Shown here piece by piece: positions 1-64,000 of a stretch of DNA of 64,000 bases. This DNA comes from an uncultured Gammaproteobacteria bacterium. Its GTDB lineage: Bacteria > Patescibacteriota > Microgenomatia > Levybacterales > UBA12049. Under the pieces are notes generated by a model. That model made no database searches and was not told the origin of the DNA. It saw only the letters and a list, made by a program, of their open reading frames with translations. The translations under genes and the position numbers were made by a program. The DNA is taken from the NCBI GenBank assembly GCA_964503265.1, contig CAZCYO010000001.1, forward strand, positions 162,064-226,063, written 5' to 3'. Within the stretch, counting starts at the first letter, position 1. Every line of letters begins with the position of its first letter.

Positions 1-1
1 T

Positions 2-274
2 ATTGGATCATTTGTGTTGATCACATTGTGCATGACAGTTATTTGGCGTGGATTCTATATTGCGGCTCATACGAAAGATCAGTTTGGGAAACTACTTGCG
101 GCTGGAATTATTTCATTTCTGGGAATTCAGATGGTAATTAATCTGGGTGCGATGACCGCACTTTTTCCATTAACTGGTGTTCCATTGCCATTCATTTCAT
201 ATGGAGGATCAGCGCTTGTCGTTGATTTAGCGTCAATTGGTATTCTTTTGAATATATCTAAACATATAAGTTGA
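2..274 (+). CDS. ftsW: SEDS-family FtsW/RodA-like peptidoglycan polymerase, C-terminal fragment (5' end outside window)
   Basis: C-terminal SEDS signature PLTGVPLPFISYGGSALVVDL; sits immediately upstream of murG-ftsQ-ftsA-ftsZ in canonical dcw order. Confidence 0.7.
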   Translation: MGSFVLITLCMTVIWRGFYIAAHTKDQFGKLLAAGIISFLGIQMVINLGAMTALFPLTGVPLPFISYGGSALVVDLASIGILLNISKHIS

Positions 275-355
275 AATATGACTGATACATTACATCATTG
301 TTAAATTGTTAGTGATTTTCAACAATATAACTCTGAAACCGCTATAATAGTAACT

Positions 356-1489
356 ATGAAGATTGCACTTGTAGGTGGCCACTTATCACCTGCGTTATCA
401 GTTATTGACGCTCTAGAAGGCAAGAGCGAAATTATTTTTATTGGGCGCAAGTTTGCGACAGAAGGTGAAGATAAAGAATCGTTTGAATATAAAACAATTA
501 CGGGAAAAGGAATCCCTTTTTTTAATTTAGTTACAGGGAGACTGCAACGTTCATTTTCTAAACATACAATTCGTTCGCTTGGAAAAATTCCGGGAGGATT
601 TAGTATGTCTTATGGTATTTTGAAAGAACAAAAACCAGACGTATTACTCGCTTTTGGCGGCTATCTCTCAGTTCCTATTTGTTTTGCAGCAAAAATTCTT
701 TCTATTCCTGTTGTTATCCACGAACAAACATTACATGCTGGACTAGCTAACAAAATTACTGCTCGTGTGGCTGCTAAAATCTGTCTATCATGGGAATCAA
801 GTATTAATGACTTTCCAAAACGAAAAAGTATACTGACAGGCAATCCTTTGCGAAAAGAGATCGTAGATATAATGAATGTACAGAAGGAAAAGAAGGAAGA
901 ACAAATTCTGTATATTACCGGAGGAAGTACAGGTTCTCATGTTATTAACGAAACAGTAAAGCAGATCTTGCCACAACTTCTTGAACAATTTACCGTGTAT
1001 CATCAAGCAGGAAACGTGAAAGGATATACGGGATATGAAGAATTATCGCTAATAAAAGCATCACTTCCGATAGCACTACAGAAGCGGTATTTTTTGTCAG
1101 ATCATTATTCCTCTCTAGAAAGCGCACAGCTACTCCATACAGCTGATTTAGTCATCTCTCGTGCGGGAATAAATACGATTACTGAGTTACTATTTTTGAA
1201 AAAACCAGCTATTCTCATCCCGCTTCTGTATGGCCAACATAACGAACAAGCAGCCAATGCGCTTTTTTTTAAGGAAGCAGGGCTCGGGAAGATTATCCAG
1301 CAACAAGAAGTCACTTCTCAACTTCTCCTTAGCCAAATTCGGGAAATGTTTGCTAGTATAAATACATATACTCTTAAACAGTTCGAGCATGAGAATGAAC
1401 GAAACATGCATGCTGCCGGAAAACTGATAGAGGTAATTTCACATGTCTCGTCTAACTCTATCTCGCAAAAAACACATTCGCCATCCTAA
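356..1489 (+). CDS. murG: UDP-GlcNAc:lipid I N-acetylglucosaminyltransferase MurG (GT28)
   Basis: N-terminal MKIALVGGHLSPALSV glycine-rich loop and C-terminal GT28 domain (ITGGSTGSHVINE...SRAGINTITELL); dcw context; TATAAT 7 nt before ATG, no SD. Confidence 0.85.
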   Translation: MKIALVGGHLSPALSVIDALEGKSEIIFIGRKFATEGEDKESFEYKTITGKGIPFFNLVTGRLQRSFSKHTIRSLGKIPGGFSMSYGILKEQKPDVLLAFGGYLSVPICFAAKILSIPVVIHEQTLHAGLANKITARVAAKICLSWESSINDFPKRKSILTGNPLRKEIVDIMNVQKEKKEEQILYITGGSTGSHVINETVKQILPQLLEQFTVYHQAGNVKGYTGYEELSLIKASLPIALQKRYFLSDHYSSLESAQLLHTADLVISRAGINTITELLFLKKPAILIPLLYGQHNEQAANALFFKEAGLGKIIQQQEVTSQLLLSQIREMFASINTYTLKQFEHENERNMHAAGKLIEVISHVSSNSISQKTHSPS

Positions 1490-1895
1490 TTTTCTTCAGA
1501 AAAACCAGAAAATGATTGGAGTTGGTCTTATTTTCGTTGGAATAGGTGAACTTATTTTGACATGTTATCTAATATTTTTTATTCCAGATGCGTTTATTAG
1601 TCCTATTCCTTTGTCATTTCAGGGAAAAGCTCCTGTGATGGACGATAGTACTATAACAGCACTGAAAAAATTACTTACCAAACATGAAATTTCTTATAAA
1701 CAAATTTACACCACAAAAGAGGGTGATTATTTGATAACACTTAATCCAGAAGGTGAGGTGCTAGTTGGGAAAAATGCGACATTGGAACAACATATCTCCT
1801 CTTTACAACTTGTCCTTGCACGCATTACAATGGAAGGTAAGCAGTTTTCACGGCTTGATTTTCGTTTTGAAAAACCTGTTATAGTGTTTAAATAA
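1443..1895 (+). CDS. short FtsQ/DivIB-like cell division protein (basic cytoplasmic tail, one TM, small periplasmic domain)
   Basis: Position between murG and ftsA; topology basic N-terminus + TM (IGVGLIFVGIGELILTCYLIFFI) + soluble domain; only 150 aa so assignment is by context; true start may be the internal M at ~1512. Confidence 0.4.
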   Translation: MSRLTLSRKKHIRHPNFLQKNQKMIGVGLIFVGIGELILTCYLIFFIPDAFISPIPLSFQGKAPVMDDSTITALKKLLTKHEISYKQIYTTKEGDYLITLNPEGEVLVGKNATLEQHISSLQLVLARITMEGKQFSRLDFRFEKPVIVFK

Positions 1896-1903
1896 TTCTT
1901 CAT

Positions 1904-3202
1904 ATGAGTGAATCAAAAATCGTTGTTGGAATAGACGTTGGAACATATAAAATTGTTACAGTTATCGCTAAAATAGATGAGTTTGTTAATGTTCTTGGTG
2001 TATCTGAAGTAAAATCAGGTGGAATTCGTAAAGGACAAATTGTTGATATTGAAGAAGCTACAGCTAGTGTTAATCAATCTCTTGAGGCTGCCGAGCGTAT
2101 GGCTGGATACTCAGCCTCTCATGTTATTGTCTCAATTGGTGGTTCTCAAATCGAAAGTCAGAACTCACGTGGTGTAGTCGCGATTTCAACTCCAAATGGT
2201 GAAATTTCATCGCAGGATTTAGAGCGTGTTATTGATGCTGCAAAAGCTATCTCCATGCCATCAACCCGTGAAATAGTTCATGTACTTCCTCGAAACTATG
2301 TCGTCGACGGTCAAGAAGGAATCAAAGATCCAATCGGTATGTCTGGAGTAAGGCTTGAGGTAGATACCCATATTATCTCAGCGAACTCTATTTCCATTAG
2401 AAATCTCGACAAAGCATTTTCACAGGTCGGCGTCGATATCGATAGTTTCGTGTATAACGGCTATTCTAGCTCTCTCTCGGTACTTTCAGATACAGAAAAA
2501 GAACTCGGCGTCATACTTGTTGATATTGGAGCTGGGACGACTGATATCGCGATTTATACAGAAGGTAGTATTTCGTATTCATCAGTTCTTGCTATTGGTG
2601 CACGACATATTACAAACGATTTAGCCATAGGGCTCCGAATTTCACTAGAAAGTGCTGAAAAAATAAAGCTTTTCTTATCGAGACATGCGAATAGTAAACG
2701 AGTGGTTCTCCCTGAAGAGGAAGAAGGAGAGATAAAAGCAAAGGAAGCAAAACTAGCTGATGAAATAGACTTGACCAGTCTTAACCTATCTGAGGAGCTT
2801 CGAAAGGTATCACATAAGACACTTGTCGAAGGAATAATTCGTCCACGATTAAATGAAATATTTACGATGGTTGGACTTGAAATTAAAAAAAGTGGATTTG
2901 GGGGACAAATTCCAGCTGGAATTGTCATAACAGGTGGAGGAGCGATGACTGTGGGAATTAAAGATGCGGCGAAACGGATGCTTGCTATGCCTGTACGTAT
3001 CGGATATCCGACAAATGTGAAGGGAATAATTGATGAAGTACAACACCCTGCCTTCTCAACTGTTATTGGACTTTGTATGTATGGGTCAAAAACTGAATCA
3101 AAAGAACGCAGTCTTCCATTTGGCATGTCTATGCCTAAAATGCCAGGCGGAAGTGGTGCTTTAAAGAAAATTCTATCCATCATTAAATCCTTTATTCCCT
3201 AG
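1904..3202 (+). CDS. ftsA: cell division protein FtsA (actin-like ATPase)
   Basis: N-terminal phosphate-1 motif VGIDVGTYKIV, DIGAGTTDIAIY, GGGA motif ITGGGAMTVGI; adjacent to ftsZ. Confidence 0.9.
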   Translation: MSESKIVVGIDVGTYKIVTVIAKIDEFVNVLGVSEVKSGGIRKGQIVDIEEATASVNQSLEAAERMAGYSASHVIVSIGGSQIESQNSRGVVAISTPNGEISSQDLERVIDAAKAISMPSTREIVHVLPRNYVVDGQEGIKDPIGMSGVRLEVDTHIISANSISIRNLDKAFSQVGVDIDSFVYNGYSSSLSVLSDTEKELGVILVDIGAGTTDIAIYTEGSISYSSVLAIGARHITNDLAIGLRISLESAEKIKLFLSRHANSKRVVLPEEEEGEIKAKEAKLADEIDLTSLNLSEELRKVSHKTLVEGIIRPRLNEIFTMVGLEIKKSGFGGQIPAGIVITGGGAMTVGIKDAAKRMLAMPVRIGYPTNVKGIIDEVQHPAFSTVIGLCMYGSKTESKERSLPFGMSMPKMPGGSGALKKILSIIKSFIP

Positions 3203-3262
3203 CTAATTTACCGCTCATTCACCTTGCAAATACCCCTTTTATCTGATAGGATGTGACGAGTT

Positions 3263-4441
3263 ATGCTTATAAAACCTCAAGCGAATAACTTCGCGAAAAT
3301 CCGCGTACTTGGTGTTGGTGGTGGTGGTGGAAATGCTGTTAATTCCATGGTAACCTCTGGCAATATTCAGGGTGTCGATTTTGTGGCAGTTAATACAGAT
3401 GCTCAGGCACTTCTCAGAAATAAAGCAGATATAAAGCTTCAAATTGGAGAGAATTATACCCGGGGACTTGGTAGTGGAGGAGATCCGGAAGTTGGCCGTC
3501 AAGCAGCAGAAGAATCAAGTGAGAAGATCAAACACATGTTAGAAGGATCTGATATGGTATTTTTAACAGCTGGAATGGGTGGGGGAACAGGAACTGGAGC
3601 TATCCCAGTCATCGCTCAGATTTCTAAAGAAGTAGGTGCGCTTACTGTTGCAGTCGTCACAAAACCATTTGCATTTGAAGGAACTCGTCGCATGGTATCT
3701 GCTGAAGAAGGTGTCGAAAGTGTTAAAGATCATGTCGATACATTAATCGTTATTCCAAATCAGAGAATTTTAGAAGTAGTCGATCGCAAACTCTCACTCG
3801 TCGATGCATTTAAAGTAGCTGATTCAGTACTCGAACAGGGTGTTCAGGGTATTTCTGAGATTATCACACTACCTGGACTTATCAATATCGACTTTGCCGA
3901 TGTACGAGCAATCATGCAAAATGCTGGTTCAGCACTCATGGGTATCGGAAAAGGAAAAGGAGAAGGTCGTGCACAAGCCGCAGCAAGGGGGGCAATCGCT
4001 TCCCCGTTACTCGAAGTATCGATGGATGGAGCACGGGGAGTATTATTTAATATCGTCGGTGGCCCTGATCTTACAATGACTGAGGTAGACGAAGCAGCGA
4101 AGATTATTAAATCAGCAGCAGATCCAGATGCGAACATTATTTTTGGAGCAGCAATTGAAGAATCTATGCGAGATGAACTGCGTATCACCGTCGTCGCGAC
4201 GGGATTTGACAGTAATCGTGTTACGATGCGAGACTTCATCCCAAATCGCTACAGCACACCATCAGTTCCATCCCAGCAAGAACCAGAAGAACGTCACGAG
4301 CGTCAAGATATACCAAATCAGCCATCTCAACCATCAAATGTACTTAACCAAGGCGGCATGCCACAGCAGCCACAAGAAAAGAAATCAGACAAAGAAGAAG
4401 ACGAATGGGACATCCCCGCATTCCTAAGGCAGAGAAACTAA
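3263..4441 (+). CDS. ftsZ: cell division GTPase FtsZ
   Basis: Tubulin signature [14 protein letters not shown]7 loop NIDFADV, acidic/Pro-Gln-rich C-terminal linker and conserved C-terminal DIPAFLR peptide. Confidence 0.95.
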
Positions 4442-4506
4442 CTTCATCAACCCTCTTCAAAGAAGCAAGATTGTGCGAAATGGATGAGCTTTTTAAGAAA
4501 AGAAAG

Positions 4507-5130
4507 TTATGTTAATCCTGGGGGTAAGAGGGCAGGTGGTTTTGCTACTGCTAGTACATTTTTTACACCGTCCTGAACGACTCGTGCATATCCTCTCTGA
4601 ACATCTTGATTACTTGGCTCTTTAGCAGGATAGTAACTCACTGTTTTTCCATCTCGCCAATCAACTGCATGTGCGATCATAGTGTTTTGAAAGGGATCAT
4701 CACTGACTAGAATTTCTTCATCAATTGGCACAGTCGCAGTGAAATTACTTAACTGGTTGTCTCCCTCCATTATATATTGCTGTAAATACGCTTTTCCTTT
4801 TTCAGCTGAGACAAAAATTTCCGCTCCACCCGCAACTGGTTTTCTAATAACATGAACTCTATCAATCGCTTTAACCTCTCCTCTTGCAGGATGCTCATAA
4901 TCAAATTTTGTTTCTTGGATTTCACCACTTGAGAGTACAACTGCCCGCAAGCCCTTACTCACAAAGCGCATCTGGAAAGCTAGCTCGTCTAACGATGTTA
5001 TCTCATTAACATCTTTCTCAGCAAAGCGTCTGAGATTTTCTAAAGCTCTCTCATAATCTTTCCCCGTTACATCCTCTTGTTGTGGAGGCCCAAATGATTG
5101 TTCTCGCTCACCGTCAGTTTGTTCAGACAT
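4507..5130 (-). CDS. hypothetical protein (207 aa, hydrophilic)
   Basis: Long ORF with host-like codon usage; no recognisable motif. Confidence 0.45.
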   Translation of the reverse strand: MSEQTDGEREQSFGPPQQEDVTGKDYERALENLRRFAEKDVNEITSLDELAFQMRFVSKGLRAVVLSSGEIQETKFDYEHPARGEVKAIDRVHVIRKPVAGGAEIFVSAEKGKAYLQQYIMEGDNQLSNFTATVPIDEEILVSDDPFQNTMIAHAVDWRDGKTVSYYPAKEPSNQDVQRGYARVVQDGVKNVLAVAKPPALLPPGLT

Positions 5131-5391
5131 AGCTATAACATACTATAGCGATAATCTAGTATCAATGATAGTGTCGTATTTGTTGACTTGGTTCATCTAA
5201 TTGTTACATTCAAGATGTCATAAGATGACACAGAAAAGCCAGGAATAAAATATGGGATTTCTGAAGTCTTGAAGCTAAAAAGCGGGTTCGCCTATGAAAT
5301 TCCCACATCCTTAGGCAACGGAATCTAATTCTTTCTAATACAATTCGATATAAAGTTTATTTAAACACGTTTTGATTGCAATGCTCATCTT

Positions 5392-6132
5392 TTGTCGGTA
5401 TACTCAGTAAGAAATCTTATCAATTTATTATTTCTTCTGGTAATGGTCACTTTACTCTTTATCCACTTCCATCCTTTCTACAAATTCCTTTATTTCATTT
5501 ACAAACATCTCACCGACCGGAAGCAGATCTCTTGGGTCAAATCAGTGGTAAAAGAAGGGATGACTGTCGTCGATATCGGGGCGAATATCGGGTTTTATTC
5601 TATCCTTTTATCTAGGCTTGTTGGGAAGTCTGGGAAAGTCTATGCATTTGAACCCGATCTTACGAACTTCGGACTACTTATGAAAAATACGAAGAGATAT
5701 AAAAATATTCATTTATGTAATGTGGCTGTTGGGGAAAAGGATGAGACGATTACTCTCTATCTTTCTAAACATATGAATGTCGACCATCATACCTATAAAA
5801 CTGATGAAGCACGTGATACGAAAAATATAACGTGTATTAGTCTAAATACGTTTTTTGCAAAGAAAGGAACGATTGATTTTATAAAGTCTGATATCCAGGG
5901 GTTTGATTATTTTGCTATGAAGGGTGCTCGTAAATTAATCACTCGGCAGAAACATATCGCGATTTTAAGCGAATTCTGGCCATATGGACTTATGAAAGCT
6001 GGAGTATCTGCCAAAGAGTATTTAAAGCTCCTTAACGAATTAAAACTGAAAGTAACACTGAGTGGTCCGACTTCCTATGCTACACTAGAAAAAGATAAGA
6101 CATATTATACAGATCTGAGAGCGATCAAATGA
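5392..6132 (+). CDS. FkbM-family SAM-dependent methyltransferase
   Basis: Motif VVDIGANIGFYS ... VYAFEP ... typical of FkbM family; ORF-track start is TTG, an ATG at ~5443 is an alternative start. Confidence 0.7.
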   Translation: MSVYSVRNLINLLFLLVMVTLLFIHFHPFYKFLYFIYKHLTDRKQISWVKSVVKEGMTVVDIGANIGFYSILLSRLVGKSGKVYAFEPDLTNFGLLMKNTKRYKNIHLCNVAVGEKDETITLYLSKHMNVDHHTYKTDEARDTKNITCISLNTFFAKKGTIDFIKSDIQGFDYFAMKGARKLITRQKHIAILSEFWPYGLMKAGVSAKEYLKLLNELKLKVTLSGPTSYATLEKDKTYYTDLRAIK

Positions 6133-7691
6133 TAAAAACGAATGTTGTATTAGATAAAAAAACGATACTTATCGGACTTTTGATTTTTATGTTTTCAATC
6201 ACGCTCCGTTTATGGAACCTGAATGCAGCGGGGAGAGTATGGGACGAAAACGCGATTTTAGAAAAAGGATATCGAATAGTAGAATTAGTGCGTACAGGAG
6301 ATTTTTCTAATCCTTTCTGGTATCGTGAAGCATCAGATCATCCTATTTTCGCATTTTACTTTATCGGGATAGGCGCATACGGTGATCTTATCAAATTTGA
6401 TCAAACTGCTCCAAGTGTTTTTTCTTCAACTCTCAAAGGTGCTCCAATATTTACTTACGATTTAACATATGGAAGACTTGTATCTGTTATCGTTTCTTCA
6501 CTAGCAGTCGTGTTACTGTTTTTCATGGGATCACGGTATTTCTCACGTTTTGTTGGAATTGTTTCTTCTATGATTCTCGCGATGCTTCCACATTTTTTGG
6601 CGTATTCTCAGGAAGTGGAACTTGAGAGTTTTATCATGCTCTTTTTTACTTTGTGTGCATTTGCATATTTTCTCTACTTAGAAACGCATAAAAAAAAGTG
6701 GCTACTTTTAACCGGCGTACTAACAGGGATCACTCTTCAAATAAAACAATCAAATCTTATTATTCTCGTGTTATATCTGGGGACATTTTATCTCTATAAA
6801 CGAATTACTAAGGATAAAAAACTTTCATATATGCATTTCGTGATTATGGGTATTGTTACCTTTATTTCAGCAATCATCGTCTACCCGATGCCGTTTTTAC
6901 ATTTACCAGAATACCTCACTCTTAACTATAATGGGTGGATAAAAGGTGGAGGAAGAATTCCAGAACTTCTTTTCGGTCATCACATGGGTGCACCGTTTGT
7001 CTATTATATCGTTGCACTTCTTGTGACGACTCCTGTAATCATATTAGTTCTCACAGCGATTGGAATGAAGGTGTCATTTGTAAATCGAAAAAAATGGATT
7101 TACCCCACCCTCATCGTATGGTTTTTTGTACCGTATCTCATGTCATTTTTTCATATGCGACAGCATATGGTCAGATATATTATTGAAATATATGCTCCAT
7201 TATCACTTCTATCTGCTATTGGGCTTGAATATGCTTTTCAATTTATTGCGAAAAAGAATTACCAGAAATATCTCTATACTGCTGGTGTTTTTGTTTATTT
7301 ATTGCTTATCTTATTTCGGATTACACCATATTATTTCGATTATTTTAATGAATTAGTCGGGGGAACGAGAAATGTATACGTTCATAAATTGTTTTTCCTT
7401 GGATGGTGGGGAGAAGGACTAAAAGATGCTGGAATGTATGTCGCAACAAATGCACCGGATACATCTCGAATTGGATTGGCTATTAATCCAAATCATAACA
7501 TTCTCTATAGAAAAAATACATTAGTGTATGAATCATTTACTCCAGAAAAGTCATACGATTATGTAATCGTAAATGAATTTAATGTAACACGACTTGGATT
7601 TGATGAATCAGTACTTAAAAAGAAATATAAAATTGTTCACAAAGTCATCGCAGACGGAGCTGAGTTAGTACGAGTATATAAACATCTCTAA
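6129..7691 (+). CDS. GT-C fold membrane glycosyltransferase (ArnT/PMT-like, GT39/GT83 family)
   Basis: ~12 predicted TM segments, N-terminal loop with DE motif (RVWDENAILEKGY), architecture of dolichyl/undecaprenyl-phosphate-sugar dependent transferases. Confidence 0.7.
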   Translation: MIKTNVVLDKKTILIGLLIFMFSITLRLWNLNAAGRVWDENAILEKGYRIVELVRTGDFSNPFWYREASDHPIFAFYFIGIGAYGDLIKFDQTAPSVFSSTLKGAPIFTYDLTYGRLVSVIVSSLAVVLLFFMGSRYFSRFVGIVSSMILAMLPHFLAYSQEVELESFIMLFFTLCAFAYFLYLETHKKKWLLLTGVLTGITLQIKQSNLIILVLYLGTFYLYKRITKDKKLSYMHFVIMGIVTFISAIIVYPMPFLHLPEYLTLNYNGWIKGGGRIPELLFGHHMGAPFVYYIVALLVTTPVIILVLTAIGMKVSFVNRKKWIYPTLIVWFFVPYLMSFFHMRQHMVRYIIEIYAPLSLLSAIGLEYAFQFIAKKNYQKYLYTAGVFVYLLLILFRITPYYFDYFNELVGGTRNVYVHKLFFLGWWGEGLKDAGMYVATNAPDTSRIGLAINPNHNILYRKNTLVYESFTPEKSYDYVIVNEFNVTRLGFDESVLKKKYKIVHKVIADGAELVRVYKHL

Positions 7692-8443
7692 CGATTTACT
7701 TTTTCGATTTCTATTACATAAAATAATCCTAGAAATCTGTGAAATGGTGTGAGTACCCATTCTGCAAATGTAACTAACGGATAACAAAAATCAGGAAGTA
7801 ACTGGCGAAATGAAAATCCGCCACTAAGTAAATAGAGTAAAGGATCCTGGGCATATAATTTGTTTATTCTAAATGTAGGATATTTGTTTTCAAATTTTTT
7901 TCGGTCTCGATAAAATAATATCCAAGGAAGTGCTGAATTCGCACCACTCAGAGGTCCTGTGCTTTTAAATTTCCATACACTATTTGGTTTATAGGGTTCA
8001 TGATGAAAATATTTATAAATACATATTCCAAATAAAGTCAGTGCTGGTTCTATCATGATAATTTGTCCCTGATTTTTTAAACACCTATCAGCTTCTTTAA
8101 AAAAAATATCTACGTTATCTATATGATGTAGTACATTAATCATTACAAGTGCATTGACTGTATTTTCTTTGTAAGGAATGTTAGTTGCTGAAAACGTCTT
8201 ATCAATGCCGGGGAGTTTTTGAATATCTGATGTCATTACACCTGGGATAATTTCCTTTATGAATCCACCACCACTACCTAGTTCAACTATTTTTTTATAT
8301 TTATTATGAGGTGAAAGAAGTGAGTTAATGAGTAAATAATATTTTTCGTATGATTTATAGAGAAAGTATTTTTTTTTAATAATTTCAGCTCGTTCAATTG
8401 TCGTAGTTGCTGAGTCGATATGGGTATTATTTTTTTTAGTCAT
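7688..8443 (-). CDS. class I SAM-dependent methyltransferase (type 11-like)
   Basis: Motif I VELGSGGGFIKEI and post-I/II motifs (ALVMINVLHHIDN). Confidence 0.7.
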   Translation of the reverse strand: MTKKNNTHIDSATTTIERAEIIKKKYFLYKSYEKYYLLINSLLSPHNKYKKIVELGSGGGFIKEIIPGVMTSDIQKLPGIDKTFSATNIPYKENTVNALVMINVLHHIDNVDIFFKEADRCLKNQGQIIMIEPALTLFGICIYKYFHHEPYKPNSVWKFKSTGPLSGANSALPWILFYRDRKKFENKYPTFRINKLYAQDPLLYLLSGGFSFRQLLPDFCYPLVTFAEWVLTPFHRFLGLFYVIEIEKVNR

Positions 8444-8445
8444 AA

Positions 8446-9945
8446 TTAAAAAAACTTTATCTTCTGAGCAGCAAAAAGAGTCATTTGCAGTAAAACCAAA
8501 CCGTTTCTAAAGCGTTTAATATTAGTAGTTCCGTATGTCCTGGCTTTATAGCGGATAGGTATTTCTGCAATTTTCAAATTAAGCTTAGCACTTCCGAAGA
8601 TTAAATCAAAATCACCAAATGGATCAAAATCTCCGAAATATGCTCTATGTTTATATATCTTCTCGTAATTTTTTCTAAATAATCCCTTTGTGCCACAGAG
8701 TGTATCTTTAATTTGTTGGTCAAGTAGAAAACTAAATGCGACGCTAAAAAACTTATTACCAATGATATTTAAAAATCTCATGGCTTCTTTTTCCATGGGA
8801 TATACAAGTCTACTTCCTTGAACAAATTCTGTTTTTTTTGAACGTAATGCTTCATAAAACTTCGGAAGATCTTTGGGCATTGTTGTTAAATCAGAATCGA
8901 AAACAAATACGATGTCTCCTCTGGCTTCTGAAAGTCCTTTGCGAACTGCCGCTGCTTTCCCTTTTTCTTTTGTCTGAATGAAAAAGCGGATCTTCTTTTT
9001 GCCGTTATATGTAGAGAGGACATTTTTTATAACTTCTTTTGTATTATCTGTTGAATGGTCTTCAACAAAAATTATTTCTGTTTTAGATCCTAAATCAGGA
9101 ATTTCATCGAGTGCTCTTTTTATATTTCCTGATTCATTTCTTGCAGGTAGGATGAGAGAGACTGAATATTCTTTTTTCTTATCAACTGGTGGCTTTTTAC
9201 GAGCGACTATATAATGCACAAAGCAGAGCTCTCTGATAAATGGAAGTCGAGCGATATAGGTATTGACGAAATAAGATAGAAAGGGAATATAAAAAGGTAG
9301 CAATAAGAATTTACTTTCTTTAATAATTTCTAGATTTGAGAGAAATAACAGGTTTTGAATATCGGTATATGAAAGCCAACTTTGCTGTGGTTGTGCAACT
9401 TTTAGTCCTAATTTTGCAGCAAGTTCTAAAAATGGTTCCCAAATATAATTATAAAAATTAATAATAATTCTTGTGTCTGTATCAGCAATTCTTTCGACAC
9501 GCATGAATGATTCTTGAATATCATCAAGTATTCCGACTAAGTCTGACATGATAATATAATCAAACTTTTCAGACAACAATACTTTTTCAGCAGATTTATT
9601 TTTAAACTGTAATGTGGGATGTTTCTTCTGTGCGATAGCAAGCATGGTCTCTGATATATCAATTCCTACTCCATGAATTGGCTGCATCGATGCAAGTAAG
9701 TCTCCTGTAGCACAGCCGATTTCTAATACACGCTGTTTTTTAGGAATTAAGAATGAATAGAGTCGTATTAGCTCATTATGGTAATAAAAGTTTTTCTTTT
9801 TTATGGAGTCATACCGAGGTGCAATCGTGTTATAAAAATCAGCTACAGGAGATGTATTTTTTCTCATCTTAGTATACGGGTAGTAAGTAAGGAAATCTTT
9901 AGGGGCAAGTATCGTAAGTATACCCAAAGAATATAGTAAATGCAA
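8446..9945 (-). CDS. bifunctional methyltransferase / GT2 polyprenyl-phosphate sugar synthase (DPM1/ArnC-like) fusion
   Basis: N-terminal MTase motif VLEIGCATGDLLAS; C-terminal GT2 core VSLILPARNESGNI...IFVEDHSTDNT...VFDSDL; TTG start in ORF track. Confidence 0.75.
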   Translation of the reverse strand: MHLLYSLGILTILAPKDFLTYYPYTKMRKNTSPVADFYNTIAPRYDSIKKKNFYYHNELIRLYSFLIPKKQRVLEIGCATGDLLASMQPIHGVGIDISETMLAIAQKKHPTLQFKNKSAEKVLLSEKFDYIIMSDLVGILDDIQESFMRVERIADTDTRIIINFYNYIWEPFLELAAKLGLKVAQPQQSWLSYTDIQNLLFLSNLEIIKESKFLLLPFYIPFLSYFVNTYIARLPFIRELCFVHYIVARKKPPVDKKKEYSVSLILPARNESGNIKRALDEIPDLGSKTEIIFVEDHSTDNTKEVIKNVLSTYNGKKKIRFFIQTKEKGKAAAVRKGLSEARGDIVFVFDSDLTTMPKDLPKFYEALRSKKTEFVQGSRLVYPMEKEAMRFLNIIGNKFFSVAFSFLLDQQIKDTLCGTKGLFRKNYEKIYKHRAYFGDFDPFGDFDLIFGSAKLNLKIAEIPIRYKARTYGTTNIKRFRNGLVLLQMTLFAAQKIKFF

Positions 9946-10007
9946 TTTGCGATTGTGTGATTTTTGTTAGTCTATACAGATAGGTTATCAAGCTATATAA
10001 TCACCTC

Positions 10008-11447
10008 ATGAAAGCAGTTTGGGATCTTAAGGCTCAGTTTGAACAGTACAATGGAGAAGAAGTATTTGATTGTCTGGTGGCGGATTTTTTGCTTTCTGAA
10101 GGACGATACATTCCAGACGAAGTAATCGCACTTGATAAATATAAGGTATTTACTCTTGAAGAATTGGCTGAAAAACAACAACAACTTCTTTCAGATCTTC
10201 CATCTCTTCAGAAATTATTTATTGATGTAGAAATGCCGCTGGTTTCTATTCTCTATAAAATGGAGAGGACAGGAATATTACTTGATACTAACCGTCTTAA
10301 AACGTTAGGTGAAGAAATACTCCTTGCGAGTGAGAACCTAGAGGAAGAAATGTTTAAGGAGATGGGAGAAGAAATGAATTTAAATTCTAGTCAACAGGTT
10401 GGGAATTATTTGGTTGAGAAAGCAGGCGTTCCACTTGGAAAAACGACGACGGGCAGATATGCGACGAATGAATTAGAGTTACAGAAATTTGCTGATCAGT
10501 TTCCGATAATCGAAAAATTGTTACTCATTCGAGAACTGAGAAAACTTTACTCAACGTATGTCGAAAGTCTCATCAGTAAAGTAGATGAAAAAGGACGAAT
10601 TCATACGACATATCATCAAACTGCAGTTAGTACGGGGCGTCTTGCTTCTTCAAATCCTAATCTTCAAAATATTCCTGTCAGCTCTGAATATGGAAGACAA
10701 ATAAAATCTTGTTTTATGGCAGAAGAGGGAAAAATACTTCTGTCTTTTGACTATTCACAGCAAGAACTTAGAATTCTTGCACATCTGACAGGTGAGGAAA
10801 AACTAATCTCTGCATTTAATGAACATCGTGATGTGCATAAAACGACTGCGAGTCAGTTGTTTTCAGTGAAGTATGAAGAAGTTACGAAAGAACAGCGACA
10901 GATAGGAAAAACAATTAACTTCGGTATTATTTATGGGATGGGTAGTTATGGAATGAGTGAAGGACTGAATATCACTGTCGATGTCGCACAGAAATTTATT
11001 AATACATTTTATGAAACCTATCCGAAAATTAGAACGTATTATGATACGTATCTAAGTGATGGAAAGAAAAATGATTTCGTCGAAACGATACTGGGTAGAC
11101 GCCGATATGTGCTGCAGTATCCCGGTCAGAAGTTTATAGATAACGGGACAAAACGCGTTCTCATGAATTATCCAATTCAAGGAAGTGCTGCAGACTTGAT
11201 GAAACTCGCGATGGTTGAAGTTAAAAAGCAAATTTTAGATAAATACCCAGAAGTACAACTTCTTCTCCAAATCCATGACGATCTCGTATTTGAAATTCCA
11301 GACGATGAAAAAATGATTACTGAATTAATTCCAAAAATTCGAGATGTTATGTGTACTGTGTATCCTCTATTAGTTCCTGTCGAAATTGATGTGAAGATGG
11401 GGAAACGATGGGGAGAAATGGAATTAGTAAAACCAATTCTTTCATAA
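10008..11447 (+). CDS. polA: DNA polymerase I, family A polymerase domain only (no 5'-nuclease or 3'-5' exonuclease domains)
   Basis: Motif A DYSQQELRILAHL, motif B RQIGKTINFGIIYG, motif C QIHDDLVFE; ORF begins at a position equivalent to the end of the 3'-5' exo domain; 62 bp upstream is a divergent gene. Confidence 0.85.
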   Translation: MKAVWDLKAQFEQYNGEEVFDCLVADFLLSEGRYIPDEVIALDKYKVFTLEELAEKQQQLLSDLPSLQKLFIDVEMPLVSILYKMERTGILLDTNRLKTLGEEILLASENLEEEMFKEMGEEMNLNSSQQVGNYLVEKAGVPLGKTTTGRYATNELELQKFADQFPIIEKLLLIRELRKLYSTYVESLISKVDEKGRIHTTYHQTAVSTGRLASSNPNLQNIPVSSEYGRQIKSCFMAEEGKILLSFDYSQQELRILAHLTGEEKLISAFNEHRDVHKTTASQLFSVKYEEVTKEQRQIGKTINFGIIYGMGSYGMSEGLNITVDVAQKFINTFYETYPKIRTYYDTYLSDGKKNDFVETILGRRRYVLQYPGQKFIDNGTKRVLMNYPIQGSAADLMKLAMVEVKKQILDKYPEVQLLLQIHDDLVFEIPDDEKMITELIPKIRDVMCTVYPLLVPVEIDVKMGKRWGEMELVKPILS

Positions 11448-11500
11448 TTTTCCGCTTCAGGAATTTCTCAAGGTGAAACACGTGATATAATCGTCACTCT

Positions 11501-12562
11501 ATGGAGTTTATCTTTCAAATTGGGTTAGTTTTTCTTCTTGTACTATTAAATGGATATTTCGTCGCTTCAGAATTCGCACTGGTGGCGGTCAGAAAAACTC
11601 GAATTGAAGAACTCGCTCGGAAAGGAAATAAAACAGCGAAAGTTCTAAAGAATGCTCTCAATGAACTAGATACCTATATTTCAGCAACTCAGCTGGGGAT
11701 AACACTTGCTAGTCTGGCACTTGGATGGATAGGTGAGCCAGCTATCGCGCATTTTATAGAACCATTCCTTTCATTTCTCCCGAAATCAACGATGATAATT
11801 AGTGCGCATACAATCTCTGTTATTCTGGCGTTTAGTAGCATTACATTTTTACACATAGTACTCGGAGAGTTGGCGCCAAAATCACTCGCACTACAGAGAT
11901 CAGAATTTGTTTCCCTTATCATCATCACACCGCTTGTTTTTTTTGCAAAAACATTTAGTCCTTTTATTTGGCTACTTAATGAAACAGGAAAATTAGTTCT
12001 AAAACTGTTCGGGCTTCACACTGACACAAAACATCAAACGATTTATTCAGAAGAAGAAGTTCGCATGATACTTCGTCAAAGTAGTGAAGGGGGAGCAATT
12101 CCTGTACGAGAAGTGGAGATGGTTTACAACATTTTCCAATTAGGTGATATTCCAGTCAAGAAAGTAATGGTCCCACGAAGTAAAACACTTGCACTACCAG
12201 TCAATACACCTCTGAAAGACGTCGTTAAAAAAATTGATAAATACCAACATAGTAGATTTCCTGTTTATAAAACGTCGATCGATGTTATCACTGGATTTAT
12301 TCATGTAAAAGATATTTATCGAGCACTTCTTAAATATGGAGGAGACGTAGTGATATCTGAATGTAAAATTACCAGGAAAGTAATTACAATTTCAGAAACA
12401 AAAAAAATAGGAACACTCTTACAAGAAATGAGAAAAAAAAGAGTACATTTAGCAGTTGTAAAAGATGAAAGAAAAAGGACCGTAGGAGTTGTAACATTTG
12501 AAGATATTATTGAAAGTGTCGTTGGAGAGATTGAAGATGAATTTGATGCTCCAGGTGAGTAA
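11501..12562 (+). CDS. CNNM/CorC/TlyC-family membrane protein (DUF21 + tandem CBS + CorC_HlyC)
   Basis: N-terminal DUF21 TM domain (VASEFALVAVRKTRIEEL), CBS pairs, C-terminal transporter-associated domain. Confidence 0.8.
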   Translation: MEFIFQIGLVFLLVLLNGYFVASEFALVAVRKTRIEELARKGNKTAKVLKNALNELDTYISATQLGITLASLALGWIGEPAIAHFIEPFLSFLPKSTMIISAHTISVILAFSSITFLHIVLGELAPKSLALQRSEFVSLIIITPLVFFAKTFSPFIWLLNETGKLVLKLFGLHTDTKHQTIYSEEEVRMILRQSSEGGAIPVREVEMVYNIFQLGDIPVKKVMVPRSKTLALPVNTPLKDVVKKIDKYQHSRFPVYKTSIDVITGFIHVKDIYRALLKYGGDVVISECKITRKVITISETKKIGTLLQEMRKKRVHLAVVKDERKRTVGVVTFEDIIESVVGEIEDEFDAPGE

Positions 12563-12589
12563 CATATATAAAATTGCTATAATAATGCT

Positions 12590-13081
12590 ATGAGTGAACA
12601 ACTAGATCCTAGAGTTCTAAGTATTTTAGAGAAATATAACCTCGAATATAAAGTTTTCGAATGTGATCCAGAACTGGCTGATACCTATGCGTTTTGTAAG
12701 ACTTATGGATTTTCACTTTCGCAATCTGCAAATACTATCATTGTCGCTTCAAGAACTGAACCGACTGTCTATGCATGCTGTGTGGTACTGGCTACAACGA
12801 AACTGGATGTAAATAAAAAAGTTGCAGAGCTTCTGGGAACGAAACGATTATCTTTCGCTACTGCTGAGCAGACGACAGAGATTACAGGAATGATGATAGG
12901 TGGAGTAGTCGCTATCGGTATTGAGAACATGCCGATTTATGTAGACGCAGCAGTATTCGATAATGAAGAAATTGTGATGGGTGGGGGAAACAGATCAACG
13001 AAATTACTTATCAATCCTGAGGAACTCAAGAAACTTCCAAATGTAAAAATAATCGAAGACCTCGCTAAGCTAAAAGAATAA
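12590..13081 (+). CDS. YbaK/ProX-family aminoacyl-tRNA trans-editing deacylase
   Basis: 163 aa, conserved GGxxAIG-like core (MMIGGVVAIGIEN) and K-containing editing pocket region. Confidence 0.7.
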   Translation: MSEQLDPRVLSILEKYNLEYKVFECDPELADTYAFCKTYGFSLSQSANTIIVASRTEPTVYACCVVLATTKLDVNKKVAELLGTKRLSFATAEQTTEITGMMIGGVVAIGIENMPIYVDAAVFDNEEIVMGGGNRSTKLLINPEELKKLPNVKIIEDLAKLKE

Positions 13082-13082
13082 T

Positions 13083-13631
13083 ATGCCTACTATTCCAAAA
13101 ACAGTCTCATCAAGATCTTTATATAAAAATAACTTTTTAGAAATAAAAGTTGATAAACTTGAAATGAATGGAAATGAGTGGGAATATGCATATTTCATTA
13201 AACCAAACAAAAATTCTGTCGGAGTATTGGCAGTTGACGATGCCGGGATCTATTTAGTACAACAATATCGATATCCTTGTCAGGATTTCTTTTGGCAGAT
13301 TCCAGGAGGAATGATAGATGACGGATTAACTGAACTCGATACCGCTAAGAAAGAGCTTATTGAAGAAACGGGGATTACTGCTGAAAAGTTAACGTTAATT
13401 GGCACTGTCGTCGCAGAACCGGGTATGAGTGGACAGAAAACTTTTATATATGTTGGAGAGGGATTAACACTTGGTGAGAAGCATTTAGATATTACTGAAA
13501 TAGGTATGCGGCTAAAACATTTTACCTTTGAAGAAGTTGATGAAAGTATTAAAAACGGAACGATAACCTGCGGATTTACCCTAAGTGCATTGTTGTTATT
13601 TAAAACGAATTATACGAATATAAGTATATGA
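13083..13631 (+). CDS. NUDIX hydrolase (ADP-ribose pyrophosphatase-like)
   Basis: Nudix box GGMIDDGLTELDTAKKELIEETGI (GX5EX7REUXEEXGU pattern). Confidence 0.75.
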   Translation: MPTIPKTVSSRSLYKNNFLEIKVDKLEMNGNEWEYAYFIKPNKNSVGVLAVDDAGIYLVQQYRYPCQDFFWQIPGGMIDDGLTELDTAKKELIEETGITAEKLTLIGTVVAEPGMSGQKTFIYVGEGLTLGEKHLDITEIGMRLKHFTFEEVDESIKNGTITCGFTLSALLLFKTNYTNISI

Positions 13632-14302
13632 CAGAAATTATCGGACAATATCCTCCACTTTCTCCAGACCTCGCAAGACAAGATCCTGAAACTTTTAAAG
13701 ATTCTCTTCTAAACTCACTAGAAATTGAACATCCTGTGGCAAGGACAGCATGGGAAAGATCAGTTGAACGAGGTGATGTTTCATTAAAGAGACTCCGAGT
13801 AGATCCAAATTCTTGGATAGGGATATATCGCCACTCAGAGCGTACAATCACATTAGGTGTTCAACCATTACCTGACAATATAAAAGAGCAGGTCTTATTT
13901 GATCATCAGACTTTTGACTATAAAAAACAGGTTATATATCGGCTTTCCCATGAAGCTGCCCACCCAGTAATATTTGCAATGGGAGACACTATTCCTGAAG
14001 TAAATCAAATTTATTCTGCTTTAACTGCTCAAAGAGCGGCTACGGGACGAGGGCTTTCTGGACTAGGCAGTTTGGCTATTTACAGGAATGAAGGTCCTGA
14101 GGTACAAGCTTTGGAAGATCTGACTGAATTAGTGAATATGTATATGTTAGATCCTAGAAAATTTACTCGATATCTTAATTTTCTCCAGAATCCTTTATTT
14201 GCAGCTGTAAGAGATAGATTAGATATATCCGAATTAGACAATGATACAAGAAAGGTATTAGCAGATACTGTTACAAGAATAGTTAGTGCTAGTATATTCT
14301 GA
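13628..14302 (+). CDS. hypothetical protein with HExxH-like motif (SHEAAH)
   Basis: 224-aa ORF translationally coupled to upstream gene; possible zinc metallohydrolase motif only. Confidence 0.45.
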   Translation: MTEIIGQYPPLSPDLARQDPETFKDSLLNSLEIEHPVARTAWERSVERGDVSLKRLRVDPNSWIGIYRHSERTITLGVQPLPDNIKEQVLFDHQTFDYKKQVIYRLSHEAAHPVIFAMGDTIPEVNQIYSALTAQRAATGRGLSGLGSLAIYRNEGPEVQALEDLTELVNMYMLDPRKFTRYLNFLQNPLFAAVRDRLDISELDNDTRKVLADTVTRIVSASIF

Positions 14303-14325
14303 ACAAGAGTATAATCTTTCTAAAA

Positions 14326-14799
14326 ATGGATGAACACAAAAAATATTTACAGCTGTCTGTTGAACTTGCTAAACTATCAATGGAAAGAGGGGGATTTCCG
14401 GCTGGAGCGGTTATCGTTAAAGATGGGGAAATAATCGGTGAGGGGATAAGTATCGGAAATATTCTTCATGATCCGACGAGTCATGCTGAAATTGATGCGA
14501 TTCGCAATGCGTGTCAGAAGCTTGGTACGACAGATCTTGCGGGTGCAACTCTTTATGAATCTCTTCAGTCATGTGTTATGTGTCTTTCAGCTGCTAATTG
14601 GGCAGGAGTTAGTAGGATAGTGTATGCAGCTTTGAAAACCACAGATCTGATCGAGAAAGGGTATTATGAGGGGATGACGGTAAATGATGTGGTGAATAAC
14701 GATAATAGTCGGAAGATGGAACTGCTCTATATCCCAGAATTTGAAGAACAAGCTCTCTCTACTGTAGCTATATGGGAACAAAAAATCGGCATTAAATAA
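14326..14799 (+). CDS. CMP/dCMP-type zinc deaminase (tRNA adenosine deaminase TadA / guanine deaminase-like)
   Basis: H(A)E zinc motif HAEIDAI and PCxxC motif SCVMCLSA. Confidence 0.8.
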   Translation: MDEHKKYLQLSVELAKLSMERGGFPAGAVIVKDGEIIGEGISIGNILHDPTSHAEIDAIRNACQKLGTTDLAGATLYESLQSCVMCLSAANWAGVSRIVYAALKTTDLIEKGYYEGMTVNDVVNNDNSRKMELLYIPEFEEQALSTVAIWEQKIGIK

Positions 14800-14836
14800 T
14801 ACCCCATAATAATTATTTTTGTGATACAATCTGTTC

Positions 14837-15139
14837 GTGGGAAAAAATGGTAAAGAATTAAATAATCAGCCTTATTCTTCTGAATCTGAAGGGCAAACAG
14901 AAAATAGAGGAAATGGCGCAAAGGGCCCGTCACGGTTTTTATATCAACGATGGGAAAATCCCGATGCACAATTTACGCCTATTGAACAGCAATCAGTGGC
15001 TGAGCGTCTTCAAAATGGAGCGAAAAATACTTCAGAGATTCCTCGAGTTTCTTCAGGCGATTCACAAAGGATGTTACAAGAACTTCTCAGAGAAAGAATT
15101 ACTCGTTTTGGGCAATCATACGATGATTCTGATGAATAA
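14837..15139 (+). CDS. small hydrophilic hypothetical protein (100 aa)
   Basis: ORF with TGtGATACAAT-like promoter ~20 nt upstream; low-complexity sequence, weak support. Confidence 0.25.
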   Translation: MGKNGKELNNQPYSSESEGQTENRGNGAKGPSRFLYQRWENPDAQFTPIEQQSVAERLQNGAKNTSEIPRVSSGDSQRMLQELLRERITRFGQSYDDSDE

Positions 15140-15193
15140 CGATAGATTCTGCTAGAAATCTTCATTTTTGCATGCTAAGATAGGTCACTACCT

Positions 15194-15853
15194 ATGCCCG
15201 ATACGATTATTACTCGTTCTCTTCGTAAAACTATTTCAATGCATGTTCTGCCGGATGGAACACTTGAAGTCAAAGCTCCAAAGCTCATGCCGATGTTGTT
15301 TATTAATCGATTTATTAATTCACATATGGACTGGGTAGAGAAGCAACGAGAAAAAGTACATGCTCGTCCTAAAATATCAAAACGAGAATATGTGCACGGA
15401 GAAGAGTTCTTATATTTAGGAAAATTATATAAACTTGATATTGGGAAATATTCTGAAATTGCTATTACTGGTGATACACTGCAGTTCCCCATAGGACTCA
15501 AATTTCGTACACAGAAAGAACTATCAGATTGGTATATCAAAAAAGCAAAAGAAGTAATCACAGATAGACTTGAAAAAAATGCTGAGGAGATGGAAGTTAC
15601 GTATACAGATATGTATGTATCTGACACGAGTTCAAAGTGGGGGTCATGTTCTCATGATAATCGATTACAGTTTAACTGGAGACTTATTATGGCTCCGATG
15701 CTGGTACTCAATTATGTCATTGTCCATGAACTATCCCACACAATTCATAAAAATCATTCGAGATCCTTCTGGAATAAAGTTCGCTCGATGAACCCATCAT
15801 ACAGTCAGCAAATAAAGTGGTTAAAGGAAAACGGACATACGCTGATTGTTTAG
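15194..15853 (+). CDS. YgjP-like M48-family metallohydrolase (DUF45, UTP pyrophosphatase-like)
   Basis: Signature WGSCSHDNRLQFNWRL...YVIVHELSHTIHKNHS. Confidence 0.8.
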   Translation: MPDTIITRSLRKTISMHVLPDGTLEVKAPKLMPMLFINRFINSHMDWVEKQREKVHARPKISKREYVHGEEFLYLGKLYKLDIGKYSEIAITGDTLQFPIGLKFRTQKELSDWYIKKAKEVITDRLEKNAEEMEVTYTDMYVSDTSSKWGSCSHDNRLQFNWRLIMAPMLVLNYVIVHELSHTIHKNHSRSFWNKVRSMNPSYSQQIKWLKENGHTLIV

Positions 15854-16612
15854 TTACTTATTATGCTTATAGTAGTGATACGTTACAATTGATGCAATTA
15901 TGAAAATAGCAATCAGTTCTAGTAGTGGTTTGAGATAGTAACCAACTTCTGAAAGATGACCTGTAAATAATGCACCAACCATATAAAAGCTCAGAAGAGC
16001 TGGAAAAATAAAAATAAATTGAATCGCAGTATCTTCATCAAGTCCAATGAGGCGTATCAGATATCCTATTTCATGGTTTGGTAATTGAATAGTTCGATAC
16101 ACCTCACAGTTAGATGCTGTTTGTGCTTCTTTATTAAAAATATGACAGTGACCAGTTAACATTCTCAGCCATAGAGGGACTGAAATCCATTTTTTATCAG
16201 TGGTTGATGAAATATCTACATATTTACCCTCCCAACCAATCATAGCGAGAGATGTAGGTGTTTCTTTAACAAAGAAGAGATCTGTAGGCCATCCATATTC
16301 TCCATATTCATCTTTCGACAAAAAATCTTCCTCTTTTACTGTGATGGCCATTCGATAAATGATTTCTTTTTCACATTGTTGTTTGACTGTCTGAGGAGTA
16401 GCGGATATACATCGTTTTGCATCGGTAAAAAGATGTTGGAAAATTTCAGTTGTAAGATCAGATCTATGCTTCGTGATATATTTTTCTGTTGGCTGAATAT
16501 AGAAATCGCGTTCCTGCTGTAGAGAATAAGACCATTCATGTAACGAGAGGAAAATATATCCAATAAGTACAACTAAAAAAAATATACCGATTGATTTAAG
16601 CTTATGCTTCAT
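15854..16612 (-). CDS. hypothetical membrane-anchored protein
   Basis: N-terminal TM (IGIFFLVVLIGYIFL) and C-terminal TM segments; no motif. Confidence 0.45.
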   Translation of the reverse strand: MKHKLKSIGIFFLVVLIGYIFLSLHEWSYSLQQERDFYIQPTEKYITKHRSDLTTEIFQHLFTDAKRCISATPQTVKQQCEKEIIYRMAITVKEEDFLSKDEYGEYGWPTDLFFVKETPTSLAMIGWEGKYVDISSTTDKKWISVPLWLRMLTGHCHIFNKEAQTASNCEVYRTIQLPNHEIGYLIRLIGLDEDTAIQFIFIFPALLSFYMVGALFTGHLSEVGYYLKPLLELIAIFIIASIVTYHYYKHNK

Positions 16613-16674
16613 GTGAATCTTAAGTATACTACATGACTATTAATTTGATTTCTGACACAGTATACTAAATAGAC

Positions 16675-18015
16675 ATGAAGCAAATTGCATTTTTAGGTGC
16701 CTCGGGTGAAGTGACTGGATCCTCATATATTTTGACAGGTGCTGATGACACAAAGATTATGATTGACTTTGGGATGTTTCAAGGATCTGAGGATGTGGTC
16801 GCACTTAATTATCAAAAACTCTCTTTTAAGTCATCTGAGTTAAAAGGAGTACTTTTGACTCATGCACATTTAGATCACTGTGGGAGGCTACCGCTTCTGG
16901 TATTTGGTGGATATTTCGGGAAAATCTATATGACTGCGCCTACTCGATCTCTCGTCGAAGTGATTCTCACTGATGCTGCAAAAGTAGCGAAGATGGATTT
17001 AGAACATACCCCACTATATACACAGGATGAAGTCGATAAAGTACTTGAAATGATTGAGGTTATTGAATACGATACAGTCTTTTCGATTGGAAACTTTCAG
17101 ATAACATATAGGGATGCTGGACATATTTTAGGATCAGCAAGCATTGAGATTCTTGATGCCACAGATGAAAAACGGATAGTTTTTAGTGGGGATCTCGGAA
17201 ACTTCCCAGAGGATATCGTGAAATCTACGAAATTTATCGAAGCAGCTGACTATGTGGTTATGGAGTCGACATATGGTGATTCGTCTCATCCTGGGGAGGA
17301 CGTATCAAAAACTATTCAGGAAGAAATAAATGAAATTGAAGCGCATGGGGGAGTGCTTCTCATTCCGGCATTTTCAATTGAACGAACGCAGGAAATCCTC
17401 CATAGAATGAATCATCTGAAAAAAGATGGAAAAATAAAAGCAGAGACACCTGTCTTTTTAGATAGTCCCATGGGAATTCATGCGACGATAATTTTTAAAG
17501 ATTTCAAACAGTTTTATAATGATGAGCTTCATACACATTCAGATGATCCGTTTGGATTTGAAGGTCTGGTTATCACTGAAGAGGCAAGAGATAGTAAGGA
17601 AATTATCAAAGCAATGGATCCGAAAGTGATCGTTGCAGGCTCTGGAATGCTTTCTGGTGGGCGAATTCTTCATCATGCTAGCAATTACCTTCCTCTTCCA
17701 AATACCAGAGTATTATTTGTCGGATATCAATCCGAGGAAACCAATGGTAGGCGTATAATAGAAGGTGCTAAAAGTGTGGTAATTAATGAAAAAACAGTAA
17801 GAGTGAAAGCGCATATAAGAGAAATAAAATCAATGAGTTCTCATGCTGATCAACCAAAACTATTAGAATGGCTGGGGCATATAAAGGGAGTAACAAAAGT
17901 GTTCTTAATTCATGGGGATTCAGATCAACGAAATACCCTACGTCAAGTTATTAAAGAAAAACTACAAATTACAGAAATCTTTATCCCCCAAAACGGACAA
18001 GAAATGTCTCTCTAG
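16675..18015 (+). CDS. MBL-fold beta-CASP family ribonuclease (CPSF/Ysh1-like, COG1236)
   Basis: HxHxDH motif HAHLDHCGRLP, beta-CASP region and C-terminal RNA-metabolising MBL motif (SSHADQ). Confidence 0.8.
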   Translation: MKQIAFLGASGEVTGSSYILTGADDTKIMIDFGMFQGSEDVVALNYQKLSFKSSELKGVLLTHAHLDHCGRLPLLVFGGYFGKIYMTAPTRSLVEVILTDAAKVAKMDLEHTPLYTQDEVDKVLEMIEVIEYDTVFSIGNFQITYRDAGHILGSASIEILDATDEKRIVFSGDLGNFPEDIVKSTKFIEAADYVVMESTYGDSSHPGEDVSKTIQEEINEIEAHGGVLLIPAFSIERTQEILHRMNHLKKDGKIKAETPVFLDSPMGIHATIIFKDFKQFYNDELHTHSDDPFGFEGLVITEEARDSKEIIKAMDPKVIVAGSGMLSGGRILHHASNYLPLPNTRVLFVGYQSEETNGRRIIEGAKSVVINEKTVRVKAHIREIKSMSSHADQPKLLEWLGHIKGVTKVFLIHGDSDQRNTLRQVIKEKLQITEIFIPQNGQEMSL

Positions 18016-18027
18016 AAATTACAAGCT

Positions 18028-18414
18028 ATGCGAACTGTTCATAAGCAAAAAATAACCCCTCGATATACAAAAGATAATGGAGCTTTTGTGTTAGATACTC
18101 AGTCACTTGCTTTTCCTGATTCATTTCACATGTTCGAACAATCAATCGTCTATATCCCATCTAATCAAACTGCGGGTAATCATAAACACCCGCGTTCAGA
18201 AGTGTTTATAGGAATAGGGACTGAGCTGTTTTTTTATTGGCAAGATGAATTTGGAACCGTTCATTCAGAAATCATGCAAGACGAATATCTTTATTTGATT
18301 TATGTTCCATCTCTTATCCCACATGCAATTGAAAATAAATCATCCTCATTTGCGATTCTCTATGAATATGCAGATGCAGCGCAAACTAATGTCGAAAAGA
18401 TTGCAATTATTTAA
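18028..18414 (+). CDS. hypothetical small protein (possible cupin-like)
   Basis: 128-aa ORF followed by a clear intrinsic terminator. Confidence 0.4.
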   Translation: MRTVHKQKITPRYTKDNGAFVLDTQSLAFPDSFHMFEQSIVYIPSNQTAGNHKHPRSEVFIGIGTELFFYWQDEFGTVHSEIMQDEYLYLIYVPSLIPHAIENKSSSFAILYEYADAAQTNVEKIAII

Positions 18415-18449
18415 TGCATATAATCACGTTTAAAATTCTTATATAAAAT

Positions 18450-18481
18450 AATACCTGCAGTGAGCAGGTATTATTTGGTTT
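18450..18481 (+). terminator. Rho-independent terminator (9-bp stem aatacctgc/gcaggtatt, loop agtga, then ATTTGGTTT)
   Basis: Perfect inverted repeat followed by T-rich tract directly after the 18028..18414 ORF. Confidence 0.6.
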
Positions 18482-18622
18482 AGTATGTATGACGTGTAAT
18501 GCTTACCAGCACCACCAAGACATCCAGGGTATAACCTGAACGACGTGCCATACATAATGGCAGCATGCATTTAACATACTATCAGTTAATCTAACTCAAC
18601 AATTTTTGTCAATATAGGATAA

Positions 18623-19204
18623 TTGCTGGGAATATGCATGGAAACTTTGTATAATCCTTTCATGGATAAAAAATCATTTTCTCAATACTACCAGAACGCA
18701 CTACGTCATCAAAAAGAACATGCATGTACTGGGGTGCCGTATGAGTATGGAGATGTTCTCTCTACACTTATTTCGGCTGTTAACGCGATGCAAATATTAG
18801 AGGTGGGGACGGGTACTGGCTATACTACTGCTTGTATTCTATCGGGAAACAGACTCGCTCATGTTGAAACCATTGACCATGATTTAGCCCATATAGAACT
18901 TGCTAGAAAAATGTGGCGAACACTTGGAATATCAGAGCACGTTACTGTTCATACTGGACTTGCTGAAGAGGTGCTCCCAGAGATAGATGATGTATTTGAT
19001 GTGATTTTCTTTGATGCGAATACACCACAGAAGAAATTTATTACTCATTTTGAGAGATTACTTAGAAGTGGCGGGCTTTTAATTACAACAAATCTATTTC
19101 TTAAAGATGTAAAAGGAGGAAAATATTTACTCGAAATACAACATGAAAAAAAATGGAAAACAGCTGTCTTTGCCGATACTGCGTTATCTGTTAAAGTAGG
19201 CTAG
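18623..19204 (+). CDS. class I SAM-dependent O-methyltransferase (caffeoyl-CoA OMT-like)
   Basis: Motif I ILEVGTGTGYTTACIL, acidic residue after beta-2 (ETIDHD), DVIFFDA. Confidence 0.7.
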   Translation: MLGICMETLYNPFMDKKSFSQYYQNALRHQKEHACTGVPYEYGDVLSTLISAVNAMQILEVGTGTGYTTACILSGNRLAHVETIDHDLAHIELARKMWRTLGISEHVTVHTGLAEEVLPEIDDVFDVIFFDANTPQKKFITHFERLLRSGGLLITTNLFLKDVKGGKYLLEIQHEKKWKTAVFADTALSVKVG

Positions 19205-19206
19205 CT

Positions 19207-19881
19207 ATGGAATTTACATCACTCACGGTTAATGAAGTGCGAAATGAGACACAGGAGTATCGTTCTATAATTTTTCAAAAGCCGAAAGATTTTAGTTTTA
19301 CTCTTGGAGAATGTTTTTCTCTTCGATTTCCAGGTGAAGATAGTTCTAAAGTTTTTTCATTTGCTTCCTCTCCCACAGAAGACCGAATAGTAATCTCATA
19401 TAAGAAGGGGATAAGTCGTTTTAAGAAACAACTTGATAATCTTCATACTGGCGATCAGATGGAAGTATCATTATATGGAAGTCAATTTCACTTTGATGAA
19501 AAGAAATCATCGGTTTTTATTGCAGGTGGAATAGGAATTACAGCTTTTAGAAGCATTATTTCCTACTGTGTTGATAAAAACATTCGTTCTCCGATTCACT
19601 TATTGTTTTGCAATAGAACAGATACGTTTCCTTTTCACGATGATCTTACTTATTTTTTAACAAAACTGCCTCATTTACGTATTACATTTATTTCGACTGA
19701 TAAAGAAGGAAGATTAACTACAGAAGAAATAAAAAAAGTTATTACTAGTTATAATGAGGAATTCTATTTAGCTGGCCCTCCACTTATGATTGATTCAACT
19801 GTCGAATTATTACAGTCGTGTGGTATTAATTCAAATCAAATACACACTGAAAGTTTTGACGGGTATTTTGAAGAAGTTTAA
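19207..19881 (+). CDS. FNR-family FAD/NAD(P)-binding oxidoreductase
   Basis: RxYS-like FAD motif (KVFSFASSP) and NAD-binding GGIGITAF. Confidence 0.55.
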   Translation: MEFTSLTVNEVRNETQEYRSIIFQKPKDFSFTLGECFSLRFPGEDSSKVFSFASSPTEDRIVISYKKGISRFKKQLDNLHTGDQMEVSLYGSQFHFDEKKSSVFIAGGIGITAFRSIISYCVDKNIRSPIHLLFCNRTDTFPFHDDLTYFLTKLPHLRITFISTDKEGRLTTEEIKKVITSYNEEFYLAGPPLMIDSTVELLQSCGINSNQIHTESFDGYFEEV

Positions 19882-21056
19882 ATAGCTTGAGGTTTGGTCT
19901 GAAGTGGCAATGTAACAGTAAATTCTGTACCAGATCCGAGTGTGCTTTCTACTTTTATTTTTCCACCGTGAGCTGTGATAATTTGATGTGTTATGTATAA
20001 TCCGACACCAAGCCCCTGGTAATTATGTGATGTTGTCGCTCTTTGGAAACGACCAAAAACCTTTCCTACTTTTTCAGGATGAATACCAATTCCTTCATCA
20101 CTTACAATAATCGTAGCGCTAGTATTATGTTTTAAAACCGTAATTGTGATTGGGTTATTGTCTCCATATTTAATCGCATTTGTAATAAGGTTCGTGATTA
20201 CCTGTTCTATTCGCACTTTATCCCATGTTCCTTTTATGGGATCTTTTGCGTTCAGTGTGAGTGTATAATTTTCTCGTTTCATTTTTTCACTAAATCTATC
20301 AACTACTTCCCGAACAAGTGCTGATAAATCAAATTCTTCAACCTCTAATTCTAATCTTCCTGTTGTGATAAGAGATACATTTAAGAGATCATTTATCATT
20401 TTTGACAGCCGGGTACTTTGTTGCTCGGTGCTTTCAATCATTTTTAATAGCTTCTCAACAGAAAAATTTGCAAGTGAAACATTTCGAATGTTATGAAGAA
20501 CTGTTTGTAGTTGAAGAAGCATTGATGTCAGTGGTGTTTTAAGTTCATGTGTTGCTATAGATAGGAATTCATCTCTTGCTCGAATTTCTTTTTCTGCATC
20601 TTTTAATTTCGTATCGAAATGTCTAATAAGCTTTTTGTATTCTTCGTTTTCGTCTTGTATTTTTTGTAGTTCAGCAGAATATGTAGACTTCTGCATGAGA
20701 ATACTTATAGCAATCCCTTCCAGGAACATAACGAGAACGGATGGAATAACCCAAAACGGCAGTGTCGGATGAGTAATACCTAAATGATAAAATGTAAATA
20801 GTAGACAGGAAATAGTTGTCGTTGTGATTCCACCATTTTTGCCAGTATACCATGCACTCAAAGCAGTTAGCGGAAAAAAGAATAAATAGAGACCAACATA
20901 ACCTATAAACGGAACAAAAAGTACAGAAAGGAAAACAATTACAATACCGATGAGGCTCGCAATTGCGTATACATGCATGATTGCACTTCTCTTGTTTTTT
21001 TTATCACCTATGAGTATCAACGCGCTTTGTTCGTGCTCAGAAGAATTTTTATCCAT
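19878..21056 (-). CDS. sensor histidine kinase (multi-TM sensor, HisKA + HATPase_c)
   Basis: H-box SIATHELKTPLTSM, N/G1/G2 boxes (NLITNAIKYG, DEGIGI, GLGVGLYITHQII); no response regulator adjacent. Confidence 0.85.
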   Translation of the reverse strand: MDKNSSEHEQSALILIGDKKNKRSAIMHVYAIASLIGIVIVFLSVLFVPFIGYVGLYLFFFPLTALSAWYTGKNGGITTTTISCLLFTFYHLGITHPTLPFWVIPSVLVMFLEGIAISILMQKSTYSAELQKIQDENEEYKKLIRHFDTKLKDAEKEIRARDEFLSIATHELKTPLTSMLLQLQTVLHNIRNVSLANFSVEKLLKMIESTEQQSTRLSKMINDLLNVSLITTGRLELEVEEFDLSALVREVVDRFSEKMKRENYTLTLNAKDPIKGTWDKVRIEQVITNLITNAIKYGDNNPITITVLKHNTSATIIVSDEGIGIHPEKVGKVFGRFQRATTSHNYQGLGVGLYITHQIITAHGGKIKVESTLGSGTEFTVTLPLQTKPQAI

Positions 21057-21252
21057 GAATATGATGTAACATATTCATTATATATTATTTATGATGATAG
21101 ATGAACCATGCTACTTGACGGGTTATATTTTTGTCATTATGATGGGTATATTCTTTCGGGGATTTGTGTAATTCAATATCGGTAGTAAACTCTACGACCA
21201 AGATTACTTGGATGAGTCTGTGTAATTCAGACAGCGACCGTACAGTCGGGAT

Positions 21253-21268
21253 GTCATCTCAGATGACA
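21253..21268. repeat. minimal palindromic TGTCAT-N5-ATGACA element (related to the TGTCATCC/GGATGACA repeat family)
   Basis: ggATGTCATctcagATGACActg; a near-identical palindrome occurs at ~5216-5230. Confidence 0.45.
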
Positions 21269-21322
21269 CTGAATGTGAAAATTCAGATAAGAAGGAATAA
21301 GACGAAAAAACTACTTTATAGA

Positions 21323-21386
21323 TGTCATCCGCCAGCTGGCGGAGCTATTTTTAATACTGGATCTCCGATCAGGTCGGGGATGACAA
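21323..21386. mobile_element. short (~64 bp) MITE/RPE-like repeat copy with TGTCATCC ... GGATGACA termini
   Basis: Left end TGTCATCCgccagctggcgg, right end gatctccgatcaggtcgggGATGACAa; homologous to 32892-33016 ends. Confidence 0.5.
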
Positions 21387-21442
21387 TTGGTGAGGTTTTG
21401 TTTTTTTATATTTCTTCTCTACTTCCCCGGGTGACTTTTTTT

Positions 21443-22351
21443 ATGAAAAAACTTCTTACATTTGGCCCACTTTTTGTGATTATTGCTGCACTTTTGTGGA
21501 GTTTTGATGGATTGCTTCGAATTAGTCTTTACTCTCTTCCCCCTGCAGTTATTGTATTTTATGAACATCTTTTAGGGGTAATAGTTCTTCTTCCACTTGG
21601 GGTTATTTGGATGAAAGATCTCAAGAAAATGACACGGAGAGAATGGATTGCGATTACACTCGTTGCACTTTTTTCAGGAGCGCTTGGTACCATTCTTTAT
21701 ACTGCAGCACTTGGAAAAATAAATTATTCTTCGTATTCTATTGTGGTACTACTTCAGCAACAGCTACAACCTATTTGGGCCATTGGTATGGCAGCGATTC
21801 TTCTTCGAGAAAAAGTTACAAAACAATTTATGCTTTGGGCGGCAGTTGCACTTATCGCGGCATATTTTATTACATTTAAAGATCTTCAGGTAAATTTTTC
21901 TACAGGATCAGGGACAGTACTTGCTGGGGCATTCGCCTTACTTGCAGGATTTATGTGGGGGACATCGACAGCAATTAGTAAATTTGTGTTAAATAAAGTA
22001 TCATTCATGACTGCAACTGCACTTAGGTTTATGATTGCCCCACTTTTCGCGCTTTTCTTTGTCATCGGCCAGAACCAAACGGCACAGTTATTTGTTCTTA
22101 CTCCTCAACAAATCGGTACATTACTACTGATCACGTTTTCAACCGGTATGGTGGCACTTGGGTTTTATTATTATGGCCTTAAAAAAACTCCTGCTCGAAT
22201 CACGACATTGTGTGAATTAGTCTGGCCTGCGTCTGCTATTTTTATTGATTATGTACACTTCCATAAAACGTTGAGTGCAACACAAGTGTTAGGAGTAATC
22301 GTATTATTAGTTGCAATTTATCAAGTTACTAAAAAGACAGCATCTCATTAA
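21443..22351 (+). CDS. EamA/DMT-superfamily transporter (10 TM)
   Basis: Two EamA-like repeats of 5 TM each; ORF-track N-terminal extension (from 21164) covers repeat elements, ATG at 21443 (MKKLLTF) is the probable start. Confidence 0.75.
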   Translation: MKKLLTFGPLFVIIAALLWSFDGLLRISLYSLPPAVIVFYEHLLGVIVLLPLGVIWMKDLKKMTRREWIAITLVALFSGALGTILYTAALGKINYSSYSIVVLLQQQLQPIWAIGMAAILLREKVTKQFMLWAAVALIAAYFITFKDLQVNFSTGSGTVLAGAFALLAGFMWGTSTAISKFVLNKVSFMTATALRFMIAPLFALFFVIGQNQTAQLFVLTPQQIGTLLLITFSTGMVALGFYYYGLKKTPARITTLCELVWPASAIFIDYVHFHKTLSATQVLGVIVLLVAIYQVTKKTASH

Positions 22352-23100
22352 GCTGCACCACGAAGTGACGCAAAGAGGTGATGCATGACTCCAATTTTTT
22401 CTCTCATAATTGCAATATCTCTCGTGCCAGCTGGAAGCATGTCAGAATAAGGAAAAATTTGTGGTTCTCTTACTGCTTCATGTGCATGTTCTAATGTTCG
22501 TTCAATTCTTCCCGTCACATATGCTCGTAAGCTAGGAAGATTTGGAATTTGTCCATTTTTATAAATTCCTTCTTTACTATGTTGCTTGAGCCACTTTTTT
22601 ACAGTAACTGGATGTTCATCTTGATGAGGTTCTGGTTCCCAATCACCAAGGGCCAGAAATATATGCGGGGCACGAATATGTTGACTCCATCCAAAACCAT
22701 CTCGTTTATATGCGATGTGTCCTTTTCGTAATTTAACATCAATTCCCAGATAAACTCTCTGTTGTGGATCAGTAATCAGGAGATCTACTCCTTTTTGTCC
22801 TTCGCCGTGTTCAAGGGATTGTGGAGCTAACTGTGATGAAAATCCCGCCCCGGCTATAAGGGGCCTAAGTGCGAGATTTATTATTTGTTCAGCAAAGTAT
22901 GATTGTATTAATTCAGCTTGTTTTGGACGTGAATAGAAAAAATTTTCAAGTAATTCAGCACGGGATTTTCTAAATTGTAATGCACTTGTTCCTATATGAG
23001 GTCGATTTTTTCGTCCCACGTTAAATGTCATTTCGGGTGGGTATGATTCTTGATAATGCTGTGTAAAGCGACGTGAGGGATGTTCTTCCGTTACACTCAT
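22348..23100 (-). CDS. hypothetical protein (250 aa), GC-richer than flanks
   Basis: Long ORF, His-rich, no motif recognised. Confidence 0.45.
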   Translation of the reverse strand: MSVTEEHPSRRFTQHYQESYPPEMTFNVGRKNRPHIGTSALQFRKSRAELLENFFYSRPKQAELIQSYFAEQIINLALRPLIAGAGFSSQLAPQSLEHGEGQKGVDLLITDPQQRVYLGIDVKLRKGHIAYKRDGFGWSQHIRAPHIFLALGDWEPEPHQDEHPVTVKKWLKQHSKEGIYKNGQIPNLPSLRAYVTGRIERTLEHAHEAVREPQIFPYSDMLPAGTRDIAIMREKIGVMHHLFASLRGAA

Positions 23101-23157
23101 CTGTATTTATAGTAAAAGATTATTAATTTTTTTATAGATGAAGACATAATTTATTTG

Positions 23158-23991
23158 TTATTTCTCTGCAGTTACAATACCCATGTCATATTGACTACTC
23201 CTTGCAAGGAAACTATCAACTACATTTAGTGAATTATATAAAGGATCGTATATTTTTGTCTGTTTCTCGTTAAACCCTATTTTTTCACAAAGATTCCGTA
23301 CTTCTTGGGTGGCGCTGTGCATAATCCCCTGGTCGTTGTGGGCATATACTAACCTCCCTTCGGGTTTTAGAGCGAGATATGCATTTACGAGCAATAATAT
23401 ATTACCATTTACTCCTTTCATTGGAAGGTTATCTGGAAATGCAGAAAGAGCACTTTGAGTTCTAAAATTTTTGAGAAAAGAAAGTACTTGTCGAGCCGAT
23501 ATATTGTCAGGGTCTTCTTCTACTTGATTATATAAATCGGCAATTACTGCATCACATTCAGTAGGCGATGCATTTGCTGCGACAGAGTTAATAATCACTA
23601 CATCAGCAGAACTGGTTTCAATCCCATATCTTGCAAGAGGTTGATTTGTATTTCCTTGTTTTACTATAATATTTTCTGCTCCAGGAATGCCTATTTTCTT
23701 ATACGCATGGATTCTTTTTTGTGCATCTTCTACAAATTCTGGATCTAAATCAACTCCCGTAAATCTCCCGTGATTTTCCACTATTTTTAATGCTCGTCTA
23801 GAAAATGAGGAGAATTGACCAGAACCAAATTCTACTACATCTAAATTGGGGCGATTCACACCTGCTAATTTTTCAATTTTAGAGCTATGAAGTTTTAGTA
23901 ACCGCTCATGCCATGGTTGATAGTTGCTCGTGTTTTCGTTATGTGCTTTAAGAGCACTGACTCTGGGATCTTCGGAACTTACAGCTTCCAT
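23158..23991 (-). CDS. putative class I SAM-dependent methyltransferase
   Basis: Motif I-like VVEFGSGQF followed by acidic post-I (VDLD). Confidence 0.5.
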   Translation of the reverse strand: MEAVSSEDPRVSALKAHNENTSNYQPWHERLLKLHSSKIEKLAGVNRPNLDVVEFGSGQFSSFSRRALKIVENHGRFTGVDLDPEFVEDAQKRIHAYKKIGIPGAENIIVKQGNTNQPLARYGIETSSADVVIINSVAANASPTECDAVIADLYNQVEEDPDNISARQVLSFLKNFRTQSALSAFPDNLPMKGVNGNILLLVNAYLALKPEGRLVYAHNDQGIMHSATQEVRNLCEKIGFNEKQTKIYDPLYNSLNVVDSFLARSSQYDMGIVTAEK

Positions 23992-24032
23992 ACAATATAG
24001 TATAGCAATAAAGCATACGAAATGAGGGATAT

Positions 24033-25068
24033 TTGTTATACTTAACAGTTATGAAATACATTTTATCAGTGAGCGCAAAGGTGATGTTCTTATTTATTTT
24101 CATTATGTCGGTTATAACGCTTCTTTTTATTGGTGTTACTAGTTATTACCATCCTTCGAGCGTTATAGAGTTTATCGAGCAACTTCAACCAAGACCGTCA
24201 GTTAGTCCTTTTACTCTTACTGGAGTAGCTGTAATAGGAGATAGCCAATCAGATGAATACCGTGCTGATGATAGTCGTGGAACTACATATGCTTCAACTA
24301 CACTAAATTGGGTGGAGCTTCTTGCAAAGTATCGAAAAGTAAACTTCGGTGAATGGGGGGGGGTGGAGTGAGACACGTCGTACAGGGTTTTCATATAATT
24401 ATGCGAGATCTGGTGCGACAGCTAATAGTATGATTGTAAGCGGCCAACATGTTGGAGTTGCACAAGAGATAAAAGATGGAAAAGTAAATCTCGTTATTAT
24501 TTATATTGGAGCAAACGATTTTGCTCCATATATCACTGATGATGGATATCAGGCTATCTATGATGGCAGTATTACTCGTCCACAAATACTGAGAAAAGAG
24601 AATCTGATAATCGCGAATATCAAAACAGCAGTTGATACTATTCGTGATGCTGGGAATGCAAAAATAGTGCTAGTAAAAATTCCTGATTGGGGAAATCATA
24701 TCGGGGTGCAAGTAGGCTTTCCGTTTCCAGATCAGCGTGCACGTGTAACAACAGTGATACAAGAAACAAATATGCAACTTCAGTCACTTGCTGATGATTA
24801 TCAATTACCAATAATCGATCCAAATGATTTTTATAAAACTGTTAATGAACGTAATACTAAGGATGGAATAAAAATAGAGGATCAAGTATTTACTCGACTT
24901 ATTCCAGGTGATAACCCCCGTTCGCTTGTGCTTGAAGATGGTGTGCATCCTGGGACTGTGATGAACGGATTATTTGCGAACTATATAATTAAACATCTTA
25001 ACAGTACTATTGGAACTTCAATTAAAGAATTTTCAATTAATGAAATTTTTACTGCAGCTGGGCTTTAA
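24033..25068 (+). pseudogene. SGNH/GDSL-family hydrolase split into two ORFs by a frameshift at a G9 tract
   Basis: ORF1 carries block I GDSQSDEY; ORF2 (+1 frame) carries GANDF (block III) and DGVHPG (block V); the two frames overlap exactly at the G9 run 24355-24363. Confidence 0.65.
24355..24363. repeat. homopolymeric G9 tract at the SGNH hydrolase frameshift site
   Basis: gaatGGGGGGGGGtgg; only long G run noticed in the window. Confidence 0.8.
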
Positions 25069-25072
25069 AATG

Positions 25073-26182
25073 TTACTCTTTTACCAATTGATAGCCAAGT
25101 TTTTTATGATTGATAATTTCGTACCCTTTTTCTTTAATGTACGGGTGATGGCGAAGTCTGTAAACGAGAGAGTCAAGCGCCCAGTCTGTTGAACCAGTTG
25201 TTATATTTTTCCACACTGTTTCAATAATTTTTTCTTTAGAAATAATTTTCCCATTGTTCTTTTTTAAAAATTGAAAAAGGAGTTGTTCTTTCACAGATAA
25301 GTGAAATGACTTCTTTTTACAGATATATTCTTTTAGAAGTGGACTAAATAATTGATATGTTTCTTTATCATGTTTTACAACACCTATTTGTAAGAGAAAA
25401 CTATCCATATCAACTGTTTTTTCCTGAGCAATTCGTTCAATAATGCGTACTTGAGGACGAGTCAAAAAGCTCAGAATATCTTTTAAAAGAAGTTTAATAT
25501 AAGGATCATGGTTGAGGTTATTTGGAGTAGACGAACGAAGAATAAGCTGGAGAAGTTGAATATGTCCACCGCTTAGAGTCAGTGCATCTAGTATATTTTC
25601 TTTATGAATAACTTCAGGGGAATGAATTTTTAGTAATGCTTTTAAATCTTCGTGAGAATAGGGTGTAAAGTACACATATCGAGAAAAGATATGCATATTA
25701 CTCCCAACGACTGCCGCAGGATTATATTCTATAAATGGCTTATTTACACTAAAAATGAGGCTTACTTTCCCTTCGTTTTCATAACAAAGCGTTCTAAAAT
25801 TTCCTAAAAAAGATTCAGAAAATTCATGAGAGAGAAGATCAATTTTATTAACCATAATGACAACTCGATTATGTAGTTTTGTTATCGCATGCAGGGCAAC
25901 TTTACATTCTTCAAAAGAAACATTCTCTTTTTTAATGCCAGACATTTTATAAAAGAGTACATCAAGAAATACACGTTTTGAAAATTCAGCCAATTCATAT
26001 GTATCAAGAAGTATGGTATATGCGTCAATTTTATTTTCAATAAAACGTAAGAATGGAGAAATACCAACAGAGGGCATGCCGATAAGAGAAAAAGACTGCC
26101 CGCTCATAATAAACGAGCGAACTTGCTCTAACATATTTCCAGCAAATGTATCTGGCAAAAGTGACTCTTTTTGTTTATTCAT
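25073..26182 (-). CDS. transcriptional regulator with N-terminal NTPase-like domain and C-terminal OmpR/PhoB-type winged helix
   Basis: C-terminus LSVKEQLLFQFLKKNNGKIISKEKIIETVW...DSLVYRLRHH...LGYQLV matches trans_reg_C; N-terminal region has degenerate P-loop-like GMPSVGIS. Confidence 0.5.
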   Translation of the reverse strand: MNKQKESLLPDTFAGNMLEQVRSFIMSGQSFSLIGMPSVGISPFLRFIENKIDAYTILLDTYELAEFSKRVFLDVLFYKMSGIKKENVSFEECKVALHAITKLHNRVVIMVNKIDLLSHEFSESFLGNFRTLCYENEGKVSLIFSVNKPFIEYNPAAVVGSNMHIFSRYVYFTPYSHEDLKALLKIHSPEVIHKENILDALTLSGGHIQLLQLILRSSTPNNLNHDPYIKLLLKDILSFLTRPQVRIIERIAQEKTVDMDSFLLQIGVVKHDKETYQLFSPLLKEYICKKKSFHLSVKEQLLFQFLKKNNGKIISKEKIIETVWKNITTGSTDWALDSLVYRLRHHPYIKEKGYEIINHKKLGYQLVKE

Positions 26183-26353
26183 TAATTTATGCCTAATTTC
26201 ATCAGTATTTTATCATTTTAGTATCAAGAAATACAGAGGAATTGGTTATATCATGAAGTTACTTTCCTCAGACACGTTAAACAGTAGCGTTTAGCATTTT
26301 TTTAGGAGAGGATCTTGAACAACTGATCGAATAGTATCTGAGAGGAGACGGTC

Positions 26354-26854
26354 ATGCACGATGCATTCACTTACTGCCCGAACTGTGGTGGTACGTTGGT
26401 GTGGCCAGTTATCACTCCTGGTCAGTCACATGGACGGCCAAAGTGTATTAACTGTGGTTTCACCGACTATCATAATCCAATCCCAGCTGTTTGTGCGATC
26501 GTCCCTTACGAAGGAGGAGTCGTACTAATACAGCGGAAGAAGGCCCCTTTCCCTGGGTCGTGGTGCTTGCCTTGTGGGTTTGTCGATTATCGCGAGCAGC
26601 CAGATGATGCTATCGTTCGCGAGGTACGCGAAGAGACTGGACTCATTGTTAGTCCGAGTTCTGTCGTTCTGGCATGTGTGCCAGAACAGACGAACGAGCT
26701 CGTACTTCACTACCATACTGAGGTCGTCGGTGGCGAGCTTATCGCTGGTGACGATGCTTATAGTGCAGCTGTCTACATGTCTGGCAATTTGCCAGAATAC
26801 ATGCCTTTTAAGACCCATCGAGACATTATCCAGAAATGGTTTTCTCAGAACTGA
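26354..26854 (+). CDS. NUDIX hydrolase with N-terminal C4 zinc ribbon (NudC-like)
   Basis: CPNCGG...CINCGF zinc ribbon; Nudix box GFVDYREQPDDAIVREVREETGL; GC ~50% and canonical GAGGAG SD, unlike neighbours. Confidence 0.75.
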   Translation: MHDAFTYCPNCGGTLVWPVITPGQSHGRPKCINCGFTDYHNPIPAVCAIVPYEGGVVLIQRKKAPFPGSWCLPCGFVDYREQPDDAIVREVREETGLIVSPSSVVLACVPEQTNELVLHYHTEVVGGELIAGDDAYSAAVYMSGNLPEYMPFKTHRDIIQKWFSQN

Positions 26855-26912
26855 TTTCTTACTAATTTAGTAACGAGTTCATCTCTCTGACTTTTCGATT
26901 AGTTTATTTTTC

Positions 26913-26946
26913 GCCCCCTGGTATCCACCGGGGGGCTTTCTTTTAC
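26913..26946 (+). terminator. Rho-independent terminator (gccccctgg / ccggggggc stem with one G-U, loop tatcca, then TTTCTTTTAC)
   Basis: GC-rich hairpin plus T-tract 60 nt after the NUDIX stop. Confidence 0.65.
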
Positions 26947-27001
26947 ACAAGAAGAATATGGTGAGATAACCAGGTAAAAGTATCATGTTACAATACCTGT
27001 A

Positions 27002-28165
27002 ATGAAGTACGTGATAACAAGTTTCTTAGGGCTGTTAGGTGGGTTGATAACTGGATATGTAATAATTTTTTATACTCCTCTTTATTCGTTTGAGAAACAG
27101 CAGCATTATATTTCACCGCTTATAGATTCCAAACCTGAAGTAATCGGATTTTTGCCTTACTGGCTGATGAGTAAAGCGAAAAATGACTATTCACAACAAA
27201 TCACGACACTGACATATTTTGGATTAACGATAGGAGCTGATGGGAAAATTGTGAAGTTAGTAAATGAACAAGAAGAAGAACCAGGATGGTCAGCACTTGA
27301 TTCGGATATACTTAAAACTCATCTTGAAATGGCGAAGAAAAAGAATATTAAACGGTCACTGCTTGTATTTAGCGGGGTTTATTCTGATATTGATGCTCTG
27401 ATAAGTGATCCTCTAATACATGCGAATAATCTGGTCTCTGATGTCGCACCGATTATGAAAGAACATGGATTTACTGATTTAAATTTAGATATTGAAAGTA
27501 CTATTGTTGCATCTGATGAAGCGAGAGATCGGTTTGTTCAATTTGTTAAAGCAGTGAGAAGTGGACTTGATAAGAATAATATTTCGTCTCTCACCATTGA
27601 GATAAGTGGAAACGATATAATTAAACCTTATCTTATTGATGCGAAACGAGTTGCTCAGTATGTCGATCATATGGTTTTTATGGCATATGATTTCCACTAT
27701 ATCGGATCGAGTGTAACAGGAGCAGTTGCGCCATTATTTGGAGCAGGAATTACGAGTGAATTTGATACACAGGCAGCTATAGAAAAACTTCTTGCAGTAA
27801 TGCCGTCTGAAAAACTTATCCTTGGTATTCCGCTTTATGGATATGAATGGGAAACTCTCGCTTCGACTCCACATGCAGCCATTATTCCAGGTACTGGATT
27901 AACTGCGAGTAACAGTCGAGTGCAGTCGTTTTTATCGAATTGTTCTACTTGCAGCGCCACATTTGATGATGAATCGAAAGAAAGCTATGTCATCTATAAT
28001 GATAAAGAAACTTCAACATTTCACCAACTGTTTTACCCAGATGAAAAAGCCACAAGTGAGAAAGTAAACTATGCACAGACAATGCATTTAGGGGGACTTG
28101 CACTCTGGGCACTCGGGTATGAAGAACGTACTATAATGACGCCTCTTGAAACATATATTCGTTAG
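27002..28165 (+). CDS. glycoside hydrolase family 18-like protein (chitinase/peptidoglycan hydrolase fold), N-terminal TM anchor
   Basis: GH18 motifs FTDLNLDIES (DxxDxDxE-like), MAYDFHY, YGYEW. Confidence 0.7.
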   Translation: MKYVITSFLGLLGGLITGYVIIFYTPLYSFEKQQHYISPLIDSKPEVIGFLPYWLMSKAKNDYSQQITTLTYFGLTIGADGKIVKLVNEQEEEPGWSALDSDILKTHLEMAKKKNIKRSLLVFSGVYSDIDALISDPLIHANNLVSDVAPIMKEHGFTDLNLDIESTIVASDEARDRFVQFVKAVRSGLDKNNISSLTIEISGNDIIKPYLIDAKRVAQYVDHMVFMAYDFHYIGSSVTGAVAPLFGAGITSEFDTQAAIEKLLAVMPSEKLILGIPLYGYEWETLASTPHAAIIPGTGLTASNSRVQSFLSNCSTCSATFDDESKESYVIYNDKETSTFHQLFYPDEKATSEKVNYAQTMHLGGLALWALGYEERTIMTPLETYIR

Positions 28166-28166
28166 A

Positions 28167-28823
28167 TTATTTTTTAATTGTATCGCGAGTCTCGTCATTA
28201 AAAATAAGCGTTTCACCTTTAGAAAGAGTTTGAACAGTACTGATATTATCGAGGTCGTTATATCCGACAGTTAGCTTTCCTGTGTGAACGATGATAGTTA
28301 TTTCTTTTTCTATTTCATCTACCGTTATAGTTACTCTTCCTGAATCGATAGTTGAGAGAAGATGGAGTGCTCTGATAGAAAATTCTCCCGTACTTGTCTT
28401 TTCATACTCAGCCGTTCCACTAGTTTGCGTTAGAATGAAACTAGAAGGAATCGTTTGTATAATTTTAACGTTTGTATTCTCAGATAGAGAGACTATTCCA
28501 AGAGAAGGGAATACTACTGATACGTTTCCTTTTTTACCAGTCTGTAATTCTTCACCTTGCTGAATTTTTGTGTTACTTACAAGTACTGCTGGTTCTGTGG
28601 CAATTCGAGAGATCCAATTTACGTCACCTGTTAGAGTCGTTATATCTCCTTTAATTGAATTTCTTGGTGCATTCTCAAATGAAAATGCAGATTTAGCAGC
28701 AATAACTTTTCTCTCAGCAGCTATTTTTTCTGAATTTTTAGAAAAGTAAAAAAACATTCCGACTATCCCTATCAGAAAAAAAATGAGAAAAAAAAGAGCT
28801 AATTTCGTGTCGCGTAAAAACAT
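28167..28823 (-). CDS. hypothetical membrane-anchored protein (N-terminal TM, beta-rich ectodomain)
   Basis: TM LALFFLIFFLIGIVGMFFYF; downstream of and translationally close to the 532-aa ORF. Confidence 0.45.
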   Translation of the reverse strand: MFLRDTKLALFFLIFFLIGIVGMFFYFSKNSEKIAAERKVIAAKSAFSFENAPRNSIKGDITTLTGDVNWISRIATEPAVLVSNTKIQQGEELQTGKKGNVSVVFPSLGIVSLSENTNVKIIQTIPSSFILTQTSGTAEYEKTSTGEFSIRALHLLSTIDSGRVTITVDEIEKEITIIVHTGKLTVGYNDLDNISTVQTLSKGETLIFNDETRDTIKK

Positions 28824-28849
28824 AAAAAGAGTATACCATGAAGGTTGAG

Positions 28850-30448
28850 CTATGAAGTTGATGGCTGTTTGCTTTTAATGAGCTTAATTACTTCACGAAT
28901 ATCGACTGCTTTTGACATAGTTTCAAGCCATCTGTGTTGGTAGAGAGTAAACTGATTTTTCTTAATTGCTTCGTCTAACTCTGTAATTCTTGAACTCCAC
29001 GCTGTCGAGGTGGTATCTAGTTCACCTGATGTGTTACGTGGTAATGCTCTATATCGTTCGTCGTTGCCGTTATTTGCAAACCAAACTGCATCCTCTGATT
29101 TATAATATCCGAGAGAATTCATTGATAAACGCCCTTTATCATGATCCTGGGTACGGAGCCATTCTGTATAAATACCTGGATACTGTCTAAAGGTTGTTAT
29201 CAGTATTTGAGCAATATCGTTATATACTTGTGCTTGTTTTTCTGGATCACTAGATGCGACAGCGCTGAGTGCGATAAGACTAGAATCATCATTCGTAAGT
29301 CTGTTTGCTGCTTCAGTAAATCGATTCACAGGAGGATTGGGATATTTTGTATCAACACCATCTTCTTTTTTTAATCTTTGAGGTACCATTAAATCCCACA
29401 CGTGAGGAATAGCTTCGTCATTTGTATGCCCATTTGGACCTATGAATCGCTGTTGTGTCGTTGGAATAAGACGTCGTATCTCATCGTCACGAATAGTGCT
29501 TAGATCTGTTGGAGGGTTTGGAATAAACCATGAGCCGATTCTTGCTGGATCTACATTCTTGTAGCGTAGATTTTTAAAGATTTCGACTAAGTCGTGATTA
29601 GGTTTTTTGATTTCAGGATCTATCTTTTTCTCATTCAGATACGCTTCATCTGCTACTTCAAGTTTAAGAGGAGAGTTATTTCCGTTAGTCTCTGTCGCAA
29701 CTGGTTTAGTAGTTGGAGTAGTGGCTGGTTTTGCAGAGGCAGTCACTCCTTTACCATCACCATACAAGAATTTGAGGGAGCGAGATTCATCGTTATCTGG
29801 GTTATTTATTTTACCGTCTTTATTTACTGTGTCACATAGTTCTTTCTTTCCCTCGTCTGTTTCTAAGCGTTTTTTGAGGTGAATTTTTTGAGCAAGGATT
29901 TGTCTCGTCTCGTCACCAAGTATCTTTCCAAACCATTCAAAAGCTCCCAGCACGTTTTCAAGTTCTGAAATGTCTTTATATGCATTGAGAATATCAGTGA
30001 CATATGTCGTGTTGCCATTTACCATATCTGCACAAAATCTCGTATAAATTTTCTCTGCATGAGCTTCAGTTAAGTTTGTTACATCAATTCCAAGCACTTT
30101 ATTTAATTCAGTTGCATATTTTTTTCCTTGGTCGGTATTCTTAAAGTAATCTGCGACGTCTTTTGTTTTAAAATGATCAACCATATCTTTTCTCCATGAT
30201 TCAGGAGTGCCTTTGGCAGTTCGTATGCGTTCTTCGTTTGATCTTTGCTGGATAAGGCTATCTGTCAAGGTGGGGTCGAGTGTATCTGGTGTGATGACTG
30301 CTATGTCTCTTTTCTGAGGATTTAAGTTCGAAAAATCTGGACCAGGGAATGCAATTCTTGCTTGAAGAGTGTCTTTTTTCCTAAACGCTGGAATTTCAGG
30401 ATTCTTTTCAACTTCTTTTGGGAGTTGTGTGGGAGTTTCTGCTGACAT
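28850..30448 (-). CDS. large hypothetical protein (532 aa)
   Basis: Long hydrophilic ORF with Thr/Pro-rich linker (PATTPTTKPVATETNGNNSP); no recognisable domain. Confidence 0.45.
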   Translation of the reverse strand: MSAETPTQLPKEVEKNPEIPAFRKKDTLQARIAFPGPDFSNLNPQKRDIAVITPDTLDPTLTDSLIQQRSNEERIRTAKGTPESWRKDMVDHFKTKDVADYFKNTDQGKKYATELNKVLGIDVTNLTEAHAEKIYTRFCADMVNGNTTYVTDILNAYKDISELENVLGAFEWFGKILGDETRQILAQKIHLKKRLETDEGKKELCDTVNKDGKINNPDNDESRSLKFLYGDGKGVTASAKPATTPTTKPVATETNGNNSPLKLEVADEAYLNEKKIDPEIKKPNHDLVEIFKNLRYKNVDPARIGSWFIPNPPTDLSTIRDDEIRRLIPTTQQRFIGPNGHTNDEAIPHVWDLMVPQRLKKEDGVDTKYPNPPVNRFTEAANRLTNDDSSLIALSAVASSDPEKQAQVYNDIAQILITTFRQYPGIYTEWLRTQDHDKGRLSMNSLGYYKSEDAVWFANNGNDERYRALPRNTSGELDTTSTAWSSRITELDEAIKKNQFTLYQHRWLETMSKAVDIREVIKLIKSKQPSTS

Positions 30449-30681
30449 AGATTAACTGTATAAAACTAATATGGGGAAGTCAACAGAACGTGATAGTATT
30501 AAGGGAATGTCACAAAGCGCGCAATTTACATTAGCAGCACTTATCGGGTCAATTATCGGCGGATTTATTCCTGCTTTGTGGGGAGCATCGTTTTTATCTA
30601 CCAGTTCAATTGTTGGAAATGTAATCGGTGGAATTATCGGGATAGGTATAGTGTACAGAATGACTACTGATTTGTAAGAGC

Positions 30682-31092
30682 TTATGTATTATAGATCGCA
30701 GCCGTTCTTTTTATAATTTCAATGAGAATTTTCTCATCTACATCAGAGAGTTTTTTAAATCGTATACAACTTTTTCCGACATTTGCTCCCGGTAGTTTAT
30801 CTTTATATAGCTCTGGCACATACGTACTTCCTTCTGTACCACATGCGTAAAGAGAAATGTAGTTTTTTTGCTTTGCTAAGGCAATAATACACCAGTCTCC
30901 CTCGCGACCACTGGCATACGTATAATGATATGTACCATATCCAATCATTCCTGAAATAATGTATGGTGTAAGATCAGGAACTGTTTTTTGTATGAGGATA
31001 TGTAACTTCTCTATATCTGATTTTGCGGGTTCTTCAAGTAATGCAATATATGCTTCAGGAGAAGCAGCAGTAGTCGATTTAAACATATTCAT
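30682..31092 (-). CDS. hypothetical protein, possibly DUF1801/YdhG-like
   Basis: 136-aa ORF; weak similarity in pattern only. Confidence 0.35.
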   Translation of the reverse strand: MNMFKSTTAASPEAYIALLEEPAKSDIEKLHILIQKTVPDLTPYIISGMIGYGTYHYTYASGREGDWCIIALAKQKNYISLYACGTEGSTYVPELYKDKLPGANVGKSCIRFKKLSDVDEKILIEIIKRTAAIYNT

Positions 31093-31105
31093 AATTATAG
31101 TATAG

Positions 31106-31828
31106 CTAATTCTCCAGCGATTTAAGCATTTTTATTTCAGATGGCGTTAATTTACGATATTTTCCAATAGGTAAATCTCCAAGTACTAGTGGTCCGAATT
31201 GAACGCGTTGCAAATCAAGGAGGACGACCTGTAAGGCTTCACACATTCGTCGGATTTGTCTTTTTTTCCCTTCATGAAGTGTGATTTGAATAATACTATA
31301 TTCTTTATATTTCTTGATAATTTTTACGTCAGCAGGCATTGTTAACCCGTCTTCAAGCATCACGCCTTTTCGTAAAGAATCGAGTTGATGAGGAAGTAAT
31401 ATATGTGCGATTTTCGCTTCGTAGATTTTCGGCACGTGGTATTTCGGATGAATTAGATGGTTTGTCAGCTCTCCGTCATTTGTGAGTAAGATTAGTCCGT
31501 GCGTGTCTTTATCCAGTCTTCCAATTGGAAAAATCCGTACTCGTGTGTTTATAAATGATATGACATTATCTCTCCCATACTCATCAGAGGCTGTAGTGAT
31601 AATACCTTTCGGCTTATTAAGCATGAAATAGTGTAGATCAGGTTTTTTAGGAGGAAGACCATTTATAAGAATTCTATCTTTTTCAGGTGAAATTCTGCTA
31701 CCTGCCTCATCTACCTTTTTACCATTTACAGTAACCGTATTTTGTTTCAGAAATTCATCGACGGCACGACGAGAGCAGGCTCCTGAAGAAGAAAGAAACT
31801 TATCAATTCGAATAGTTATGTCTTTCAA
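31106..31828 (-). CDS. rRNA pseudouridine synthase, RsuA/RluB family (S4 domain + catalytic domain)
   Basis: S4 motif RIDKFLSSSGACSRRAVDEFLKQNTVTVNGKKV; catalytic GRLDKDTHGLILLTNDG; TTG start. Confidence 0.85.
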   Translation of the reverse strand: MKDITIRIDKFLSSSGACSRRAVDEFLKQNTVTVNGKKVDEAGSRISPEKDRILINGLPPKKPDLHYFMLNKPKGIITTASDEYGRDNVISFINTRVRIFPIGRLDKDTHGLILLTNDGELTNHLIHPKYHVPKIYEAKIAHILLPHQLDSLRKGVMLEDGLTMPADVKIIKKYKEYSIIQITLHEGKKRQIRRMCEALQVVLLDLQRVQFGPLVLGDLPIGKYRKLTPSEIKMLKSLEN

Positions 31829-31943
31829 AGTAAGGGGAAATTATATCATGAGATTAATAAAAAATCGCTCATCAGTCAAGGGATATAGGATTTAGTTATT
31901 GCATTTCGATTTATACTCTGTTACATTTTTCATAACCTACTAT

Positions 31944-32888
31944 ATGGCAGATCAAAAGAAAATTATGGTGACCGGAGCATTCGGTCAAATCGGTTCAGAG
32001 CTTGTTCCAGCACTCCAAGCACAGTATGGAAAAGAAAATGTAATCGCTGTGGGACATAAAAATATTCCTGAAGAATTTGAAGGAATTGTTGAGACGCTTG
32101 AGATAAATGATCATGCTGCAGTCACCTCAGTCATTGAAAAACATCAAATAAATACAATGTATCATCTCGTTTCACTTCTCTCTGCTCGCGGTGAAGTCGA
32201 TCCATCACTCACTTGGAAAATTAATATGGATGGCCTGAAGTCTGTTCTGGATCTCGCAGTTGAAAAGAATATGCAGATGTTCTGGCCTTCATCAATCGCT
32301 GCATTCGGTCCTAGTACTCCGGCAGATAACACTCCACAGCGAACAGTACTTGAGCCAACTACCATGTATGGTGTCACGAAGGTCTCAGGAGAGCTGATGG
32401 CTCAATATTATCATTTAAAATACGGACTTGATATTAGAAGTGTTCGCTATCCTGGAATTATTAGTTGGAAGCAGGAACCTGCTGGTGGAACGACAGATTA
32501 TGCAGTTGCTGTATTCTATGAAGCACTTCGAAAAGGGTCATACGAATTCTTTGTTCGAGAAGATACTGTTCTGCCCATGATGTATATGGACGATGCTGTT
32601 CGTGCGACGATCGGGCTTATGGAGGCAGATCCGAGTAATTTAACTGTTCGAACAAGTTATAACATCGCTGCTATTAGTTTTAAAGCTTCAGAACTTGCTG
32701 CTGAGATTAAAAAAAGAATGCCACTTGAAGTCACCTATGCACCTGATCATAGACAGAAGATCGCTGATTCCTGGCCGAAATCACTTGATGATTCAACTGC
32801 GAGAAGTGACTGGGGATGGAAGCATGAATTTGATTTGGTTAAAATGACGGATGTGATGCTTGAAAACCTCACGAAGAAACTTAAGTAG
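31944..32888 (+). CDS. tdh: NAD-dependent epimerase/dehydratase-family L-threonine 3-dehydrogenase (SDR-type TDH)
   Basis: Rossmann MVTGAFGQIGSEL, YxxxK (YGVTK); adjacent kbl gene supports the tdh assignment; ATG at 31944 preferred over the ORF-track TTG at 31899. Confidence 0.55.
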   Translation: MADQKKIMVTGAFGQIGSELVPALQAQYGKENVIAVGHKNIPEEFEGIVETLEINDHAAVTSVIEKHQINTMYHLVSLLSARGEVDPSLTWKINMDGLKSVLDLAVEKNMQMFWPSSIAAFGPSTPADNTPQRTVLEPTTMYGVTKVSGELMAQYYHLKYGLDIRSVRYPGIISWKQEPAGGTTDYAVAVFYEALRKGSYEFFVREDTVLPMMYMDDAVRATIGLMEADPSNLTVRTSYNIAAISFKASELAAEIKKRMPLEVTYAPDHRQKIADSWPKSLDDSTARSDWGWKHEFDLVKMTDVMLENLTKKLK

Positions 32889-32891
32889 TAT

Positions 32892-33016
32892 TTGTCATCC
32901 TGGAATCCCGAAGATCATCGGGATGGATAGGATCTCATAAAGTGGGATTCTATCGCTTTGCTCCAGAATGACAGTAGGAATTATCTAATAGATTCCCGAT
33001 CAGGTCGGGAATGACA
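32892..33016. mobile_element. full-length (~125 bp) MITE/RPE-like element with TTGTCATCC ... GGAATGACAA termini and two tcccga-N-tcggga hairpins
   Basis: Left TTGTCATCCtggaATCCCGAagatcaTCGGGAT; internal segment homologous to the ileS-internal copy; right end agatTCCCGAtcaggTCGGGAATGACAA; lies in the tdh-kbl intergenic region. Confidence 0.55.
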
Positions 33017-33043
33017 AACTAGACCCAGTATTTTAAATAAAGT

Positions 33044-34300
33044 ATGGCGAAACAAACTTTTATTGACTCATTAATAGCTGAAGTGGCTCGAATTGACGGG
33101 GCTGGGGTAGCGAAACGTAATGAAGTTATTATTGAAGGGTTTACTTCGGATCATGCCCCTCAGGCGATTATAGATGGTAAAAATTACCGAATATTTAATT
33201 CAAATGATTATTTAGGGCTCCGACTTTCTCCTGAACTTGCTAAAGCAGAGGAAGAAGCGACAGAGAAATATGGTGTGGGTCCTGGTGCTGTTCGATTTAT
33301 TTCAGGGACATTACAAGTTTATAAAGATCTAGAAGCTGCTGTGGCGAAATTTCATGGGAGGGACGATGCGATGGTCTTTTCATCTGCATTTGCGGCAAAT
33401 ATCGCAGTTTTGTCATGTTTTTTAAATAAACAAAGCAGAGATTCTGTCATGTCAGATAGTGTGGCTGTTATTTCAGATGAATTAAATCACCGAAGTATTA
33501 TCGATGGTGTACGTACTGCGAGCATTGAGAAAACGCAGAAATTTATTTATCGACATCTCGATTTTACGCATTTGGCTGAAGTGCTTGAAGCAAATAAAGG
33601 TAATTTCAAACGTGCTGTTGTCGTAACCGACGGGATATTTAGTATGATCGGGGAATATACGGATCTTAAGAAATTAAAAGAAGTGACAGATCGGTATGAT
33701 AGTGAATATGAAGAGGGAGTAATGGTAGTTGTGGATGATAGTCATGGTGTTGGGGCATTTGGTCCAACCGGTCGTGGATGTGAGGATGTTACAAATACAA
33801 AAGTAGATATCGTGGTAGGGACATTTGGAAAAGCATTTGGGTGTGATGGAGGATATGTGGTTGGCGATCAAGCGTTTATGGATTATCTTCGCGAATCAGC
33901 TGCTACATATATTTACTCTAATTCTGTTTCACCTGGAGTTGCTGGGTCAGCACTCGCATCAGTCACGACTGTGGCTAGTGAAAAAGGGAAAGAATTACTT
34001 AGTACACTTCAGAAAAATATCGCTCTTTTTAAAGAAGAAATCGCGAAAACGAAATTTGAATTTGCTGCGCAGTCGATACATCCTATTCAACCAGTGCTAA
34101 TAGGTGATGCGATGAAAACGAAAGAACTTAAAAAAGCATTATTTGACCGTGGTATACTCGTTACAAATATTAATTATCCAGTAGTTGCAAAAGGGAGAGA
34201 TGAAATTCGAGTACAAATTAACGCTTCTCATTCAGAGGAAGATATACGATTTTTTGTACAGCAATTGACAGCCGCTGGACGTGAAATGGGCCTCATATAA
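33044..34300 (+). CDS. kbl: glycine C-acetyltransferase (2-amino-3-ketobutyrate CoA ligase), class II PLP aminotransferase
   Basis: NYLGL, VRFISGT, PLP-lysine region GTFGKAFGCDGGYV; synteny with tdh. Confidence 0.7.
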   Translation: MAKQTFIDSLIAEVARIDGAGVAKRNEVIIEGFTSDHAPQAIIDGKNYRIFNSNDYLGLRLSPELAKAEEEATEKYGVGPGAVRFISGTLQVYKDLEAAVAKFHGRDDAMVFSSAFAANIAVLSCFLNKQSRDSVMSDSVAVISDELNHRSIIDGVRTASIEKTQKFIYRHLDFTHLAEVLEANKGNFKRAVVVTDGIFSMIGEYTDLKKLKEVTDRYDSEYEEGVMVVVDDSHGVGAFGPTGRGCEDVTNTKVDIVVGTFGKAFGCDGGYVVGDQAFMDYLRESAATYIYSNSVSPGVAGSALASVTTVASEKGKELLSTLQKNIALFKEEIAKTKFEFAAQSIHPIQPVLIGDAMKTKELKKALFDRGILVTNINYPVVAKGRDEIRVQINASHSEEDIRFFVQQLTAAGREMGLI

Positions 34301-34413
34301 AGATTCCTTCATGTTGCATTTAGTTATATAAATCAGTAATATACAAAAGATTAATTTGTAGGATATTTTCCTCTTTTTCATGCCTTTCCTGTCCAATAGT
34401 ATGAGTTTTTTTT

Positions 34414-36009
34414 ATGGAACAGGAATCTTTGCAGCTTATTGTTAAAAAAAATCCCCTTTGGTTTGACCTGTTGCTTCCTTTTTACATCGTTGTTAGCTTA
34501 TGGTACTTAATATGGATTTATGCATTATCACTTGATTGGTATACATGGTTTGCTGTACCACTGTTTACGGCAGAGATTTATCGAATTTGGTTTTCAATTA
34601 CATCACTTATTACAGCGCGTGTTCTGGCATGCCCTAAAAAAATTGATGCACCCACAACCATTTCTGTGGATGTTCTTATTCCGACACTTAATGAACCATT
34701 TGAAGTACTGGGAAAAACCATTGATGGAGCGATGAATATACGAGGTATTAAGAAGGTACTTGTGTTAGATGATGGAAAAAGGGAATGGGTTGAAGCGTAC
34801 TGTCAAGATATTGGAGCTATCTACTTAGCACGAGGAACAAATGTTCACGCTAAAGCGGGTAATTTAAATTTTGGGTTAAAACATTCTACAGCTGATTTTT
34901 TAATTACCCTTGATGCTGATCATATTCCAGAACCAGATTTTATCGAAAAAACTGCGGGATATTTTCATGATCCAAAACTCGCATTTATTCAAACTCCTCA
35001 AACATTTTATAACCTGGATAGTTTTCAGCACAGATCTGTTAAATCGTATCCACTGTGGAATGAGCAATCGATGTTTTATGATTCGATTCAACCGGCAAAA
35101 AATATATTTAATGCTGCGTTCTTTTGTGGAAGTAGTGCAATTATCAGACGAAGTGCACTCGATAGTATCGGAGGATTTGCGACAGGTACTGCAACAGAAG
35201 ATATTCATACAGCAATTCGAATTCATAGTAAAGGATGGAAGTCACTATTCCTTTCAGATGTACTTGCTCGAGGACTTGCACCAGCTGATCTTAAGGAATA
35301 CCATAAACAGCGAGTGCGCTGGGGTGCTGGTTCACTGGGACTACTTCTCCGTACAAAAGACTCACCACTTTTAATCCGAGGGCTTTCTCCAATGCAGAGA
35401 ATTTGTTATGTAAATTCAACTCTCGCATATGCTCAGGGACACGTGAAGTTATTTTACTGGATTTTGCCGATCATTATTATTTTTGCCGGGCATAATCCAT
35501 TTCGAATACCATTTCTTATTTTCTTAAGTATTTATCTTCCATATTTTTGGTTTTCCATCTGGATGACGAAATTATATTCACGCAATTCTTATCATCCGAT
35601 GTATACAGAACAGTATAATATCGCGAATATTTTTTCTAATTTAGTGGCTCTTAAAGGCGTTATTCGAGTACAGAAAAAATTTGCTGTATCGATAAAACTT
35701 AAAAAGAAACAAGAAAATTCATTTATCATAAAAGCGATGACTGGAATTGCATTAACGATGATTGGGGCTGAAGGATATGGATTATATTATTGGTATGCGC
35801 AGTATCATTTTTCAATTGAGAAACTTCTAAGTGATACGATCGTTTCTGGTATGTTTTGGAATTTGTTCAATCTTTTTTTCTTGCTTTCATTCTTAAAATT
35901 TGTGTATCAATTTAATAAACAAAAACAATTTCTGCATGAGGAAAAAAGGGAATTACAAACTGAAAATGTTACTTCTTTTAATCATGCTTCTCTTCAAATA
36001 AACCCATAG
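34414..36009 (+). CDS. processive GT2 beta-glycan synthase (cellulose synthase catalytic subunit BcsA-like)
   Basis: D (VLDDGK), DxD (LDADH), TED (TATEDIHT) and QxxRW (QRVRWGAG) motifs, N- and C-terminal TM bundles. Confidence 0.8.
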   Translation: MEQESLQLIVKKNPLWFDLLLPFYIVVSLWYLIWIYALSLDWYTWFAVPLFTAEIYRIWFSITSLITARVLACPKKIDAPTTISVDVLIPTLNEPFEVLGKTIDGAMNIRGIKKVLVLDDGKREWVEAYCQDIGAIYLARGTNVHAKAGNLNFGLKHSTADFLITLDADHIPEPDFIEKTAGYFHDPKLAFIQTPQTFYNLDSFQHRSVKSYPLWNEQSMFYDSIQPAKNIFNAAFFCGSSAIIRRSALDSIGGFATGTATEDIHTAIRIHSKGWKSLFLSDVLARGLAPADLKEYHKQRVRWGAGSLGLLLRTKDSPLLIRGLSPMQRICYVNSTLAYAQGHVKLFYWILPIIIIFAGHNPFRIPFLIFLSIYLPYFWFSIWMTKLYSRNSYHPMYTEQYNIANIFSNLVALKGVIRVQKKFAVSIKLKKKQENSFIIKAMTGIALTMIGAEGYGLYYWYAQYHFSIEKLLSDTIVSGMFWNLFNLFFLLSFLKFVYQFNKQKQFLHEEKRELQTENVTSFNHASLQINP

Positions 36010-36027
36010 TTTAATTTCCTCTTCACA

Positions 36028-36038
36028 TTTGGTATACT
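36028..36038 (+). promoter_or_regulatory. module 0 promoter: extended -10 TTGGTATACT
   Basis: TGnTATACT directly after the GT2 stop; the same ttcctcacatttg-type context is seen at the module C promoter. Confidence 0.5.
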
Positions 36039-36069
36039 CTCGCCATGTCTTTCACATTCTCGTGGAAGA

Positions 36070-36080
36070 GCACTTTTACA
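36070..36080 (+). promoter_or_regulatory. module 0 leader box (GCACTTTTACA, variant of GCACGTTTACA)
   Basis: One-mismatch copy of the box conserved in all five tandem modules. Confidence 0.45.
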
Positions 36081-36115
36081 TTGTTACGATGCCTACAAGG
36101 CAGAAAGGATCTGTA

Positions 36116-36607
36116 ATGGACCTATCTCGTTTGTTCTGGGTAAACCTTTTCGGTATGATGATGAGTACGGTACTCGTGTTAGAGTACCATTTCCTTGTCC
36201 AAGACCGAGGTAGTCGGGGCGTGAAGTCCGTGGCGACAGCAGGAGTACTATTCATGCTTGTTCCACAAACAGTCATGGACTGCTTCTTCGTATATAACTC
36301 AGTACTTATTTATCCACTGAACTTTTTCTATAGCATAATGGGCATACTCGCCTTTTTTTTGGCAGCAATGCTAGTGAGTTCGCTCACACCAAAGCGGTTT
36401 CATGTATACCTTCTCCCACTCCATGCACTTCTCATAGTTGCAGGATGTGTAGAGATGGTAGCTATTCCTATCACCGCTTATGCAGTACAGCATGCTAGAG
36501 GAATAGAAATGTTCTTCTTTGTCGCGCTGGCAAGTATCGTCATACCTGTCGGTTCTATCATAGGGGTCACATCGCTCATGCTTCCGAAATACGGAGGCAC
36601 ACACTAA
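36116..36607 (+). CDS. island module 0: polytopic membrane protein (163 aa, ~4-5 TM)
   Basis: SD AAAGGA 6 nt before ATG at 36116 (ORF-track start 36029 is TTG inside the promoter); GC-rich codons. Confidence 0.55.
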   Translation: MDLSRLFWVNLFGMMMSTVLVLEYHFLVQDRGSRGVKSVATAGVLFMLVPQTVMDCFFVYNSVLIYPLNFFYSIMGILAFFLAAMLVSSLTPKRFHVYLLPLHALLIVAGCVEMVAIPITAYAVQHARGIEMFFFVALASIVIPVGSIIGVTSLMLPKYGGTH

Positions 36608-36622
36608 CATGCAGGAGGAGTC

Positions 36623-36883
36623 ATGCGAAAAGAACTCAGTGACATGAATCGACGGCAATTGGGTCGTCGAGTTCGGCGTTACAATCAGGTGTGCAAGGTG
36701 CTTATTCGAGCATTTGCGTACTTGGAAGTAACAGATGCCTACAAGCTCTTTCAGTGCGAAGTCGCTTCCTTTAGGAGGGACATTCGCAAGAAGAGGAAGT
36801 ACCCAACGGGTGTTCTGCGGACGCGAGTTATCAGGGTGCATGAGCGTTTGCAAGCGGTTGTGAAGCTCACGCACCGAGTATAA
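36623..36883 (+). CDS. island module 0: small highly basic protein (86 aa, Arg/Lys-rich, nucleic-acid-binding-like)
   Basis: SD AGGAGG before ATG; RRQLGRRVRRYNQ ... KKRKYPTGVLRTRVIRVHERL. Confidence 0.55.
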   Translation: MRKELSDMNRRQLGRRVRRYNQVCKVLIRAFAYLEVTDAYKLFQCEVASFRRDIRKKRKYPTGVLRTRVIRVHERLQAVVKLTHRV

Positions 36884-36892
36884 GGAGGTCTC

Positions 36893-37168
36893 ATGGCTGA
36901 TAGGCAGTTTCAAGGATTGACCCGAGTTCAACTCGCTGGGATCGCATGGAACATGCGTGGAATCATGGATATTCTCAACTCAGGACCGGATCTCGATGTG
37001 TCATTTCACCTCGTCTGGTTCTACCGTGAGCTTGAGAACTTCACAACTATGTTTAATTCACAAGAAGACGTTGAGACGCTTCGTCTTCAACTGTGCGTGG
37101 TGTATCAGGAGATGCACGGCTTCATATCTGTAGGAGGAGATGAAGTATCATCTACTGTTCAGTCGTAA
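36893..37168 (+). CDS. island module 0: small soluble protein (91 aa)
   Basis: SD AAGGAGG before ATG; followed by structured terminator. Confidence 0.55.
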   Translation: MADRQFQGLTRVQLAGIAWNMRGIMDILNSGPDLDVSFHLVWFYRELENFTTMFNSQEDVETLRLQLCVVYQEMHGFISVGGDEVSSTVQS

Positions 37169-37177
37169 CAATATCTA

Positions 37178-37290
37178 TAAGCACCGTCGCGGTGTAACCG
37201 AGCAGTGATCCTTACTTCTGGACAATGGCGTCCATGAGGCGAGAACTCAGCTTCGGTTGCATAAACCAAAGCGGTGCTTTCTCGTTTTAG
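37178..37290 (+). terminator. module 0 structured terminator: AAGCACCG ... CGGTGCTT closing stem enclosing ~85 nt, then TCTCGTTTTAG
   Basis: Same GCACC/GGTGC closing helix with covarying flanks is found after modules A-D. Confidence 0.55.
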
Positions 37291-37359
37291 AATGATATAT
37301 TTCGAAATATTCCACAATAATCTTCATTACATTATAATCCCATAGCTTGTAAATTTTAC

Positions 37360-37374
37360 TTTTTTTGTTATACT
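37360..37374 (+). promoter_or_regulatory. module A promoter: T-tract + extended -10 TGTTATACT
   Basis: ttttttTGtTATACT. Confidence 0.5.
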
Positions 37375-37437
37375 CCAGTTTATATCTAAACATATGTAGA
37401 CTAATACCTGTCTATAGTAGGTTTATTTATGCTCATA

Positions 37438-37448
37438 GCACGTTTACA
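37438..37448 (+). promoter_or_regulatory. module A leader box GCACGTTTACA
   Basis: Exact copy of conserved 11-mer, ~65 nt downstream of -10. Confidence 0.5.
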
Positions 37449-37546
37449 GTACGGAAAAGTGATTCAATTAGGAACTCTTTATTTCATATCTATAGAGATA
37501 TGAGGTATGGGGTTCCTATTTTGGAACCGAATCGAGGAGGGTCAGC

Positions 37547-38020
37547 ATGGCTATCCAGATTCCCGACCCAGCTTTGGGAGCCTGGTTTTTTCCAGAAAAC
37601 GCCCCGATTCCTATGGAGTTCGTCTCTGATAACTTCGCACTTCGCATCAGCAAAGGCGGCCGTAAGGTTGTCGTTGGCGAGGTTACGATCATCGATGCGA
37701 TCAAGATGTGTATGTATACCGTCCGGATGGAGAATGGCTTGCCAGTTGCTTATTGGCAAGCTGTGCAAAGTGATCCCGATGCGAAGTTGACCCTTGGCCT
37801 GGCGCCACTGGGTGAAAAGAGGGAGGTAACTCCGAAGGAGCGCAGGAGGATGAATTTCCTTCTGCATAACGCGGCAGGGTGCAATTGTGTGCCGTTTCCT
37901 GGCGATGTGACCATCTTCTGGCGCACGGCGCTGGACATGTGCGCGTCTCCCAATAGTCAGAGGCATACGCCTCGGCGCCAGATGACCAAGGTCAGTCCGC
38001 GAAAAGCTCACAAGCGCTAA
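37547..38020 (+). CDS. island module A: hypothetical protein (157 aa) with basic C-terminal tail
   Basis: SD GAGGAGG before ATG; ~165-nt leader containing a ggttcc/ggaacc hairpin. Confidence 0.55.
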   Translation: MAIQIPDPALGAWFFPENAPIPMEFVSDNFALRISKGGRKVVVGEVTIIDAIKMCMYTVRMENGLPVAYWQAVQSDPDAKLTLGLAPLGEKREVTPKERRRMNFLLHNAAGCNCVPFPGDVTIFWRTALDMCASPNSQRHTPRRQMTKVSPRKAHKR

Positions 38021-38060
38021 GCCTCTCACTTCTCACACCATTCCGTACTCTCGTGCCTAC

Positions 38061-38145
38061 GCACCCTCGAATCAGTGATGATTCATTCGCCATGTGGCGG
38101 ATTCTTAGTGACAACGATGTCACAACGAGAGGGTGCATTACCATT
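38061..38145 (+). terminator. module A structured terminator: GCACCCTC ... GAGGGTGC closing stem, weak U-tract
   Basis: Covariant version of the GCACC/GGTGC helix; encloses a gtgaca/tgtcac hairpin. Confidence 0.45.
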
Positions 38146-38174
38146 TAAATAACCCATAGTTCTACTTTAATTCC

Positions 38175-38188
38175 TTTTTTGCTATACT
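38175..38188 (+). promoter_or_regulatory. module B promoter: T-tract + extended -10 TGCTATACT
   Basis: ttttttGCTATACT. Confidence 0.5.
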
Positions 38189-38226
38189 TCGCTTACGTCA
38201 TACTAAGAAAAAATCTTAGTGTGCTC

Positions 38227-38237
38227 GCACGTTTACA
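38227..38237 (+). promoter_or_regulatory. module B leader box (TC)GCACGTTTACA
   Basis: Exact 13-mer TCGCACGTTTACA. Confidence 0.5.
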
Positions 38238-38268
38238 TCTTTCGTATTGTGTCAGAAGAAAGGAGTCT

Positions 38269-38619
38269 ATGATGCTACCACATCCTCATGACTATGGACG
38301 AATTCAACTGCGAGCAGTATTTTCCCTGCAACGTTCACCAACTGGTGAAACTCTCATTGAAGAGGGCGACTACCGGCTGGTCAAGCATTTGCCATGTGGC
38401 CATCCATTTAAGACGATGGCACTAGCAATTATGCTTAACCTCGGATCGTACAAGATCTGGGAACTACGTGCTCTCATAGAGCATATAGAGAGAAAGGAGA
38501 GCGTTGGCATCGAAAGTATCTTTGGCGAACTAATCACCTGTGTGAGATGCCGTGAGGCATTTCTTCACCTCGTGACTGGGTTCATGGATGCACTCATCGC
38601 AATGGGCGAAGAGAGCTAA
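38269..38619 (+). CDS. island module B: soluble protein (116 aa) with Cys/His cluster (CGHP ... CVRC)
   Basis: SD AAAGGAG before ATG at 38269 (ORF-track 38179 start lies in the promoter). Confidence 0.55.
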   Translation: MMLPHPHDYGRIQLRAVFSLQRSPTGETLIEEGDYRLVKHLPCGHPFKTMALAIMLNLGSYKIWELRALIEHIERKESVGIESIFGELITCVRCREAFLHLVTGFMDALIAMGEES

Positions 38620-38637
38620 AACAAAGGAGGCTGTGTC

Positions 38638-38949
38638 ATGCGCGAATACTGGTGGGTTGGCATTCTTGGGTGGATTCTGCTCGATATCACTGGTAGTAGG
38701 TTAAGTCCTCGTGCCATTAAAGGTACATGGCGGAGTGAAGAGACACCACTTGGAAAAGTCATCTCTTTTCTCGGATACTCCAGTGTTCTGGCATCGCACA
38801 TCGTGTTCGTGGTTACCTTTCTTCTCCTTCTGCGCTCAGATGGATTCTTCGCAGTCGTCGGCTGTAGTGGAGCAGTCGCAGTAGGCGATCGCTCAGCTGT
38901 GAGTATGGGATACTTCACGCACAAACGAGAAAGGAGGAATCCACAATAA
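38638..38949 (+). CDS. island module B: two-TM mini-membrane protein (103 aa), basic C-terminus ...RERRNPQ
   Basis: SD AAGGAGG; C-terminus similar to module C mini-protein (...NRHRPQN). Confidence 0.55.
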   Translation: MREYWWVGILGWILLDITGSRLSPRAIKGTWRSEETPLGKVISFLGYSSVLASHIVFVVTFLLLLRSDGFFAVVGCSGAVAVGDRSAVSMGYFTHKRERRNPQ

Positions 38950-38958
38950 CCAAACAAT

Positions 38959-39071
38959 AAGCACCGTGGAGGTGTAACCGAGCAAAGTAGCTCATCAACG
39001 GACAACGGCGTCCATGAGATTGGCACTTAGCTACGGTTACCTAAACCTAAGCGGTGCTTTCTCATTTTTAG
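38959..39071 (+). terminator. module B structured terminator: AAGCACCG ... CGGTGCTT + TCTCATTTTTAG
   Basis: Near-identical in organisation to the module 0 terminator (shared internal ggtgtaaccgagca and ggacaa-ggcgtccatgag). Confidence 0.55.
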
Positions 39072-39090
39072 CGCCCCAAAGTCTTATTGT

Positions 39091-39108
39091 CTTTTTTTTT
39101 GGTATAAT
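39091..39108 (+). promoter_or_regulatory. module C promoter: T9 tract + extended -10 TGGTATAAT
   Basis: ctttttttttGGTATAAT. Confidence 0.5.
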
Positions 39109-39178
39109 TTCCTCACATTTGAAAGGTACAGAGACTATTCAAGCTGTCTTTATTACTTTATCAATTGTCTAATCTATC

Positions 39179-39189
39179 GCACGTTTACA
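39179..39189 (+). promoter_or_regulatory. module C leader box (TC)GCACGTTTACA
   Basis: Exact 13-mer. Confidence 0.5.
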
Positions 39190-39285
39190 TTTTTTGCGGA
39201 AATTAACCCACTCACCGATGGCTTTTTGTTTGGTATCACTACCAGCTGAAAAGCTGTCGAATGAGTGTAATGTAGGAGAGGATCT

Positions 39286-39615
39286 ATGAAGTTCGTGGAG
39301 GTCTACACTCGGTTGGAAGGAGTTCCAGAAGGAACTATCATCAGCTTGACGTTTAAAAAAAAGGACATCAAGAAAATTCTCTATTTGGCTACGATGATCG
39401 GGAAGAAAATCCCTATCTTCACAGTCGAGAAAGGAACAAAGAAGAAAATAAAGCGGCTGTCTCGTAAGCAAGTCTGGTATAACAGACGAGATCGTACGAT
39501 CTCTGTCCGGACCACTTCGACCTTTGGAGAAGCTCTGAATATGGATTGGTTCGTCACAGTTATGTGTTATAGCCTCGAACATGTCGAGGTCTTATTCCAT
39601 CAGGAGCACCGCTGA
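39286..39615 (+). CDS. island module C: soluble Lys-rich protein (109 aa), LTF-motif family
   Basis: SD AGGAGAGG; N-terminus MKFVEVYTRLEGVPEGTIISLTF paralogous to 40816 ORF (MKLVDIYALSSAGIPTGAKLVLTF). Confidence 0.55.
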   Translation: MKFVEVYTRLEGVPEGTIISLTFKKKDIKKILYLATMIGKKIPIFTVEKGTKKKIKRLSRKQVWYNRRDRTISVRTTSTFGEALNMDWFVTVMCYSLEHVEVLFHQEHR

Positions 39616-39727
39616 AGCGGTAAAGGAGGTCACAAACCGTACAGCTGCTCGAGTTAGCGGCCACTGTTCACAATTCCTTCATCGATCTGATGAGGAACCT
39701 CGACTATATTCGCTGAGGAGGTGCACT

Positions 39728-39877
39728 ATGCCCCCGTTCAACGTAGTTATTGCTATCGTAATTGTAGCTCTCGTGGCTACATTCGCGATAAGCCGTGATC
39801 TATGGCCAGCTCTCGGAGTGTTCGTTGGAGGAATTCTCATTCTGTTGTGGTGCAATAGACACCGTCCACAGAATTAA
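39728..39877 (+). CDS. island module C: two-TM mini-membrane protein (49 aa)
   Basis: SD GAGGAGG before ATG at 39728; paralogous to 40630 ORF; ORF-track 39581 extension is unsupported. Confidence 0.5.
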   Translation: MPPFNVVIAIVIVALVATFAISRDLWPALGVFVGGILILLWCNRHRPQN

Positions 39878-39913
39878 ATTTCCTTACTTTTTCCGTAATG
39901 GTTATCGTGCCTT

Positions 39914-39978
39914 AAGCACCCCGATACGTTTCCAGTGATGGGAATTTCCGAAAGGATAGGGGTGCTTTCTCATTTTTA
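39914..39978 (+). terminator. module C structured terminator: AAGCACCCC ... GGGGTGCTT + TCTCATTTTTAT
   Basis: Compensatory change (CG to CC/GG) relative to modules 0 and B. Confidence 0.55.
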
Positions 39979-40020
39979 TATCCTCAATTCATTGAAACCT
40001 ATAGTTTGATTATTTCTCAT

Positions 40021-40033
40021 TTTTTTGCTATAC
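40021..40033 (+). promoter_or_regulatory. module D promoter: T-tract + extended -10 TGCTATACT
   Basis: tttttTGcTATACT. Confidence 0.5.
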
Positions 40034-40175
40034 TACACATGCATTTGAAGGCTATCTAGACTCATTTTTGCTGTCTCGATAATACTTCTTCTGCTTATTT
40101 ATTCGACCACTGTATCTTACTTTTCGACTTAGATCATTTGATCTGTGGCTTAAAGAGCGATAAGTAGTGGACTTC

Positions 40176-40186
40176 GCACGTTTACA
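40176..40186 (+). promoter_or_regulatory. module D leader box (TC)GCACGTTTACA
   Basis: Exact 13-mer; followed by tcccgat-atac-atcggga hairpin and CGATGGCTTT(T)TG motif shared with module C leader. Confidence 0.5.
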
Positions 40187-40303
40187 AATCATCCCGATAT
40201 ACATCGGGAATTGCGGAAATAGATAACTAATCGATGGCTTTGTGCCTCGACAGACAGTCGGGATAGAAAGTCGTCGGTTAGTTTTTCGTCGAAAGGATCA
40301 TAA

Positions 40304-40606
40304 ATGTCTCACGAAGCTGTTCTGAACATAGTCACAGACCTTCTGCCACTGACGCTGATCGAGATAACCTTCACACTAGAAGGATTTCAGGGTCTCTGCC
40401 TTCTACATCAAATGTGTCAACGCAAGGGTTTACCTCTGCTATTTGACGCGCGGACTCATCGTCGAATTGGACGTCTAGTGAGCATCGGAGAGTGGGGAGA
40501 CGATGGAAATCGTCATATCTTCGGATACATATCCGAGGCTTTTTCTCCCACTCACTTCACTGAAACACTTCAGCCATATCTCGAAAATGTTCGAGTAGTG
40601 GCCTAA
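40304..40606 (+). CDS. island module D: soluble protein (100 aa), LTF-motif family
   Basis: SD AAAGGA; LTLIEITFTLEG motif. Confidence 0.5.
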   Translation: MSHEAVLNIVTDLLPLTLIEITFTLEGFQGLCLLHQMCQRKGLPLLFDARTHRRIGRLVSIGEWGDDGNRHIFGYISEAFSPTHFTETLQPYLENVRVVA

Positions 40607-40629
40607 CCTACATAATGGAGGTGTCCAAC

Positions 40630-40791
40630 ATGCAAACATTCTGCGATCTGTTTGCCATCTTTCTGGTGGCGATCGGGTATACAGCCGCATTAAGCGGCGG
40701 ACTACTCGGTGGGGGAATTCTCATCACAGTTGCGCTCCTTCTCATCTTCGCGCCCACAGTCTATATGGACTGGGCAAAATTGCGTCGCTGA
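40630..40791 (+). CDS. island module D: two-TM mini-membrane protein (53 aa; below ORF-track size cutoff)
   Basis: SD GGAGG 8 nt before ATG; MQTFCDLFAIFLVAIGYTAALSGGLLGGGILITVALLLIF resembles module C mini-protein; coordinates hand-counted (+/-1). Confidence 0.45.
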   Translation: MQTFCDLFAIFLVAIGYTAALSGGLLGGGILITVALLLIFAPTVYMDWAKLRR

Positions 40792-40815
40792 TGCGACAAA
40801 TGTAATGGAGGCACC

Positions 40816-41013
40816 ATGAAGCTCGTCGACATCTATGCTCTGTCCAGTGCTGGTATCCCGACGGGAGCAAAACTCGTACTTACGTTCGAGCTCAATGCGC
40901 ACATGGGTCCTTTCCACCTGAAAGGACTTGTTCAGAATCACAGTTTGCCGACCGCGTCGGCCCCTTCTTGGAGAGCCTGGAGATTAAGCGCCCGTAAGGG
41001 CAATGAGCTATAA
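40816..41013 (+). CDS. island module D: small soluble protein (65 aa), paralog of module C 109-aa protein N-terminus
   Basis: SD GGAGG; MKLVDIYALSSAGIPTGAKLVLTFEL. Confidence 0.5.
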   Translation: MKLVDIYALSSAGIPTGAKLVLTFELNAHMGPFHLKGLVQNHSLPTASAPSWRAWRLSARKGNEL

Positions 41014-41035
41014 CGCAATCGTACACGTGCGAATC

Positions 41036-41112
41036 TCGCACCCTTGGGTCTTTTTAGACCCGCCTCTTTAGAGAGGTTTCTGTAAAAAGAAAGGGTGCGA
41101 TTTTTGCATTTT
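41036..41112 (+). terminator. module D / island-end structured terminator: TCGCACCCTT ... AAGGGTGCGA + TTTTTGCATTTT
   Basis: 10-bp closing helix around two internal hairpins (gggtc/gaccc, cctct/agagg) followed by U-tract, 40 nt before ileS. Confidence 0.55.
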
Positions 41113-41155
41113 ATGCCTAGTTGAATAGGCTCAACCTTTGCGCTACAATTAGCCC

Positions 41156-44032
41156 ATGGCTCACGAGATAACATTTGATGCAGTAACCCCGAAAGTAAAT
41201 TTTCCTGAAATGGAAGAAGAGACACTTTCTTACTGGAAAGAAAACCGTATTTTTGAAAAATCACTTGAAAAAGATTCCCCTAAAGGTGACTGGACATTTT
41301 TAGATGGTCCACCTTTTGTCACAGGACTTCCACACTATGGTCATATTTTAGGCAGTATCGCGAAAGATTTATTCCCTCGTTTTAAAACGATGCAGGGATA
41401 TCACGTCAGACGTGTATGGGGATGGGATGGGCACGGACTACCGATTGAAAATAAAGTCGAGAATAAGCTTGAAATAAAACGTAAAAAAGATATCGAAGAA
41501 ATCGTCGGAGTAGCGAAATTTATCGAAGAATGTAAAACATATGTGAATGAAGTATCAGGAGAGTGGGAATGGTACATCGATCATATCGCGCGTTGGGTAG
41601 ATTTTAAAAATGCATACAAAACCTGGGATACACCATACATGGAATCTGTCATGTGGGTGTTTAAACAGATGTATGAAAAAGGATATGTCTATAAAGGACT
41701 TCGCGTTTCTCTCTACTGTCCTCACTGTTCAACACCTATTTCTAACTTCGAAGTCGCGATGGATGCAGACAATTATAAAGAAATTATCGACGCAGCTACC
41801 ACATACAAGTATGAATTAGTAGGTGAAAATAATACCTATATTCTTGCTTGGTCGACAACTCCTTGGAATAAAATCGTTACTCCAGCCCTGGCCGTAAATC
41901 CAAAACTCACCTATGTAAAAGTGATACAGGGTGAAGAACTGTATATTTTAGCTGAATCCACTATCAAGACGATTCAAGGGGAATATGAAGTAATTGAAAA
42001 GATGCAGGGAGCTGACTTAGTAGGAAAGAAATTCGTGCCTCATTATGATTATTATAAAATTGCAGAGGGTGAGAAAGCCTTTGAAATTATCCCTGGAGAT
42101 TTCGTGACAGCAGAGGAGGGAACTGGCGTTGTCACAATCGCTGCCTACGGTGAAGAGGATTTGAAAGTAATGAACGAATATAATGTTCATATCGAACTTC
42201 ATGTCGATGAGGAAGGTACAATTAAATCCGACGTGCCGATGTTTGGTGGGATGTATTATTTAAAGGCAAACAAAGCAGTTAATGCAGATTTAGCAGAACG
42301 AGGGCTTGTCTATCGTGATGAAGATTTGCCACACAATGTTCCACTCTGCTGGAGATGTCACACCAGGCTCTACTATGCTCCACAAAATGCGTGGTATGTA
42401 AATGTACAGATACTTAAAGATCAACTGAAAAAAACAAATAAAGATATTAACTGGGTTCCATCTCACTTTAAAACTGGACGCTTTCAGAAAAGTATCGAAG
42501 CAGCACCAGACTGGTGTATATCACGAAATAGATACTGGGGTTCACCGGTTCCAGTGTGGGAATGTATGTGTGGAGAGCGATTCGTTCCAGGATCGATTGC
42601 TGAACTAGAAACGGCAAGTGGACGAAAAATAAAAGACTTACATAAGCCAGAAATAGACGAAGTAACAGTTCCGTGTAAAAAATGTGATCAAACCATGCAT
42701 AGAGTACCAGAAGTACTCGATAGTTGGATTGAGGCTGGGTCTGCAGCTTTTGCAGAACGTCACTTTCCATTTGAAGGAATCACTGATCCTAGCGAATTCT
42801 TCCCATCAGATTTTATCGTCGAATATACAGGACAGATTCGCGCATGGTTCTATGTATTACATGTTATTTCAAATGCAATTTACGGTGAAAAAGCATTTAA
42901 AAATGTCGCTGTTACTGGAGTAATACTTGGAACTGATGGACGAAAGATGAGTAAGAATCTGGGTAATTATCCAGATCCGAAGGAACTTATGAAAGAGTAT
43001 GGAGGAGACGCACTCAGACTCTATCTCATGAGTAGTCCTGTGATTCGTGGTGAGGATGCGATTATATCTGCTGAAGCATATCGACAGGAAGTACGAGGAC
43101 TCATGCTTATTTTATGGAATGTCTATAACTTCTTTATTAGTTATGCTCTTATTGATGGCTGGACTCCTGATCGTCATCCTGGAAAAGCAACGACTTTGAT
43201 AGGATCTCACAAGAATGGAGATTCTATCGCTGCGCTCCAGAATGACAATGTTTTAGATCAATGGATCATATCTCTTCAGAATACGTTGATTAAAGAAGTC
43301 ACTGAGTGTTTAGAAAAATATGATACGGTAACTTCAATCGCGAAATTGCATGAATTCGTTAATGACCTTTCGACATGGTATTTACGACGAAGTCGAGATC
43401 GTGTGGGACCAAGTGCGATGGATACACATGACAGAGAAGCGTTTTATGTAACCATGTATGAAGTACTGACCACACTATGTCGTGTGATGGCGCCGTTCAC
43501 ACCATTTTTAGCAGATGAAATGTATATGAATTTAACGAAAGAAGAGTCTGTGCATTTAGCATCATGGCCTGAGTATAAAGAAGAACTAATTAACAAACAG
43601 CTTAACGAAGAAATGAATGTGGTTCGTAAAATTGTCGAGATAGGACATGCGAAACGAAAAGAAACAGGTTTTAAAGTTAGACAGCCACTAAATAATTGTC
43701 AAATATCAAATGTCCAATATCCAATATCCAAAGAGATGATGCAGTTGCTTAAGGATGAACTAAACGTAAAAGAAATAGAATTTACTTTAGGAGAAGAAGA
43801 AATAGATGTTATTTTCGACATTGTGTTAACACCTGAGCTTAAAGCTGAGGGGGAGGCGCGGGATATCGTTAGAAAGATTCAAGAAGAAAGAAAGATGATC
43901 GGAACGACGCTTGATGCGAAAGTGAATGTGACGATTCCTGAGTATCCTGAAAGTTTTGTGGAGTATATTAAACAGAATGCACTAGTTGAAATAATTTCAA
44001 AAGGGGAGTTTAAGGTAGAGAAAGTTGGGTAG
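41156..44032 (+). CDS. ileS: isoleucyl-tRNA synthetase, eukaryote-like type 2
   Basis: HIGH variant PHYGH, GWDGHGLPIE, KMSKN motif GRKMSKNLGNYPDP; N-terminus typical of type 2 IleRS; TACAAT 7 nt before ATG, no SD. Confidence 0.85.
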   Translation: MAHEITFDAVTPKVNFPEMEEETLSYWKENRIFEKSLEKDSPKGDWTFLDGPPFVTGLPHYGHILGSIAKDLFPRFKTMQGYHVRRVWGWDGHGLPIENKVENKLEIKRKKDIEEIVGVAKFIEECKTYVNEVSGEWEWYIDHIARWVDFKNAYKTWDTPYMESVMWVFKQMYEKGYVYKGLRVSLYCPHCSTPISNFEVAMDADNYKEIIDAATTYKYELVGENNTYILAWSTTPWNKIVTPALAVNPKLTYVKVIQGEELYILAESTIKTIQGEYEVIEKMQGADLVGKKFVPHYDYYKIAEGEKAFEIIPGDFVTAEEGTGVVTIAAYGEEDLKVMNEYNVHIELHVDEEGTIKSDVPMFGGMYYLKANKAVNADLAERGLVYRDEDLPHNVPLCWRCHTRLYYAPQNAWYVNVQILKDQLKKTNKDINWVPSHFKTGRFQKSIEAAPDWCISRNRYWGSPVPVWECMCGERFVPGSIAELETASGRKIKDLHKPEIDEVTVPCKKCDQTMHRVPEVLDSWIEAGSAAFAERHFPFEGITDPSEFFPSDFIVEYTGQIRAWFYVLHVISNAIYGEKAFKNVAVTGVILGTDGRKMSKNLGNYPDPKELMKEYGGDALRLYLMSSPVIRGEDAIISAEAYRQEVRGLMLILWNVYNFFISYALIDGWTPDRHPGKATTLIGSHKNGDSIAALQNDNVLDQWIISLQNTLIKEVTECLEKYDTVTSIAKLHEFVNDLSTWYLRRSRDRVGPSAMDTHDREAFYVTMYEVLTTLCRVMAPFTPFLADEMYMNLTKEESVHLASWPEYKEELINKQLNEEMNVVRKIVEIGHAKRKETGFKVRQPLNNCQISNVQYPISKEMMQLLKDELNVKEIEFTLGEEEIDVIFDIVLTPELKAEGEARDIVRKIQEERKMIGTTLDAKVNVTIPEYPESFVEYIKQNALVEIISKGEFKVEKVG
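43172..43248 (+). mobile_element. ~77 bp copy of the TGTCATCC/GAATGACA repeat family inserted in-frame within ileS (encodes ~RHPGKATTLIGSHKNGDSIAALQNDN)
   Basis: cGTCATCCtggaa...ataggatctcacaagaatggagattctatcgctgcgctccaGAATGACAa is ~85% identical over ~50 nt to the internal part of the 32892-33016 element. Confidence 0.6.
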
Positions 44033-44040
44033 TTAGCGAC

Positions 44041-44097
44041 AAGCTTCATGACTCAAATTTCAATAAAACCCTCTGCATCTTGAAGCTTTTATTTGTG
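44041..44097 (+). terminator. ileS terminator: aagcttca/tgaagctt 8-bp closing stem around a 32-nt loop, then TTTTATTTGTG
   Basis: Inverted repeat plus T-tract immediately after the ileS stop. Confidence 0.45.
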
Positions 44098-44106
44098 AGA
44101 TTCTTA

Positions 44107-44132
44107 CGTCACTTCGTTCCTCAGAATGACAC
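44107..44132. repeat. degenerate short copy of the repeat family (CGTCAC ... cagaATGACAc)
   Basis: gtcacttcgttcctcagaatgacactag resembles ctccagaatgacagtagg of the full element. Confidence 0.3.
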
Positions 44133-44184
44133 TAGTAATCATGGCCTGACATTGGAGATTCAGAGTGGTATTATGGTTTGACTT

Positions 44185-45264
44185 ATGAAGAAAACGCTTA
44201 CATCGCTTGATTGGTGGTTACTTGGGCCGGTGGTGCTTCTGATTACACTCGGACTGGTTACTCTATTTTCACTTAATCCTATTTTTTTCAGGGGGCAGCT
44301 ATTTTATGTGGTTATTTCAGTTGCGGTGTTTTTATTTTGTGCGAATTTGGATTATACGTTTTTAAAATCTTTAATGGTGCCTATTTATATTCTGTCATTG
44401 GCGCTTCTGATCGTGGTGTTTATTATCGGGTTTGAAAGTCATGGGGCTGTTCGATGGGTAGATATTTTCGGGATAAGTTTTCAGTTTTCAGAACTGTGTA
44501 AGCCGTTACTTTCACTGAGTATGGTAGCATTTTTAAGTCTCCATGAAGATCGTACTATTCGATCGTTTTTAACAGTCGGTTTACTACTTTTCCCTATCAT
44601 GCTTCTTATTCTTCTCCAACCAGATCTAGGAAATGCGCTTATATATGGAGGCGTAGGGGTATTCGTGCTTCTTTTATATGGTTATCCGTATCGATGGTTT
44701 ATCATTGCTGCTACGCCTATTGTTCTGTCCATACCAGTTTTATGGGAGCGACTTCATGACTATCAGCGTAAGCGTCTTCTCACTTTTTTAAATCCTTCAA
44801 GTGATCCGACAGGGGCCTCATATAATGTTATTCAAGCAATTATTGCTGTTGGATCTGGTGGGTTTTTAGGTAGGGGACTCTCAAGTGGGACACAATCAGG
44901 ACTGAGGTTTCTTCCAGAACGCCAGACAGACTTTATTTTTGCTTCTCTCTCTGAAGCACTTGGATTTGTCGGATCATTTATCGTTATTGTAGCTTTTATC
45001 TTTCTTATCGTTCGACTGTATATCATTTTTAAACAAACAGATGAATTATTTGGTAAACTTTTTGTCGCGTGTGCATTTTCCTTTCTGATGATTCACTTTT
45101 TTGTCAACATCGGTATGAATGTGGGCATCGTCCCAGTAGTCGGTGTTACACTCCCATTTCTGTCATTTGGAGGAAGTTCGATGTTGACTAACTTTATATT
45201 CCTCGGCATTGTCATGTCGATAGAAAGAAAAAACAAACGAGAAAGTGTTCTCGAGATACGATAG
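44185..45264 (+). CDS. rodA: SEDS-family peptidoglycan polymerase RodA/FtsW paralog
   Basis: Motifs PERQTDFIFA and GVTLPFLSFGGSSML; second SEDS gene in window (first is in the dcw cluster). Confidence 0.75.
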   Translation: MKKTLTSLDWWLLGPVVLLITLGLVTLFSLNPIFFRGQLFYVVISVAVFLFCANLDYTFLKSLMVPIYILSLALLIVVFIIGFESHGAVRWVDIFGISFQFSELCKPLLSLSMVAFLSLHEDRTIRSFLTVGLLLFPIMLLILLQPDLGNALIYGGVGVFVLLLYGYPYRWFIIAATPIVLSIPVLWERLHDYQRKRLLTFLNPSSDPTGASYNVIQAIIAVGSGGFLGRGLSSGTQSGLRFLPERQTDFIFASLSEALGFVGSFIVIVAFIFLIVRLYIIFKQTDELFGKLFVACAFSFLMIHFFVNIGMNVGIVPVVGVTLPFLSFGGSSMLTNFIFLGIVMSIERKNKRESVLEIR

Positions 45265-45296
45265 TGTTATTGTGGCAAATAACGTAAGATAAAATT

Positions 45297-45875
45297 ATGT
45301 TGAATGAAAACTTTATTATCTTAGGAGCTGTTATTGGTGCTGTGGGGTCTTTAGCGTATTTAGTTGATACGGTAAAAGGTAAAGTAAAACCAAACCGTGT
45401 ATCGTTTTTACTGTGGTCGATAGCACCGATTATTGCTTTTGTGGCTCAGTTAAAACAAGGTGTTGGACTTGAATCGCTTATGACATTTAGTACGGGTTTT
45501 TTACCACTTACCATTTTTATCGCTTCTTTTGTTAATAAATCGGCTGAGTGGAAGTTAACTACATTTGATCTAATATGTGGATTACTTTCAGTAGTTGGGT
45601 TAATTTTATGGCTGATAACTAGGATTGGAAATGTTGCGATCCTCTTTAGTATTATTGCAGATGGGTTAGCCGCATTACCGACACTAGTTAAAGCATATAA
45701 ATATCCAGAATCTGAAATTGCATGGCCTTGGCTTGCTACTTCAATAGGCGTTATCCTTACCGTATTAACGATAAAAGAGCTGACATTTGCTAATAGCGGT
45801 TTTATTATTTATATTTTCATCGTTAACACTCTTATTTTCAGTTTTGCCCAGTTTAAAATAGGTAAAAAGGTCTAA
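45297..45875 (+). CDS. hypothetical polytopic membrane protein (192 aa)
   Basis: 5-6 hydrophobic segments; no motif. Confidence 0.45.
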   Translation: MLNENFIILGAVIGAVGSLAYLVDTVKGKVKPNRVSFLLWSIAPIIAFVAQLKQGVGLESLMTFSTGFLPLTIFIASFVNKSAEWKLTTFDLICGLLSVVGLILWLITRIGNVAILFSIIADGLAALPTLVKAYKYPESEIAWPWLATSIGVILTVLTIKELTFANSGFIIYIFIVNTLIFSFAQFKIGKKV

Positions 45876-45888
45876 TCTGCTAAACCTG

Positions 45889-45917
45889 TTTAAAAATTCA
45901 TTTGAATCTGGTATAAT
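45889..45917 (+). promoter_or_regulatory. rplU promoter: -35-like TTTAAA, extended -10 TGGTATAAT ending 10 nt before ATG (leaderless-type)
   Basis: ctgGTATAATctctttcagtATG; no SD. Confidence 0.5.
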
Positions 45918-45927
45918 CTCTTTCAGT

Positions 45928-46344
45928 ATGAAATTTGCAGTAATTAAAACAGGGGGAAAACAATATCGCGTGTCTGAGGGCGATGTTATAACCGTTGAAA
46001 GACTTGAAAATCCACAGAGTGAGCTTGTGACTTTTTCTGAAGTGCTTCTTATGGCTGATGGAGACGTAGTAACGATTGGTAAACCACTCGTTAGCGGCAT
46101 GACAGTGAGCGGAGTAGTCATAGAACATCCAAAAGGAGAGAAAATTCGTGTTTCACAATATAAAGCAAAAGCACGATTCCGACGGGTTAATGGACATCGA
46201 CAAGCTCTCACTACTGTTCGAATTGATATGATCGGAAATACAAAAGTATCAGGAGTATCAAAAGCTGAAGTAGTTAAAGAAGATACCGTAAGTACAATGA
46301 CACCACCTGTTAAGAAACCAGCTCGAGCTAAAAAAGCTGAGTAA
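45928..46344 (+). CDS. rplU: 50S ribosomal protein bL21 with Lys/Ala-rich C-terminal extension
   Basis: MKFAVIKTGGKQYRVSEGDVI...; 138 aa vs ~103 typical. Confidence 0.9.
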   Translation: MKFAVIKTGGKQYRVSEGDVITVERLENPQSELVTFSEVLLMADGDVVTIGKPLVSGMTVSGVVIEHPKGEKIRVSQYKAKARFRRVNGHRQALTTVRIDMIGNTKVSGVSKAEVVKEDTVSTMTPPVKKPARAKKAE

Positions 46345-46347
46345 GGG

Positions 46348-46386
46348 ACGATCTTATAGATCCTCGATCAGGTCGAGGATGACAGG
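46348..46386. repeat. right-hand sub-element of the repeat family (hairpin cctcga-tcagg-tcgagg + GATGACA), directly after rplU stop
   Basis: atagatCCTCGAtcaggTCGAGGATGACAgg vs atagatTCCCGAtcaggTCGGGAATGACAa at 32985-33016: stem changes are compensatory. Confidence 0.5.
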
Positions 46387-46406
46387 TTATTTACTAGAAA
46401 ATACTA

Positions 46407-46452
46407 TTGACTTTTGTGAAAAGTCGTTCTAGAATAAATTTAGTTTTCACAA
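46407..46452 (+). promoter_or_regulatory. rpmA promoter (TTGACT-17 nt-TAGAAT) bracketed by a 9-bp inverted repeat TTGTGAAAA / TTTTCACAA
   Basis: Near-consensus sigma-70 hexamers with exact 17-nt spacer; IR arms at ~46414-22 and ~46444-52 flank the -10. Confidence 0.5.
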
Positions 46453-46462
46453 GCATACAAAT

Positions 46463-46717
46463 ATGGCACATACAAAGGCACAAGGATCAGTACGAGGTAA
46501 CAGAGATTCAATCGCAAAGCGTTTAGGCGTGAAGGTTTATGGTGGAGCTCGAGTTATCAACGGAAACATCATCGTTCGACAAAAAGGAACCAAATTTCAC
46601 CCTGGAAACGGTACTTCAATGGGCAAAGATTATACAATCTATGCGCTCCAGGAAGGTACTGTCTTATTTAAAACTAACCGTGGAAAGAAAGTTATCGAAG
46701 TAATTTCACCAGTATGA
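46463..46717 (+). CDS. rpmA: 50S ribosomal protein bL27
   Basis: [16 protein letters not shown]...GTKFHPG. Confidence 0.95.
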
Positions 46718-47556
46718 ATGGAACTGCCGACAGAATTTTCGAACTAGAACCTAACCAACTTCAATCAAACCCTCTTCAACCACGTGGTGTAATCACCCAG
46801 GAATCCTTAGCTGATCTCGTCGAATCAATTCGTGAACAAGGAATAGTCGAACCAATCGTCGTCGCTGAAACTCCGGCTGGATATCAAATCATCGCAGGGG
46901 AAAGACGATGGAGAGCTGCTAAAATCCTTGGTCTCGCTCAGGTTCCAGTCGTCGTTAAAATCACAACTCCACAAGGAATGCTCGAAATGGCTATCGTTGA
47001 GAACGTTCAGCGTGAAGATTTAAACCCTATCGAGCGAGCACTTGCCTATAAAAGACTTATCGATGAATTCGGTCTTGGCACGAATGAAGTAGCACGTCGA
47101 GTGGGAAAATCAGCTCCTACAGTTTCAAATACCATTCGACTTCTTTCACTTCCTGATGCTATTAAAGATGCGCTTGTCGCTGGAGTAATTTCAGAAGGAC
47201 ATGTCCGACCTCTTATCTCACTTGGTGATTCTAAACTCATGCTTGAAGTGTTTAAGAAGATCCTTCGAGATAATGCGACAGTTCGACAGACTGAGGAGAT
47301 GGCACGACAAATTAAAAGTGAAGTCCAGCAAAAAGATCCGACAAAGAAAAAAGAAAAACTGTATGTTCCAGAGCAAGATGCGATGGCTGAACAGATCAGA
47401 GAGAGATTTTCACTTGAAAAAGTAGCGATCGAACAGACGAGTAAAGTAGCTAGACTAAGTATCATCATTAAGGGAGACCCAAATGATACGACAGAAAAAT
47501 TAAAGTATATTTACGAAGTGTTAACAGGGAATAAAGAACTACCAATTCAAGAATAA
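46714..47556 (+). CDS. parB: ParB/Spo0J-family chromosome partitioning protein
   Basis: ParB N-terminal box [13 protein letters not shown] and HTH region [21 protein letters not shown]. Confidence 0.85.
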
Positions 47557-47605
47557 GATCCTCACTTTTTCTCTCTGTTTAGTATCCATATGTTTAATAT
47601 TCTAA

Positions 47606-48172
47606 TTAGCTTTTGGTGGTAAAGGGGTTATGTATAACCCTCCATGCAGAGATAGGCCAGTAGACAAAGAGGGCTTTTCCGATAATCTCATCTCTGGTTA
47701 TAAATCCCCACTCTCTGGAATCTGAACTTCCGGTTCTATTATCACCCATGACAATATAGTGTTCTTTCGGAATTGTAACTGTTTTTCCTTCTTCTAAGTA
47801 TGCTCCAGGATTTGTCTTAACATCATGCAGATATACTGTCTCACCAAGTTCTTTTCCATTTATATATACGTGTGTATCGTGAACACTAATCGTTTCACCG
47901 GGAAGTCCAATAATTCTCTTTATATAATCTTTTTCTTTATCGACTGGCGCTTTAAATACGATCACGTCGCCTCTTTTAACTCCATTAATTCTCAGTCCAA
48001 TCAAATTCGTAAGCAAATATTCACGGTCTTTATATGTCGGGAACATAGAATATCCACTCACCTGAAAAGGTCTAAAAAGGAAGAAATAGATAACGAGAAA
48101 TAGCCCGAAGGCCATAAGGATGGTCTGGAGCATATCTGACATGAGAAGATAGGAATGTTTCCAAAAAGACAT
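47606..48172 (-). CDS. lepB: signal peptidase I (S26 family)
   Basis: Catalytic Ser box VSGYSMFPT, Lys box region YIKRIIGLPGE, GDNRTGSSDSREWG. Confidence 0.85.
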   Translation of the reverse strand: MSFWKHSYLLMSDMLQTILMAFGLFLVIYFFLFRPFQVSGYSMFPTYKDREYLLTNLIGLRINGVKRGDVIVFKAPVDKEKDYIKRIIGLPGETISVHDTHVYINGKELGETVYLHDVKTNPGAYLEEGKTVTIPKEHYIVMGDNRTGSSDSREWGFITRDEIIGKALFVYWPISAWRVIHNPFTTKS

Positions 48173-48280
48173 GTGTCTATTATCTGCGGACCACGCTTAA
48201 AAGTCAATTAACATGAGGATTTGTCCTCACTGTTTCGCATAGAAATGCAGCGGGGGGTCAGAGGTGTAATTTGGGATCCC

Positions 48281-48315
48281 TATCTCATGACGAGACGGGG
48301 ATCCCAGGGGTATGG
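48281..48315 (-). terminator. hairpin tgggatccc / gggatccca (9-bp stem) downstream of the minus-strand module E ORFs; a second hairpin tgagga/tcctca + T-rich run lies at ~48211-48230
   Basis: Perfect inverted repeats between module E stop and lepB start; U-tract weak for the first, better for the second. Confidence 0.35.
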
Positions 48316-48330
48316 GATGTAGGATGCGAA

Positions 48331-48534
48331 TTATTGCTTGTCGACCGAGACAGCGCGTTGTTCACTCGATTCGATGCGTAATAAAAGGACAATGCTACAA
48401 AAAACGAGCTCTACTAAAAATAATAGAAAAAGCACGCTGTAGCCCCAAGAAAAGATAATGGAGCAGTACATCCCAGCTAGGCAGGCGATAACAACTAAGA
48501 AGCAGATCCGAGTACTCAGAGGTATACGAGCCAT
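48331..48534 (-). CDS. module E: two-TM mini-membrane protein (67 aa)
   Basis: SD AAAAGGAGG 7 nt before ATG (MARIPL...); the longer ORF-track version (to 48666) overlaps the upstream gene; GC-rich. Confidence 0.5.
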   Translation of the reverse strand: MARIPLSTRICFLVVIACLAGMYCSIIFSWGYSVLFLLFLVELVFCSIVLLLRIESSEQRAVSVDKQ

Positions 48535-48577
48535 AGGAATGCCTCCTTTTTTACTCATCCGCCGTACATCGGCGAGA

Positions 48578-48928
48578 TTAGTTCTGTGAGATTTGTCGCT
48601 GCGTGTCCTCACTAAGGACGCGCATGAACGTCGTGATGACTTCGTCTGATCGGCGCTGTAGGTCATGATCGATGAGTATCTCTCTGATCTTGACGTACTC
48701 CCTTTGACCGAGAATACCAGAGTGCCAGTGATTTGGTGAAGGCCAGCAGAAGAGTTCTGTCGGAGTATTCGTGTCTGGCTGGTACTGGATCAGAAGGATC
48801 TGGACGAGCATGAGTCTGGGGTACCGACGCAGTTCTATCATCATCCCATTATCTAATTCAATGGGGTAGATGGAAGGCTGACCGAATGTCAACTGCATGT
48901 GTAGCTTCGATCCTTCGACGTCACTCAC
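48578..48928 (-). CDS. module E: soluble protein (116 aa), LTF-motif family (KLHMQLTFGQP)
   Basis: GTG start with SD AAAGGAG 6 nt upstream; GC-rich codons. Confidence 0.5.
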   Translation of the reverse strand: MSDVEGSKLHMQLTFGQPSIYPIELDNGMMIELRRYPRLMLVQILLIQYQPDTNTPTELFCWPSPNHWHSGILGQREYVKIREILIDHDLQRRSDEVITTFMRVLSEDTQRQISQN

Positions 48929-49086
48929 GAGCGACTCCTTTCATGTAATACGAATGAACGACGCTCTATGCAGAAATAGTTTCTGAACAGGGTATCGCTC
49001 ACTCATACCATCCTAACATCTCAATGTGCGAAAAATAAATAAATTAAAAAGCAGCAAAACAGCCTGTAATTTATATATTATGGGGT

Positions 49087-49102
49087 ATTATAGCAAAAAA
49101 AA
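49087..49102 (-). promoter_or_regulatory. module E promoter on minus strand: T8 tract + extended -10 TGCTATAAT
   Basis: Reverse complement of 49081-49102 reads cttttttttGCTATAATacccc; leader contains TCGCACATTGAG (cf. TCGCACGTTTACA) at ~49020-49031. Confidence 0.45.
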
Positions 49103-49107
49103 GAGAT

Positions 49108-49836
49108 TTATTCTGGATCTGAGAAGATGAAGTCGGAGATTCTTCGCATGGCTTTGGTGTCCATGGGGTCGACGTTCATGGTTTTGATCATTCTGATAGG
49201 GTATTCGATAAAAAATGAAGCTGGATTTTTCTTCATGCGACGGTTTGAGGTATAGACGAGTAGTTTCGGATCGAATTTAATTTTCCCATGTTTTGCGATG
49301 TGATTGGCGATATCTAAATCTTCGTGCACTTCTTCGTTATCATTATTTACTTCATTACGAACTTTTTCCCACACAGCTTTCGTGAGTCCCATATTCATAC
49401 CATAGAGAATTTCATGGTTTTGGAACGTTTTAAATGTCTTCGCATGAAGGTTAACTACTTTCGTGGACTGTCTTCGAAAGAAAGCAGAATCTCCGTAACA
49501 GACAGGCCCACCAATTGCGTCAAATTTTTTCTCAGAGAGTGTTTCTTTAATGCGTTTAATCCAGTCAGGTGGAACATGTGTATCGGCATCACAGCGGGCT
49601 ATAATATCGCCTGTAGCGGCATCGAACCCTGCGTTACGTGCATATGATATACCCTGCTTCTTTTCGGTCACTACACGGACTCCAAAACGTTTCGCGATAG
49701 GGATAGTTCGATCTGTACAATTATTATCTACGACGATCACTTCATCAGGCATCTCAGACTGATTCATAATACTGTCAAGACACAGTGCGATATATTTTTC
49801 TTCGTTATAAACAGGAATTACAACCGATAGTTTCAT
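49108..49836 (-). CDS. GT2-family glycosyltransferase
   Basis: MKLSVVIPVYNEEKYIALCLDSI ... VVDNNCTDRT ... CDADT. Confidence 0.8.
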   Translation of the reverse strand: MKLSVVIPVYNEEKYIALCLDSIMNQSEMPDEVIVVDNNCTDRTIPIAKRFGVRVVTEKKQGISYARNAGFDAATGDIIARCDADTHVPPDWIKRIKETLSEKKFDAIGGPVCYGDSAFFRRQSTKVVNLHAKTFKTFQNHEILYGMNMGLTKAVWEKVRNEVNNDNEEVHEDLDIANHIAKHGKIKFDPKLLVYTSNRRMKKNPASFFIEYPIRMIKTMNVDPMDTKAMRRISDFIFSDPE

Positions 49837-49931
49837 AACTATTTACATTATAGCAAATGAGAGGAAGGGAATGTAGAGTTTCAGAGAATTCAAGTGTCAC
49901 TGATGCGAAAAGCTGAAATGTGATAATAGGA

Positions 49932-51761
49932 TTAAAGAGAGGAAATAAGATAATTTATATCATCAAAAAGGATCTGATACGCATTTTGATCAATTCCTTT
50001 CCCTTTAAACGTAGTGAGAACTAGTTTAAATGAATTTAGTGCAGCGAGTGAGTATACTTTGTGATTTGTACTTTGAGGATTCTTCGCTTTATTTATAATT
50101 GTGACTAGTCCATCTGCAATTTGTGGAATAATGAGATTAGTTGATTGTAATTCTCTAATATCATCAATGACTGAATCGTACGTTATTATTCGCTGTAGTT
50201 TATTTTTCTTTAAATTTTCTTTATCAAATTTTAATGTGTAAGTGTCATTACCTTTTCCCACAGCACCTATAACGTTCTTAGTTACAACTTCACCGTTACT
50301 GTCATACATAAATCCATTAAGTGTATATGTATGATTCTTTGTGCTATTTATGGATACTGTATATACAGTAGACGATGGTTTATTGAGAAGGAACATTGTG
50401 AATGGTTGCCCGTTTACTTGTGAAGTATTATTTTCATTAGTGATGGGGTCTTGGATGAATGATTCTCCTACAGCATTTCCGTTTGGATCTTTTACTGAAA
50501 TAGTTGTATTTTTATCAGAGTAAAATAATATATACGATAAATCTGTATTAGATGGGGTAAATTTACCGAGATTCTTAAATGTATTAGTATAATCAGTTAA
50601 AAGAGTACGAGAAAAATACGGATCATTTATTAAAAAAGTTGAATCTTGAATTCCTTTTGCTACGATAAAGTGACCAGGTTCTTCTAAAATATCAGGAATA
50701 TTATTAATAAGATCTGTGGTAAGTTGTATTTTATTTGCTCCTGCATATCGTTTATATTCTAATGCGTCATATGCGAATGATGGGTTTTTATCCTTTGCTT
50801 TTTTTGATAATCTCGATAACGCAAGCCAATTAACCCAGCCAGTATTTACATATCCATCAGGTTCTTTTTTAAGCCATGCATTAAGGGTATCTGGATTAAG
50901 CGGTGAATTATCAGGCATTTTCGTAATAATATGATATTGAAAAACCATGGCAGCAGACGTAAGCGCACACCCCCAACTCCCAATCCCCGTATCCTTCGGC
51001 GACCAACTATTTGCAGAATCATAAACATTATTCTTCCAAAGAGGATCAGTTTGCTTAATTAGTGGAACGTTTAAAGAAATTGAATTAGAATCTAAGCTTG
51101 TAACTTTGATGTTATCAAAATATACTTCAGTAACAGTGCTTCCAGAAGCCATGTGGAGTCCGATTTTTCCCGATGGTGAAGGATCGACTAAATATGTATG
51201 GTCTATGATTGGATCTGCTTGAAAATCTCTGTAAATTTTTATATTCTTATTGTTAATTATAATTTTAAAATGAATGGTTTGTTCATTTGAATAGTTACCA
51301 TAAGATATTGCAGTTGTGTCACTGGAATCTTCAACTCTCTGCAAAACAATATCGTTAGGGGATTGGATATGTATACCATTTAAATTACTTTCGTCATTAT
51401 ATCTAAACAAAAATGCATAATCAGATCCTTGAACTAACTCTATATCAAAATCAACAGCATAATTTTTGTTATTAAAATTCCAAGCAGAATCATTTGGAAC
51501 TAAAATTGAAAAACATCCACCTCCATTACTTACCATACCAATCTTTTTATCTAATATGTTGTCTGATTTACTCTTAATTTCCCATTGTGCAGGTTGACCA
51601 TTAAATGTACAATTATTGCTTGCAAGTGTCCAATTGTTAGAGTTTCCTTCATCAAAATTATCTTGAAAAAGTATGTCTGAAGCAAACGAAGATTTTGTCA
51701 GTATAAAAGATATAATTACAGGAAGAATAATGAGCAATGAAATTCTTAATAATATTCTCAC
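49932..51761 (-). CDS. secreted protein with N-terminal jelly-roll/lectin-like region and C39-like papain-fold cysteine peptidase domain
   Basis: Signal peptide MRILLRISLLIILPVIISFILTKSSFA; Cys motif GSWGCALTSAAMVFQYH resembles peptidase C39/BtrH-like. Confidence 0.45.
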   Translation of the reverse strand: MRILLRISLLIILPVIISFILTKSSFASDILFQDNFDEGNSNNWTLASNNCTFNGQPAQWEIKSKSDNILDKKIGMVSNGGGCFSILVPNDSAWNFNNKNYAVDFDIELVQGSDYAFLFRYNDESNLNGIHIQSPNDIVLQRVEDSSDTTAISYGNYSNEQTIHFKIIINNKNIKIYRDFQADPIIDHTYLVDPSPSGKIGLHMASGSTVTEVYFDNIKVTSLDSNSISLNVPLIKQTDPLWKNNVYDSANSWSPKDTGIGSWGCALTSAAMVFQYHIITKMPDNSPLNPDTLNAWLKKEPDGYVNTGWVNWLALSRLSKKAKDKNPSFAYDALEYKRYAGANKIQLTTDLINNIPDILEEPGHFIVAKGIQDSTFLINDPYFSRTLLTDYTNTFKNLGKFTPSNTDLSYILFYSDKNTTISVKDPNGNAVGESFIQDPITNENNTSQVNGQPFTMFLLNKPSSTVYTVSINSTKNHTYTLNGFMYDSNGEVVTKNVIGAVGKGNDTYTLKFDKENLKKNKLQRIITYDSVIDDIRELQSTNLIIPQIADGLVTIINKAKNPQSTNHKVYSLAALNSFKLVLTTFKGKGIDQNAYQILFDDINYLISSL

Positions 51762-51826
51762 TCTATATTTAAATTAGTCTGAGTAATTTTATTTGTCAAT
51801 AAGTATTTTTTGTAGATTTTAGAACT

Positions 51827-52873
51827 ATGAACATTCTTTTTTTATCTCGGCTTTTTTATCCTCATATTGGGGGGGTCGAAAAGCATGTTTTCGAAATTTC
51901 TAAGCAGCTTGTGGCACAGGGACATAATGTGACTATTATTTCTGAGAAAACTGACGATCGACTTGATGTGCTTACTCGTGAACAACGAATGATACTGAAT
52001 TCCTTTTCGCTTTATTATATTCCAGTCAGTAGTGAATGGTCTAAGAAGTTTACTATTTGGTCATGGATGTGGAAACATCGATCACTTATTACATCTGCTG
52101 ATGTCATTCACTGTCATGATGTGTTCTTCTGGTATTTACCATTTCGATTTCGATATCCACTTAAAAAAGTATTTACGACATTTCATGGATATGAGAGGTA
52201 TCCACTGCAGCGAAAAGCGATTATGGTTCGAAAACTATCCGAGTTACTTTCTGCTGGAAATATCTGTATCGGGGATTTTATCTCGAAATGGTATGGGACC
52301 AGTCCAACAATTGTTTCGTATGGAGCAGTAGACATGGTGGATAATCCAAAATCGCCGAAAGAAAGTTCAGCAGTTTTTTTCGGACGACTTGATGAACAGA
52401 CTGGAGTACTTATGTATCGAGATGCGTTATTAAAAATTAGACAAGTGTATCCACATTTTTCTATGAGAATAGTGGGGGATGGAAAATACAGAAAAAATCT
52501 CAGTTTTGTAAAAGGAGTAACAGTTGAGCCGTTTACTGCTGATGTGATTCCCATGCTTCAGAAACATCGATTTATTTTCGTTTCACGATATTTATCTATT
52601 CTGGAGGCACTTATACAGAAGCGACTCGTTTTCGCGGTCTATGATAATCCGATTAAAGAAGATTATTTGCGAATGTCACCTTTTGCGAAATATATCTATA
52701 TCGCAGGAAATGCAGCCGAACTTGCTAAACAAGTAATTTCGTATATTGAAGATCCAGTCGTTGGAGATAAGAAAGTACTTGATGGGTATGCATTTGCATC
52801 CACGAAATCTTGGGAAAAACTTGTTAATGATTATCTTTTTTTATGGAGTGGAGCTAAAAGAAAATCCCGATAA
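51827..52873 (+). CDS. GT4-like (GT-B fold) glycosyltransferase
   Basis: N-terminal RLFYPHIGGVEKHVFEISKQLVAQGHNVTIIS typical of GT4 N-domain. Confidence 0.55.
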   Translation: MNILFLSRLFYPHIGGVEKHVFEISKQLVAQGHNVTIISEKTDDRLDVLTREQRMILNSFSLYYIPVSSEWSKKFTIWSWMWKHRSLITSADVIHCHDVFFWYLPFRFRYPLKKVFTTFHGYERYPLQRKAIMVRKLSELLSAGNICIGDFISKWYGTSPTIVSYGAVDMVDNPKSPKESSAVFFGRLDEQTGVLMYRDALLKIRQVYPHFSMRIVGDGKYRKNLSFVKGVTVEPFTADVIPMLQKHRFIFVSRYLSILEALIQKRLVFAVYDNPIKEDYLRMSPFAKYIYIAGNAAELAKQVISYIEDPVVGDKKVLDGYAFASTKSWEKLVNDYLFLWSGAKRKSR

Positions 52874-54588
52874 GAACATATCGTGAATAAGAATAGTGAA
52901 AAAAATGTTAACAAACTAATTATTTGAGATATCTTTGTAATCTGGGGATTATTGTATGTCACATCAATCTTATATATCCCTTTTGGTAGCCTGAATGTCA
53001 TTATTCCGGGAAAATGGGAATTAGTGTACTGAATGTCGTGAATTTTATTGTTAGCTTTTATCGTCCAGTCAGGAAAGTAGAGAGTATTTTCTTTAAATTC
53101 GCTTGGTTCTTCGACAATAATATTATAATGATGTTCATTCGTTTTTCTCATACCTACGGTTATTTTTGCTTTTCCAGACAGTACTTCAAGTGGTTGTTTC
53201 GGTGGGTCTTTCATCCATACGTTTTTAGGATCTACCCATTTCGGTGCAGCAGGTGATAAGCCCTCTCCAAAGTATGTACTGATAGGAATATCTCGAGCTA
53301 ATTGCTTATCGAGTATATCGGGAATAACACGACGATTTCCCCAGTTCAAAATAGTAGTTATAATGGTTAAGAAAAAAAGTAGATAAAACCATAATGGTTT
53401 TTTTATATACTCTGTCACGACTGCTCCTACAATCGCAAAGAAAAAAATAGTCACAGAAAGAATACGATATGAAAATTGAAAATTTTTGATAAGTGGAATA
53501 GTGAACCATAACGGTTCTGAAATTTTTAACAGGAAAAATATCATTAATCCGATTCCAAGTAGCGCGAATGAAAGTAATCTCTTATGTATCCCTAAAAGTT
53601 TTGGTTTTTTATACATATATATTCCAGTTACTAATACCATCAATTGTGTATATCCAAGTAAAAATGATAGCTCACCATTAGGTCCTTGAAAAAGTAGACC
53701 ATATCGATATGGAGAATAGAGCAAGTCAGTTAGTGTTGCAAATGACATTGAGACACCAAGCGATTGAATTGTAAATTCTTTAAGGACTAGAAGTGGAAAA
53801 ACATAAAATCCACAGAGAAGTAATCCCACAGAATATATCGATATAAATCTGACATAATTTTTTTTAAGACTTTCAAATGTATTTATAATGAAGATATAGA
53901 GTATCGTAAAAGGAAGTGCTGTCAGTGAGACGGCTTGGTGTGAGAGAATAATGAACGCAATGCTGAGACTGCCAATAGTTATCCAGATGGGTTTTAGTTT
54001 TTTCTTAGAAATATTTTCGATTGATAAAAAAATAAGTGGCACAAATGTAATCGCACACATTTCACCGATATCAACTCGAAAGTGCATATTTACTAAGTGA
54101 TAAGGTGCATAGAGATAGAGAATAGCGCCAAAAAAAGCTGCTTTTTCACTTACTTTTTCGCGAAGGAAATAATACATAAATATCCCTGAGAATATATATG
54201 ACAAAGCAAGTGTTAGTTTTACACTGCTAACAAAACTAAATCCGAGGATATGAAAAAAAACATTTAGAAAATATGGGAGTGGATAGGTAAATATAAAGAG
54301 TGGGTATCCGTACATCGCATTAAGATTTCCTGCCCAAGTGGGTATGATATTTCCTTCTTGTAATGATTTAAATAGTTCCATAGTTTTATACACGTTAAAT
54401 GATAAGTCACCACTTTCATATGTACCGATTCGAAGTAAACTTACGAGTGGTAGTAACGAAAAAAGTAGTATGAATGGGGCAGAATAGATATGTAGTTTTG
54501 GATATTTCTTATGCAATAACAGAAATATACTAAAAAAAGTGATGAAAGCTAAGACATTAAAACCTGCCATAAAGTACGAATTTATCAT
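52831..54588 (-). CDS. large polytopic membrane protein with C-terminal extracytoplasmic domain (GT-C/YfhO-like)
   Basis: ~13 TM segments then ~150-aa soluble beta-rich tail; in glycan locus. Confidence 0.45.
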   Translation of the reverse strand: MINSYFMAGFNVLAFITFFSIFLLLHKKYPKLHIYSAPFILLFSLLPLVSLLRIGTYESGDLSFNVYKTMELFKSLQEGNIIPTWAGNLNAMYGYPLFIFTYPLPYFLNVFFHILGFSFVSSVKLTLALSYIFSGIFMYYFLREKVSEKAAFFGAILYLYAPYHLVNMHFRVDIGEMCAITFVPLIFLSIENISKKKLKPIWITIGSLSIAFIILSHQAVSLTALPFTILYIFIINTFESLKKNYVRFISIYSVGLLLCGFYVFPLLVLKEFTIQSLGVSMSFATLTDLLYSPYRYGLLFQGPNGELSFLLGYTQLMVLVTGIYMYKKPKLLGIHKRLLSFALLGIGLMIFFLLKISEPLWFTIPLIKNFQFSYRILSVTIFFFAIVGAVVTEYIKKPLWFYLLFFLTIITTILNWGNRRVIPDILDKQLARDIPISTYFGEGLSPAAPKWVDPKNVWMKDPPKQPLEVLSGKAKITVGMRKTNEHHYNIIVEEPSEFKENTLYFPDWTIKANNKIHDIQYTNSHFPGIMTFRLPKGIYKIDVTYNNPQITKISQIISLLTFFSLFLFTICSYRDFLLAPLHKKR

Positions 54589-54632
54589 GACTATATGATA
54601 TAGTTATCGAAGTTTTATCACAAGTATTCTTT

Positions 54633-55067
54633 ATGGTTAAAAAAAATATATTTTTACTTCTCATGTTCGTGTGGATTGTTCTCGCATTTTTTTCGATTTC
54701 GTATAATTCTGTTAAATCAATTTCAGAATATAAAGAATGGGGAACGATAAGTGATACACAAAAACGACAAAAAATATTTGGTGATTTATATGATTTTTAT
54801 CTACTCATTGATTCCCATACAGAAAAAAATGCACATATCCTGCTTTATGCATCTGATATGATGCCGTATTTTGTAGAGCGTTATTATTTGTATCCTAAAA
54901 TAATAACATTTACCTCCGATACATCTGAACTAACAAAATTTATAGAATCGAGAAAGTTCAAATATATTGCTCTCTATGATGCTGATATTCAGACAACTGA
55001 CTATATAAAGATAGGAAGTCTTCCCTCTACTAATAAGCACAAAGGGATACTTTATAAAATAAAATGA
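54633..55067 (+). CDS. hypothetical protein with N-terminal TM anchor
   Basis: 144-aa ORF translationally coupled to the next membrane protein. Confidence 0.4.
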   Translation: MVKKNIFLLLMFVWIVLAFFSISYNSVKSISEYKEWGTISDTQKRQKIFGDLYDFYLLIDSHTEKNAHILLYASDMMPYFVERYYLYPKIITFTSDTSELTKFIESRKFKYIALYDADIQTTDYIKIGSLPSTNKHKGILYKIK

Positions 55068-56404
55068 ATATACTAATTGTTTTGCTTGGAATATGTTTTT
55101 TATCTTTACTTGGATATATTATTATCCGAGGCCTTGACTTGTTGCCACCTGGTAACACGTTGTTAAGTCTTGGGATATCTTATGGATTAGGGGTAGGACT
55201 TGTTGCTTTACAACTTTATTGTTATTCGAGAGTTAATATTGCTTGGAATAGAGAGTTTATTTTAGTTCCTTGGTTATTGATTTGTGGCTTTATCGTTGTT
55301 TTACATAAAAAAAGATTTACACTGTCTCGAATTCCACTCCCTAATTTATCGACTTTGGAAAAAGTATTATGTGTAGGTATTGTGTTAACTGTTTTGTATG
55401 TATTTTTTGAAGTACTCCTTCGTCCTGTTGGCGTATGGGACGCATGGGCGACGTGGATTTTTGAATCAAAAGTATTTTTTATCGATGGGAAAATAACAGA
55501 AATTGCACTTCATTCTTTGCCAGTATTTTACCCACTTATTTTTAACTTACTTAACACATATATATTTATTCTTCTTGGGAAAGTAGATGATACAGCGGTG
55601 CTTCTTGTATCATTCGCATTTTATGTATTTATTGGTGTAACATTTTTTGCTGTTCTTTATAAAAAATATGGAATACGATACGCATTATTTTTTACACTAT
55701 TATTTATTTCAACACAAAACCTTATCCGTCACGGTGGGAGAATTGAAGTGGGAATTGCAGATTTACCACTTGGATATTACTTTTTCATATCAGTTGTTTT
55801 ACTTTTTGAATATATACAAAAAAACACAGCAAAACTCTTTGGATTATTAGCTCTTTTCTTGGGATTTACTGGGTTAATTAAAAATGAAGGTCTTCCTTTT
55901 GTTATTGTTATTGGTTGTATTGTTTTCTATTTTATTCTTAAAACGAAAACATATTCACATATAACGTATTTACTAATTCCTTTTATCTTACTTATGGATT
56001 GGCAACTTTTTAAGAAAATACATGGATTGGATAAATTATATTTCGCAGGACATGTCTTAGAATTTTCAATTGAGAAAACGAAGAATTCTTTTTTGGGTGT
56101 ATTTCATGAATTATTAAATGTAAAAAGTTGGAACATGTTATGGATTATTTATTTTTATTCGTTGAGTCTATTGCGTATTAAAATCAAAGAATCGGTTATA
56201 CTTTTTATTATTATTTTTTTTCAATTAAGTTTATATCTTCTCTTGTACATTTTTACAGCCGATAACAATCCTGAAAGTTCGATTGAGCGTCTCCTTATTC
56301 ATATTGCCCCACTAGCATGTCTTTCTATCACGTATACATTTGTACAACTGTTTAACTCTTCATGGCTGAGTAGATTACTACATATTAAAAATAACAAAAA
56401 ATAG
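55064..56404 (+). CDS. polytopic membrane protein (GT-C-like / O-antigen-polymerase-like)
   Basis: ~12 TM segments; glycan locus context. Confidence 0.45.
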   Translation: MNILIVLLGICFLSLLGYIIIRGLDLLPPGNTLLSLGISYGLGVGLVALQLYCYSRVNIAWNREFILVPWLLICGFIVVLHKKRFTLSRIPLPNLSTLEKVLCVGIVLTVLYVFFEVLLRPVGVWDAWATWIFESKVFFIDGKITEIALHSLPVFYPLIFNLLNTYIFILLGKVDDTAVLLVSFAFYVFIGVTFFAVLYKKYGIRYALFFTLLFISTQNLIRHGGRIEVGIADLPLGYYFFISVVLLFEYIQKNTAKLFGLLALFLGFTGLIKNEGLPFVIVIGCIVFYFILKTKTYSHITYLLIPFILLMDWQLFKKIHGLDKLYFAGHVLEFSIEKTKNSFLGVFHELLNVKSWNMLWIIYFYSLSLLRIKIKESVILFIIIFFQLSLYLLLYIFTADNNPESSIERLLIHIAPLACLSITYTFVQLFNSSWLSRLLHIKNNKK

Positions 56405-56445
56405 AAGTAGAATTTGTATGGTATACTGTCTGAATTATTCGTATT

Positions 56446-57504
56446 ATGAAATCTGATTTCGCTAAAAGTATCAAAGGGAAAGTAATATTAATTACAGGTG
56501 GGACCGGATCATTCGGTAATACTGTTGTAGAAAAACTTCTTACATATAGTCCAAAAAAAATAATTGTGTTTAGTAGAGATGAAAAGAAACAATTTGATAT
56601 GCGCAATAAATTTGATAATCCTCTTATAAAATTTATTATTGGTGATGTGCGTGATTTTGAAAGTGTTAATAGTGTTATGGAGAATGTTGATTATGTTTTT
56701 CATGCCGCAGCGCTTAAACAAGTTCCTACCTGTGAATTTTTTCCGATGGAAGCAGTTAAAACCAATGTGCTTGGTGCACAAAACGTGCTTACCGCAGCAC
56801 GAAAACATAACGTAAAACGAGTTGTTGTACTTAGTACTGACAAAGCTGTATATCCGATTAACGTCATAGGACTTTCTAAAGCAATGATGGAAAAATTAAT
56901 GATTTCAGAAGCAAGGAATTGTGTCGAAGACGGAAAGAAAAAAACTGTTTTTTGTGGGGTACGGTACGGAAATGTTTTATATACTAGAGGATCTGTCCTG
57001 CCTTACTTTGTTACTTTAATGAAGCAATATAAAAAAATTTCTGTAACTCATCCAGATATGACTCGTTTTCTTCTTCCACTCCCTGAGGCGATTGATTTGG
57101 TGTTATATGCACTAGTTAATGGTGAAAGTGGTCATATTTATGTGAGAAAGTCTCCTGCTGCAACGCTTAGTATTTTGGCTGAAGCAATGTGTACTCTCTT
57201 TTCATACGACGTTGGGGTTACGACAGTAGGTATACGTGCTGGGGAAAAAATGCACGAAACCTTATTAACGCAAGAAGAATTTACTAGAGCAGAAAGTAAT
57301 GGGCTTTATTATAAAATCCCTCCTGAAAGCCAGGGGTTGGACTATAATAAATATTTCTTTAAAGATAAAAAGAATGTGAAAGAGAAGGTTGAATCTTATA
57401 CATCCGAAAATACAAAAAGATTAACATTGATTCAAACAATTACTCTATTAAAATCATTGCCAGAAATAAAAGAAGCCCTAAGTGAATTCAAGTCTTCTAA
57501 TTAA
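56446..57504 (+). CDS. UDP-GlcNAc 4,6-dehydratase / CapD-PseB-family NDP-sugar epimerase-dehydratase
   Basis: Rossmann ILITGGTGSFGNTVVEKLL and Polysacc_synt_2 motifs YGAALKQVP..., TDKAVYPINVIGLSKAMMEKL. Confidence 0.8.
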   Translation: MKSDFAKSIKGKVILITGGTGSFGNTVVEKLLTYSPKKIIVFSRDEKKQFDMRNKFDNPLIKFIIGDVRDFESVNSVMENVDYVFHAAALKQVPTCEFFPMEAVKTNVLGAQNVLTAARKHNVKRVVVLSTDKAVYPINVIGLSKAMMEKLMISEARNCVEDGKKKTVFCGVRYGNVLYTRGSVLPYFVTLMKQYKKISVTHPDMTRFLLPLPEAIDLVLYALVNGESGHIYVRKSPAATLSILAEAMCTLFSYDVGVTTVGIRAGEKMHETLLTQEEFTRAESNGLYYKIPPESQGLDYNKYFFKDKKNVKEKVESYTSENTKRLTLIQTITLLKSLPEIKEALSEFKSSN

Positions 57505-58249
57505 TGAAAAAAGATTTAAAAGCATATTTGAAATAATCATAAAAAATGCTTGGTTTATAAATGAAATGAGATTGAGAATTTTCCCTTGCAGTTAGGATAT
57601 ATGGAATTTCTTTAAATGTAGCTTTTCTTTTTTTCAAATAATACAATTCTTCAAGAATAATAGAAAAATTATTTTCTTCAAAAGTTATTCCTTTTAGTTT
57701 TTCAAGTTTCACCATTCTAAACCCATTGGTACAATCGTTTATTCCGACACGAAAAAGCGCTCTTGCTAAGTAATTTCCGATTATCGAGATAGTTTTTCGA
57801 TAAGGTGGTACTCCTATTACTTTAGAGCCTTTACAGTAACGAGATGCTTTAACACAATCAAATCCTTGTGGAATTATTTTTATAAATTTTGGTATATCTT
57901 TCGGATCATTTGTCAGATCAGAATCCATGTGAAGACAGTATGTAATCTTATTTTTTAATGCATAGTGTATGCCAGTTTGTAGTGCTCCTCCATATCCTTT
58001 ATTTTTTTTATGTGTAATTACTTCAAGGAGTGGATATTTCTTCTGCATTTTTTTGAGCATAAATCCAGTTCTATCAGTGCTCCCATCGTTTATTACAAGT
58101 AACATTATTCTTTGTGGTAATTTTTTGATCACACCCATAATCGTAGTAATGCATTTCTCAGCAACGGCTTCTTCGTTAAACATGGGAATAATAATGCAAA
58201 GGGGATAGTTATTCAATTTCGATACCATCTTCCATAAAAGAACGGGCAA
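57497..58249 (-). CDS. GT2 polyprenyl-phosphate sugar synthase-like glycosyltransferase (DPM1/ArnC-like)
   Basis: LCIIIPMFNEE...LLVINDGSTDRT...MDSDL. Confidence 0.8.
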   Translation of the reverse strand: MPVLLWKMVSKLNNYPLCIIIPMFNEEAVAEKCITTIMGVIKKLPQRIMLLVINDGSTDRTGFMLKKMQKKYPLLEVITHKKNKGYGGALQTGIHYALKNKITYCLHMDSDLTNDPKDIPKFIKIIPQGFDCVKASRYCKGSKVIGVPPYRKTISIIGNYLARALFRVGINDCTNGFRMVKLEKLKGITFEENNFSIILEELYYLKKRKATFKEIPYILTARENSQSHFIYKPSIFYDYFKYAFKSFFIN

Positions 58250-59402
58250 TAGGTAAATGATTATTTTCTGGTAAAAAGCCTCTAATGTTTCCTGATCGTA
58301 ATCTTTCGATCATGTCGTTGGCAATTCTTTCAGATGCTTTTCCATCACCAAGTGTTTGTGTCCATTTCGTGCCAGTGATTTTTGCTAGCTTTTTATATAC
58401 AATTTCTGGAGTGTATTTTTCTGGTTGATCAGGATCGAATTTTACACATGACTTTACATCATATACTTGTGGTCGTTCGGTTGCTTTTCTAATATTAATA
58501 CAAGGAATGTTAAGAACACATGCTTCTTCGTTAAGAGTTCCTGAATCTGTCAGCACTGCTTTTGCATGTGTCATAAGAATAAGTATTTCTTCATATCCTA
58601 CTGGATCAACAATAATAAGATTTTTAGGTACTACTATCTGCCAGTCTTTTAATGCTTTTTGCGTGCGATAACTTGCTGGAAAGTAAACAGGATGTTCAGC
58701 TTTTGAAACTAAATTCATAATTTCATATAATGCTTTTTTAATCATGACGTTTTCTCGTCTGTGGCAAGTCATCACATAATAATTTCCATCTTTAATTCCA
58801 CGAGAGGTAAAAAAATCGTCAGTAGCCATGCGTTCAAGTTTCTCTTTTTGTTTGAAGTAAAAGTTGTTTAGAATATCAACGACAGGATTTCCGACAACTA
58901 CGATATTTTTAGGATTTAATCCTTCTGCAACTCCACGTTCTTTATATTCATCTGCATATGTATAAATGACATCTGAAAGATGATCGGTAAGTGTTCGATA
59001 TTTTTCCTCTGGCATACGCCAATCGTATGAATGCCAGCATCCTTCTATATGGATGATTGGAATATTTAATTGAGCAGCTGCGATACATCCCATGCAGGTG
59101 TTTGTATCTCCGAGTACGACGACGGCATCAGGCTGCATTTCTTCAAGGACGGGATATATTTGAGAGATAAGTTTAGATGTAACTTCTGCATCTGTATTTC
59201 CTTTACAATCAAGAGTGATATCTGGTTCACGGACATTAAATTCTTTAAAAAAGATATCTTTTAAATTATATGAATAGTTTTGCCCAGACCAAATGAAAAC
59301 TACTTCAATATCTTCTGCTTTTTCTAAATATTGCATGATGAGAACTGCACGAATCAAATCTGGTCTAATACCTAAAATAAATGCTAATTTCTTCTTCTTC
59401 AT
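58209..59402 (-). CDS. UDP-N-acetylglucosamine 2-epimerase (WecB/NeuC family)
   Basis: N-terminal ILGIRPDLIR, central VLGDTNTCMGCIAAAQLNIPIIHIEG. Confidence 0.8.
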   Translation of the reverse strand: MKKKKLAFILGIRPDLIRAVLIMQYLEKAEDIEVVFIWSGQNYSYNLKDIFFKEFNVREPDITLDCKGNTDAEVTSKLISQIYPVLEEMQPDAVVVLGDTNTCMGCIAAAQLNIPIIHIEGCWHSYDWRMPEEKYRTLTDHLSDVIYTYADEYKERGVAEGLNPKNIVVVGNPVVDILNNFYFKQKEKLERMATDDFFTSRGIKDGNYYVMTCHRRENVMIKKALYEIMNLVSKAEHPVYFPASYRTQKALKDWQIVVPKNLIIVDPVGYEEILILMTHAKAVLTDSGTLNEEACVLNIPCINIRKATERPQVYDVKSCVKFDPDQPEKYTPEIVYKKLAKITGTKWTQTLGDGKASERIANDMIERLRSGNIRGFLPENNHLPIARSFMEDGIEIE

Positions 59403-59422
59403 GTGTGTATGATTATAGAGAA

Positions 59423-60289
59423 TTACTTTTCATTTTCAAATGCCAAAAGCCTAGAAAGCTCATGACTAAGTGAATTGCTCATCTTATCATAGGATAAAAC
59501 TGCAGGAAAATTAGTGTTAAGGATGCGTTTACTCGTCAGTGGTGAATGTGTCGCTTCAATTCTCTTATTAATTCCTTCAAGATCAATAAATGTTTTTAAA
59601 ATCTTATACTTTGTTATTTTTTTTAAAGGTTCGAAATGAAGAACAGGCGAGAGGGAGCGAATGTGTTGAAACGTAGTCTTATTTATAATAGATTCACATA
59701 ACATAGCAAATTGTAATGAGGTACATCCTGACCAATGATGGTTTATATAGCCTACAATGTGAGAATCAGAGATATTCCGTGCCCACTGGAGAAGCCCTCT
59801 GTTATGTATCGTATCAAGACCAAGAAATGAGCTGCGAATTGTTATAGCATTTTTTGTAGTAGTTTCTCCGAGTAGTTTACTAGCACCATAATATGAATCA
59901 GGTGAGGGGAGTGTGTCTTCATACACTTCTGATGTTTTTCTAGAAAAAACAGCATCAGTTGAAACATGAAATAAGTGAAATGAATATTCTTTTGCTAATT
60001 TTTCAAGCTGATGTGGGAAAAGAGCATTTACTTCGATTAATTCTATTCGATTTTCTTCTGTTACCTTTCCAATACAATTAATAACATAGTCGATATTTCC
60101 TTTATCAGCGATAATTTTTTTAAAATCTTCTGTAAGACTTGAAACTGAAAAAGATAAAAACGGAAAAATACCTTTTCTTGTAGTACCAAAGACTAGTGGA
60201 CCAAATTGTTTATGTAGGTATTTATATACAGTTTGTCCGAGCATTCCTTCAGCCCCAAGAACTAGGATCACAGGTGTTCTTTTTTTCAT
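59423..60289 (-). CDS. RmlD-like SDR-family NDP-sugar reductase/epimerase
   Basis: Rossmann ILVLGAEGMLGQTVYKYL; YxxxK (YGASK). Confidence 0.65.
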   Translation of the reverse strand: MKKRTPVILVLGAEGMLGQTVYKYLHKQFGPLVFGTTRKGIFPFLSFSVSSLTEDFKKIIADKGNIDYVINCIGKVTEENRIELIEVNALFPHQLEKLAKEYSFHLFHVSTDAVFSRKTSEVYEDTLPSPDSYYGASKLLGETTTKNAITIRSSFLGLDTIHNRGLLQWARNISDSHIVGYINHHWSGCTSLQFAMLCESIINKTTFQHIRSLSPVLHFEPLKKITKYKILKTFIDLEGINKRIEATHSPLTSKRILNTNFPAVLSYDKMSNSLSHELSRLLAFENEK

Positions 60290-61608
60290 GGTACTATTTG
60301 CACGGTTGGGAGAGGTGTTATAAATTTACCCCCTCCTTTGATATATTCTGCGTTTCTTTTGTTGATTTCATCGACAAATGACCAGGCAAAAAGAACTGCA
60401 AAATCAGTCATAGGATCTGTCATGAGTGAGGATGATGGTTTTATTTCTAAATGTGTTCCTGGAGTGAATGCACCTTGTTTCGCCGGTGCGTCGTCTACCA
60501 CATAATCAAGGAGAGTATTATCGAGTCCACAATAGTTCATAATAACTGTTCCTCTTCCTGACGCACCGTATCCAACTATTTTTTTATTGTGATATTTCAG
60601 TTCATGGAGAAGTGAAAGCAAATTTTCTTTCACAATTTGTAATTTATTATTAAAAGAGAGATATGTTTCAAGTTTATCAAGTTGTTGCTCTTTTTCTTGC
60701 TTTACTAGTTTTTCCACATTTTTTGAAATAGGATGTTTGCTGCTTTTTTTCCTCTTCACGTAGTATCTCATCGATCCTGCATGGATTGAAATTGGTTTTA
60801 CATCATATACTTCTAAATCAAATTTTTTAAAAAATAGTATTAGTGTCATCAGAGAATAATAATACTGATGCTCATGGTAGATCATATCGTACTGCATCTC
60901 TTTGAGGAGTGTTCCTAGGTAGTGCGTTTCCATGATAAGAATTCCATCATCACTTAGGAGTGTTGTTATTCCCTTAAAAACATCATGCATGTCTTCGATA
61001 TGTGCGAGTACATTAAAGCTACAAATAACATCAGCTTGTCCGTGTGTTTTTTTTATGTTTTTTGCCACATTCTCTGTAAAATAGTTGTTTATTATTGGCA
61101 ACCCTTTTTTAATGAGGGGTTTAACTATATTATCTGCTGGATCGACGCCTAAAGCCTGAACGTTATTATTAGATAGCTCCTCAATAAGTGTTCCATCATT
61201 ACAACCAATTTCTACTATAAAAGGAGAGCGAGAATCTTTTGTTTCTGTGAGTATTTCTTCAGTTACTTCGTGGAAATGGTTCGTTAACGTTTTTATGGAT
61301 GAAGAATGGTAGAAGTAATCTTTAAAAAGAACATCTTTATCAACCACGTTTACTGATTGTAATAAATAACAATTCTGACAAAAAGAAATTTCAAGTGGAT
61401 AAAATTTTTCACTGTCTATATTATTCAACGTAGTGAGAAACCCTCCTGCAAGTGGCATATCTCCCAGGTTGATACATGGTTTTATATTACTACTCAAACA
61501 AAATCTGCACGTTGTGTAGTGAGTAAATGTTCCAATTAATTTAGTAGGGTGAAGCTGTGACATTACTATTTTTGTACCTGGTATACTATATCGGATGACT
61601 CCTAACAA
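60286..61608 (-). CDS. NDP-hexose C-methyltransferase-type enzyme (zinc-ribbon + class I SAM MTase + C-methyltransferase domain)
   Basis: N-terminal CRFC...C Zn-binding (Methyltransf_13-like), motif I VEIGCNDGTLIEEL, C-terminal domain typical of sugar C3-MTases. Confidence 0.65.
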   Translation of the reverse strand: MLGVIRYSIPGTKIVMSQLHPTKLIGTFTHYTTCRFCLSSNIKPCINLGDMPLAGGFLTTLNNIDSEKFYPLEISFCQNCYLLQSVNVVDKDVLFKDYFYHSSSIKTLTNHFHEVTEEILTETKDSRSPFIVEIGCNDGTLIEELSNNNVQALGVDPADNIVKPLIKKGLPIINNYFTENVAKNIKKTHGQADVICSFNVLAHIEDMHDVFKGITTLLSDDGILIMETHYLGTLLKEMQYDMIYHEHQYYYSLMTLILFFKKFDLEVYDVKPISIHAGSMRYYVKRKKSSKHPISKNVEKLVKQEKEQQLDKLETYLSFNNKLQIVKENLLSLLHELKYHNKKIVGYGASGRGTVIMNYCGLDNTLLDYVVDDAPAKQGAFTPGTHLEIKPSSSLMTDPMTDFAVLFAWSFVDEINKRNAEYIKGGGKFITPLPTVQIVP

Positions 61609-62004
61609 ATCAACAAACGAGAAATTTAGTATATATTGTGGTGTTTTAAGCTTTTTTACTATTGCTGTGAGTATTTTTTCTCAAGGACGAACTAGTAATA
61701 TACTTTTACTTTTGTTGCTATTCTTTTCTATTTTTCCATTTCTTTATTATATTTATCAAACACAAAAAAGATTTTTATTTCTTTTCATGATTTATTACTT
61801 CCTGATAGGAAGTATATTTTTGTTGTCATTTAGATTATTGCGAGACATACTGATATTCCCGGAAATTGGTCAGCACAAAATCGTTGGATATGTTCAGTAT
61901 TTTGGATATCCACTTTATCTCGACCTTGGTGTTTTTCTGCTTTTTATTATTTCTCCGTTTGGTCTTTTATTACTTTCTAGAAGATATAACAAGAATCACG
62001 AGTC

Positions 62005-63984
62005 ATGAAATTATCTTATTTCAAAAAAAAACAGCTGAGTTTTATAGAATGTATCGCGTTGTTGGGTGTAGTACTTATCAGCACGTATGGGGCGATTATG
62101 ATGTTTTGCCCAAGTTACTCTAATTTTACTTTTGATACCCAAGCAATTCTTTTGTGGGATTATGCGGCGAGCATAAATCTAGTTCCGTTTCGAGATATTT
62201 TTTATCCTTACGGTTTATTATATTATTTCAAAAATCAACATTTCATTTTTTCAATTCTTTATATACTGCTTCCTTCTATTTTATTCACACTGATATTTTA
62301 TACAAATAAAAAAATATGGAATGATAAATGGTTACATATTCTCTCTTTTATTTTTTTCTTTCTTTTTATAGAGAGTGTAACAGGGATAGACTCTTTTTCT
62401 AGATATGGAGTACTGGTCGTCATTGCTTGTATATTTGCAAATATTCTCTTTTCTTATAAAAAAAATCTTTCACTAAAAAAACTTCTTTTCATCGGTATTT
62501 CTCTTGGATTGCTATTTCCTTTACTCATTGACCAAGCATTATATGCAATCTTACTTTTTGTATTGCTATCATTCTGCGATAAATTAATCAGAAAAACAAT
62601 TCGTGACTATATTCTTTTTACCAAAGAAATACTAATTTTTGTCATAGGAGTTTTCTTTGGAAGTATTCCGTTTCTTTTTTATCTGTGGGTGACTCAATCG
62701 TTGCAGTCATTTATTACCTATCTTCTTTACTTACCCCAGATATCACTTCTTGCGAAGACACCATTTATCCATTCTCTCAGAACTGCTGATAATATCTTCA
62801 CGCTTTTTATGTTACTTATAACGATTCTATATATATTTCATAAAATATTTTATATAAAGAAAAAACTAACGAGTATAAACTATATGCAAATTGCATTAAT
62901 AATGTCTTTGTGCCTCTTTGAGCTTAAAAATATTATTAGATCTATTGATACGTCCATTTCATTCGCCGCACTATTATTACTTTTTTGCTTACTTAGTGAA
63001 ATAAGAAGCTGTTTCATTGACTCTGCTATCTCTAAAAGAAATATAACTATCTATTATGGAAATATTTTTATTATTATATATGTACTCTTTACTCATTCGT
63101 CTATTTCTTCATTTCAATTATCCTCGCCAATTACCGTTATTAAAAACATCCAGGCTAATGCATGTATGACAAATAATGTTTCGTCATTTCTTGAGAAAAA
63201 TAGTGCATATGAACATGTGATTAAAAAACTTCCCGATGTGAAAGCAAAAATATTTAGTTATCCAGGTGATCCTATTTTTTATATTCTCATTCATCAAAAG
63301 CCTCCATACTTTCCTTCAATTTATGAAGCATCATCCTATGAATCTCAACAAAAGCAAATTGATTATATGAATGAGCAAAAAGTAAAATATGTTATTTACG
63401 ATCTCAAAGATGCTTCAATACAAGATGAAGTACCTGACCTTCTCAGAACACCACTACTTCATAAATTTATTATTTCTCATTTTTCTATTCGTACGAAAAT
63501 CGATAACTTTCTTCTTCTGGAAAGATCTACAGAAGATATATTTAATAGCTCGCAATTAAAAAATGCGCCAGAGTTAATACATATACTTACCAACCTTGAT
63601 TTTCAGAATATTCCAAGGAGCGAAGGATTTTATAAGGATACATCACTGTCGTTAATAGGTAACACACAACGTGTTGTCGTAAATACTCAACAAAAATTGA
63701 CCAATTATTTACAAGATCACCCGACAGACTCTGATAAAAAATTTCTCGTTATTTCATCAGATAATCAAAACAGTAAAGAACTAAAACTAACAGTAACGAC
63801 GACAGACGAATTGACTTCACAGCTTGTTTTTAAAAGCTGTACTAATGGAAGTGTATGTATCGTTGACCTTGCTCATATTCCTATCTTTTACAAAACAAGA
63901 AAAATAAAAAATATCATACTGGATCCATTTCCTGGGAATACCGTTTCTTTTTATCAAATGACAAATTTAGAGGCGCTTTGGTAA
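62005..63984 (+). CDS. large polytopic membrane protein with C-terminal soluble domain (putative GT-C / glycan polymerase-like)
   Basis: ~11 TM segments then ~280-aa hydrophilic tail; last gene of glycan locus. Confidence 0.45.
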   Translation: MKLSYFKKKQLSFIECIALLGVVLISTYGAIMMFCPSYSNFTFDTQAILLWDYAASINLVPFRDIFYPYGLLYYFKNQHFIFSILYILLPSILFTLIFYTNKKIWNDKWLHILSFIFFFLFIESVTGIDSFSRYGVLVVIACIFANILFSYKKNLSLKKLLFIGISLGLLFPLLIDQALYAILLFVLLSFCDKLIRKTIRDYILFTKEILIFVIGVFFGSIPFLFYLWVTQSLQSFITYLLYLPQISLLAKTPFIHSLRTADNIFTLFMLLITILYIFHKIFYIKKKLTSINYMQIALIMSLCLFELKNIIRSIDTSISFAALLLLFCLLSEIRSCFIDSAISKRNITIYYGNIFIIIYVLFTHSSISSFQLSSPITVIKNIQANACMTNNVSSFLEKNSAYEHVIKKLPDVKAKIFSYPGDPIFYILIHQKPPYFPSIYEASSYESQQKQIDYMNEQKVKYVIYDLKDASIQDEVPDLLRTPLLHKFIISHFSIRTKIDNFLLLERSTEDIFNSSQLKNAPELIHILTNLDFQNIPRSEGFYKDTSLSLIGNTQRVVVNTQQKLTNYLQDHPTDSDKKFLVISSDNQNSKELKLTVTTTDELTSQLVFKSCTNGSVCIVDLAHIPIFYKTRKIKNIILDPFPGNTVSFYQMTNLEALW

Positions 63985-64000
63985 TCTTATTTTTTTTCAG

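Follow-up and report, generated by a model that had tools for sequence, protein, structure and literature searches.

A short box with the consensus T-N-GCAC-N-TT-N-A lies in the transcribed 5' leader of each of six small gene modules in the window, by which we mean the whole stretch of 64,000 nucleotides analysed here, from a Candidatus Levybacteria (CPR) bacterium. The box is always in sense orientation, is flanked by predicted RNA structures, is under selective constraint and is present in four genomes. We infer that it acts as RNA, that some factor binds it and that the modules are controlled in a coordinated manner. Our leading reading, held with somewhat less than even confidence, is that of a cis-acting 5'-leader signal, a single-stranded RNA site read by one factor that would coordinate the modules. 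Very few CPR/Patescibacteria can be grown, and for this reason almost nothing has been established, to our knowledge, about how they regulate their genes.

A conserved box in six leaders

The window contains five modules in an array on the + strand (M1 to M5) and a sixth at a second locus on the - strand (M6), and each of the six boxes is in the leader of its own promoter-to-terminator module.

36068..36080, + strand: M1 leader box, GAGCACTTTTACA, one mismatch in the 11-mer core
37436..37448, + strand: M2 leader box, TAGCACGTTTACA
38225..38237, + strand: M3 leader box, TCGCACGTTTACA
39177..39189, + strand: M4 leader box, TCGCACGTTTACA
40174..40186, + strand: M5 leader box, TCGCACGTTTACA
49019..49031, - strand: M6 variant leader box, TCGCACATTGAGA; in orthologues the block extends to GCACATTGAGAT.T.AGGA

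Sequence search confirmed the copies listed by the first-pass annotation, namely the exact 11-mer GCACGTTTACA at 37438, 38227, 39179 and 40176 (+ strand), the longer form TCGCACGTTTACA in three of them (38225, 39177, 40174), the one-mismatch copy GCACTTTTACA at 36070 and the minus-strand variant GCACATTGAGA at 49029-49019, within TCGCACATTGAGA at 49031-49019. A further one-mismatch copy at 29950, inside a minus-strand ORF, is probably a chance match. The recurrence had been judged to be beyond chance, and this was borne out by shuffles, which gave 0.70 matches on average and at most 4, none of 100 reaching six. A de novo search for the ungapped 11-mer best shared by the six leaders returned the box with a score of 48/55, compared to 39.2 ± 1.2 (maximum 44) for the null. 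With the relaxed consensus GCAC.TT[TG]A.A, the window yielded the six leaders and one coding site (16864), about one match being expected, and no more copies were found in the 7.5 kb past the window end.

Together with six boxes from three other genomes, 12 copies are known, with the core GCACnTTnA usually preceded by T-N; their independence is limited, since several are paralogues. The copies vary at position 5 (G/A/T/C) and position 8 (T/G/A). On inspection, the box is neither a palindrome nor a repeat, and it is strictly in sense relative to its module.

Promoters and position of the box

The box had been placed inside the transcribed leader rather than at -35, and we found that it follows extended -10 promoters, close to consensus and of the same type as those of the host itself, the transcription starts being inferred from the -10 elements.

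36007-36015, + strand: upstream element CCCATAGTT, preceding the M1 promoter
36026..36038, + strand: M1 promoter, T-rich tract and extended -10 (TGGTATACT)
37362..37374, + strand: M2 promoter, TTTTTGTTATACT
38176..38188, + strand: M3 promoter, TTTTTGCTATACT
39096..39108, + strand: M4 promoter, TTTTTGGTATAAT
40022..40034, + strand: M5 promoter, TTTTTGCTATACT
49087..49099, - strand: M6 promoter, TTTTTGCTATAAT

From M1 to M5, the end of the -10 hexamer is 31, 63, 38, 70 and 141 nt from the box, and the box is 35, 98, 34, 96 and 117 nt from the start codon, with a measured box-to-SD distance of 22-106 nt; the spacing ranges first given for both intervals were roughly right. Over all leaders, including those of the other genomes, the distance from the -10 varies from 10 to 141 nt, which makes the box unlike a promoter-bound operator.

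A DNA operator, at which a bound protein would block initiation or elongation (roadblock) and so repress all modules, nevertheless has points in its favour, although we consider it unlikely. The box is conserved to the letter and points the same way as the promoters, and one copy in a distant Levybacterium (L006) is only 10 nt after the -10 hexamer, overlapping the expected transcription start in a classic repressor position, where it would also suit an operator. The window encodes an OmpR-type winged-helix protein (25073-26182), a point on the same side. The conserved element CCYATAGTT, found upstream of many of these promoters, could be a second site, but it is also found ahead of ordinary, leaderless host genes without a box (in L024 and L122). 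Moreover, the site is single and asymmetric, without half-site repeats, no DNA-binding gene is linked to the modules, and the variable promoter distance is filled by hairpins covarying as RNA, the sequence before and after the box behaving like structured RNA.

Predicted structure of the leaders

Folding compared with shuffles showed that all segments between the transcription start and the box form a hairpin (z -1.8 to -6.3), named P1 below, and long hairpins (P2) were predicted in several of the box-to-SD intervals.

36048..36069, + strand: M1 5' hairpin P1, abutting the box; z -3.5
37381..37431, + strand: M2 5' hairpin P1, with an AGAC...GTCT core common to M4 and M5; z -2.2
37463..37525, + strand: M2 long hairpin P2 in the box-SD interval; z -5.2, 0/200 shuffles
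38197..38224, + strand: M3 5' hairpin P1; z -6.3
39115..39168, + strand: M4 5' hairpin P1; z -2.9
39209..39267, + strand: M4 long hairpin P2 in the box-SD interval; z -4.4
40041..40170, + strand: M5 5' structured domain of two hairpins upstream of the box; z -2.5
40192..40289, + strand: M5 hairpins (one small, one long P2) in the box-SD interval; z -7.1
49034..49079, - strand: M6 5' hairpin P1, its stem covarying in three orthologues
48946..49010, - strand: M6 long hairpin P2, absent in strain L082 and replaced in L002; z -5.2

In these models, the box always sits in an open stretch after the 5' hairpin. Its unpaired probability, a thermodynamic prediction, is 0.29-0.74 (mean about 0.56) compared to about 0.37 for whole leaders, and the lowest value (0.29) belongs to the M3 box, which would be paired for the most part. 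Distances from box to SD fall into two groups, of 0-24 nt (four leaders) and 78-163 nt (eight leaders). Seven of the long spacers fold beyond chance (z -4.4 to -7.5, 0/200 shuffles each), these statistics covering those seven, and the eighth (163 nt, L002) has a predicted fold of -51.3 kcal/mol. Once folded, the long spacers leave 3-25 exterior unpaired nucleotides.

The earlier preference for an RNA-level element is thus favoured by the sense orientation, the variable promoter distance, the flanking hairpins, one of them covarying, and the predicted accessibility. In our preferred reading, the box would be displayed as a single-stranded recognition site after the 5' stem-loop and kept spatially near the ribosome-binding site, either adjacent to the SD (0-24 nt) or with a very stable hairpin in between. 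We would expect a single trans-acting factor to bind it, a protein being the most plausible, and thereby to determine translation initiation and/or the fate of the mRNA jointly in all modules. A sequestering anti-SD/anti-start element was rejected, the duplex energies of the box with the translation initiation region being within the range of leader windows and shuffles.

A contiguous, exact and single-stranded site of 9-13 nt in a 5' UTR would also be expected of the target of a trans-encoded sRNA or of a common endoribonuclease processing site controlling mRNA stability, and the adjoining long perfect hairpins resemble RNase III substrates. Against an sRNA, no anti-box above the shuffled-box level was found on either strand of the 64-kb window, and the box variants differ inside any putative seed (positions 5 and 8). 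We regard this pair of explanations as quite improbable.

Orthologous leaders and other genomes

The three orthologous M6 leaders, those of L082, L002 and the window, share the block GCACATTGAGAT.T.AGGA without any change but differ in their flanks. Three of the six pairs of the M6 P1 stem carry compensatory substitutions on both sides among these leaders, and slid controls all gave 0, so that the covariation sought around the box was found in the neighbouring hairpin (three sequences) and not in the box itself. P2 of the same leader is deleted in L082 and replaced in L002.

The genome L006, whose IleRS is 65% identical, contains three modules with promoters of the family found in the window and the boxes GCACATTAAGA, GCACGTTAAGT and GCACCTTGATT. 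About 0.03 would be expected by chance in three such leaders, which have no other likeness to those of the window. The idea of one signal for the whole array holds in that the box is common to all modules, but it is not confined to the array, since the second locus and three other genomes also carry it.

These comparisons of sequence indicate that the box is under selection, because it is the sole block conserved among otherwise diverged leaders and because its variant is invariant while the flanks change. The 11-mer is identical in four paralogous leaders that have otherwise diverged, and their module proteins are unrelated or barely related. We hold it highly improbable that the box has no function of its own, being just what has decayed most slowly in leaders that were duplicated or gene-converted, or else a piece of a leader peptide or upstream ORF. 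The M2, M4 and M5 leaders are clearly paralogous (AGACT...CTGTCT hairpin; GCGGAAAT and the P2 base), which speaks for a remnant, but 11 contiguous bases are identical where the flanks have diverged to near-random identity, the variant is kept across species while the neighbouring structure is remodelled, and the box recurs in L006 leaders without other similarity. A further point against this explanation is that the box pairs with the start region no better than controls do. For a leader peptide, a start codon stands 2-3 codons upstream of a frame in M2, M3 and M5 that would read A-R-L-(Q/H) through the box. Only these three agree in start and frame, M1, M4, M6, L002 and L006 showing no such consistency, and this candidate was rejected.

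Module genes, terminators and host

The modules measure 0.8-1.3 kb, each with its own strong promoter, and their products are mostly without homologues and often paired with small membrane proteins.

36116..37168, + strand: M1 genes for 163-aa membrane, 86-aa basic and 91-aa proteins, SD-led, of no known family
37179..37290, + strand: M1 terminator, a long branched stem closed by AAGCACCG/CGGTGCTT, then a U tract; z -3.7
37547..38020, + strand: M2 gene, 157 aa, without detectable homologue
38061..38146, + strand: M2 terminator-like branched stem (GCACCCTCG/CGAGAGGGTGC); z -4.2
38272..38949, + strand: M3 genes, 115 aa soluble and 103 aa membrane
38959..39069, + strand: M3 terminator, 83-93% identical to that of M1; z -6.4
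39286..39877, + strand: M4 genes, 109 aa soluble and 49 aa membrane
39914..39977, + strand: M4 terminator
40304..41013, + strand: M5 genes, 100 aa soluble, 53 aa membrane and 65 aa
41020..41115, + strand: M5 terminator, marking the island's right edge, directly ahead of the leaderless ileS promoter; z -8.0
48331..48928, - strand: M6 genes, 116 aa soluble and 67 aa membrane; M6a is coding and evolves fast
48272..48306, - strand: M6 terminator hairpin; z -3.8

Among 50 of the host's own genes, 2 have an SD and 32 appear leaderless, whereas the 13 module genes are without exception SD-led, have long leaders and are richer in G+C (GC3 of 0.42-0.63 compared to 0.26-0.33 for host genes). By their SD and leaders, module transcripts are therefore a distinct class, which could need, or permit, a dedicated input. 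The modules look portable and their genes look horizontally acquired; the insertion sites vary, between core genes, and no recombinase was found among the proteins of the 64-kb window. Between the window and L082, M6a has 13 nonsynonymous and 13 synonymous codon changes. One copy of the box in another genome precedes a SemiSWEET transporter gene.

The box provides a sequence-defined, selection-backed leader signal marking this transcript class in an overwhelmingly leaderless host. That it is the signal of a dedicated expression system, by which a host that translates nearly all of its own mRNAs without leaders would express a mobile pool of SD-led, fast-evolving and foreign-looking genes, is a rather improbable extension. 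A lineage-specific factor, for example a Nus-type complex of altered specificity or a new RNA-binding protein, would then license or silence every box-bearing transcript.

The 86-aa basic protein (36623-36883) had been named as one to check for nucleic-acid binding, of which we found no evidence: its model is a low-confidence helical bundle, it matched no Pfam or PHROG family, and no homologue was found among 1.84 billion proteins. Family scans of the window proteins gave no RNA-binding or regulator gene linked to the modules. The box itself offers a handle for finding its putative factor, and promoter, box and SD together form a key with which other genomes can be searched for such modules. 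Should one factor read it, the box would define a regulon of accessory genes, with a possible role in interactions with a host organism; if it is a plain operator, it would be an ordinary regulon motif.

Comparison with known signals

Rfam 15 gave no match in the window at gathering thresholds, and in the island at E<5 the only two matches were at chance level and away from the box. A sigma-54 promoter (TGGCAC-N5-TTGC) was rejected, with no TTGC at a fixed spacing and no invariant GG, since 11 of the 12 copies have C, A or T ahead of GCAC and only M1 has G. The operators of the LacI family (cre/PurR), palindromes of 14-16 bp with a central CG, fit only by their right half CGTTTACA, and the CG is missing in the M6-type and L006 variants. 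An integron attC array was also rejected: the box is non-palindromic, the modules have their own promoters, and the 3' hairpins end in terminator-like U tracts.

The BoxA consensus is GYTCTTTAANA (PMC5725501), and in E. coli its U6G change greatly lowers NusB-NusE affinity and blocks antitermination (PMC3177189). Like BoxA, the Levybacteria box is a short conserved element in a transcribed leader, predicted to be single-stranded, one per transcription unit and beside a hairpin of variable sequence, and as in rrn operons, where it is processed, a long helix follows. The box might be where an elongation or antitermination factor is loaded, comparable to BoxA (NusB-NusE) or ops (RfaH). As nascent RNA or non-template DNA, it would recruit to RNA polymerase a factor that protects the long untranslated leaders and perhaps permits read-through of the terminators between modules, the host's own transcripts being translated from their first nucleotide onwards. 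The rrn-like order of promoter, hairpin, single-stranded box and long stable helix, the tandem modules with terminators between them and the bases G2, C3, C5, U7, U8 and A10 common to both boxes are consistent with this. However, the canonical BoxA core fails at two positions, position 4 being U in BoxA and an invariant A in 12/12 boxes, and position 6 a pyrimidine in BoxA and a purine in 10/12; in view of how many motifs were compared, agreement at 7/10 specified positions lacks significance. The box also differs from rrn BoxA in preceding short protein-coding modules, and no rRNA gene was found in the window or among the 81 loci examined. With their short length and own strong promoters, the modules do not obviously need processive antitermination, and their leaders, U-rich and structured, would be poor Rho substrates.

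The resemblance to ops/JUMPStart (RfaH) and LoaP/UpxY, which also speaks for a loading site, is that of an exact, strand-specific box of 8-12 nt, one per unit, at a variable distance in the 5' leader, limited to horizontally acquired or accessory operons with one common input. In contrast, the sequence is unrelated to ops (GGCGGTAGnnTG), the units are very short with a promoter and terminator each, and no NusG paralogue or KOW match turned up among the scanned proteins of the window, a 64-kb part of the genome. Taking both sides together, we consider a loading site rather unlikely.

The cold box of the E. coli cspA family is an 11-nt box in the long 5' UTRs of several genes with a putative common factor. 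Its sequence likeness is loose (ACGU...ACA; a 7/11 match is within chance), and it differs in lying at the extreme 5' end of the UTR in one paralogous gene family, whereas the genes behind our box are unrelated. The 5'-UTR operators of translational repressors or activators, such as CsrA GGA sites and the phage RegA and coat-protein operators, resemble the box in presenting a short motif, single-stranded or in a loop, spatially near the SD across a regulon of mRNAs; unlike the CsrA site, the box core has no GGA, and GGA or GGAA follows the box only in M2, M4, M5 and the M6 type.

The accessory modules and their host

The IleRS relatives place the host among Candidatus Levybacteria (CPR/Patescibacteria). 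An island at 36.0-41.1 kb, with a G+C content of ~46% compared to ~36% in its flanks, contains five tandem modules on the plus strand (M1 to M5), and a sixth module (M6) was located at 49.1-48.25 kb on the minus strand. In every module the promoter combined a near-consensus extended -10 element (TTTTTTGnTATAcT) with a T-rich tract; it was followed by a leader carrying a short conserved element, the leader box (core GCACnTTnA), and by one to three small genes (a, b and c in order), all preceded by Shine-Dalgarno (SD) sequences of the GGAGG type. Each module ends in a long, branched terminator (in M1 to M5 unusually long, 60-110 nt, z -2.6 to -8.0), whose closing stem has GCACC at its start and GGTGC at its end and is followed by a U tract. 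The terminators of M1 and M3 are 83-93% identical and the genes preceding them are unrelated. The tetramer GCAC is common to the module terminators and the leader box.

Module terminators in the window
37179-37290, module terminator
38061-38146, module terminator
38959-39069, module terminator
39914-39977, module terminator
41020-41115, module terminator

Host and module genes differ sharply in their mode of translation initiation. All 13 module genes (36116-41013 and 48331-48928) are SD-led behind long leaders, compared to an SD-like sequence in only 2 of 50 host genes; in 32 of these 50 a -10-like hexamer precedes the start codon by 5-11 nt, a leaderless arrangement.

A conserved box in the module leaders

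The first-pass annotation had reported four exact copies of the box and one with a single mismatch, recurring beyond chance. We confirmed GCACGTTTACA at 37438, 38227, 39179 and 40176 and the one-mismatch copy at 36070, all on the plus strand; three copies read TCGCACGTTTACA. Exact and one-mismatch matches together numbered six in the window against a mean of 0.70 in dinucleotide shuffles, none of which reached six (0/100), so that the recurrence stands. The sixth match, at 29950 within a minus-strand ORF, is probably due to chance. The M6 leader carries the copy TCGCACATTGAGA at 49031-49019 on the minus strand. When the six leaders were searched for their best common ungapped 11-mer, without the box as query, the box itself was recovered with a score of 48/55 (null 39.2 +/- 1.2, null maximum 44). 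The relaxed pattern GCAC.TT[TG]A.A was found in the six leaders and at one coding site (16864), with ~1 match expected, and no box was present in 7.5 kb of extra sequence examined. Twelve boxes from four genomes gave the consensus T-N-GCAC-N-TT-N-A. The leader box is real, under selection and previously undescribed, and serves as the marker of a class of accessory modules found in some Levybacteria.

Conservation in other Levybacteria

We compared the window with 80 genome and 80 metagenome loci of relatives, covering ~10 kb on either side of ileS (2.45 Mb in total). In a related species (L002, IleRS 83% identical), an M6 orthologue lies between the same flanking genes as in the window, and a second, convergent module has an M1-like promoter and the leader box GCACGTTGATA; a strain contig (L082) carries another M6 orthologue. 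In the alignment of these three M6 leaders the block GCACATTGAGAT.T.AGGA is invariant. The hairpin 5' of the box (P1) showed compensatory substitutions in its stem, AAATTA/TAATTT, AGATCT/AGATCT and ATCGA/TCGAT, with both sides changed in 3 of 6 pairs and in none of any slid control, for three leaders.

A distant Levybacterium (L006, IleRS 65% identical) contains three plus-strand modules with the promoter pattern CCYATAGTTT-N(about 19)-TTTGYTATAMT and the boxes GCACATTAAGA, GCACGTTAAGT and GCACCTTGATT. Its second box lies 10 nt past the -10 hexamer and abuts the SD, ahead of a gene for a SemiSWEET (PQ-loop/MtN3) transporter (L006 19204-19470), which indicates that the signal is not limited to genes without known relatives. 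Apart from L002 and L006, no module was found at the lepB-GT2 site in the distant relatives sampled. Over the 160 loci the box pattern occurred 37 times with 37 expected, and their SD-led genes were without box; the distribution of the box is therefore patchy in the sampled ileS loci.

Architecture of the leaders

The box lies 10 to 141 nt from the -10 hexamer, and the sequence from the transcription start up to the box forms a hairpin in each case folded (z -1.8 to -6.3). The box has a mean predicted unpaired probability of ~0.56 compared to ~0.37 for whole leaders, the M3 copy being mostly paired. Between box and SD the spacers were of two classes. A weakly structured one of 0-24 nt is present in four leaders (M1, M3, L082 and the second L006 module). 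The other eight have spacers of 78-163 nt; seven of them were tested by shuffling and gave z -4.4 to -7.5 with 0/200 shuffles as stable, and the eighth (L002, 163 nt) gave -51.3 kcal/mol from folding without shuffles. After folding, only 3-25 exterior unpaired nt were left in the long spacers, which contain long hairpins (P2).

Long near-perfect P2-type hairpins between box and SD
37463-37525
39209-39267
40213-40289
48946-49010, minus strand
L002 6734-6789
L006 18255-18371

No leader had a long unstructured spacer. The box may be kept spatially near the ribosome-binding site, or at least long open leader RNA would be avoided, and its linear distance on the DNA appears unconstrained. Only between M4 and M5 are the P2 hairpins related in sequence. 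The P2 of M6 is deleted in L082 and a different, longer hairpin takes its place in L002; these hairpins look dispensable, and similar to inserted palindromes or RNase III substrates.

How the box could be read

Reading at the RNA level is favoured by the strict sense orientation of the box, its free distance from the promoter, its asymmetric single site, the covarying RNA-type structure that flanks it and its spatial association with the SD. We tentatively consider, at slightly less than even confidence, that the box is recognised as RNA by a single trans factor, which would act on it in the leader. The box paired with the SD or start region no better than controls did, and no complementary anti-box RNA in the window scored beyond the null, the site at 41021 (GTACACGTGCGAA) being within chance. 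A leader peptide was rejected, as no upstream ORF was consistent across the copies. The sigma-54 promoter, LacI-type operators (LacI/cre/PurR) and attC fail on their defining features, and sigma-B, ECF and sigma-70 promoters, parS and the DnaA box were rejected on reading the sequence. Rfam gave no family matches.

Functionally, the closest analogues are BoxA/nut and ops, short exact boxes present once per unit in transcribed leaders, through which acquired or special operons share an elongation input. Like BoxA, with its consensus GYTCTTTAANA (PMC5725501), the leader box keeps G2, C3, C5, U7, U8 and A10. It departs from BoxA at position 4, which is A in every copy, and at position 6, where 10 of 12 copies carry a purine; transversions at the latter position of BoxA were reported as not tolerated (PMC3177189). 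These two positions set the leader box outside BoxA by sequence. It could nevertheless be a BoxA with a lineage-specific change of specificity, and a GCACNTTNA box in the rRNA operon leader or the 16S-23S spacer would make it the BoxA of this lineage. The element itself is of a familiar kind, a conserved leader box giving a common input, and its mechanism is inferred.

Proteins encoded by the modules

The module proteins matched no Pfam or PHROG family. The 86-aa basic protein M1b (36623-36883) had been put forward as a candidate binder of the box; this is unsupported, since it gave a low-confidence helical model (pLDDT 66) and had no homologue among 1.84 billion representative proteins. M2a matched only itself, with no relative among 5.8 billion proteins, and its model (pLDDT 35), like that of M1b, was too poor for fold search. 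M6a has a single homologue, an 89%-identical strain variant. Third-position G+C is 0.42-0.63 in the modules versus 0.26-0.33 in host genes. The G+C content at codon position 1 exceeds that at position 2 in the module genes, which for this pattern over codon positions look truly coding.

M6a is fast-evolving: between the two strains (48578-48928, minus strand, and L082 1457-1807) we counted 13 synonymous and 13 nonsynonymous codon changes, with a DNA identity of 90.6%. In the neighbouring glycosyltransferase, 95.3% identical, third positions account for 32 of the 34 changes. M4 (39286-39877) and M5 (40304-41013) are diverged paralogues. The alignment between their a proteins is weak (E 0.018), M5c is similar to M4a at the N-terminus, and the small membrane proteins have a 27-nt block in common (39814-39840 and 40698-40724). 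Their leaders have GCGGAAAT and the base of P2 in common, with a compensatory C:G to A:T change.

Genomic surroundings and promoter elements

A phage or plasmid origin was rejected, with no DNA similarity to phage records, no PHROG matches and viral contigs lacking the signature: four scans of these contigs (box 14-mer, M6 pattern, terminator 18-mer and promoter pattern) gave only chance or unrelated matches. No integrase, phage gene or NusG paralogue was found among the other genes of the window, and no tRNA or tmRNA.

In other Levybacteria (e.g. L064) ftsA-ftsZ lie directly upstream of ileS. Here they are at 1904-4441 and ileS at 41156, so that a lineage-specific stretch of ~36 kb (4500-41100) separates them, with glycosyl- and methyltransferases, a family-A DNA polymerase domain, a beta-CASP RNase, a histidine kinase (19878-21056) and the island. 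A 369-aa protein (25073-26182, minus strand) has a C-terminal OmpR/PhoB-type winged-helix DNA-binding domain without recognisable receiver domain; we found no link between the box and this protein or the kinase. Breaks in independent assemblies fall at or near the island, at position 1 of L002 and at the end of another contig (L001; window ~42738), which may reflect strain heterogeneity at the site. Because the L002 contig begins 103 nt upstream of ileS, the site equivalent to M1-M5 is unseen in that species.

A NUDIX hydrolase gene (26354-26854), one of the two SD-led host-side genes, has a G+C content above its surroundings and a GGGGGGCTTTCTTTT terminator at its end. Its leader (26272-26283) contains the box-like ACACGTTAAACA, in which the otherwise invariant first G is changed and which may be a degenerate seventh copy.

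We found also a second conserved element, CCYATAGTT(T), ~19-21 nt upstream of module -10 hexamers.

CCYATAGTT(T) sites
36007-36015, window
37341-37349, window
38155-38163, window
40007-40015, window
18165, 19136 and 22308, L006
20226, L024
9551, L122

In other Levybacteria it stands ahead of a sigma-70-like gene (L024) and a leaderless gene (L122), and therefore looks like a native promoter-upstream element rather than an island-specific one. In M1 the element and the stop codon of the preceding glycosyltransferase gene overlap. M2 has a second promoter-like site, TCCACA-16-TATAAT (37311-37338), immediately before its CCCATAG element, so that the two read TATAAT-CCCATAG. The M6 leader shows the same juxtaposition (GCTATAAT-ACCCCATAAT), and tandem promoters may be present in some modules.

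Follow-up and report, generated by a model that had tools for sequence, protein, structure and literature searches.

How a piece of repetitive DNA comes to lie within the open reading frame of an aminoacyl-tRNA synthetase gene, and from where such DNA originates, are the questions raised by the ileS locus described here. A sequence-only reading of the window, i.e. the whole 64-kb stretch of DNA that was analysed, had proposed that a mobile intergenic repeat is inserted in-frame in ileS. The analysis bears this out: a 76-base selfish palindromic DNA repeat lies in-frame within DNA encoding a surface loop of the enzyme, its similarity to the intergenic repeat is significant, and the segment is absent from the closest ortholog (P0001).

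Host gene and position of the insert

The host gene is represented by the following feature.

41156–44032, plus strand: ileS, type 2 isoleucyl-tRNA synthetase (IleRS), identified by a single ORF, ortholog domains and PDB matches

The ORF encodes 958 aa. Orthologs that are 83% identical to the window IleRS contain tRNA-synt_1, Anticodon_1 and DUF5915 domains, and named orthologs with 65–69% identity are labelled Levybacteria or Patescibacteria; the host organism is a Levybacteria-like (CPR) bacterium. Type 2 or eukaryote-like PDB structures were matched with E values of ~1e-193, type 1 structures with 1e-78 to 1e-86, and these scores confirm that the enzyme is of type 2.

The insert comprises positions 43172–43247 (76 nt) and thus ends one base before position 43248, at which its end had previously been placed. 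As stated earlier, the frame stays open across it. The CGTC tag of the element starts exactly at codon 673, and the element encodes residues R673–D697 (RHPGKATTLIGSHKNGDSIAALQND, 25 aa), preceded by ...IDGWTPD and followed by NVLDQWIIS. The net gain relative to P0001, the closest insert-free ortholog, is 17 aa and not the 25–26 given previously, and the original linker survives around the element only as TPD...N.

Relation to the intergenic copy

In a blastn search of 43172–43248 against the window, positions 32894–32973 were matched with an E value of 2.2e-11 and 78% identity over 82 aligned columns including gaps. This value answers the question of significance put by the sequence-only reading and rules out chance likeness, confirming the segment as a real copy of the repeat element. 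The identity of ~85% over ~50 nt reported earlier applies to the central and 3' part only and not to the remainder; the ungapped blocks show 80% over 41 nt and 74% over 31 nt. Both termini are identical to those of the intergenic element at 32893–32973, as had been observed. Exactly two occurrences of GTCATCCTGGAA were found in the window, one at 32894 and one at 43173 (0.25 chance matches expected at ≤1 mismatch), and the terminal GAATGACA of the ileS element has its last base at 43247. Positions 32892–33016, formerly taken as one element, are indeed repeat DNA but composite, consisting of an 81-nt dimer and a separate single unit.

Anatomy of the element and further copies in the window

Nine CGTC units are found in the 64-kb window, six of which are paired into three dimers.

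43172–43247, plus strand: A-type inverted dimer of two CGTC-tagged REP/Ssn-related-motif hairpins with the tags outermost, in-frame in ileS
43172–43208, plus strand: left unit of the ileS dimer; tag CGTC, stem ATCCTGGAAAAG / CTTTGATAGGAT, loop CAACGA, tail CTC (sequence reading)
43209–43217, plus strand: 9-nt spacer ACAAGAATG between the two ileS units (sequence reading)
43218–43247, minus strand: right unit of the ileS dimer; tag TGTC, stem ATTCTGGAGC / GCGATAGAAT, loop GCA, tail CTC (sequence reading and hairpin scan)
32893–32973, plus strand: intergenic A-type dimer (81 nt), left unit with a different inner hairpin ATCCCGAAGATCATCGGGAT (blastn match)
32989–33016, minus strand: single B-type CGTC unit, TGTC / ATTCCCGA-CCTGA-TCGGGAAT / CTA (8-bp stem, 5-nt loop, z -3.4)
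21323–21385, plus strand: intergenic B-type dimer, right unit 21357–21385 on the minus strand
46357–46384, minus strand: single B-type unit, 13 nt past the stop of ORF 45928–46344 (hairpin scan)
44097–44131, minus strand: solitary, more degenerate CGTC unit, starting 65 nt beyond the stop codon of ileS (matches the intergenic element with E 0.018)

The tags of the ileS dimer are CGTC at 43172–43175 and TGTC at 43247–43244 on the minus strand, and CGTC or a variant is present in every other unit of the window. Tails of 3 nt read CTC in the two ileS units, and either CTA or CCA in B-type units; the terminal inverted repeats of the element measure 12–13 nt. The ileS units have stems of 12 and 10 positions with loops of 6 and 3 nt, respectively, and the left stem contains a tandem G.A/A.G mismatch; spacers differ among the dimer copies in both length and sequence. 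As single-stranded DNA, the ileS dimer folds with -13.7 and -14.8 kcal/mol (z -3.1 and -3.9) and the intergenic dimer 32893–32973 with -18.5 kcal/mol (z -4.35). Relative to the 32989 copy, the stem of unit 46357–46384 shows a compensatory change (CCCGA/TCGGG to CTCGA/TCGAG). Unit 21357–21385 (minus strand) is an exact match to the search pattern for Ssn-related motifs (SRM), HGTCWY N0-2 YYVSBRH N0-5 WNVSBRG N0-2 RNCYNB (Chenal et al. 2025, Nat Commun 16:2388; PMC11893778), the single match in the window comparing with 0.14 expected. The ileS units and the remaining B-type units miss this pattern because their stems are at least one base pair longer, yet the GTCAT...ATC frame is present in them.

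A permissive hairpin scan across the window was too noisy for counting units beyond those otherwise identified. Inspection of the flanks of the window copies for direct repeats revealed neither a target-site duplication nor a consistent flanking motif. Rfam searches of the whole window at the gathering threshold and of 32850–33050 at E ≤10 gave no meaningful RNA family, and a known structured RNA or ribozyme was rejected on this basis. Removal of the ileS segment as an intein or intron was likewise rejected, as it is 76 nt long, in-frame and devoid of splicing motifs or an Rfam match.

The insertion loop in IleRS orthologs and its structure

The loop was surveyed in 121 Levybacteria IleRS sequences (120 orthologs and the window protein), which were also arranged in an NJ tree. 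The linker from the conserved W to the conserved (N)xLD motif has ~10–15 residues in most of the 120 orthologs, in agreement with the range given before; it has ~15 residues in T. thermophilus IleRS (1ILE) and ~8 in P. megaterium IleRS2 (8C8U). The ortholog alignment proposed as a check of lineage specificity showed that P0001, which is 88% identical outside the loop, has no insert. The empty loop of P0001 shares the 7-mer GGAAAAG with the element; a remnant of the element at this place was considered and rejected, the shared 7-mer being judged not significant.

An enlarged loop (at least 26 aa) is present in 10 of the 121 proteins, and the carriers are scattered singletons of the tree except for the window and P0002, which fall into one trio. 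In four of the nine other carriers the DNA contains CGTC dimers: L002 has a degenerate A-type dimer at the same ileS site, and L123, L124 and L125 have dimers of another subtype at the ileS loop, the one of L124 being a clean 66-nt addition. All five sequenced inserts begin 3–5 codons past the conserved Trp. Such starts are tighter than random in a loop of ~33 nt and may reflect either preferred target sites or common descent combined with gene conversion. Since the window and L002 carry the insert and the intervening P0001 does not, one gain and one loss fit as well as two gains. The sequence-only reading had allowed for ileS as the source of the intergenic copies should the segment recur in other IleRS; related inserts do occur at the same loop elsewhere in Levybacteria, but they are scattered and belong to different subfamilies, and do not mark ileS as the source.

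In an AlphaFold2 model of the window IleRS (mean pLDDT 86.5), residues 675–693 are the only internal segment with pLDDT <50, and they are flanked by confident helices. The loop joins two long helices (residues 639–667 and 699–720) where the anticodon-binding domain begins. The insert is thus predicted to sit in a disordered inter-helix surface loop, which agrees with the location expected beforehand.

Occurrence of the A-type family beyond the window

The family has a wide distribution, in CPR as well as in other phyla, with more than 120 CGTC loci in each of two collections among the matches listed. Locus counts by phylum are not quantitative, because the pattern first used for genome contigs was too degenerate and picked up chance or distant matches (Paenibacillus, Anabaena). 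The stem pattern of the ileS left unit and its covariation are common to 171 distinct A-type units, in which 445 of 684 cells are paired compared with 284 ± 8 after shuffling, a level of pairing reached in 0 of 1000 shuffles.

Thirty of the 121 A-type copies listed from metagenomes lie in frames that extend without a stop for 60 aa or more to either side. Pfam confirmed ten in-frame host genes, taken from the metagenome matches listed and a genome scan, among them those for LeuRS, ArgRS, UvrA, UvrD, DNA ligase, a ClpB-like ATPase, an M1 aminopeptidase and a P-type ATPase; LeuRS carries its insert at the loop homologous to that of IleRS. The A-type element enters unrelated proteins in several reading frames. 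Transfer went from the element to ileS: elements of this type are also found between genes, in numerous unrelated genes and across many phyla. A partial coverage of the literature, from which absence does not follow, yielded nothing relevant on intragenic repeats specific to CPR.

GIY-YIG cassettes

In three genomes (L106, L149 and L246, the last from Ca. Levybacteria), genes for GIY-YIG proteins of ~97 aa are bracketed by inverted A-type units. These cassettes measure roughly 360 bp and have the same ends as the dimer; the left unit is 1–12 nt from the start codon in L106 and L246 and about 25 nt in L149, and the stop codon lies inside or beside the right unit in all three. Two cassettes were found among ~240 loci from the DNA-pattern search and one via a protein search; regex and tblastn searches of the first 120 loci gave L106 alone. 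The early tblastn queries were consensus sequences and served as a lead only, the later ones being the actual L106 protein. No GIY-YIG gene was detected in the 64-kb window by regex and tblastn. Many public contigs with GIY-YIG genes or repeats are very short.

The cassette protein matches Pfam GIY-YIG with E 2.4e-12, and the candidate catalytic residues Y8/Y19/E66 of P0140 are spaced as Y6/Y17/E64 of SsnA, which were mutated by Chenal et al. (PMC11893778). NCBIfam has no family for these proteins, and the UPF0213 structure 1ZG2 (E 6e-7) was the sole PDB match. As A-type units bracket the GIY-YIG gene, the dimer looks like a gene-less derivative of the cassette.

Origin and spread of the insert

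With a probability of about 85%, we consider the ileS segment to be a non-autonomous palindromic CGTC-REP dimer derived from a GIY-YIG cassette and inserted in-frame, as a member of a family that recurrently enters permissive loops. A copy would have landed in the DNA for the inter-helix loop at the start of the anticodon-binding domain, in a frame in which the element is free of stop codons, and would have replaced part of the old linker, so that 25 encoded residues gave a net gain of 17. The loop being solvent-exposed, the enzyme would have tolerated the insertion, and most likely the peptide rides along passively, disordered and probably neutral; conservation is seen in the DNA hairpin and not in the peptide. 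The element probably spreads via single-stranded DNA hairpins recognised by an Ssn-type GIY-YIG nuclease, and dimer and cassette may relate to each other as REPIN to RAYT or as a MITE to an insertion sequence. To our knowledge, no study has shown Ssn nucleases to transpose these repeats.

It is doubtful, though the least so among the alternatives, that another mobiliser (an IS200/RAYT-type tyrosine transposase, host recombination or replication slippage) is responsible and the GIY-YIG association incidental. Such an agent would fit the small number of three cassettes, only two of them among the ~240 pattern loci, as well as the reports that no dedicated transposase was found for CGTC REPs (Di Nocera et al. 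2013, BMC Genomics 14:522; PMC3733652) and that Chenal et al. did not show transposition (PMC11893778); precise inverted bracketing of the gene in all three cassettes and the published genome-wide SRM–ssnA association (PMC11893778) speak for the GIY-YIG link instead. Repeated independent insertion, with selection filtering the copies down to a few permissive loops, is the best reading of the ortholog data. A single ancient insertion into an early Levybacteria IleRS, inherited vertically, mostly lost or decayed and kept recognisable by gene conversion, appears improbable. It would account for the same loop, a nearly identical codon and the 5' frame RH[PS]GK (RHPGK/RHSGK) common to the window, L123, L124 and L125, i.e. 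four of the five sequenced inserts, for the GCTGCGC variant in the right unit shared by the window and L002, and for the IleRS P0057, whose DSGQARMT resembles a half-unit remnant. Singleton carriers with insert-free sisters across the tree would, however, demand dozens of precise losses, the inserts are of more than one subfamily and differ in their 3' frames, and the window copy is nearer to A-type copies on unrelated metagenome contigs (82–86% identity) than to the L002 ileS copy (74%); the insert in the homologous LeuRS loop, too, indicates permissiveness rather than ancestry.

That the segment is an adaptive, lineage-specific IleRS insertion, contacting for instance tRNA or a partner protein, with its likeness to the repeat being secondary, is very improbable. 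Its position in the anticodon-binding region and the intact frame retained by two related lineages agree with a function, but the peptide is predicted to be disordered, the termini and hairpin potential of the DNA are common to lineages whose peptides differ, the nearest relative lacks the segment, and the same DNA element occurs in unrelated proteins in several reading frames. Hardly any weight is left for an assembly chimera or chance similarity, by which the segment would not truly lie within ileS. Repeats are a classic cause of misassembly, and very short public contigs with GIY-YIG genes or repeats are common; against this stand the E value for similarity, the exactly kept frame with the tag on a codon boundary, the homologous L002 insert, which occupies the corresponding site in an independent assembly of a relative, and the related dimers found there in another three assemblies.

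Implications

CPR bacteria are ultra-small and genome-streamlined and would be expected to purge selfish DNA, yet their essential proteins are also remodelled by a repeat family recently tied to site-specific single-stranded DNA nucleases. We lean slightly towards the wider view that CGTC-REP/Ssn-motif dimers derived from GIY-YIG cassettes are a major, undescribed source of in-frame peptides across CPR proteomes, entering the same core-enzyme loops repeatedly, and some of the variation in length among the CPR proteins examined, as well as some of their loop insertions that lack an explanation, could have this origin. In CPR aminoacyl-tRNA synthetases and repair proteins, such inserts inflate and distort protein alignments and mislead both the placement of domain boundaries and phylogenetic inference, and assemblies are probably fragmented by these repeats. 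Loops of recurrent insertion are naturally permissive and useful for placing tags in IleRS or LeuRS, and the tightly bracketed GIY-YIG gene offers a concrete candidate, open to experiment, for the mobiliser of CGTC REPs that has long been missing.

Comparison with known systems

CGTC-tagged REPs are defined by a C/TGTC tag (variant CCTC), a stem starting with AT and a 3-nt tail with the consensus CCA; families 1–4 have stems of 8–9 bp, the first pairs being A-T and T-A, and loops of 4–5 nt (PMC3733652). The superfamily includes Neisseria dRS3 and the Rickettsia conorii elements RPE-6 (CGTC-1) and RPE-4 (CGTC-4), and in-frame intragenic dimers encoding 20–30 aa, many of them in DNA repair genes, have already been described (PMC3733652). 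Judged by its sequence anatomy, the ileS element belongs to this superfamily, sharing the tag, the AT-stem, the short loop, the 3-nt tail and the predominant pairing into inverted dimers foldable as one large hairpin. A position just 3' of genes was likewise seen here, as were repair-gene hosts (UvrA, UvrD and DNA ligase). The B-type units of the window fit the published form (8 bp, 5-nt loop), whereas the A-type stems, 10–12 bp long and interrupted by a conserved tandem G.A/A.G mismatch, fall outside families 1–4, as do their variable loops. The resemblance to Rickettsia palindromic elements pointed out by the sequence-only reading thus goes beyond analogy, as the superfamily in which this anatomy places the element is equated in the literature with RPE-4/RPE-6 and dRS3 (PMC3733652).

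The hairpins known as CGTC-tagged REPs also go by the names NTS and Ssn-related motif, the NTS sequence being CGTCATTCCCGCGMAVGCGGGAATCYRG (PMC11893778). By definition, motifs of this class flank a single-domain GIY-YIG gene (cd10448, Ssn) and are recognised and cut in single-stranded form by the matching Ssn nuclease; cleavage of single-stranded DNA by SsnA and its effect on transformation were demonstrated, modulation of natural transformation in Neisseria being the tested Ssn function (Chenal et al. 2025; PMC11893778). The hairpin layout CGTCAT-stem-loop-stem-ATC-YRG is the same here, and inverted motifs around a small single-domain GIY-YIG gene of ~95 aa recur in L106, L149 and L246. For the Ssn system the nuclease gene and its biochemistry have been published, whereas the present repeat is known from its sequence and the window is devoid of a nuclease gene. 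In-frame insertions such as that in ileS are not discussed by Chenal et al., a term search of the main text for "in-frame" and "Patescibacteria" giving no occurrence (PMC11893778).

Rickettsia palindromic elements of the RPE-1 type (Ogata et al. 2000 Science; 2002 Genome Res; summarised in PMC10969869) are ~150 bp long and add 30–50 aa. RPE-1 is likewise selfish palindromic DNA in-frame in housekeeping genes, encoding surface peptides tolerated by fold and function; the ileS element, at 76 nt and 25 aa, is smaller and of the short REP-dimer kind. It lies entirely inside a conserved gene, keeps the frame, is absent from a close ortholog and falls into a surface loop. The RPE-1 host is an obligate intracellular alphaproteobacterium, in contrast to the free-living or episymbiotic CPR lineage considered here. 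REPIN/RAYT systems consist of GTAG REP doublets and tyrosine transposases. They share with the present family the inverted hairpin doublet as the replicating unit and a single-copy bracketed gene as the presumed mobiliser, but differ in the tag (GTAG versus CGTC) and in the protein, an IS200-like Y1 transposase versus an unrelated GIY-YIG nuclease. Classification as a MITE was rejected, since terminal inverted repeats are present but flanking direct repeats are not, and the cassette encodes a GIY-YIG nuclease and no known transposase. While the phenomenon itself is already known, the lineage in which it occurs here is new, and within it one and the same loop is affected recurrently.

The repeat copy in ileS

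The window has a G+C content of 37%, and its source is a Levybacteria-like bacterium within the Patescibacteria (CPR). In a protein search, the named proteins matching its ileS product were IleRS from entries labelled Candidatus Levybacteria or Patescibacteria (65-69% identical). The sequence-only reading had placed in this gene, at 43172-43248, an in-frame copy of an intergenic repeat with the same ends. A blastn search of the ileS segment against the window retrieved 32894-32973 (78% identity across 82 gapped columns, E 2.2e-11, which excludes chance similarity); the string GTCATCCTGGAA occurs in the window at 32894 and 43173 only, and both copies end in CTCCAGAATGACA. The start is thus as proposed, but the last base is 43247, giving an element of 76 nt. 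Its 5' CGTC begins precisely at codon 673, and the frame remains open through the element-encoded residues R673-D697 (RHPGKATTLIGSHKNGDSIAALQND).

Features of the window
41156-44032, + strand: ileS, one ORF, 958 aa
43172-43208, + strand: left unit of the ileS element, CGTC / ATCCTGGAAAAG - CAACGA - CTTTGATAGGAT / CTC
43218-43247, - strand: right unit of the ileS element, TGTC / ATTCTGGAGC - GCA - GCGATAGAAT / CTC
32893-32973: intergenic A-type dimer, 81 nt, same type as the ileS element
32989-33016, - strand: single B-type unit, TGTC / ATTCCCGA - CCTGA - TCGGGAAT / CTA
21323-21385: B-type dimer
46357-46384, - strand: single B-type unit
44097-44131, - strand: degenerate solitary CGTC-tagged hairpin unit TGTCATTCTGAGGAACGAAGTGACGTAAGAATCTC, intergenic, starting 65 nt past the ileS stop

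Hairpin units and family assignment

The ileS element is composed of two hairpin units, inverted relative to each other and separated by 9 nt, which can fold separately or pair both halves into a single long hairpin; for either strand, folding as single-stranded DNA gives -13.7 to -14.8 kcal/mol (z -3.1 to -3.9 versus shuffles). Units occur as A-type, with the longer mismatched stem found in ileS, and as simpler B-type. The region 32892-33016, previously read as one element, belongs to the same family but is a composite of the 81-nt dimer and a separate unit. The two single B-type units, 32989-33016 and 46357-46384, show compensatory stem differences (CCCGA/TCGGG versus CTCGA/TCGAG). Each follows a + strand ORF, lying shortly after its stop codon (13 nt beyond the stop of the 45928-46344 ORF in the case of 46357-46384), as in the reported bias of REPs toward sites downstream of ORFs. 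Repeat units are present both within ileS and downstream of it (44097-44131). A separate non-coding element of about 115 nt is present in three copies (37177-37290, 38957-39070, and about 39860-39990), of which the first two lie 1780 nt from each other and share 83-93% identity in blocks; every copy possesses a terminal stem AAGCACCG...CGGTGCTT with TTTCTCATTTTT after it, resembling a structured RNA with a terminator end, and no Rfam match was obtained at the gathering threshold.

The 'CGTC-tagged REPs' defined by Di Nocera et al. 2013 (PMC3733652) are composed of a CGTC/TGTC tag, an 8-9 bp stem starting from A-T/T-A, a 4-5 nt loop, and a 3-nt tail, are mainly arranged as inverted dimers, and were equated with Neisseria dRS3 and Rickettsia conorii RPE-6 and RPE-4. 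The longer Neisseria form was renamed NTS (CGTCATTCCCGCGMAVGCGGGAATCYRG) by Chenal et al. 2025, who described SsnA, a small GIY-YIG protein that binds and cuts NTS as single-stranded DNA, and 'Ssn-related motifs' (SRM) flanking ssnA homologs across phyla (PMC11893778). The units of the window share the tag, the AT-initiated stem, the 3-nt tail, the multi-copy state, and the dimers, and the suggested likeness to Rickettsia palindromic elements inserted in-frame is thereby borne out. B-type units have the published geometry, and the unit 21357-21385 (- strand) matches the published SRM search pattern (0.14 matches expected by chance), whereas the A-type units of ileS are a variant with 10-12 stem positions and variable loops. 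A degenerate pattern for the element termini was searched in one genome per species; among the matches listed, the architecture was found in many CPR lineages, Proteobacteria, Bacteroidota, Firmicutes, Elusimicrobia, and others, often in the simpler form GTCATCCTGAAC..GTTCAGGATC - spacer - GATTCCGGATC..GTCCGGAATGACA.

A tandem G.A/A.G mismatch is almost invariant in A-type stems (169 of 171 distinct units), and the two stem positions past it covary (G-C 134, A-T 23; C-G 62, G-C 56, T-A 20, A-T 12). Pairing at the four positions past the mismatch was found in 445 of 684 cells, compared to 284 +/- 8 with shuffled partners, a level reached by none of 1000 shuffles; it is therefore the hairpin rather than the sequence that is preserved in A-type units, by selection or by the copying mechanism.

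The insertion site in IleRS

Type 2 IleRS had been expected to carry about 10-15 residues at this site, and this is what most of the 120 orthologs have between the conserved W and the conserved NxLDxW, solved structures having 8-15. P0001, the closest ortholog with 88% identity beyond the loop, carries WEATEGKEVETEN and lacks the element, confirming lineage specificity; in P0002 (85%) the same site holds a more degenerate A-type copy (DNA 74% identical), the fold of which is no longer significant (z -0.65). The net gain relative to P0001 is 17 residues rather than the proposed 26 or so; some of the original linker therefore disappeared, either at the insertion or later. In an AlphaFold2 model based on 84 sequences (mean pLDDT 86.5, pTM 0.83), the insert is placed, as anticipated, in a loop, joining helices 639-667 and 699-720, with the sole internal stretch of pLDDT below 50 at 675-693.

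Recurrence in synthetase loops

The loop is enlarged to at least 26 aa in 10 of 121 IleRS. In a neighbour-joining tree, the carriers are scattered singletons with insert-free nearest relatives, except for the window and P0002, which group with insert-free P0001 as one trio. DNA of three of these ten carriers (L123, L124, L125) contains CGTC dimers of another subtype (GTCATTCTGG...CCAGAATC / GATTCTGGACAAGCCAGAATGAC) with differing spacers and 3' reading frames, the L124 insert being a clean 66-nt addition versus its sisters. The window copy is 82-86% identical to unrelated metagenome copies, more than to the ileS copy of P0002, and in another genome of the Levybacteria a ClpB-like gene encodes a very similar peptide (SHPGEATTSIGSPSDSIASLQNDN). 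The LeuRS of metagenome locus L195 carries an A-type dimer between RVWKLITE and KKEMNKAIKGVTEDL, in a loop which, from class Ia synthetase architecture, we take to be homologous to the IleRS site. In the Levybacteria ortholog alignment, IleRS loops at about aa 221, 256, 273-276, and 539 contain repeat-derived peptides in some lineages. One loop peptide, SHPELGSGS...MPKQVRHDN, is another CGTC dimer by back-translation; others, PHFAEASRGK and FDSAQGKP (in one case three tandem copies), apparently represent different repeat families.

The scattered carriers, the differing subtypes, and the inserts in LeuRS and other loops favour repeated insertion, with selection filtering inserts to permissive loops. 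Descent from one ancient ileS insertion is improbable, although an old insertion may have been refreshed by gene conversion, since all five sequenced ileS inserts start 3-5 codons past the Trp and four share one frame; some target preference may equally lie behind this common start. That ileS was the source of the intergenic copies, which would have overturned the original proposal, is excluded by the distribution of the element. An assembly artefact is unlikely given the exact frame and the inserts at the same site in independent assemblies, and predicted disorder, sequence turnover, and a close relative lacking the insert make an adaptive peptide unlikely, too.

Association with GIY-YIG genes

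Within the 64-kb window, no GIY-YIG gene was found. At three other places, an ORF of about 97 aa encoding a GIY-YIG protein is located precisely between inverted A-type units:

L106: labelled Saccharibacteria MAG, Pfam GIY-YIG E 2.4e-12
L149: metagenome contig
L246: Candidatus Levybacteria bacterium RIFCSPHIGHO2_01_FULL_36_15

In L246, one base separates the end of the left unit from the ATG, and the ORF has its stop codon within the right unit's loop. Its protein, P0140, has Y8, Y19, and E66 as candidate catalytic residues, spaced like Y6, Y17, and E64 of SsnA, the residues mutated by Chenal et al. (PMC11893778). Given this bracketing, the 76-nt dimer is best seen as both ends of a GIY-YIG cassette minus the gene, and the nuclease would mobilise the repeats. 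A protein search returned 4451 relatives of the 97-aa protein at E 1e-10 or better, many on contigs below 2 kb, consistent with multi-copy, repeat-flanked genes breaking assemblies; some are annotated 'excinuclease ABC subunit C', probably in error for a single-domain GIY-YIG protein.

In-frame copies in other genes

A metagenome scan with the A-type core yielded at least 120 loci. Among the matches listed, 30 of 121 A-type copies lie in reading frames that stay open over 60 aa or more in both directions, compared to 44% of random 70-nt windows from the same loci; genic copies are thus depleted, as purifying selection would predict, yet common. Hosts confirmed by Pfam are LeuRS, ArgRS, M1 aminopeptidase, copper P-type ATPase, UvrA, ATP-dependent DNA ligase, PMT-type glycosyltransferase, a ClpB-like AAA+ protein, and a UvrD also containing an intein.

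Several inserts can accumulate in one gene, as in the metagenomic LeuRS (L195:1662-4295, - strand) and M1 aminopeptidase (L222:3050-5788, + strand), with three separate repeat-derived in-frame inserts each (examples VILGSGATPESDSGQARMT, VILEGEKRPIGSQKDSIATLQND, and IDSRFRGNDSG). The Moraniibacteria UvrD/PcrA helicase (L018:833-4228, + strand) combines its intein (Pfam Intein_splicing, Hint) with an in-frame CGTC dimer, CHPELVSKSNEEIPDQVRNDK. An Alphaproteobacteria MAG (L023, 4370-6195) has six CGTC dimer copies in 1.8 kb, some of them separated by just 12 nt, an arrangement similar to that of large clusters described in Neisseria and Wolbachia. An A-type dimer on a contig binned as Bathyarchaeia MAG (L029, 585-665) could reflect bin contamination or genuine cross-domain occurrence.

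Comparison with known systems

For intragenic CGTC REPs, 'more than 50% dimers... which encode 20 to 30 amino acids' were reported, many in DNA synthesis and repair genes, and no dedicated transposase was found (Di Nocera et al. 2013; PMC3733652); repair genes are prominent among the present hosts, too, as in the other phyla of that survey. Coding insertions are not discussed by Chenal et al. 2025 (PMC11893778). It is likely (probability roughly 0.55) that in-frame insertions throughout the CPR proteomes stem to a major extent from GIY-YIG/repeat cassettes. A palindromic REP-type dimer in-frame in a housekeeping gene is known, from Rickettsia since 2000 and from CGTC REPs in general since 2013; new are the CPR host lineage, which lay outside the 2013 survey, the A-type hairpin variant, the repeated occupation of one synthetase loop, and the A-type units directly seen bracketing GIY-YIG genes in CPR genomes.

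Follow-up and report, generated by a model that had tools for sequence, protein, structure and literature searches.

A GC-rich patch of about 0.9 kb on the minus strand between a GT2 gene and lepB, in an AT-rich Patescibacteria genome, is interpreted here, with some reserve, as a self-contained, lineage-restricted accessory operon of two genes (an 'islet') that is not mobile. On this interpretation the two cargo genes, F1 and F2, would be unrelated to those of a tandem array in the same window (the whole stretch of 64 kb that was analysed), and the leader in front of them would be a reused segment related to the leaders of that array. The tandem module family comprises units A to E, at 36.0-41.1 kb of the window; the patch, unit F, lies 7 kb off. 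A predicted extended -10 promoter directly after the stop codon of the GT2 gene would open a leader of ~150 nt, followed by F1, an intercistronic hairpin and F2, and stem-loops would close the unit just before the lepB promoter (Table 1). The genes flanking the patch are GT2, lepB, parB, L27 and L21.

Table 1. Features read or predicted in unit F, with window positions.
Feature	Position	Strand	Basis
Predicted promoter: T8 tract (49102-49095) overlapping extended -10 box TGCTATAAT (49095-49087)	49087..49102	-	read directly
5' leader, 158 nt from -10 box to GTG start	48929..49086	-	conserved blocks in three genomes; fold z = -2.8
5' leader hairpin, stem TAAATTA/TAATTTA, conserved loop TTGCTGCTTTT	49040..49073	-	three-genome comparison
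Leader box TCGCACATTGAG, conserved core GCACATTGAGAT-T-AGGA	49020..49031	-	three-genome alignment
Long strain-specific leader hairpin beside the SD	48946..49010	-	fold and alignment gap
F1, 116 aa, cytoplasmic, GTG start, SD AAAGGAG at 48941-48935	48578..48928	-	ORF and orthologues
Intercistronic hairpin CGCCG-ATGTA-CGGCG in the 43-nt F1-F2 spacer	48559..48575	-	read directly
F2, 67-aa mini-protein, two TM segments, charged C-terminal tail, SD AAAAGGAGG at 48550-48542	48331..48534	-	ORF, SD, Kyte-Doolittle
3' stem-loop GGGATCCC-cg-TCTC...GAGA-ta-GGGATCCC, putative terminator or stabiliser, no U-tract	48272..48306	-	inverted repeat I1, fold
Second small hairpin, GAGGA-CAAA-TCCTC, at the islet's 3' edge	48228-48215	-	read directly and fold
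Promoter-like site TTGACT-17-GATAAT before lepB	48179..48207	-	promoter scan, 10/12 match

The physical outline given in a preliminary description of this DNA was borne out at the coordinates it had named. GC content is 0.44-0.50 inside the patch versus about 0.37 in the flanks, and the T-tract with its -10 box, the leader of ~150 nt with its box, the GTG-initiated frame of 116 codons with its SD, the frame of 67 codons with two Kyte-Doolittle hydrophobic segments, and the terminal hairpins are all present. The larger of these hairpins has a fold z of -4.0, and none of 200 shuffles was equally stable. The interval proposed for the unit, 48180-49105, contains these features, but its last ~30 nt (48207-48179) are the promoter-like site, which is lepB's rather than part of unit F.

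On a Logan contig of identical sequence the gene caller predicted no genes across the patch, and exact look-ups found neither F1 nor F2 on record; islets of this type are skipped by gene callers or called on the wrong strand. The empty call is one of the points that would favour a structured non-coding RNA locus in which the ORFs are by-products of GC-richness. Long chance ORFs are expected from GC-rich sequence in an AT-rich genome (6.5% of dinucleotide shuffles of the patch contained an ORF of at least 116 codons when no SD was required), and there are strong hairpins in the leader and the 3' region. When an SD was required, an ORF of at least 116 codons appeared in 0.2% of 1000 such shuffles, and two SD-preceded ORFs of at least 67 codons appeared in none of 1000. 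Against a non-coding locus, Rfam gave no match, even in a permissive search, and substitutions in F1 are frame-specific, with dN/dS of 0.31 in frame versus 1.6-1.7 in the other frames and differences of 8/7/18 at the three codon positions. The protein has been kept at 39% identity while synonymous sites became saturated; its SD-N6-GTG arrangement is the same in the orthologous loci, that of the 39%-identical orthologue included, and its AF2 model, built from a three-sequence alignment, is confident (pLDDT 81, pTM 0.73). The non-coding reading is thus largely refuted for F1, and for the patch as a whole it is very improbable. F1 is a genuine, fast-evolving cytoplasmic alpha/beta protein, because selection in its frame, conservation of its translation start, the quality of its model and the shuffle frequency of 0.2% all point to coding.

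F1 founds a new protein family of three members without a known fold. The other two are its orthologues P0009 (89% identity) and P0010 (39%, E 5e-18), and searches of 5.8e9 clustered proteins and 1.84e9 cluster representatives brought up no further relatives. The model has an alpha-4beta-2alpha topology, for which Foldseek returned nothing significant, and F1 has no match in Pfam, PHROG, PADLOC or NCBIfam; in the same four collections no protein of any module scored above threshold. The 'LTF motif' that had been put forward as a family signature is a tripeptide only, and it is not kept even among the orthologues of F1, where it reads LKF and LSH.

F2 starts with ATG, and no homologue was found anywhere searched. 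In the first 27 codons, which could be compared with the related strain L004, there are three synonymous and two non-synonymous changes; translation of F2 as a protein thus has thin coding support, with 27 codons compared and no homologue. The spacer between F1 and F2 is 100% identical to that of L004 (0 differences in 43 nt). An obligate partnership of the two genes is doubtful, because in the sister species L005 the F1 orthologue has other genes downstream, encoding a protein of 110 aa and a membrane protein of 132 aa. With low confidence, it may be guessed that F1 and F2 are a small-protein pair, one cytoplasmic and one membrane-bound, with an envelope- or conflict-related role (immunity-like or toxin-antidote-like), since such a role would fit their rapid evolution, their narrow distribution and their position among cell-envelope genes.

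A more specific version of this guess makes F1 the cytoplasmic antidote to F2, a small toxin that would damage membranes (holin-like or CptA-like), in a toxin-antitoxin-like or abortive-infection pair. Two small adjacent genes, the first for a soluble protein and the second for a two-TM protein with a charged tail, would suit such a pair, as would rapid evolution and patchy distribution, and F2 has a sub-threshold match to the Pfam family Cpta_toxin (E 0.19, 12.3 bits vs a cut-off of 27.3 bits). The pair would then resemble CptA/CptB (YgfX/YgfY; Pfam PF07254), in which a gene for a small soluble protein likewise precedes one for a small two-TM protein. It differs from that system in that the F2 match falls short, F1 is unmatched and the partner gene is not kept in the sister species. 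Pfam and PADLOC gave no significant toxin-antitoxin or defence family match, Foldseek gave no fold match, no promoter-like site was found on the opposite strand of the patch, and the F1 orthologue of L005 is accompanied by different genes, so that a toxin and its antidote are quite an unlikely identity for F2 and F1.

The history of the site was traced in related genomes. In two of them an F1 orthologue, preceded by the same leader, likewise stands between GT2 and lepB, and the order GT2, leader, F1 is the same in L004, L005/L006/L007 and L008. Between the window and L004, dS is 0.225 for F1 and 0.254 for the GT2 gene. Because the dS of F1 matches that of its neighbour, the comparison indicates that F1 was probably already at this site before the lineage parted from the sister species, and has been passed down vertically. 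To this extent the patch is the ancestral gene that the preliminary description had held to be incompatible with its own view of a transposable or recombinogenic module. Conservation of the site goes only part of the way: 14 more distant relatives keep L21-L27-parB-lepB but lack F1, any GC-rich patch and an adjacent orthologue of the GT2 gene. The GT2-lepB interval of L005 is 2.58 kb long, with five other small GC-rich ORFs called in it, and in L009, L010 and L015 a tRNA-Val(CAC) gene lies 69-185 nt upstream of lepB. The absence of the islet from the 14 relatives and the presence of tRNA-Val in the slot of three show that the slot upstream of lepB is a hotspot of gene turnover between species.

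Turnover of this kind is one reason to consider that a discrete module, transposable or cassette-like, moves or recombines as a whole and hence reaches dispersed sites, unit F being its sixth copy. The contents of the GT2-lepB interval differ by species, three relatives have a tRNA gene, a classic kind of integration site, in the slot, unit F has promoter and leader features in common with units B to E, and the array and unit F each follow immediately on a GT2 gene and run in the same direction as it. The boundaries of unit F, searched for the marks of such movement, have no target-site duplications, no terminal inverted repeats and no attC-type imperfect inverted repeats. The only flanking repeat, where short direct repeats might have been expected, is a 9-mer inside the coding sequences of lepB and the GT2 gene, where chance alone would give about two pairs of this kind. 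Neither the scanned window ORFs of at least 150 aa nor the Pfam-annotated ORFs of the Logan contigs include a recombinase, integrase or transposase; no second copy of unit F was found in the window, in viral contigs or in protein collections; and a search of the patch and the L005 interval for tRNA-Val remnants gave scores at shuffle level. The proteins of unit F are not homologous to those of the array, the unit has neither the CCCATAG box nor the 3' element of the array (see below), and F1 has diverged at one site in step with the GT2 gene. The claim of a discrete mobile unit is accordingly improbable and not supported, in contrast to the non-mobile accessory operon preferred here.

The promoter and leader are the part of unit F for which kinship with the array is supported. 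The predicted promoter starts 6 nt past the GT2 stop codon (49110-49108) and has no good -35 hexamer; CCCCATAA lies directly downstream of its -10 box. Both L004 and L005 keep the -10 box TGCTATAAT; L005 lacks the T-tract. Within the leader, the 5' hairpin has 83% of cells paired across the three sequences that could be compared, with three pairs changed on both sides (17-46% paired when the register is slid), which gives the stem modest support, and the core of the leader box is kept in L004 and L005 although the rest of the leader has diverged. The long hairpin beside the SD coincides with a 58-nt segment (about 49009-48952) that is absent from L004. A 21-codon upstream ORF seen by eye was rejected as a conserved leader uORF, as it sits in the segment deleted in L004. 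Rfam gave no family for the leader even at E<5; for the window as a whole, Rfam 15 gave no match at the gathering threshold, the patch and the array gave only chance-level miRNA matches (E>1), and a tRNA/tmRNA scan found none.

TGnTATAMT is the generic promoter type here: the window has 18 such sites, those of the L21 and GT2 genes included. Among these 18 extended -10 sites, only those of units B to F have at least six T in the 8 nt upstream, and the pattern T4+G[CGT]TATA[ACT]T occurs five times in the 64 kb, at B, C, D, E and F. When the promoter box was excluded, the leader of unit F scored a mean of 12.6 against the array leaders, compared with 9.4 +/- 1.1 (maximum 11.0) for 12 control promoter regions. 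Its alignment with the leader of unit D is collinear, with a score of 19 that equals the B-D score (shuffle p about 0.002); by blastn, unit F matches D at 65% over 101 nt and E at 91% over only 22 nt. The same elements carry the alignment of the F-type leader of L005 with those of B and D. The GCAC box is a partial match: GCACATTGAGA in the leader of F scores 6.9 with the position weight matrix of the array box GCACGTTTACA, for which B to E score 26-28 and A scores 8.6. It ranks 16th among 128,000 positions (a leader of 180 nt would be expected to hold about 0.02 such matches), which is the level of the best random matches in the window. L005 has a second islet unit, whose leader contains a similar box, GCACGTTGATAG.

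Other array elements are missing. In A, B, C and E a CCCATAG/CCTATAG box precedes the -10 hexamer by 30-31 nt; F lacks it and has GT2 coding sequence at the equivalent position. The 3' element AAGCACCG...CGGTGCTTTCTC(A/G)TTTT of units A, C and D, which is 76% identical between A and C over 123 nt (E 1e-21), has no match in F, which ends in a different hairpin. The products, too, differ. All-against-all BLASTP found no relationship of F1 to array proteins, hhalign of the F1 profile against C1, D1, E1 and B1 gave probabilities of at most 0.2%, and a six-frame search of the window found no paralogue of F1, F2 or the islet proteins of L004 and L005. The structure model of D1 (pLDDT 53) was too poor for a fold comparison with F1. 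By these comparisons F1 and F2 are unrelated to the array proteins. What unit F does share with the array is a plan, a gene for a soluble protein and then one for a small membrane protein, with two TM segments in F2 as in D2 and E2, and a high GC content at third codon positions (GC3 of 0.61 in F1 and 0.49 in F2, versus 0.26 in the host). As a sixth member of the module family, unit F thus qualifies by its promoter, leader, composition and gene order but not by protein homology, the CCCATAG box or the 3' element; when aligned to the tandem modules, its leader finds a counterpart and its ORFs do not.

This mixed result could also arise if unit F were an unrelated, horizontally acquired gene pair resembling the 'morons' of phages, autonomous transcription units wedged between unrelated genes, and if its likeness to the array were a coincidence of a generic strong promoter, an AT-rich leader and a generic SD. 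Like a moron, unit F has a predicted promoter of its own, a terminator-like hairpin and a composition unlike that of its flanks; unlike one, it is not in a prophage, it has no PHROG matches and no relatives in viral contigs, and its flanks are housekeeping and envelope genes. Viral contigs scanned with the F1 profile, the pattern of the F-type leader and a loose promoter-plus-box pattern yielded at most chance matches. Coincidence would be easier to accept in view of the ubiquity of the promoter type, the SD GAAAGGA in front of many genes, a GCAC match on the level of the best random ones, the lack of the T-tract in L005 and the existence of another GC-rich islet (26354-26854), an ordinary NUDIX gene with neither a T-tract promoter nor a GCAC box. 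It is harder to reconcile with a leader that outscores all 12 control promoter regions against the array, with the collinear alignment to D, with the agreement of the L005 leader and with the restriction of the T-tract to B-F. An independent, moron-like origin is therefore unlikely, and a modest case can be made that the leader of unit F is related to those of the array, most closely to that of D, the similarity leaning mainly on D and on AT-rich sequence. Under the accessory-operon interpretation, the promoter-proximal leader (5' hairpin, GCTGTTTT-type loop, GCAC box) would have been reused in front of unrelated GC-rich cargo, and the small accessory genes might be regulated in common through a shared operator or leader element with GCAC-N-TT-N-A boxes. 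A candidate for the regulator that would bind these boxes is a Trans_reg_C protein encoded at 25073-26182, along with a histidine kinase at 19878-21056. Seven matches to the array signature of promoter plus GCACGTTTACA in one metagenome lacked GC-rich cargo or the common architecture and were dismissed as chance.

Reuse of promoters before non-homologous genes has been documented in the form of putative mobile promoters (Nijveen, Matus-Garcia and van Passel 2012, PMC3575422). As in those cases, a similar 5' regulatory sequence stands before non-homologous genes of one genome and is tied to no known mobile element, and the reused sequence may bring regulatory motifs along. Unlike mobile promoters, which are defined by at least 46 of 50 identical bp, unit F falls below that level, its common part reaches into the transcribed leader, and ORFans, all of them GC-rich, make up the cargo. 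With rAID-1 and integron cassette arrays (bioRxiv 10.1101/471110) the units share small co-directional genes, skewed GC content, repetitive intergenic sequences and fast-evolving, strain-variable cargo. They differ from these arrays in that no XerD or IntI recombinase was found in the 64-kb window, attC-like sites are lacking, each unit has its own promoter, the repeats are promoter and leader boxes, and the GC skew is upward rather than downward; from rAID-1 arrays unit F differs further in that its cargo has no immunity-family homology and that it is solitary and vertically inherited. Genomic islands and horizontal gene transfer are common in Patescibacteria (PMC12455944), and unit F resembles such islands in being lineage-specific DNA of atypical composition within a streamlined CPR genome. 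In contrast to them, it measures 0.9 kb, it has no mobility genes, its GC3 is high despite saturated synonymous sites, and its cargo, the F1 orthologues P0009 and P0010 aside, has no homologue in about 15 billion proteins.

As a single locus, unit F is an ordinary lineage-specific accessory operon without assignable function. Its composition is less ordinary: the synonymous divergence of the flanking genes is saturated (pS about 0.75), and the GC3 of F1 is still high (0.62 and 0.48). Simple vertical inheritance does not account for this persistence; that a gene passed down vertically in an AT-rich genome should retain a high GC3 is an unexplained observation in compositional evolution. A speculative reading, to which little credence is given, would combine the array units, unit F and the units of the sister genomes into a recombinase-independent 'expression-adaptor' system. 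In it, a conserved promoter-leader of ~85 nt (T-tract plus extended -10 box, 5' hairpin and GCAC-N-TT-N-A operator boxes) would be coupled repeatedly to unrelated, species-specific GC-rich ORFans, forming a fast-turnover arsenal for immunity, host interaction or defence under one regulator, and the GC content of the cargo would be maintained by mRNA selection or by repeated replacement from a GC-rich pool instead of being the fading trace of a transfer. If common control is real, small, fast-evolving proteins of the cytoplasm and the membrane would form one compact, co-regulated set in this small genome. In episymbiotic Patescibacteria, the biology of which is largely unknown, such proteins are expected to mediate envelope or host interactions.

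Strain variation within the array was seen on one further contig (L055), which carries a variant of units D and E that is near-identical to the window; the only informative difference is an in-frame deletion of 6 nt in E1.

The 935-nt minus-strand interval between GT2(242), the 242-aa GT2 gene (49836..49108), and lepB (48172..47606) has a G+C content of 0.44-0.50, compared with about 0.37 in its flanks. The unit that it contains, F, is an ORFan islet confined to this lineage and headed by a promoter-leader that has been reused; that reuse and the persistent G+C content are its main points of interest. All of the features listed for F in the preliminary description were present as described, and chance seldom gives such ORFs: when the patch was shuffled with its dinucleotides kept, an ORF of at least 116 codons preceded by a Shine-Dalgarno sequence (SD) arose in 0.2% of cases, and two such ORFs of at least 67 codons in 0 of 1000. 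For F, promoter, transcript ends and a terminator function are predicted.

Features of islet F, of the tandem array (units A to E, 36.0-41.1 kb) and of related loci
Feature	Position	Strand	Remarks
T8 tract overlapping TGCTATAAT	49102-49087	-	begins 6 nt past GT2 stop codon
F leader, 158-nt interval up to start codon		-	contains TCGCACATTGAG (49031-49020)
F1, 116-aa ORF	48928..48578	-	GTG start, SD AAAGGAG
F1-F2 spacer, 43 nt	48535-48577	-	small hairpin
F2, 67-aa ORF	48534..48331	-	SD AAAAGGAGG, two hydrophobic segments
Strong stem-loop	48306-48272	-	fold z = -4.0; small second hairpin also present
Promoter-like site before lepB, TTGACT-17-GATAAT	48207-48179	-	3' of islet hairpins
CCCATAG boxes (CCTATAG in E), units A, B, C, E	36003-36009, 37339-37345, 38153-38159, 39998-40004	+	upstream of TATACT hexamer
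CACATTTGG, unit A	36020-36040		abuts -10 box; by eye
Second box-like sequences, CACATTTGAAAGG (D), GCATTTGAAGG (E)	39109-39135, 40035-40060	+	right after -10 box; by eye
Multi-hairpin 3' element, ~110 nt	37177-37290 (A), 38957-39068 (C); also 39945-39987	+	A-C 76% over 123 nt, E 1e-21
GC-rich islet (maximum 0.53), one gene only, for a 166-aa NUDIX hydrolase with a zinc ribbon	26250-26950 (hydrolase, 26354-26854)	+	Pfam NUDIX, E 4e-19
Second unit beside lepB, L005	3081-3960	-	TATACT promoter; ~50-nt near-perfect leader hairpin
tRNA-Val(CAC)	L009 5857-5929, L010 5742-5816, L015 2563-2635	opposite to lepB	

F1 is a genuine gene, which evolves fast and whose start is conserved. Exact F1 and F2 sequences were not found in a collection of 15 billion proteins, but a word-indexed search gave a single match to F1, P0009 (89% identity), and HMMER, run exhaustively over 1.84 billion cluster representatives, gave a second orthologue, P0010 (39%, E 5e-18). 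Between the window and L004, the locus of P0009, dN/dS of F1 is 0.31 when read in frame and 1.6-1.7 in the two alternative frames, with differences distributed 8/7/18 over the codon positions; dN/dS of the neighbouring GT2 gene is 0.007. The SD-N6-GTG start is kept in all three genomes that have F1. An AlphaFold2 model from the three-sequence alignment (pLDDT 81, pTM 0.73) predicts a helix, a four-stranded meander and two helices. F1 had no match in Pfam, PHROGs, PADLOC or NCBIfam, its model matched nothing significantly by Foldseek against PDB and BFVD, and no viral relative was found. No relative of F2 was found at all; its strong SD, its hydrophobic pattern and the 27 codons comparable in L004 (three synonymous and two non-synonymous changes) suggest that it is coding. 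The 3' half of F1 (48578-48750) differs from L004 with a pS of 0.08, lower than for the 5' half (0.31) or GT2 (0.22), and the F1-F2 spacer is identical; these small counts may reflect recent recombination or RNA-level constraint.

L004 comes from a different sample and represents a closely related strain (GT2 dS 0.25) with the order GT2, same promoter, leader, F1, F2; its leader has a 58-nt deletion of precisely the long hairpin predicted beside the SD in the window. In a sister species (L005, L006, L007 and the GTDB representative, L008; amino-acid identity 78% for GT2, 83% for lepB and 94% for parB), the GT2-lepB interval is 2.58 kb (G+C 0.45-0.57), and GT2 is followed by an F-type leader, the F1 orthologue, a 110-aa gene and one for a 132-aa membrane protein. 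On the opposite strand is a second unit, in which TTTGCACGTTGATAG and a long hairpin form part of the leader and two genes for 97-aa membrane proteins come next; a called 106-aa gene of L005, overlapping the lepB start, is most likely the leader of this unit. Fourteen further relatives (lepB 51-59% identical; two informative titles, Patescibacteria and Candidatus Levyibacteriota) keep L21-L27-parB-lepB but lack F1, an adjacent GT2 orthologue and any GC-rich patch. In the lepB-GT2 comparison advised in the preliminary description, the islet with F1 is shared with L004 and the sister species and absent from these 14, GT2(242) and F1 occurring together in 3/3 genomes and both lacking in 14/14. 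Most of the related MAGs (L008-L021, L023) are titled 'uncultured Gammaproteobacteria bacterium', apparently placeholder mislabels; gene order and protein identities group them with the two loci titled Patescibacteria and Candidatus Levyibacteriota.

The slot upstream of lepB can be said to be a place of gene-content turnover. In three of the 14 relatives, including the closest (L009), a tRNA-Val(CAC) gene lies 69-185 nt upstream of lepB, at the site of the GC-rich islets in the window and L005/L008; no tRNA remnant was detectable in the window or L005 islets. Upstream of GT2(242) are GC-rich small-ORF units in L004 (1-600, 93-aa acidic protein) and L005 (1-600, 131-aa protein, G+C 0.57), and in the window an AT-rich gene for a 609-aa C39-like peptidase (49932-51761), so both sides of GT2(242) are variable.

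The proposal that F is a transposable or recombinogenic unit was not borne out. No terminal inverted repeats of F were found, and the search for flanking direct repeats gave only a 9-mer within the lepB and GT2 coding sequences, and chance alone would give about two such pairs. The scanned window ORFs of at least 150 aa and the annotated ORFs of the Logan contigs had no domain of a recombinase, integrase or transposase; the genes found were murG, ftsA, ftsZ, polA, ftsW, ileS and envelope glycosylation genes. The dS of F1 against L004 (0.225) equals that of GT2 (0.254), which indicates vertical co-divergence. F1 is vertically inherited within a narrow clade, and F is not demonstrably mobile.

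Vertical inheritance also bears on composition. When the window is compared with L005, GT2 and lepB are saturated at synonymous sites (pS ~0.75), yet the F1 orthologues retain a GC3 of 0.62 and 0.48, versus 0.34-0.39 in flanking genes and 0.26 in long window ORFs; GC3 of the remaining islet ORFs of L004 and L005 is 0.59-0.66 throughout. Because F1 was inherited vertically, an unameliorated recent transfer does not fit it: its high G+C content would be due either to selection, perhaps acting on the mRNA, or to replacement of cargo from a GC-rich pool. Not all islets of this kind are ORFan modules, since one in the window is a NUDIX hydrolase gene, with its own SD and GC-hairpin/T-run terminator and, by eye, no T-tract promoter or GCAC box.

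F had been described as a sixth, dispersed member of the array family, and this holds for its promoter-leader only. TGnTATAMT is the generic promoter of this genome (18 sites in the window), among which only those of units B to F have at least six T in the eight upstream bases, a T-tract and extended -10 promoter being common to the array units. With the promoter box excluded, the F leader gave 12.6 against the array leaders, versus 9.4 +/- 1.1 (maximum 11.0) for 12 control promoter regions; its match with D is collinear (score 19, shuffle p ~0.002) and equal to B-D. F and the array also share elevated GC3 and a gene order in which the soluble protein is encoded first and the membrane protein second. 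F lacks the CCCATAG box (in A, B, C and E it precedes the -10 hexamer by exactly 30-31 nt) and the 3' element conserved in A, C and D, and its proteins resemble no array protein. The 'LTF motif' of F1 reads LKF and LSH in its own orthologues. The array proteins are themselves mostly unrelated, with similarity only among D1/E1/E3 and D2/E2.

Conserved in all three F-type leaders are TGCTATAAT-A-CCCATAATAT-TAAAT, the box GCACATTGAGAT-T-AGGA, and a hairpin (83% paired, 17-46% when slid) with loop TTGCTGCTTTT and compensatory stem changes, three pairs being changed on both sides. Conserved elements of the F leader and its similarity to the array leaders are both shown. The array leader box is GCACGTTTACA in B-E and GCACTTTTACA in A; the GCAC box of F is partial, its PWM rank (16 of 128,000 positions) being at the level of the best random matches. 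GCAC-N-TT-N-A boxes would be a shared operator or leader element conferring common regulation. By eye, they occur in leaders and also abut or lie near the -10 box in A, D, E and the L004 93-aa unit (GGCACGATATAG abutting TATACT). Occurrence both at and downstream of promoters suggests a DNA operator more than it does an RNA motif.

CCCATAG occurs four times in the window, three of them in array units, that of A overlapping the stop codon of the 531-aa GT2 gene; in the sister species, CCCCATAGTTGATT precedes GT2(242) (L005 571). The 3' element, possibly a terminator or an RNA element of the 3' UTR, is closed in A and C by AAGCACCG...CGGTGCTTTCTC(A/G)TTTT, is shorter in D, and varies by eye in its loops.

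F1 and F2 may be a pair of small proteins, cytoplasmic and membrane-bound, with an envelope- or conflict-related role. The toxin-antidote version of this reading loses weight, since in L005 other genes follow the F1 orthologue. CptA/CptB-like pairs are alike in architecture only. Phage morons, autonomous units of atypical composition, are among the closest concepts, but no prophage surrounds F. Another is promoter reuse, or putative mobile promoters, for which F falls short of the 46/50-bp criterion (PMC3575422). rAID-1 and integron-like arrays share skewed G+C and repetitive intergenic sequence (bioRxiv 10.1101/471110), but their defining recombinase is absent here. Genomic islands are common in Patescibacteria (PMC12455944).

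The array is also lineage-specific, since L008 (10065-10125) ends 60 nt upstream of ileS, at the exact point where the array starts in the window, and in L009 (12025-12564) ileS is directly preceded by an ordinary AT-rich gene; the tandem array may break assemblies. Gene calls in islets are erratic on identical Logan contigs (39169-39582, minus strand; 40021-41120; 48173-49107; L003). Nothing is called in unit E or in F, where the contig is 100% identical to the window; in unit D the called gene is a 137-aa ORF antisense to D1 (39169-39582), and the NCBI call for A1 is an 89-aa fragment.
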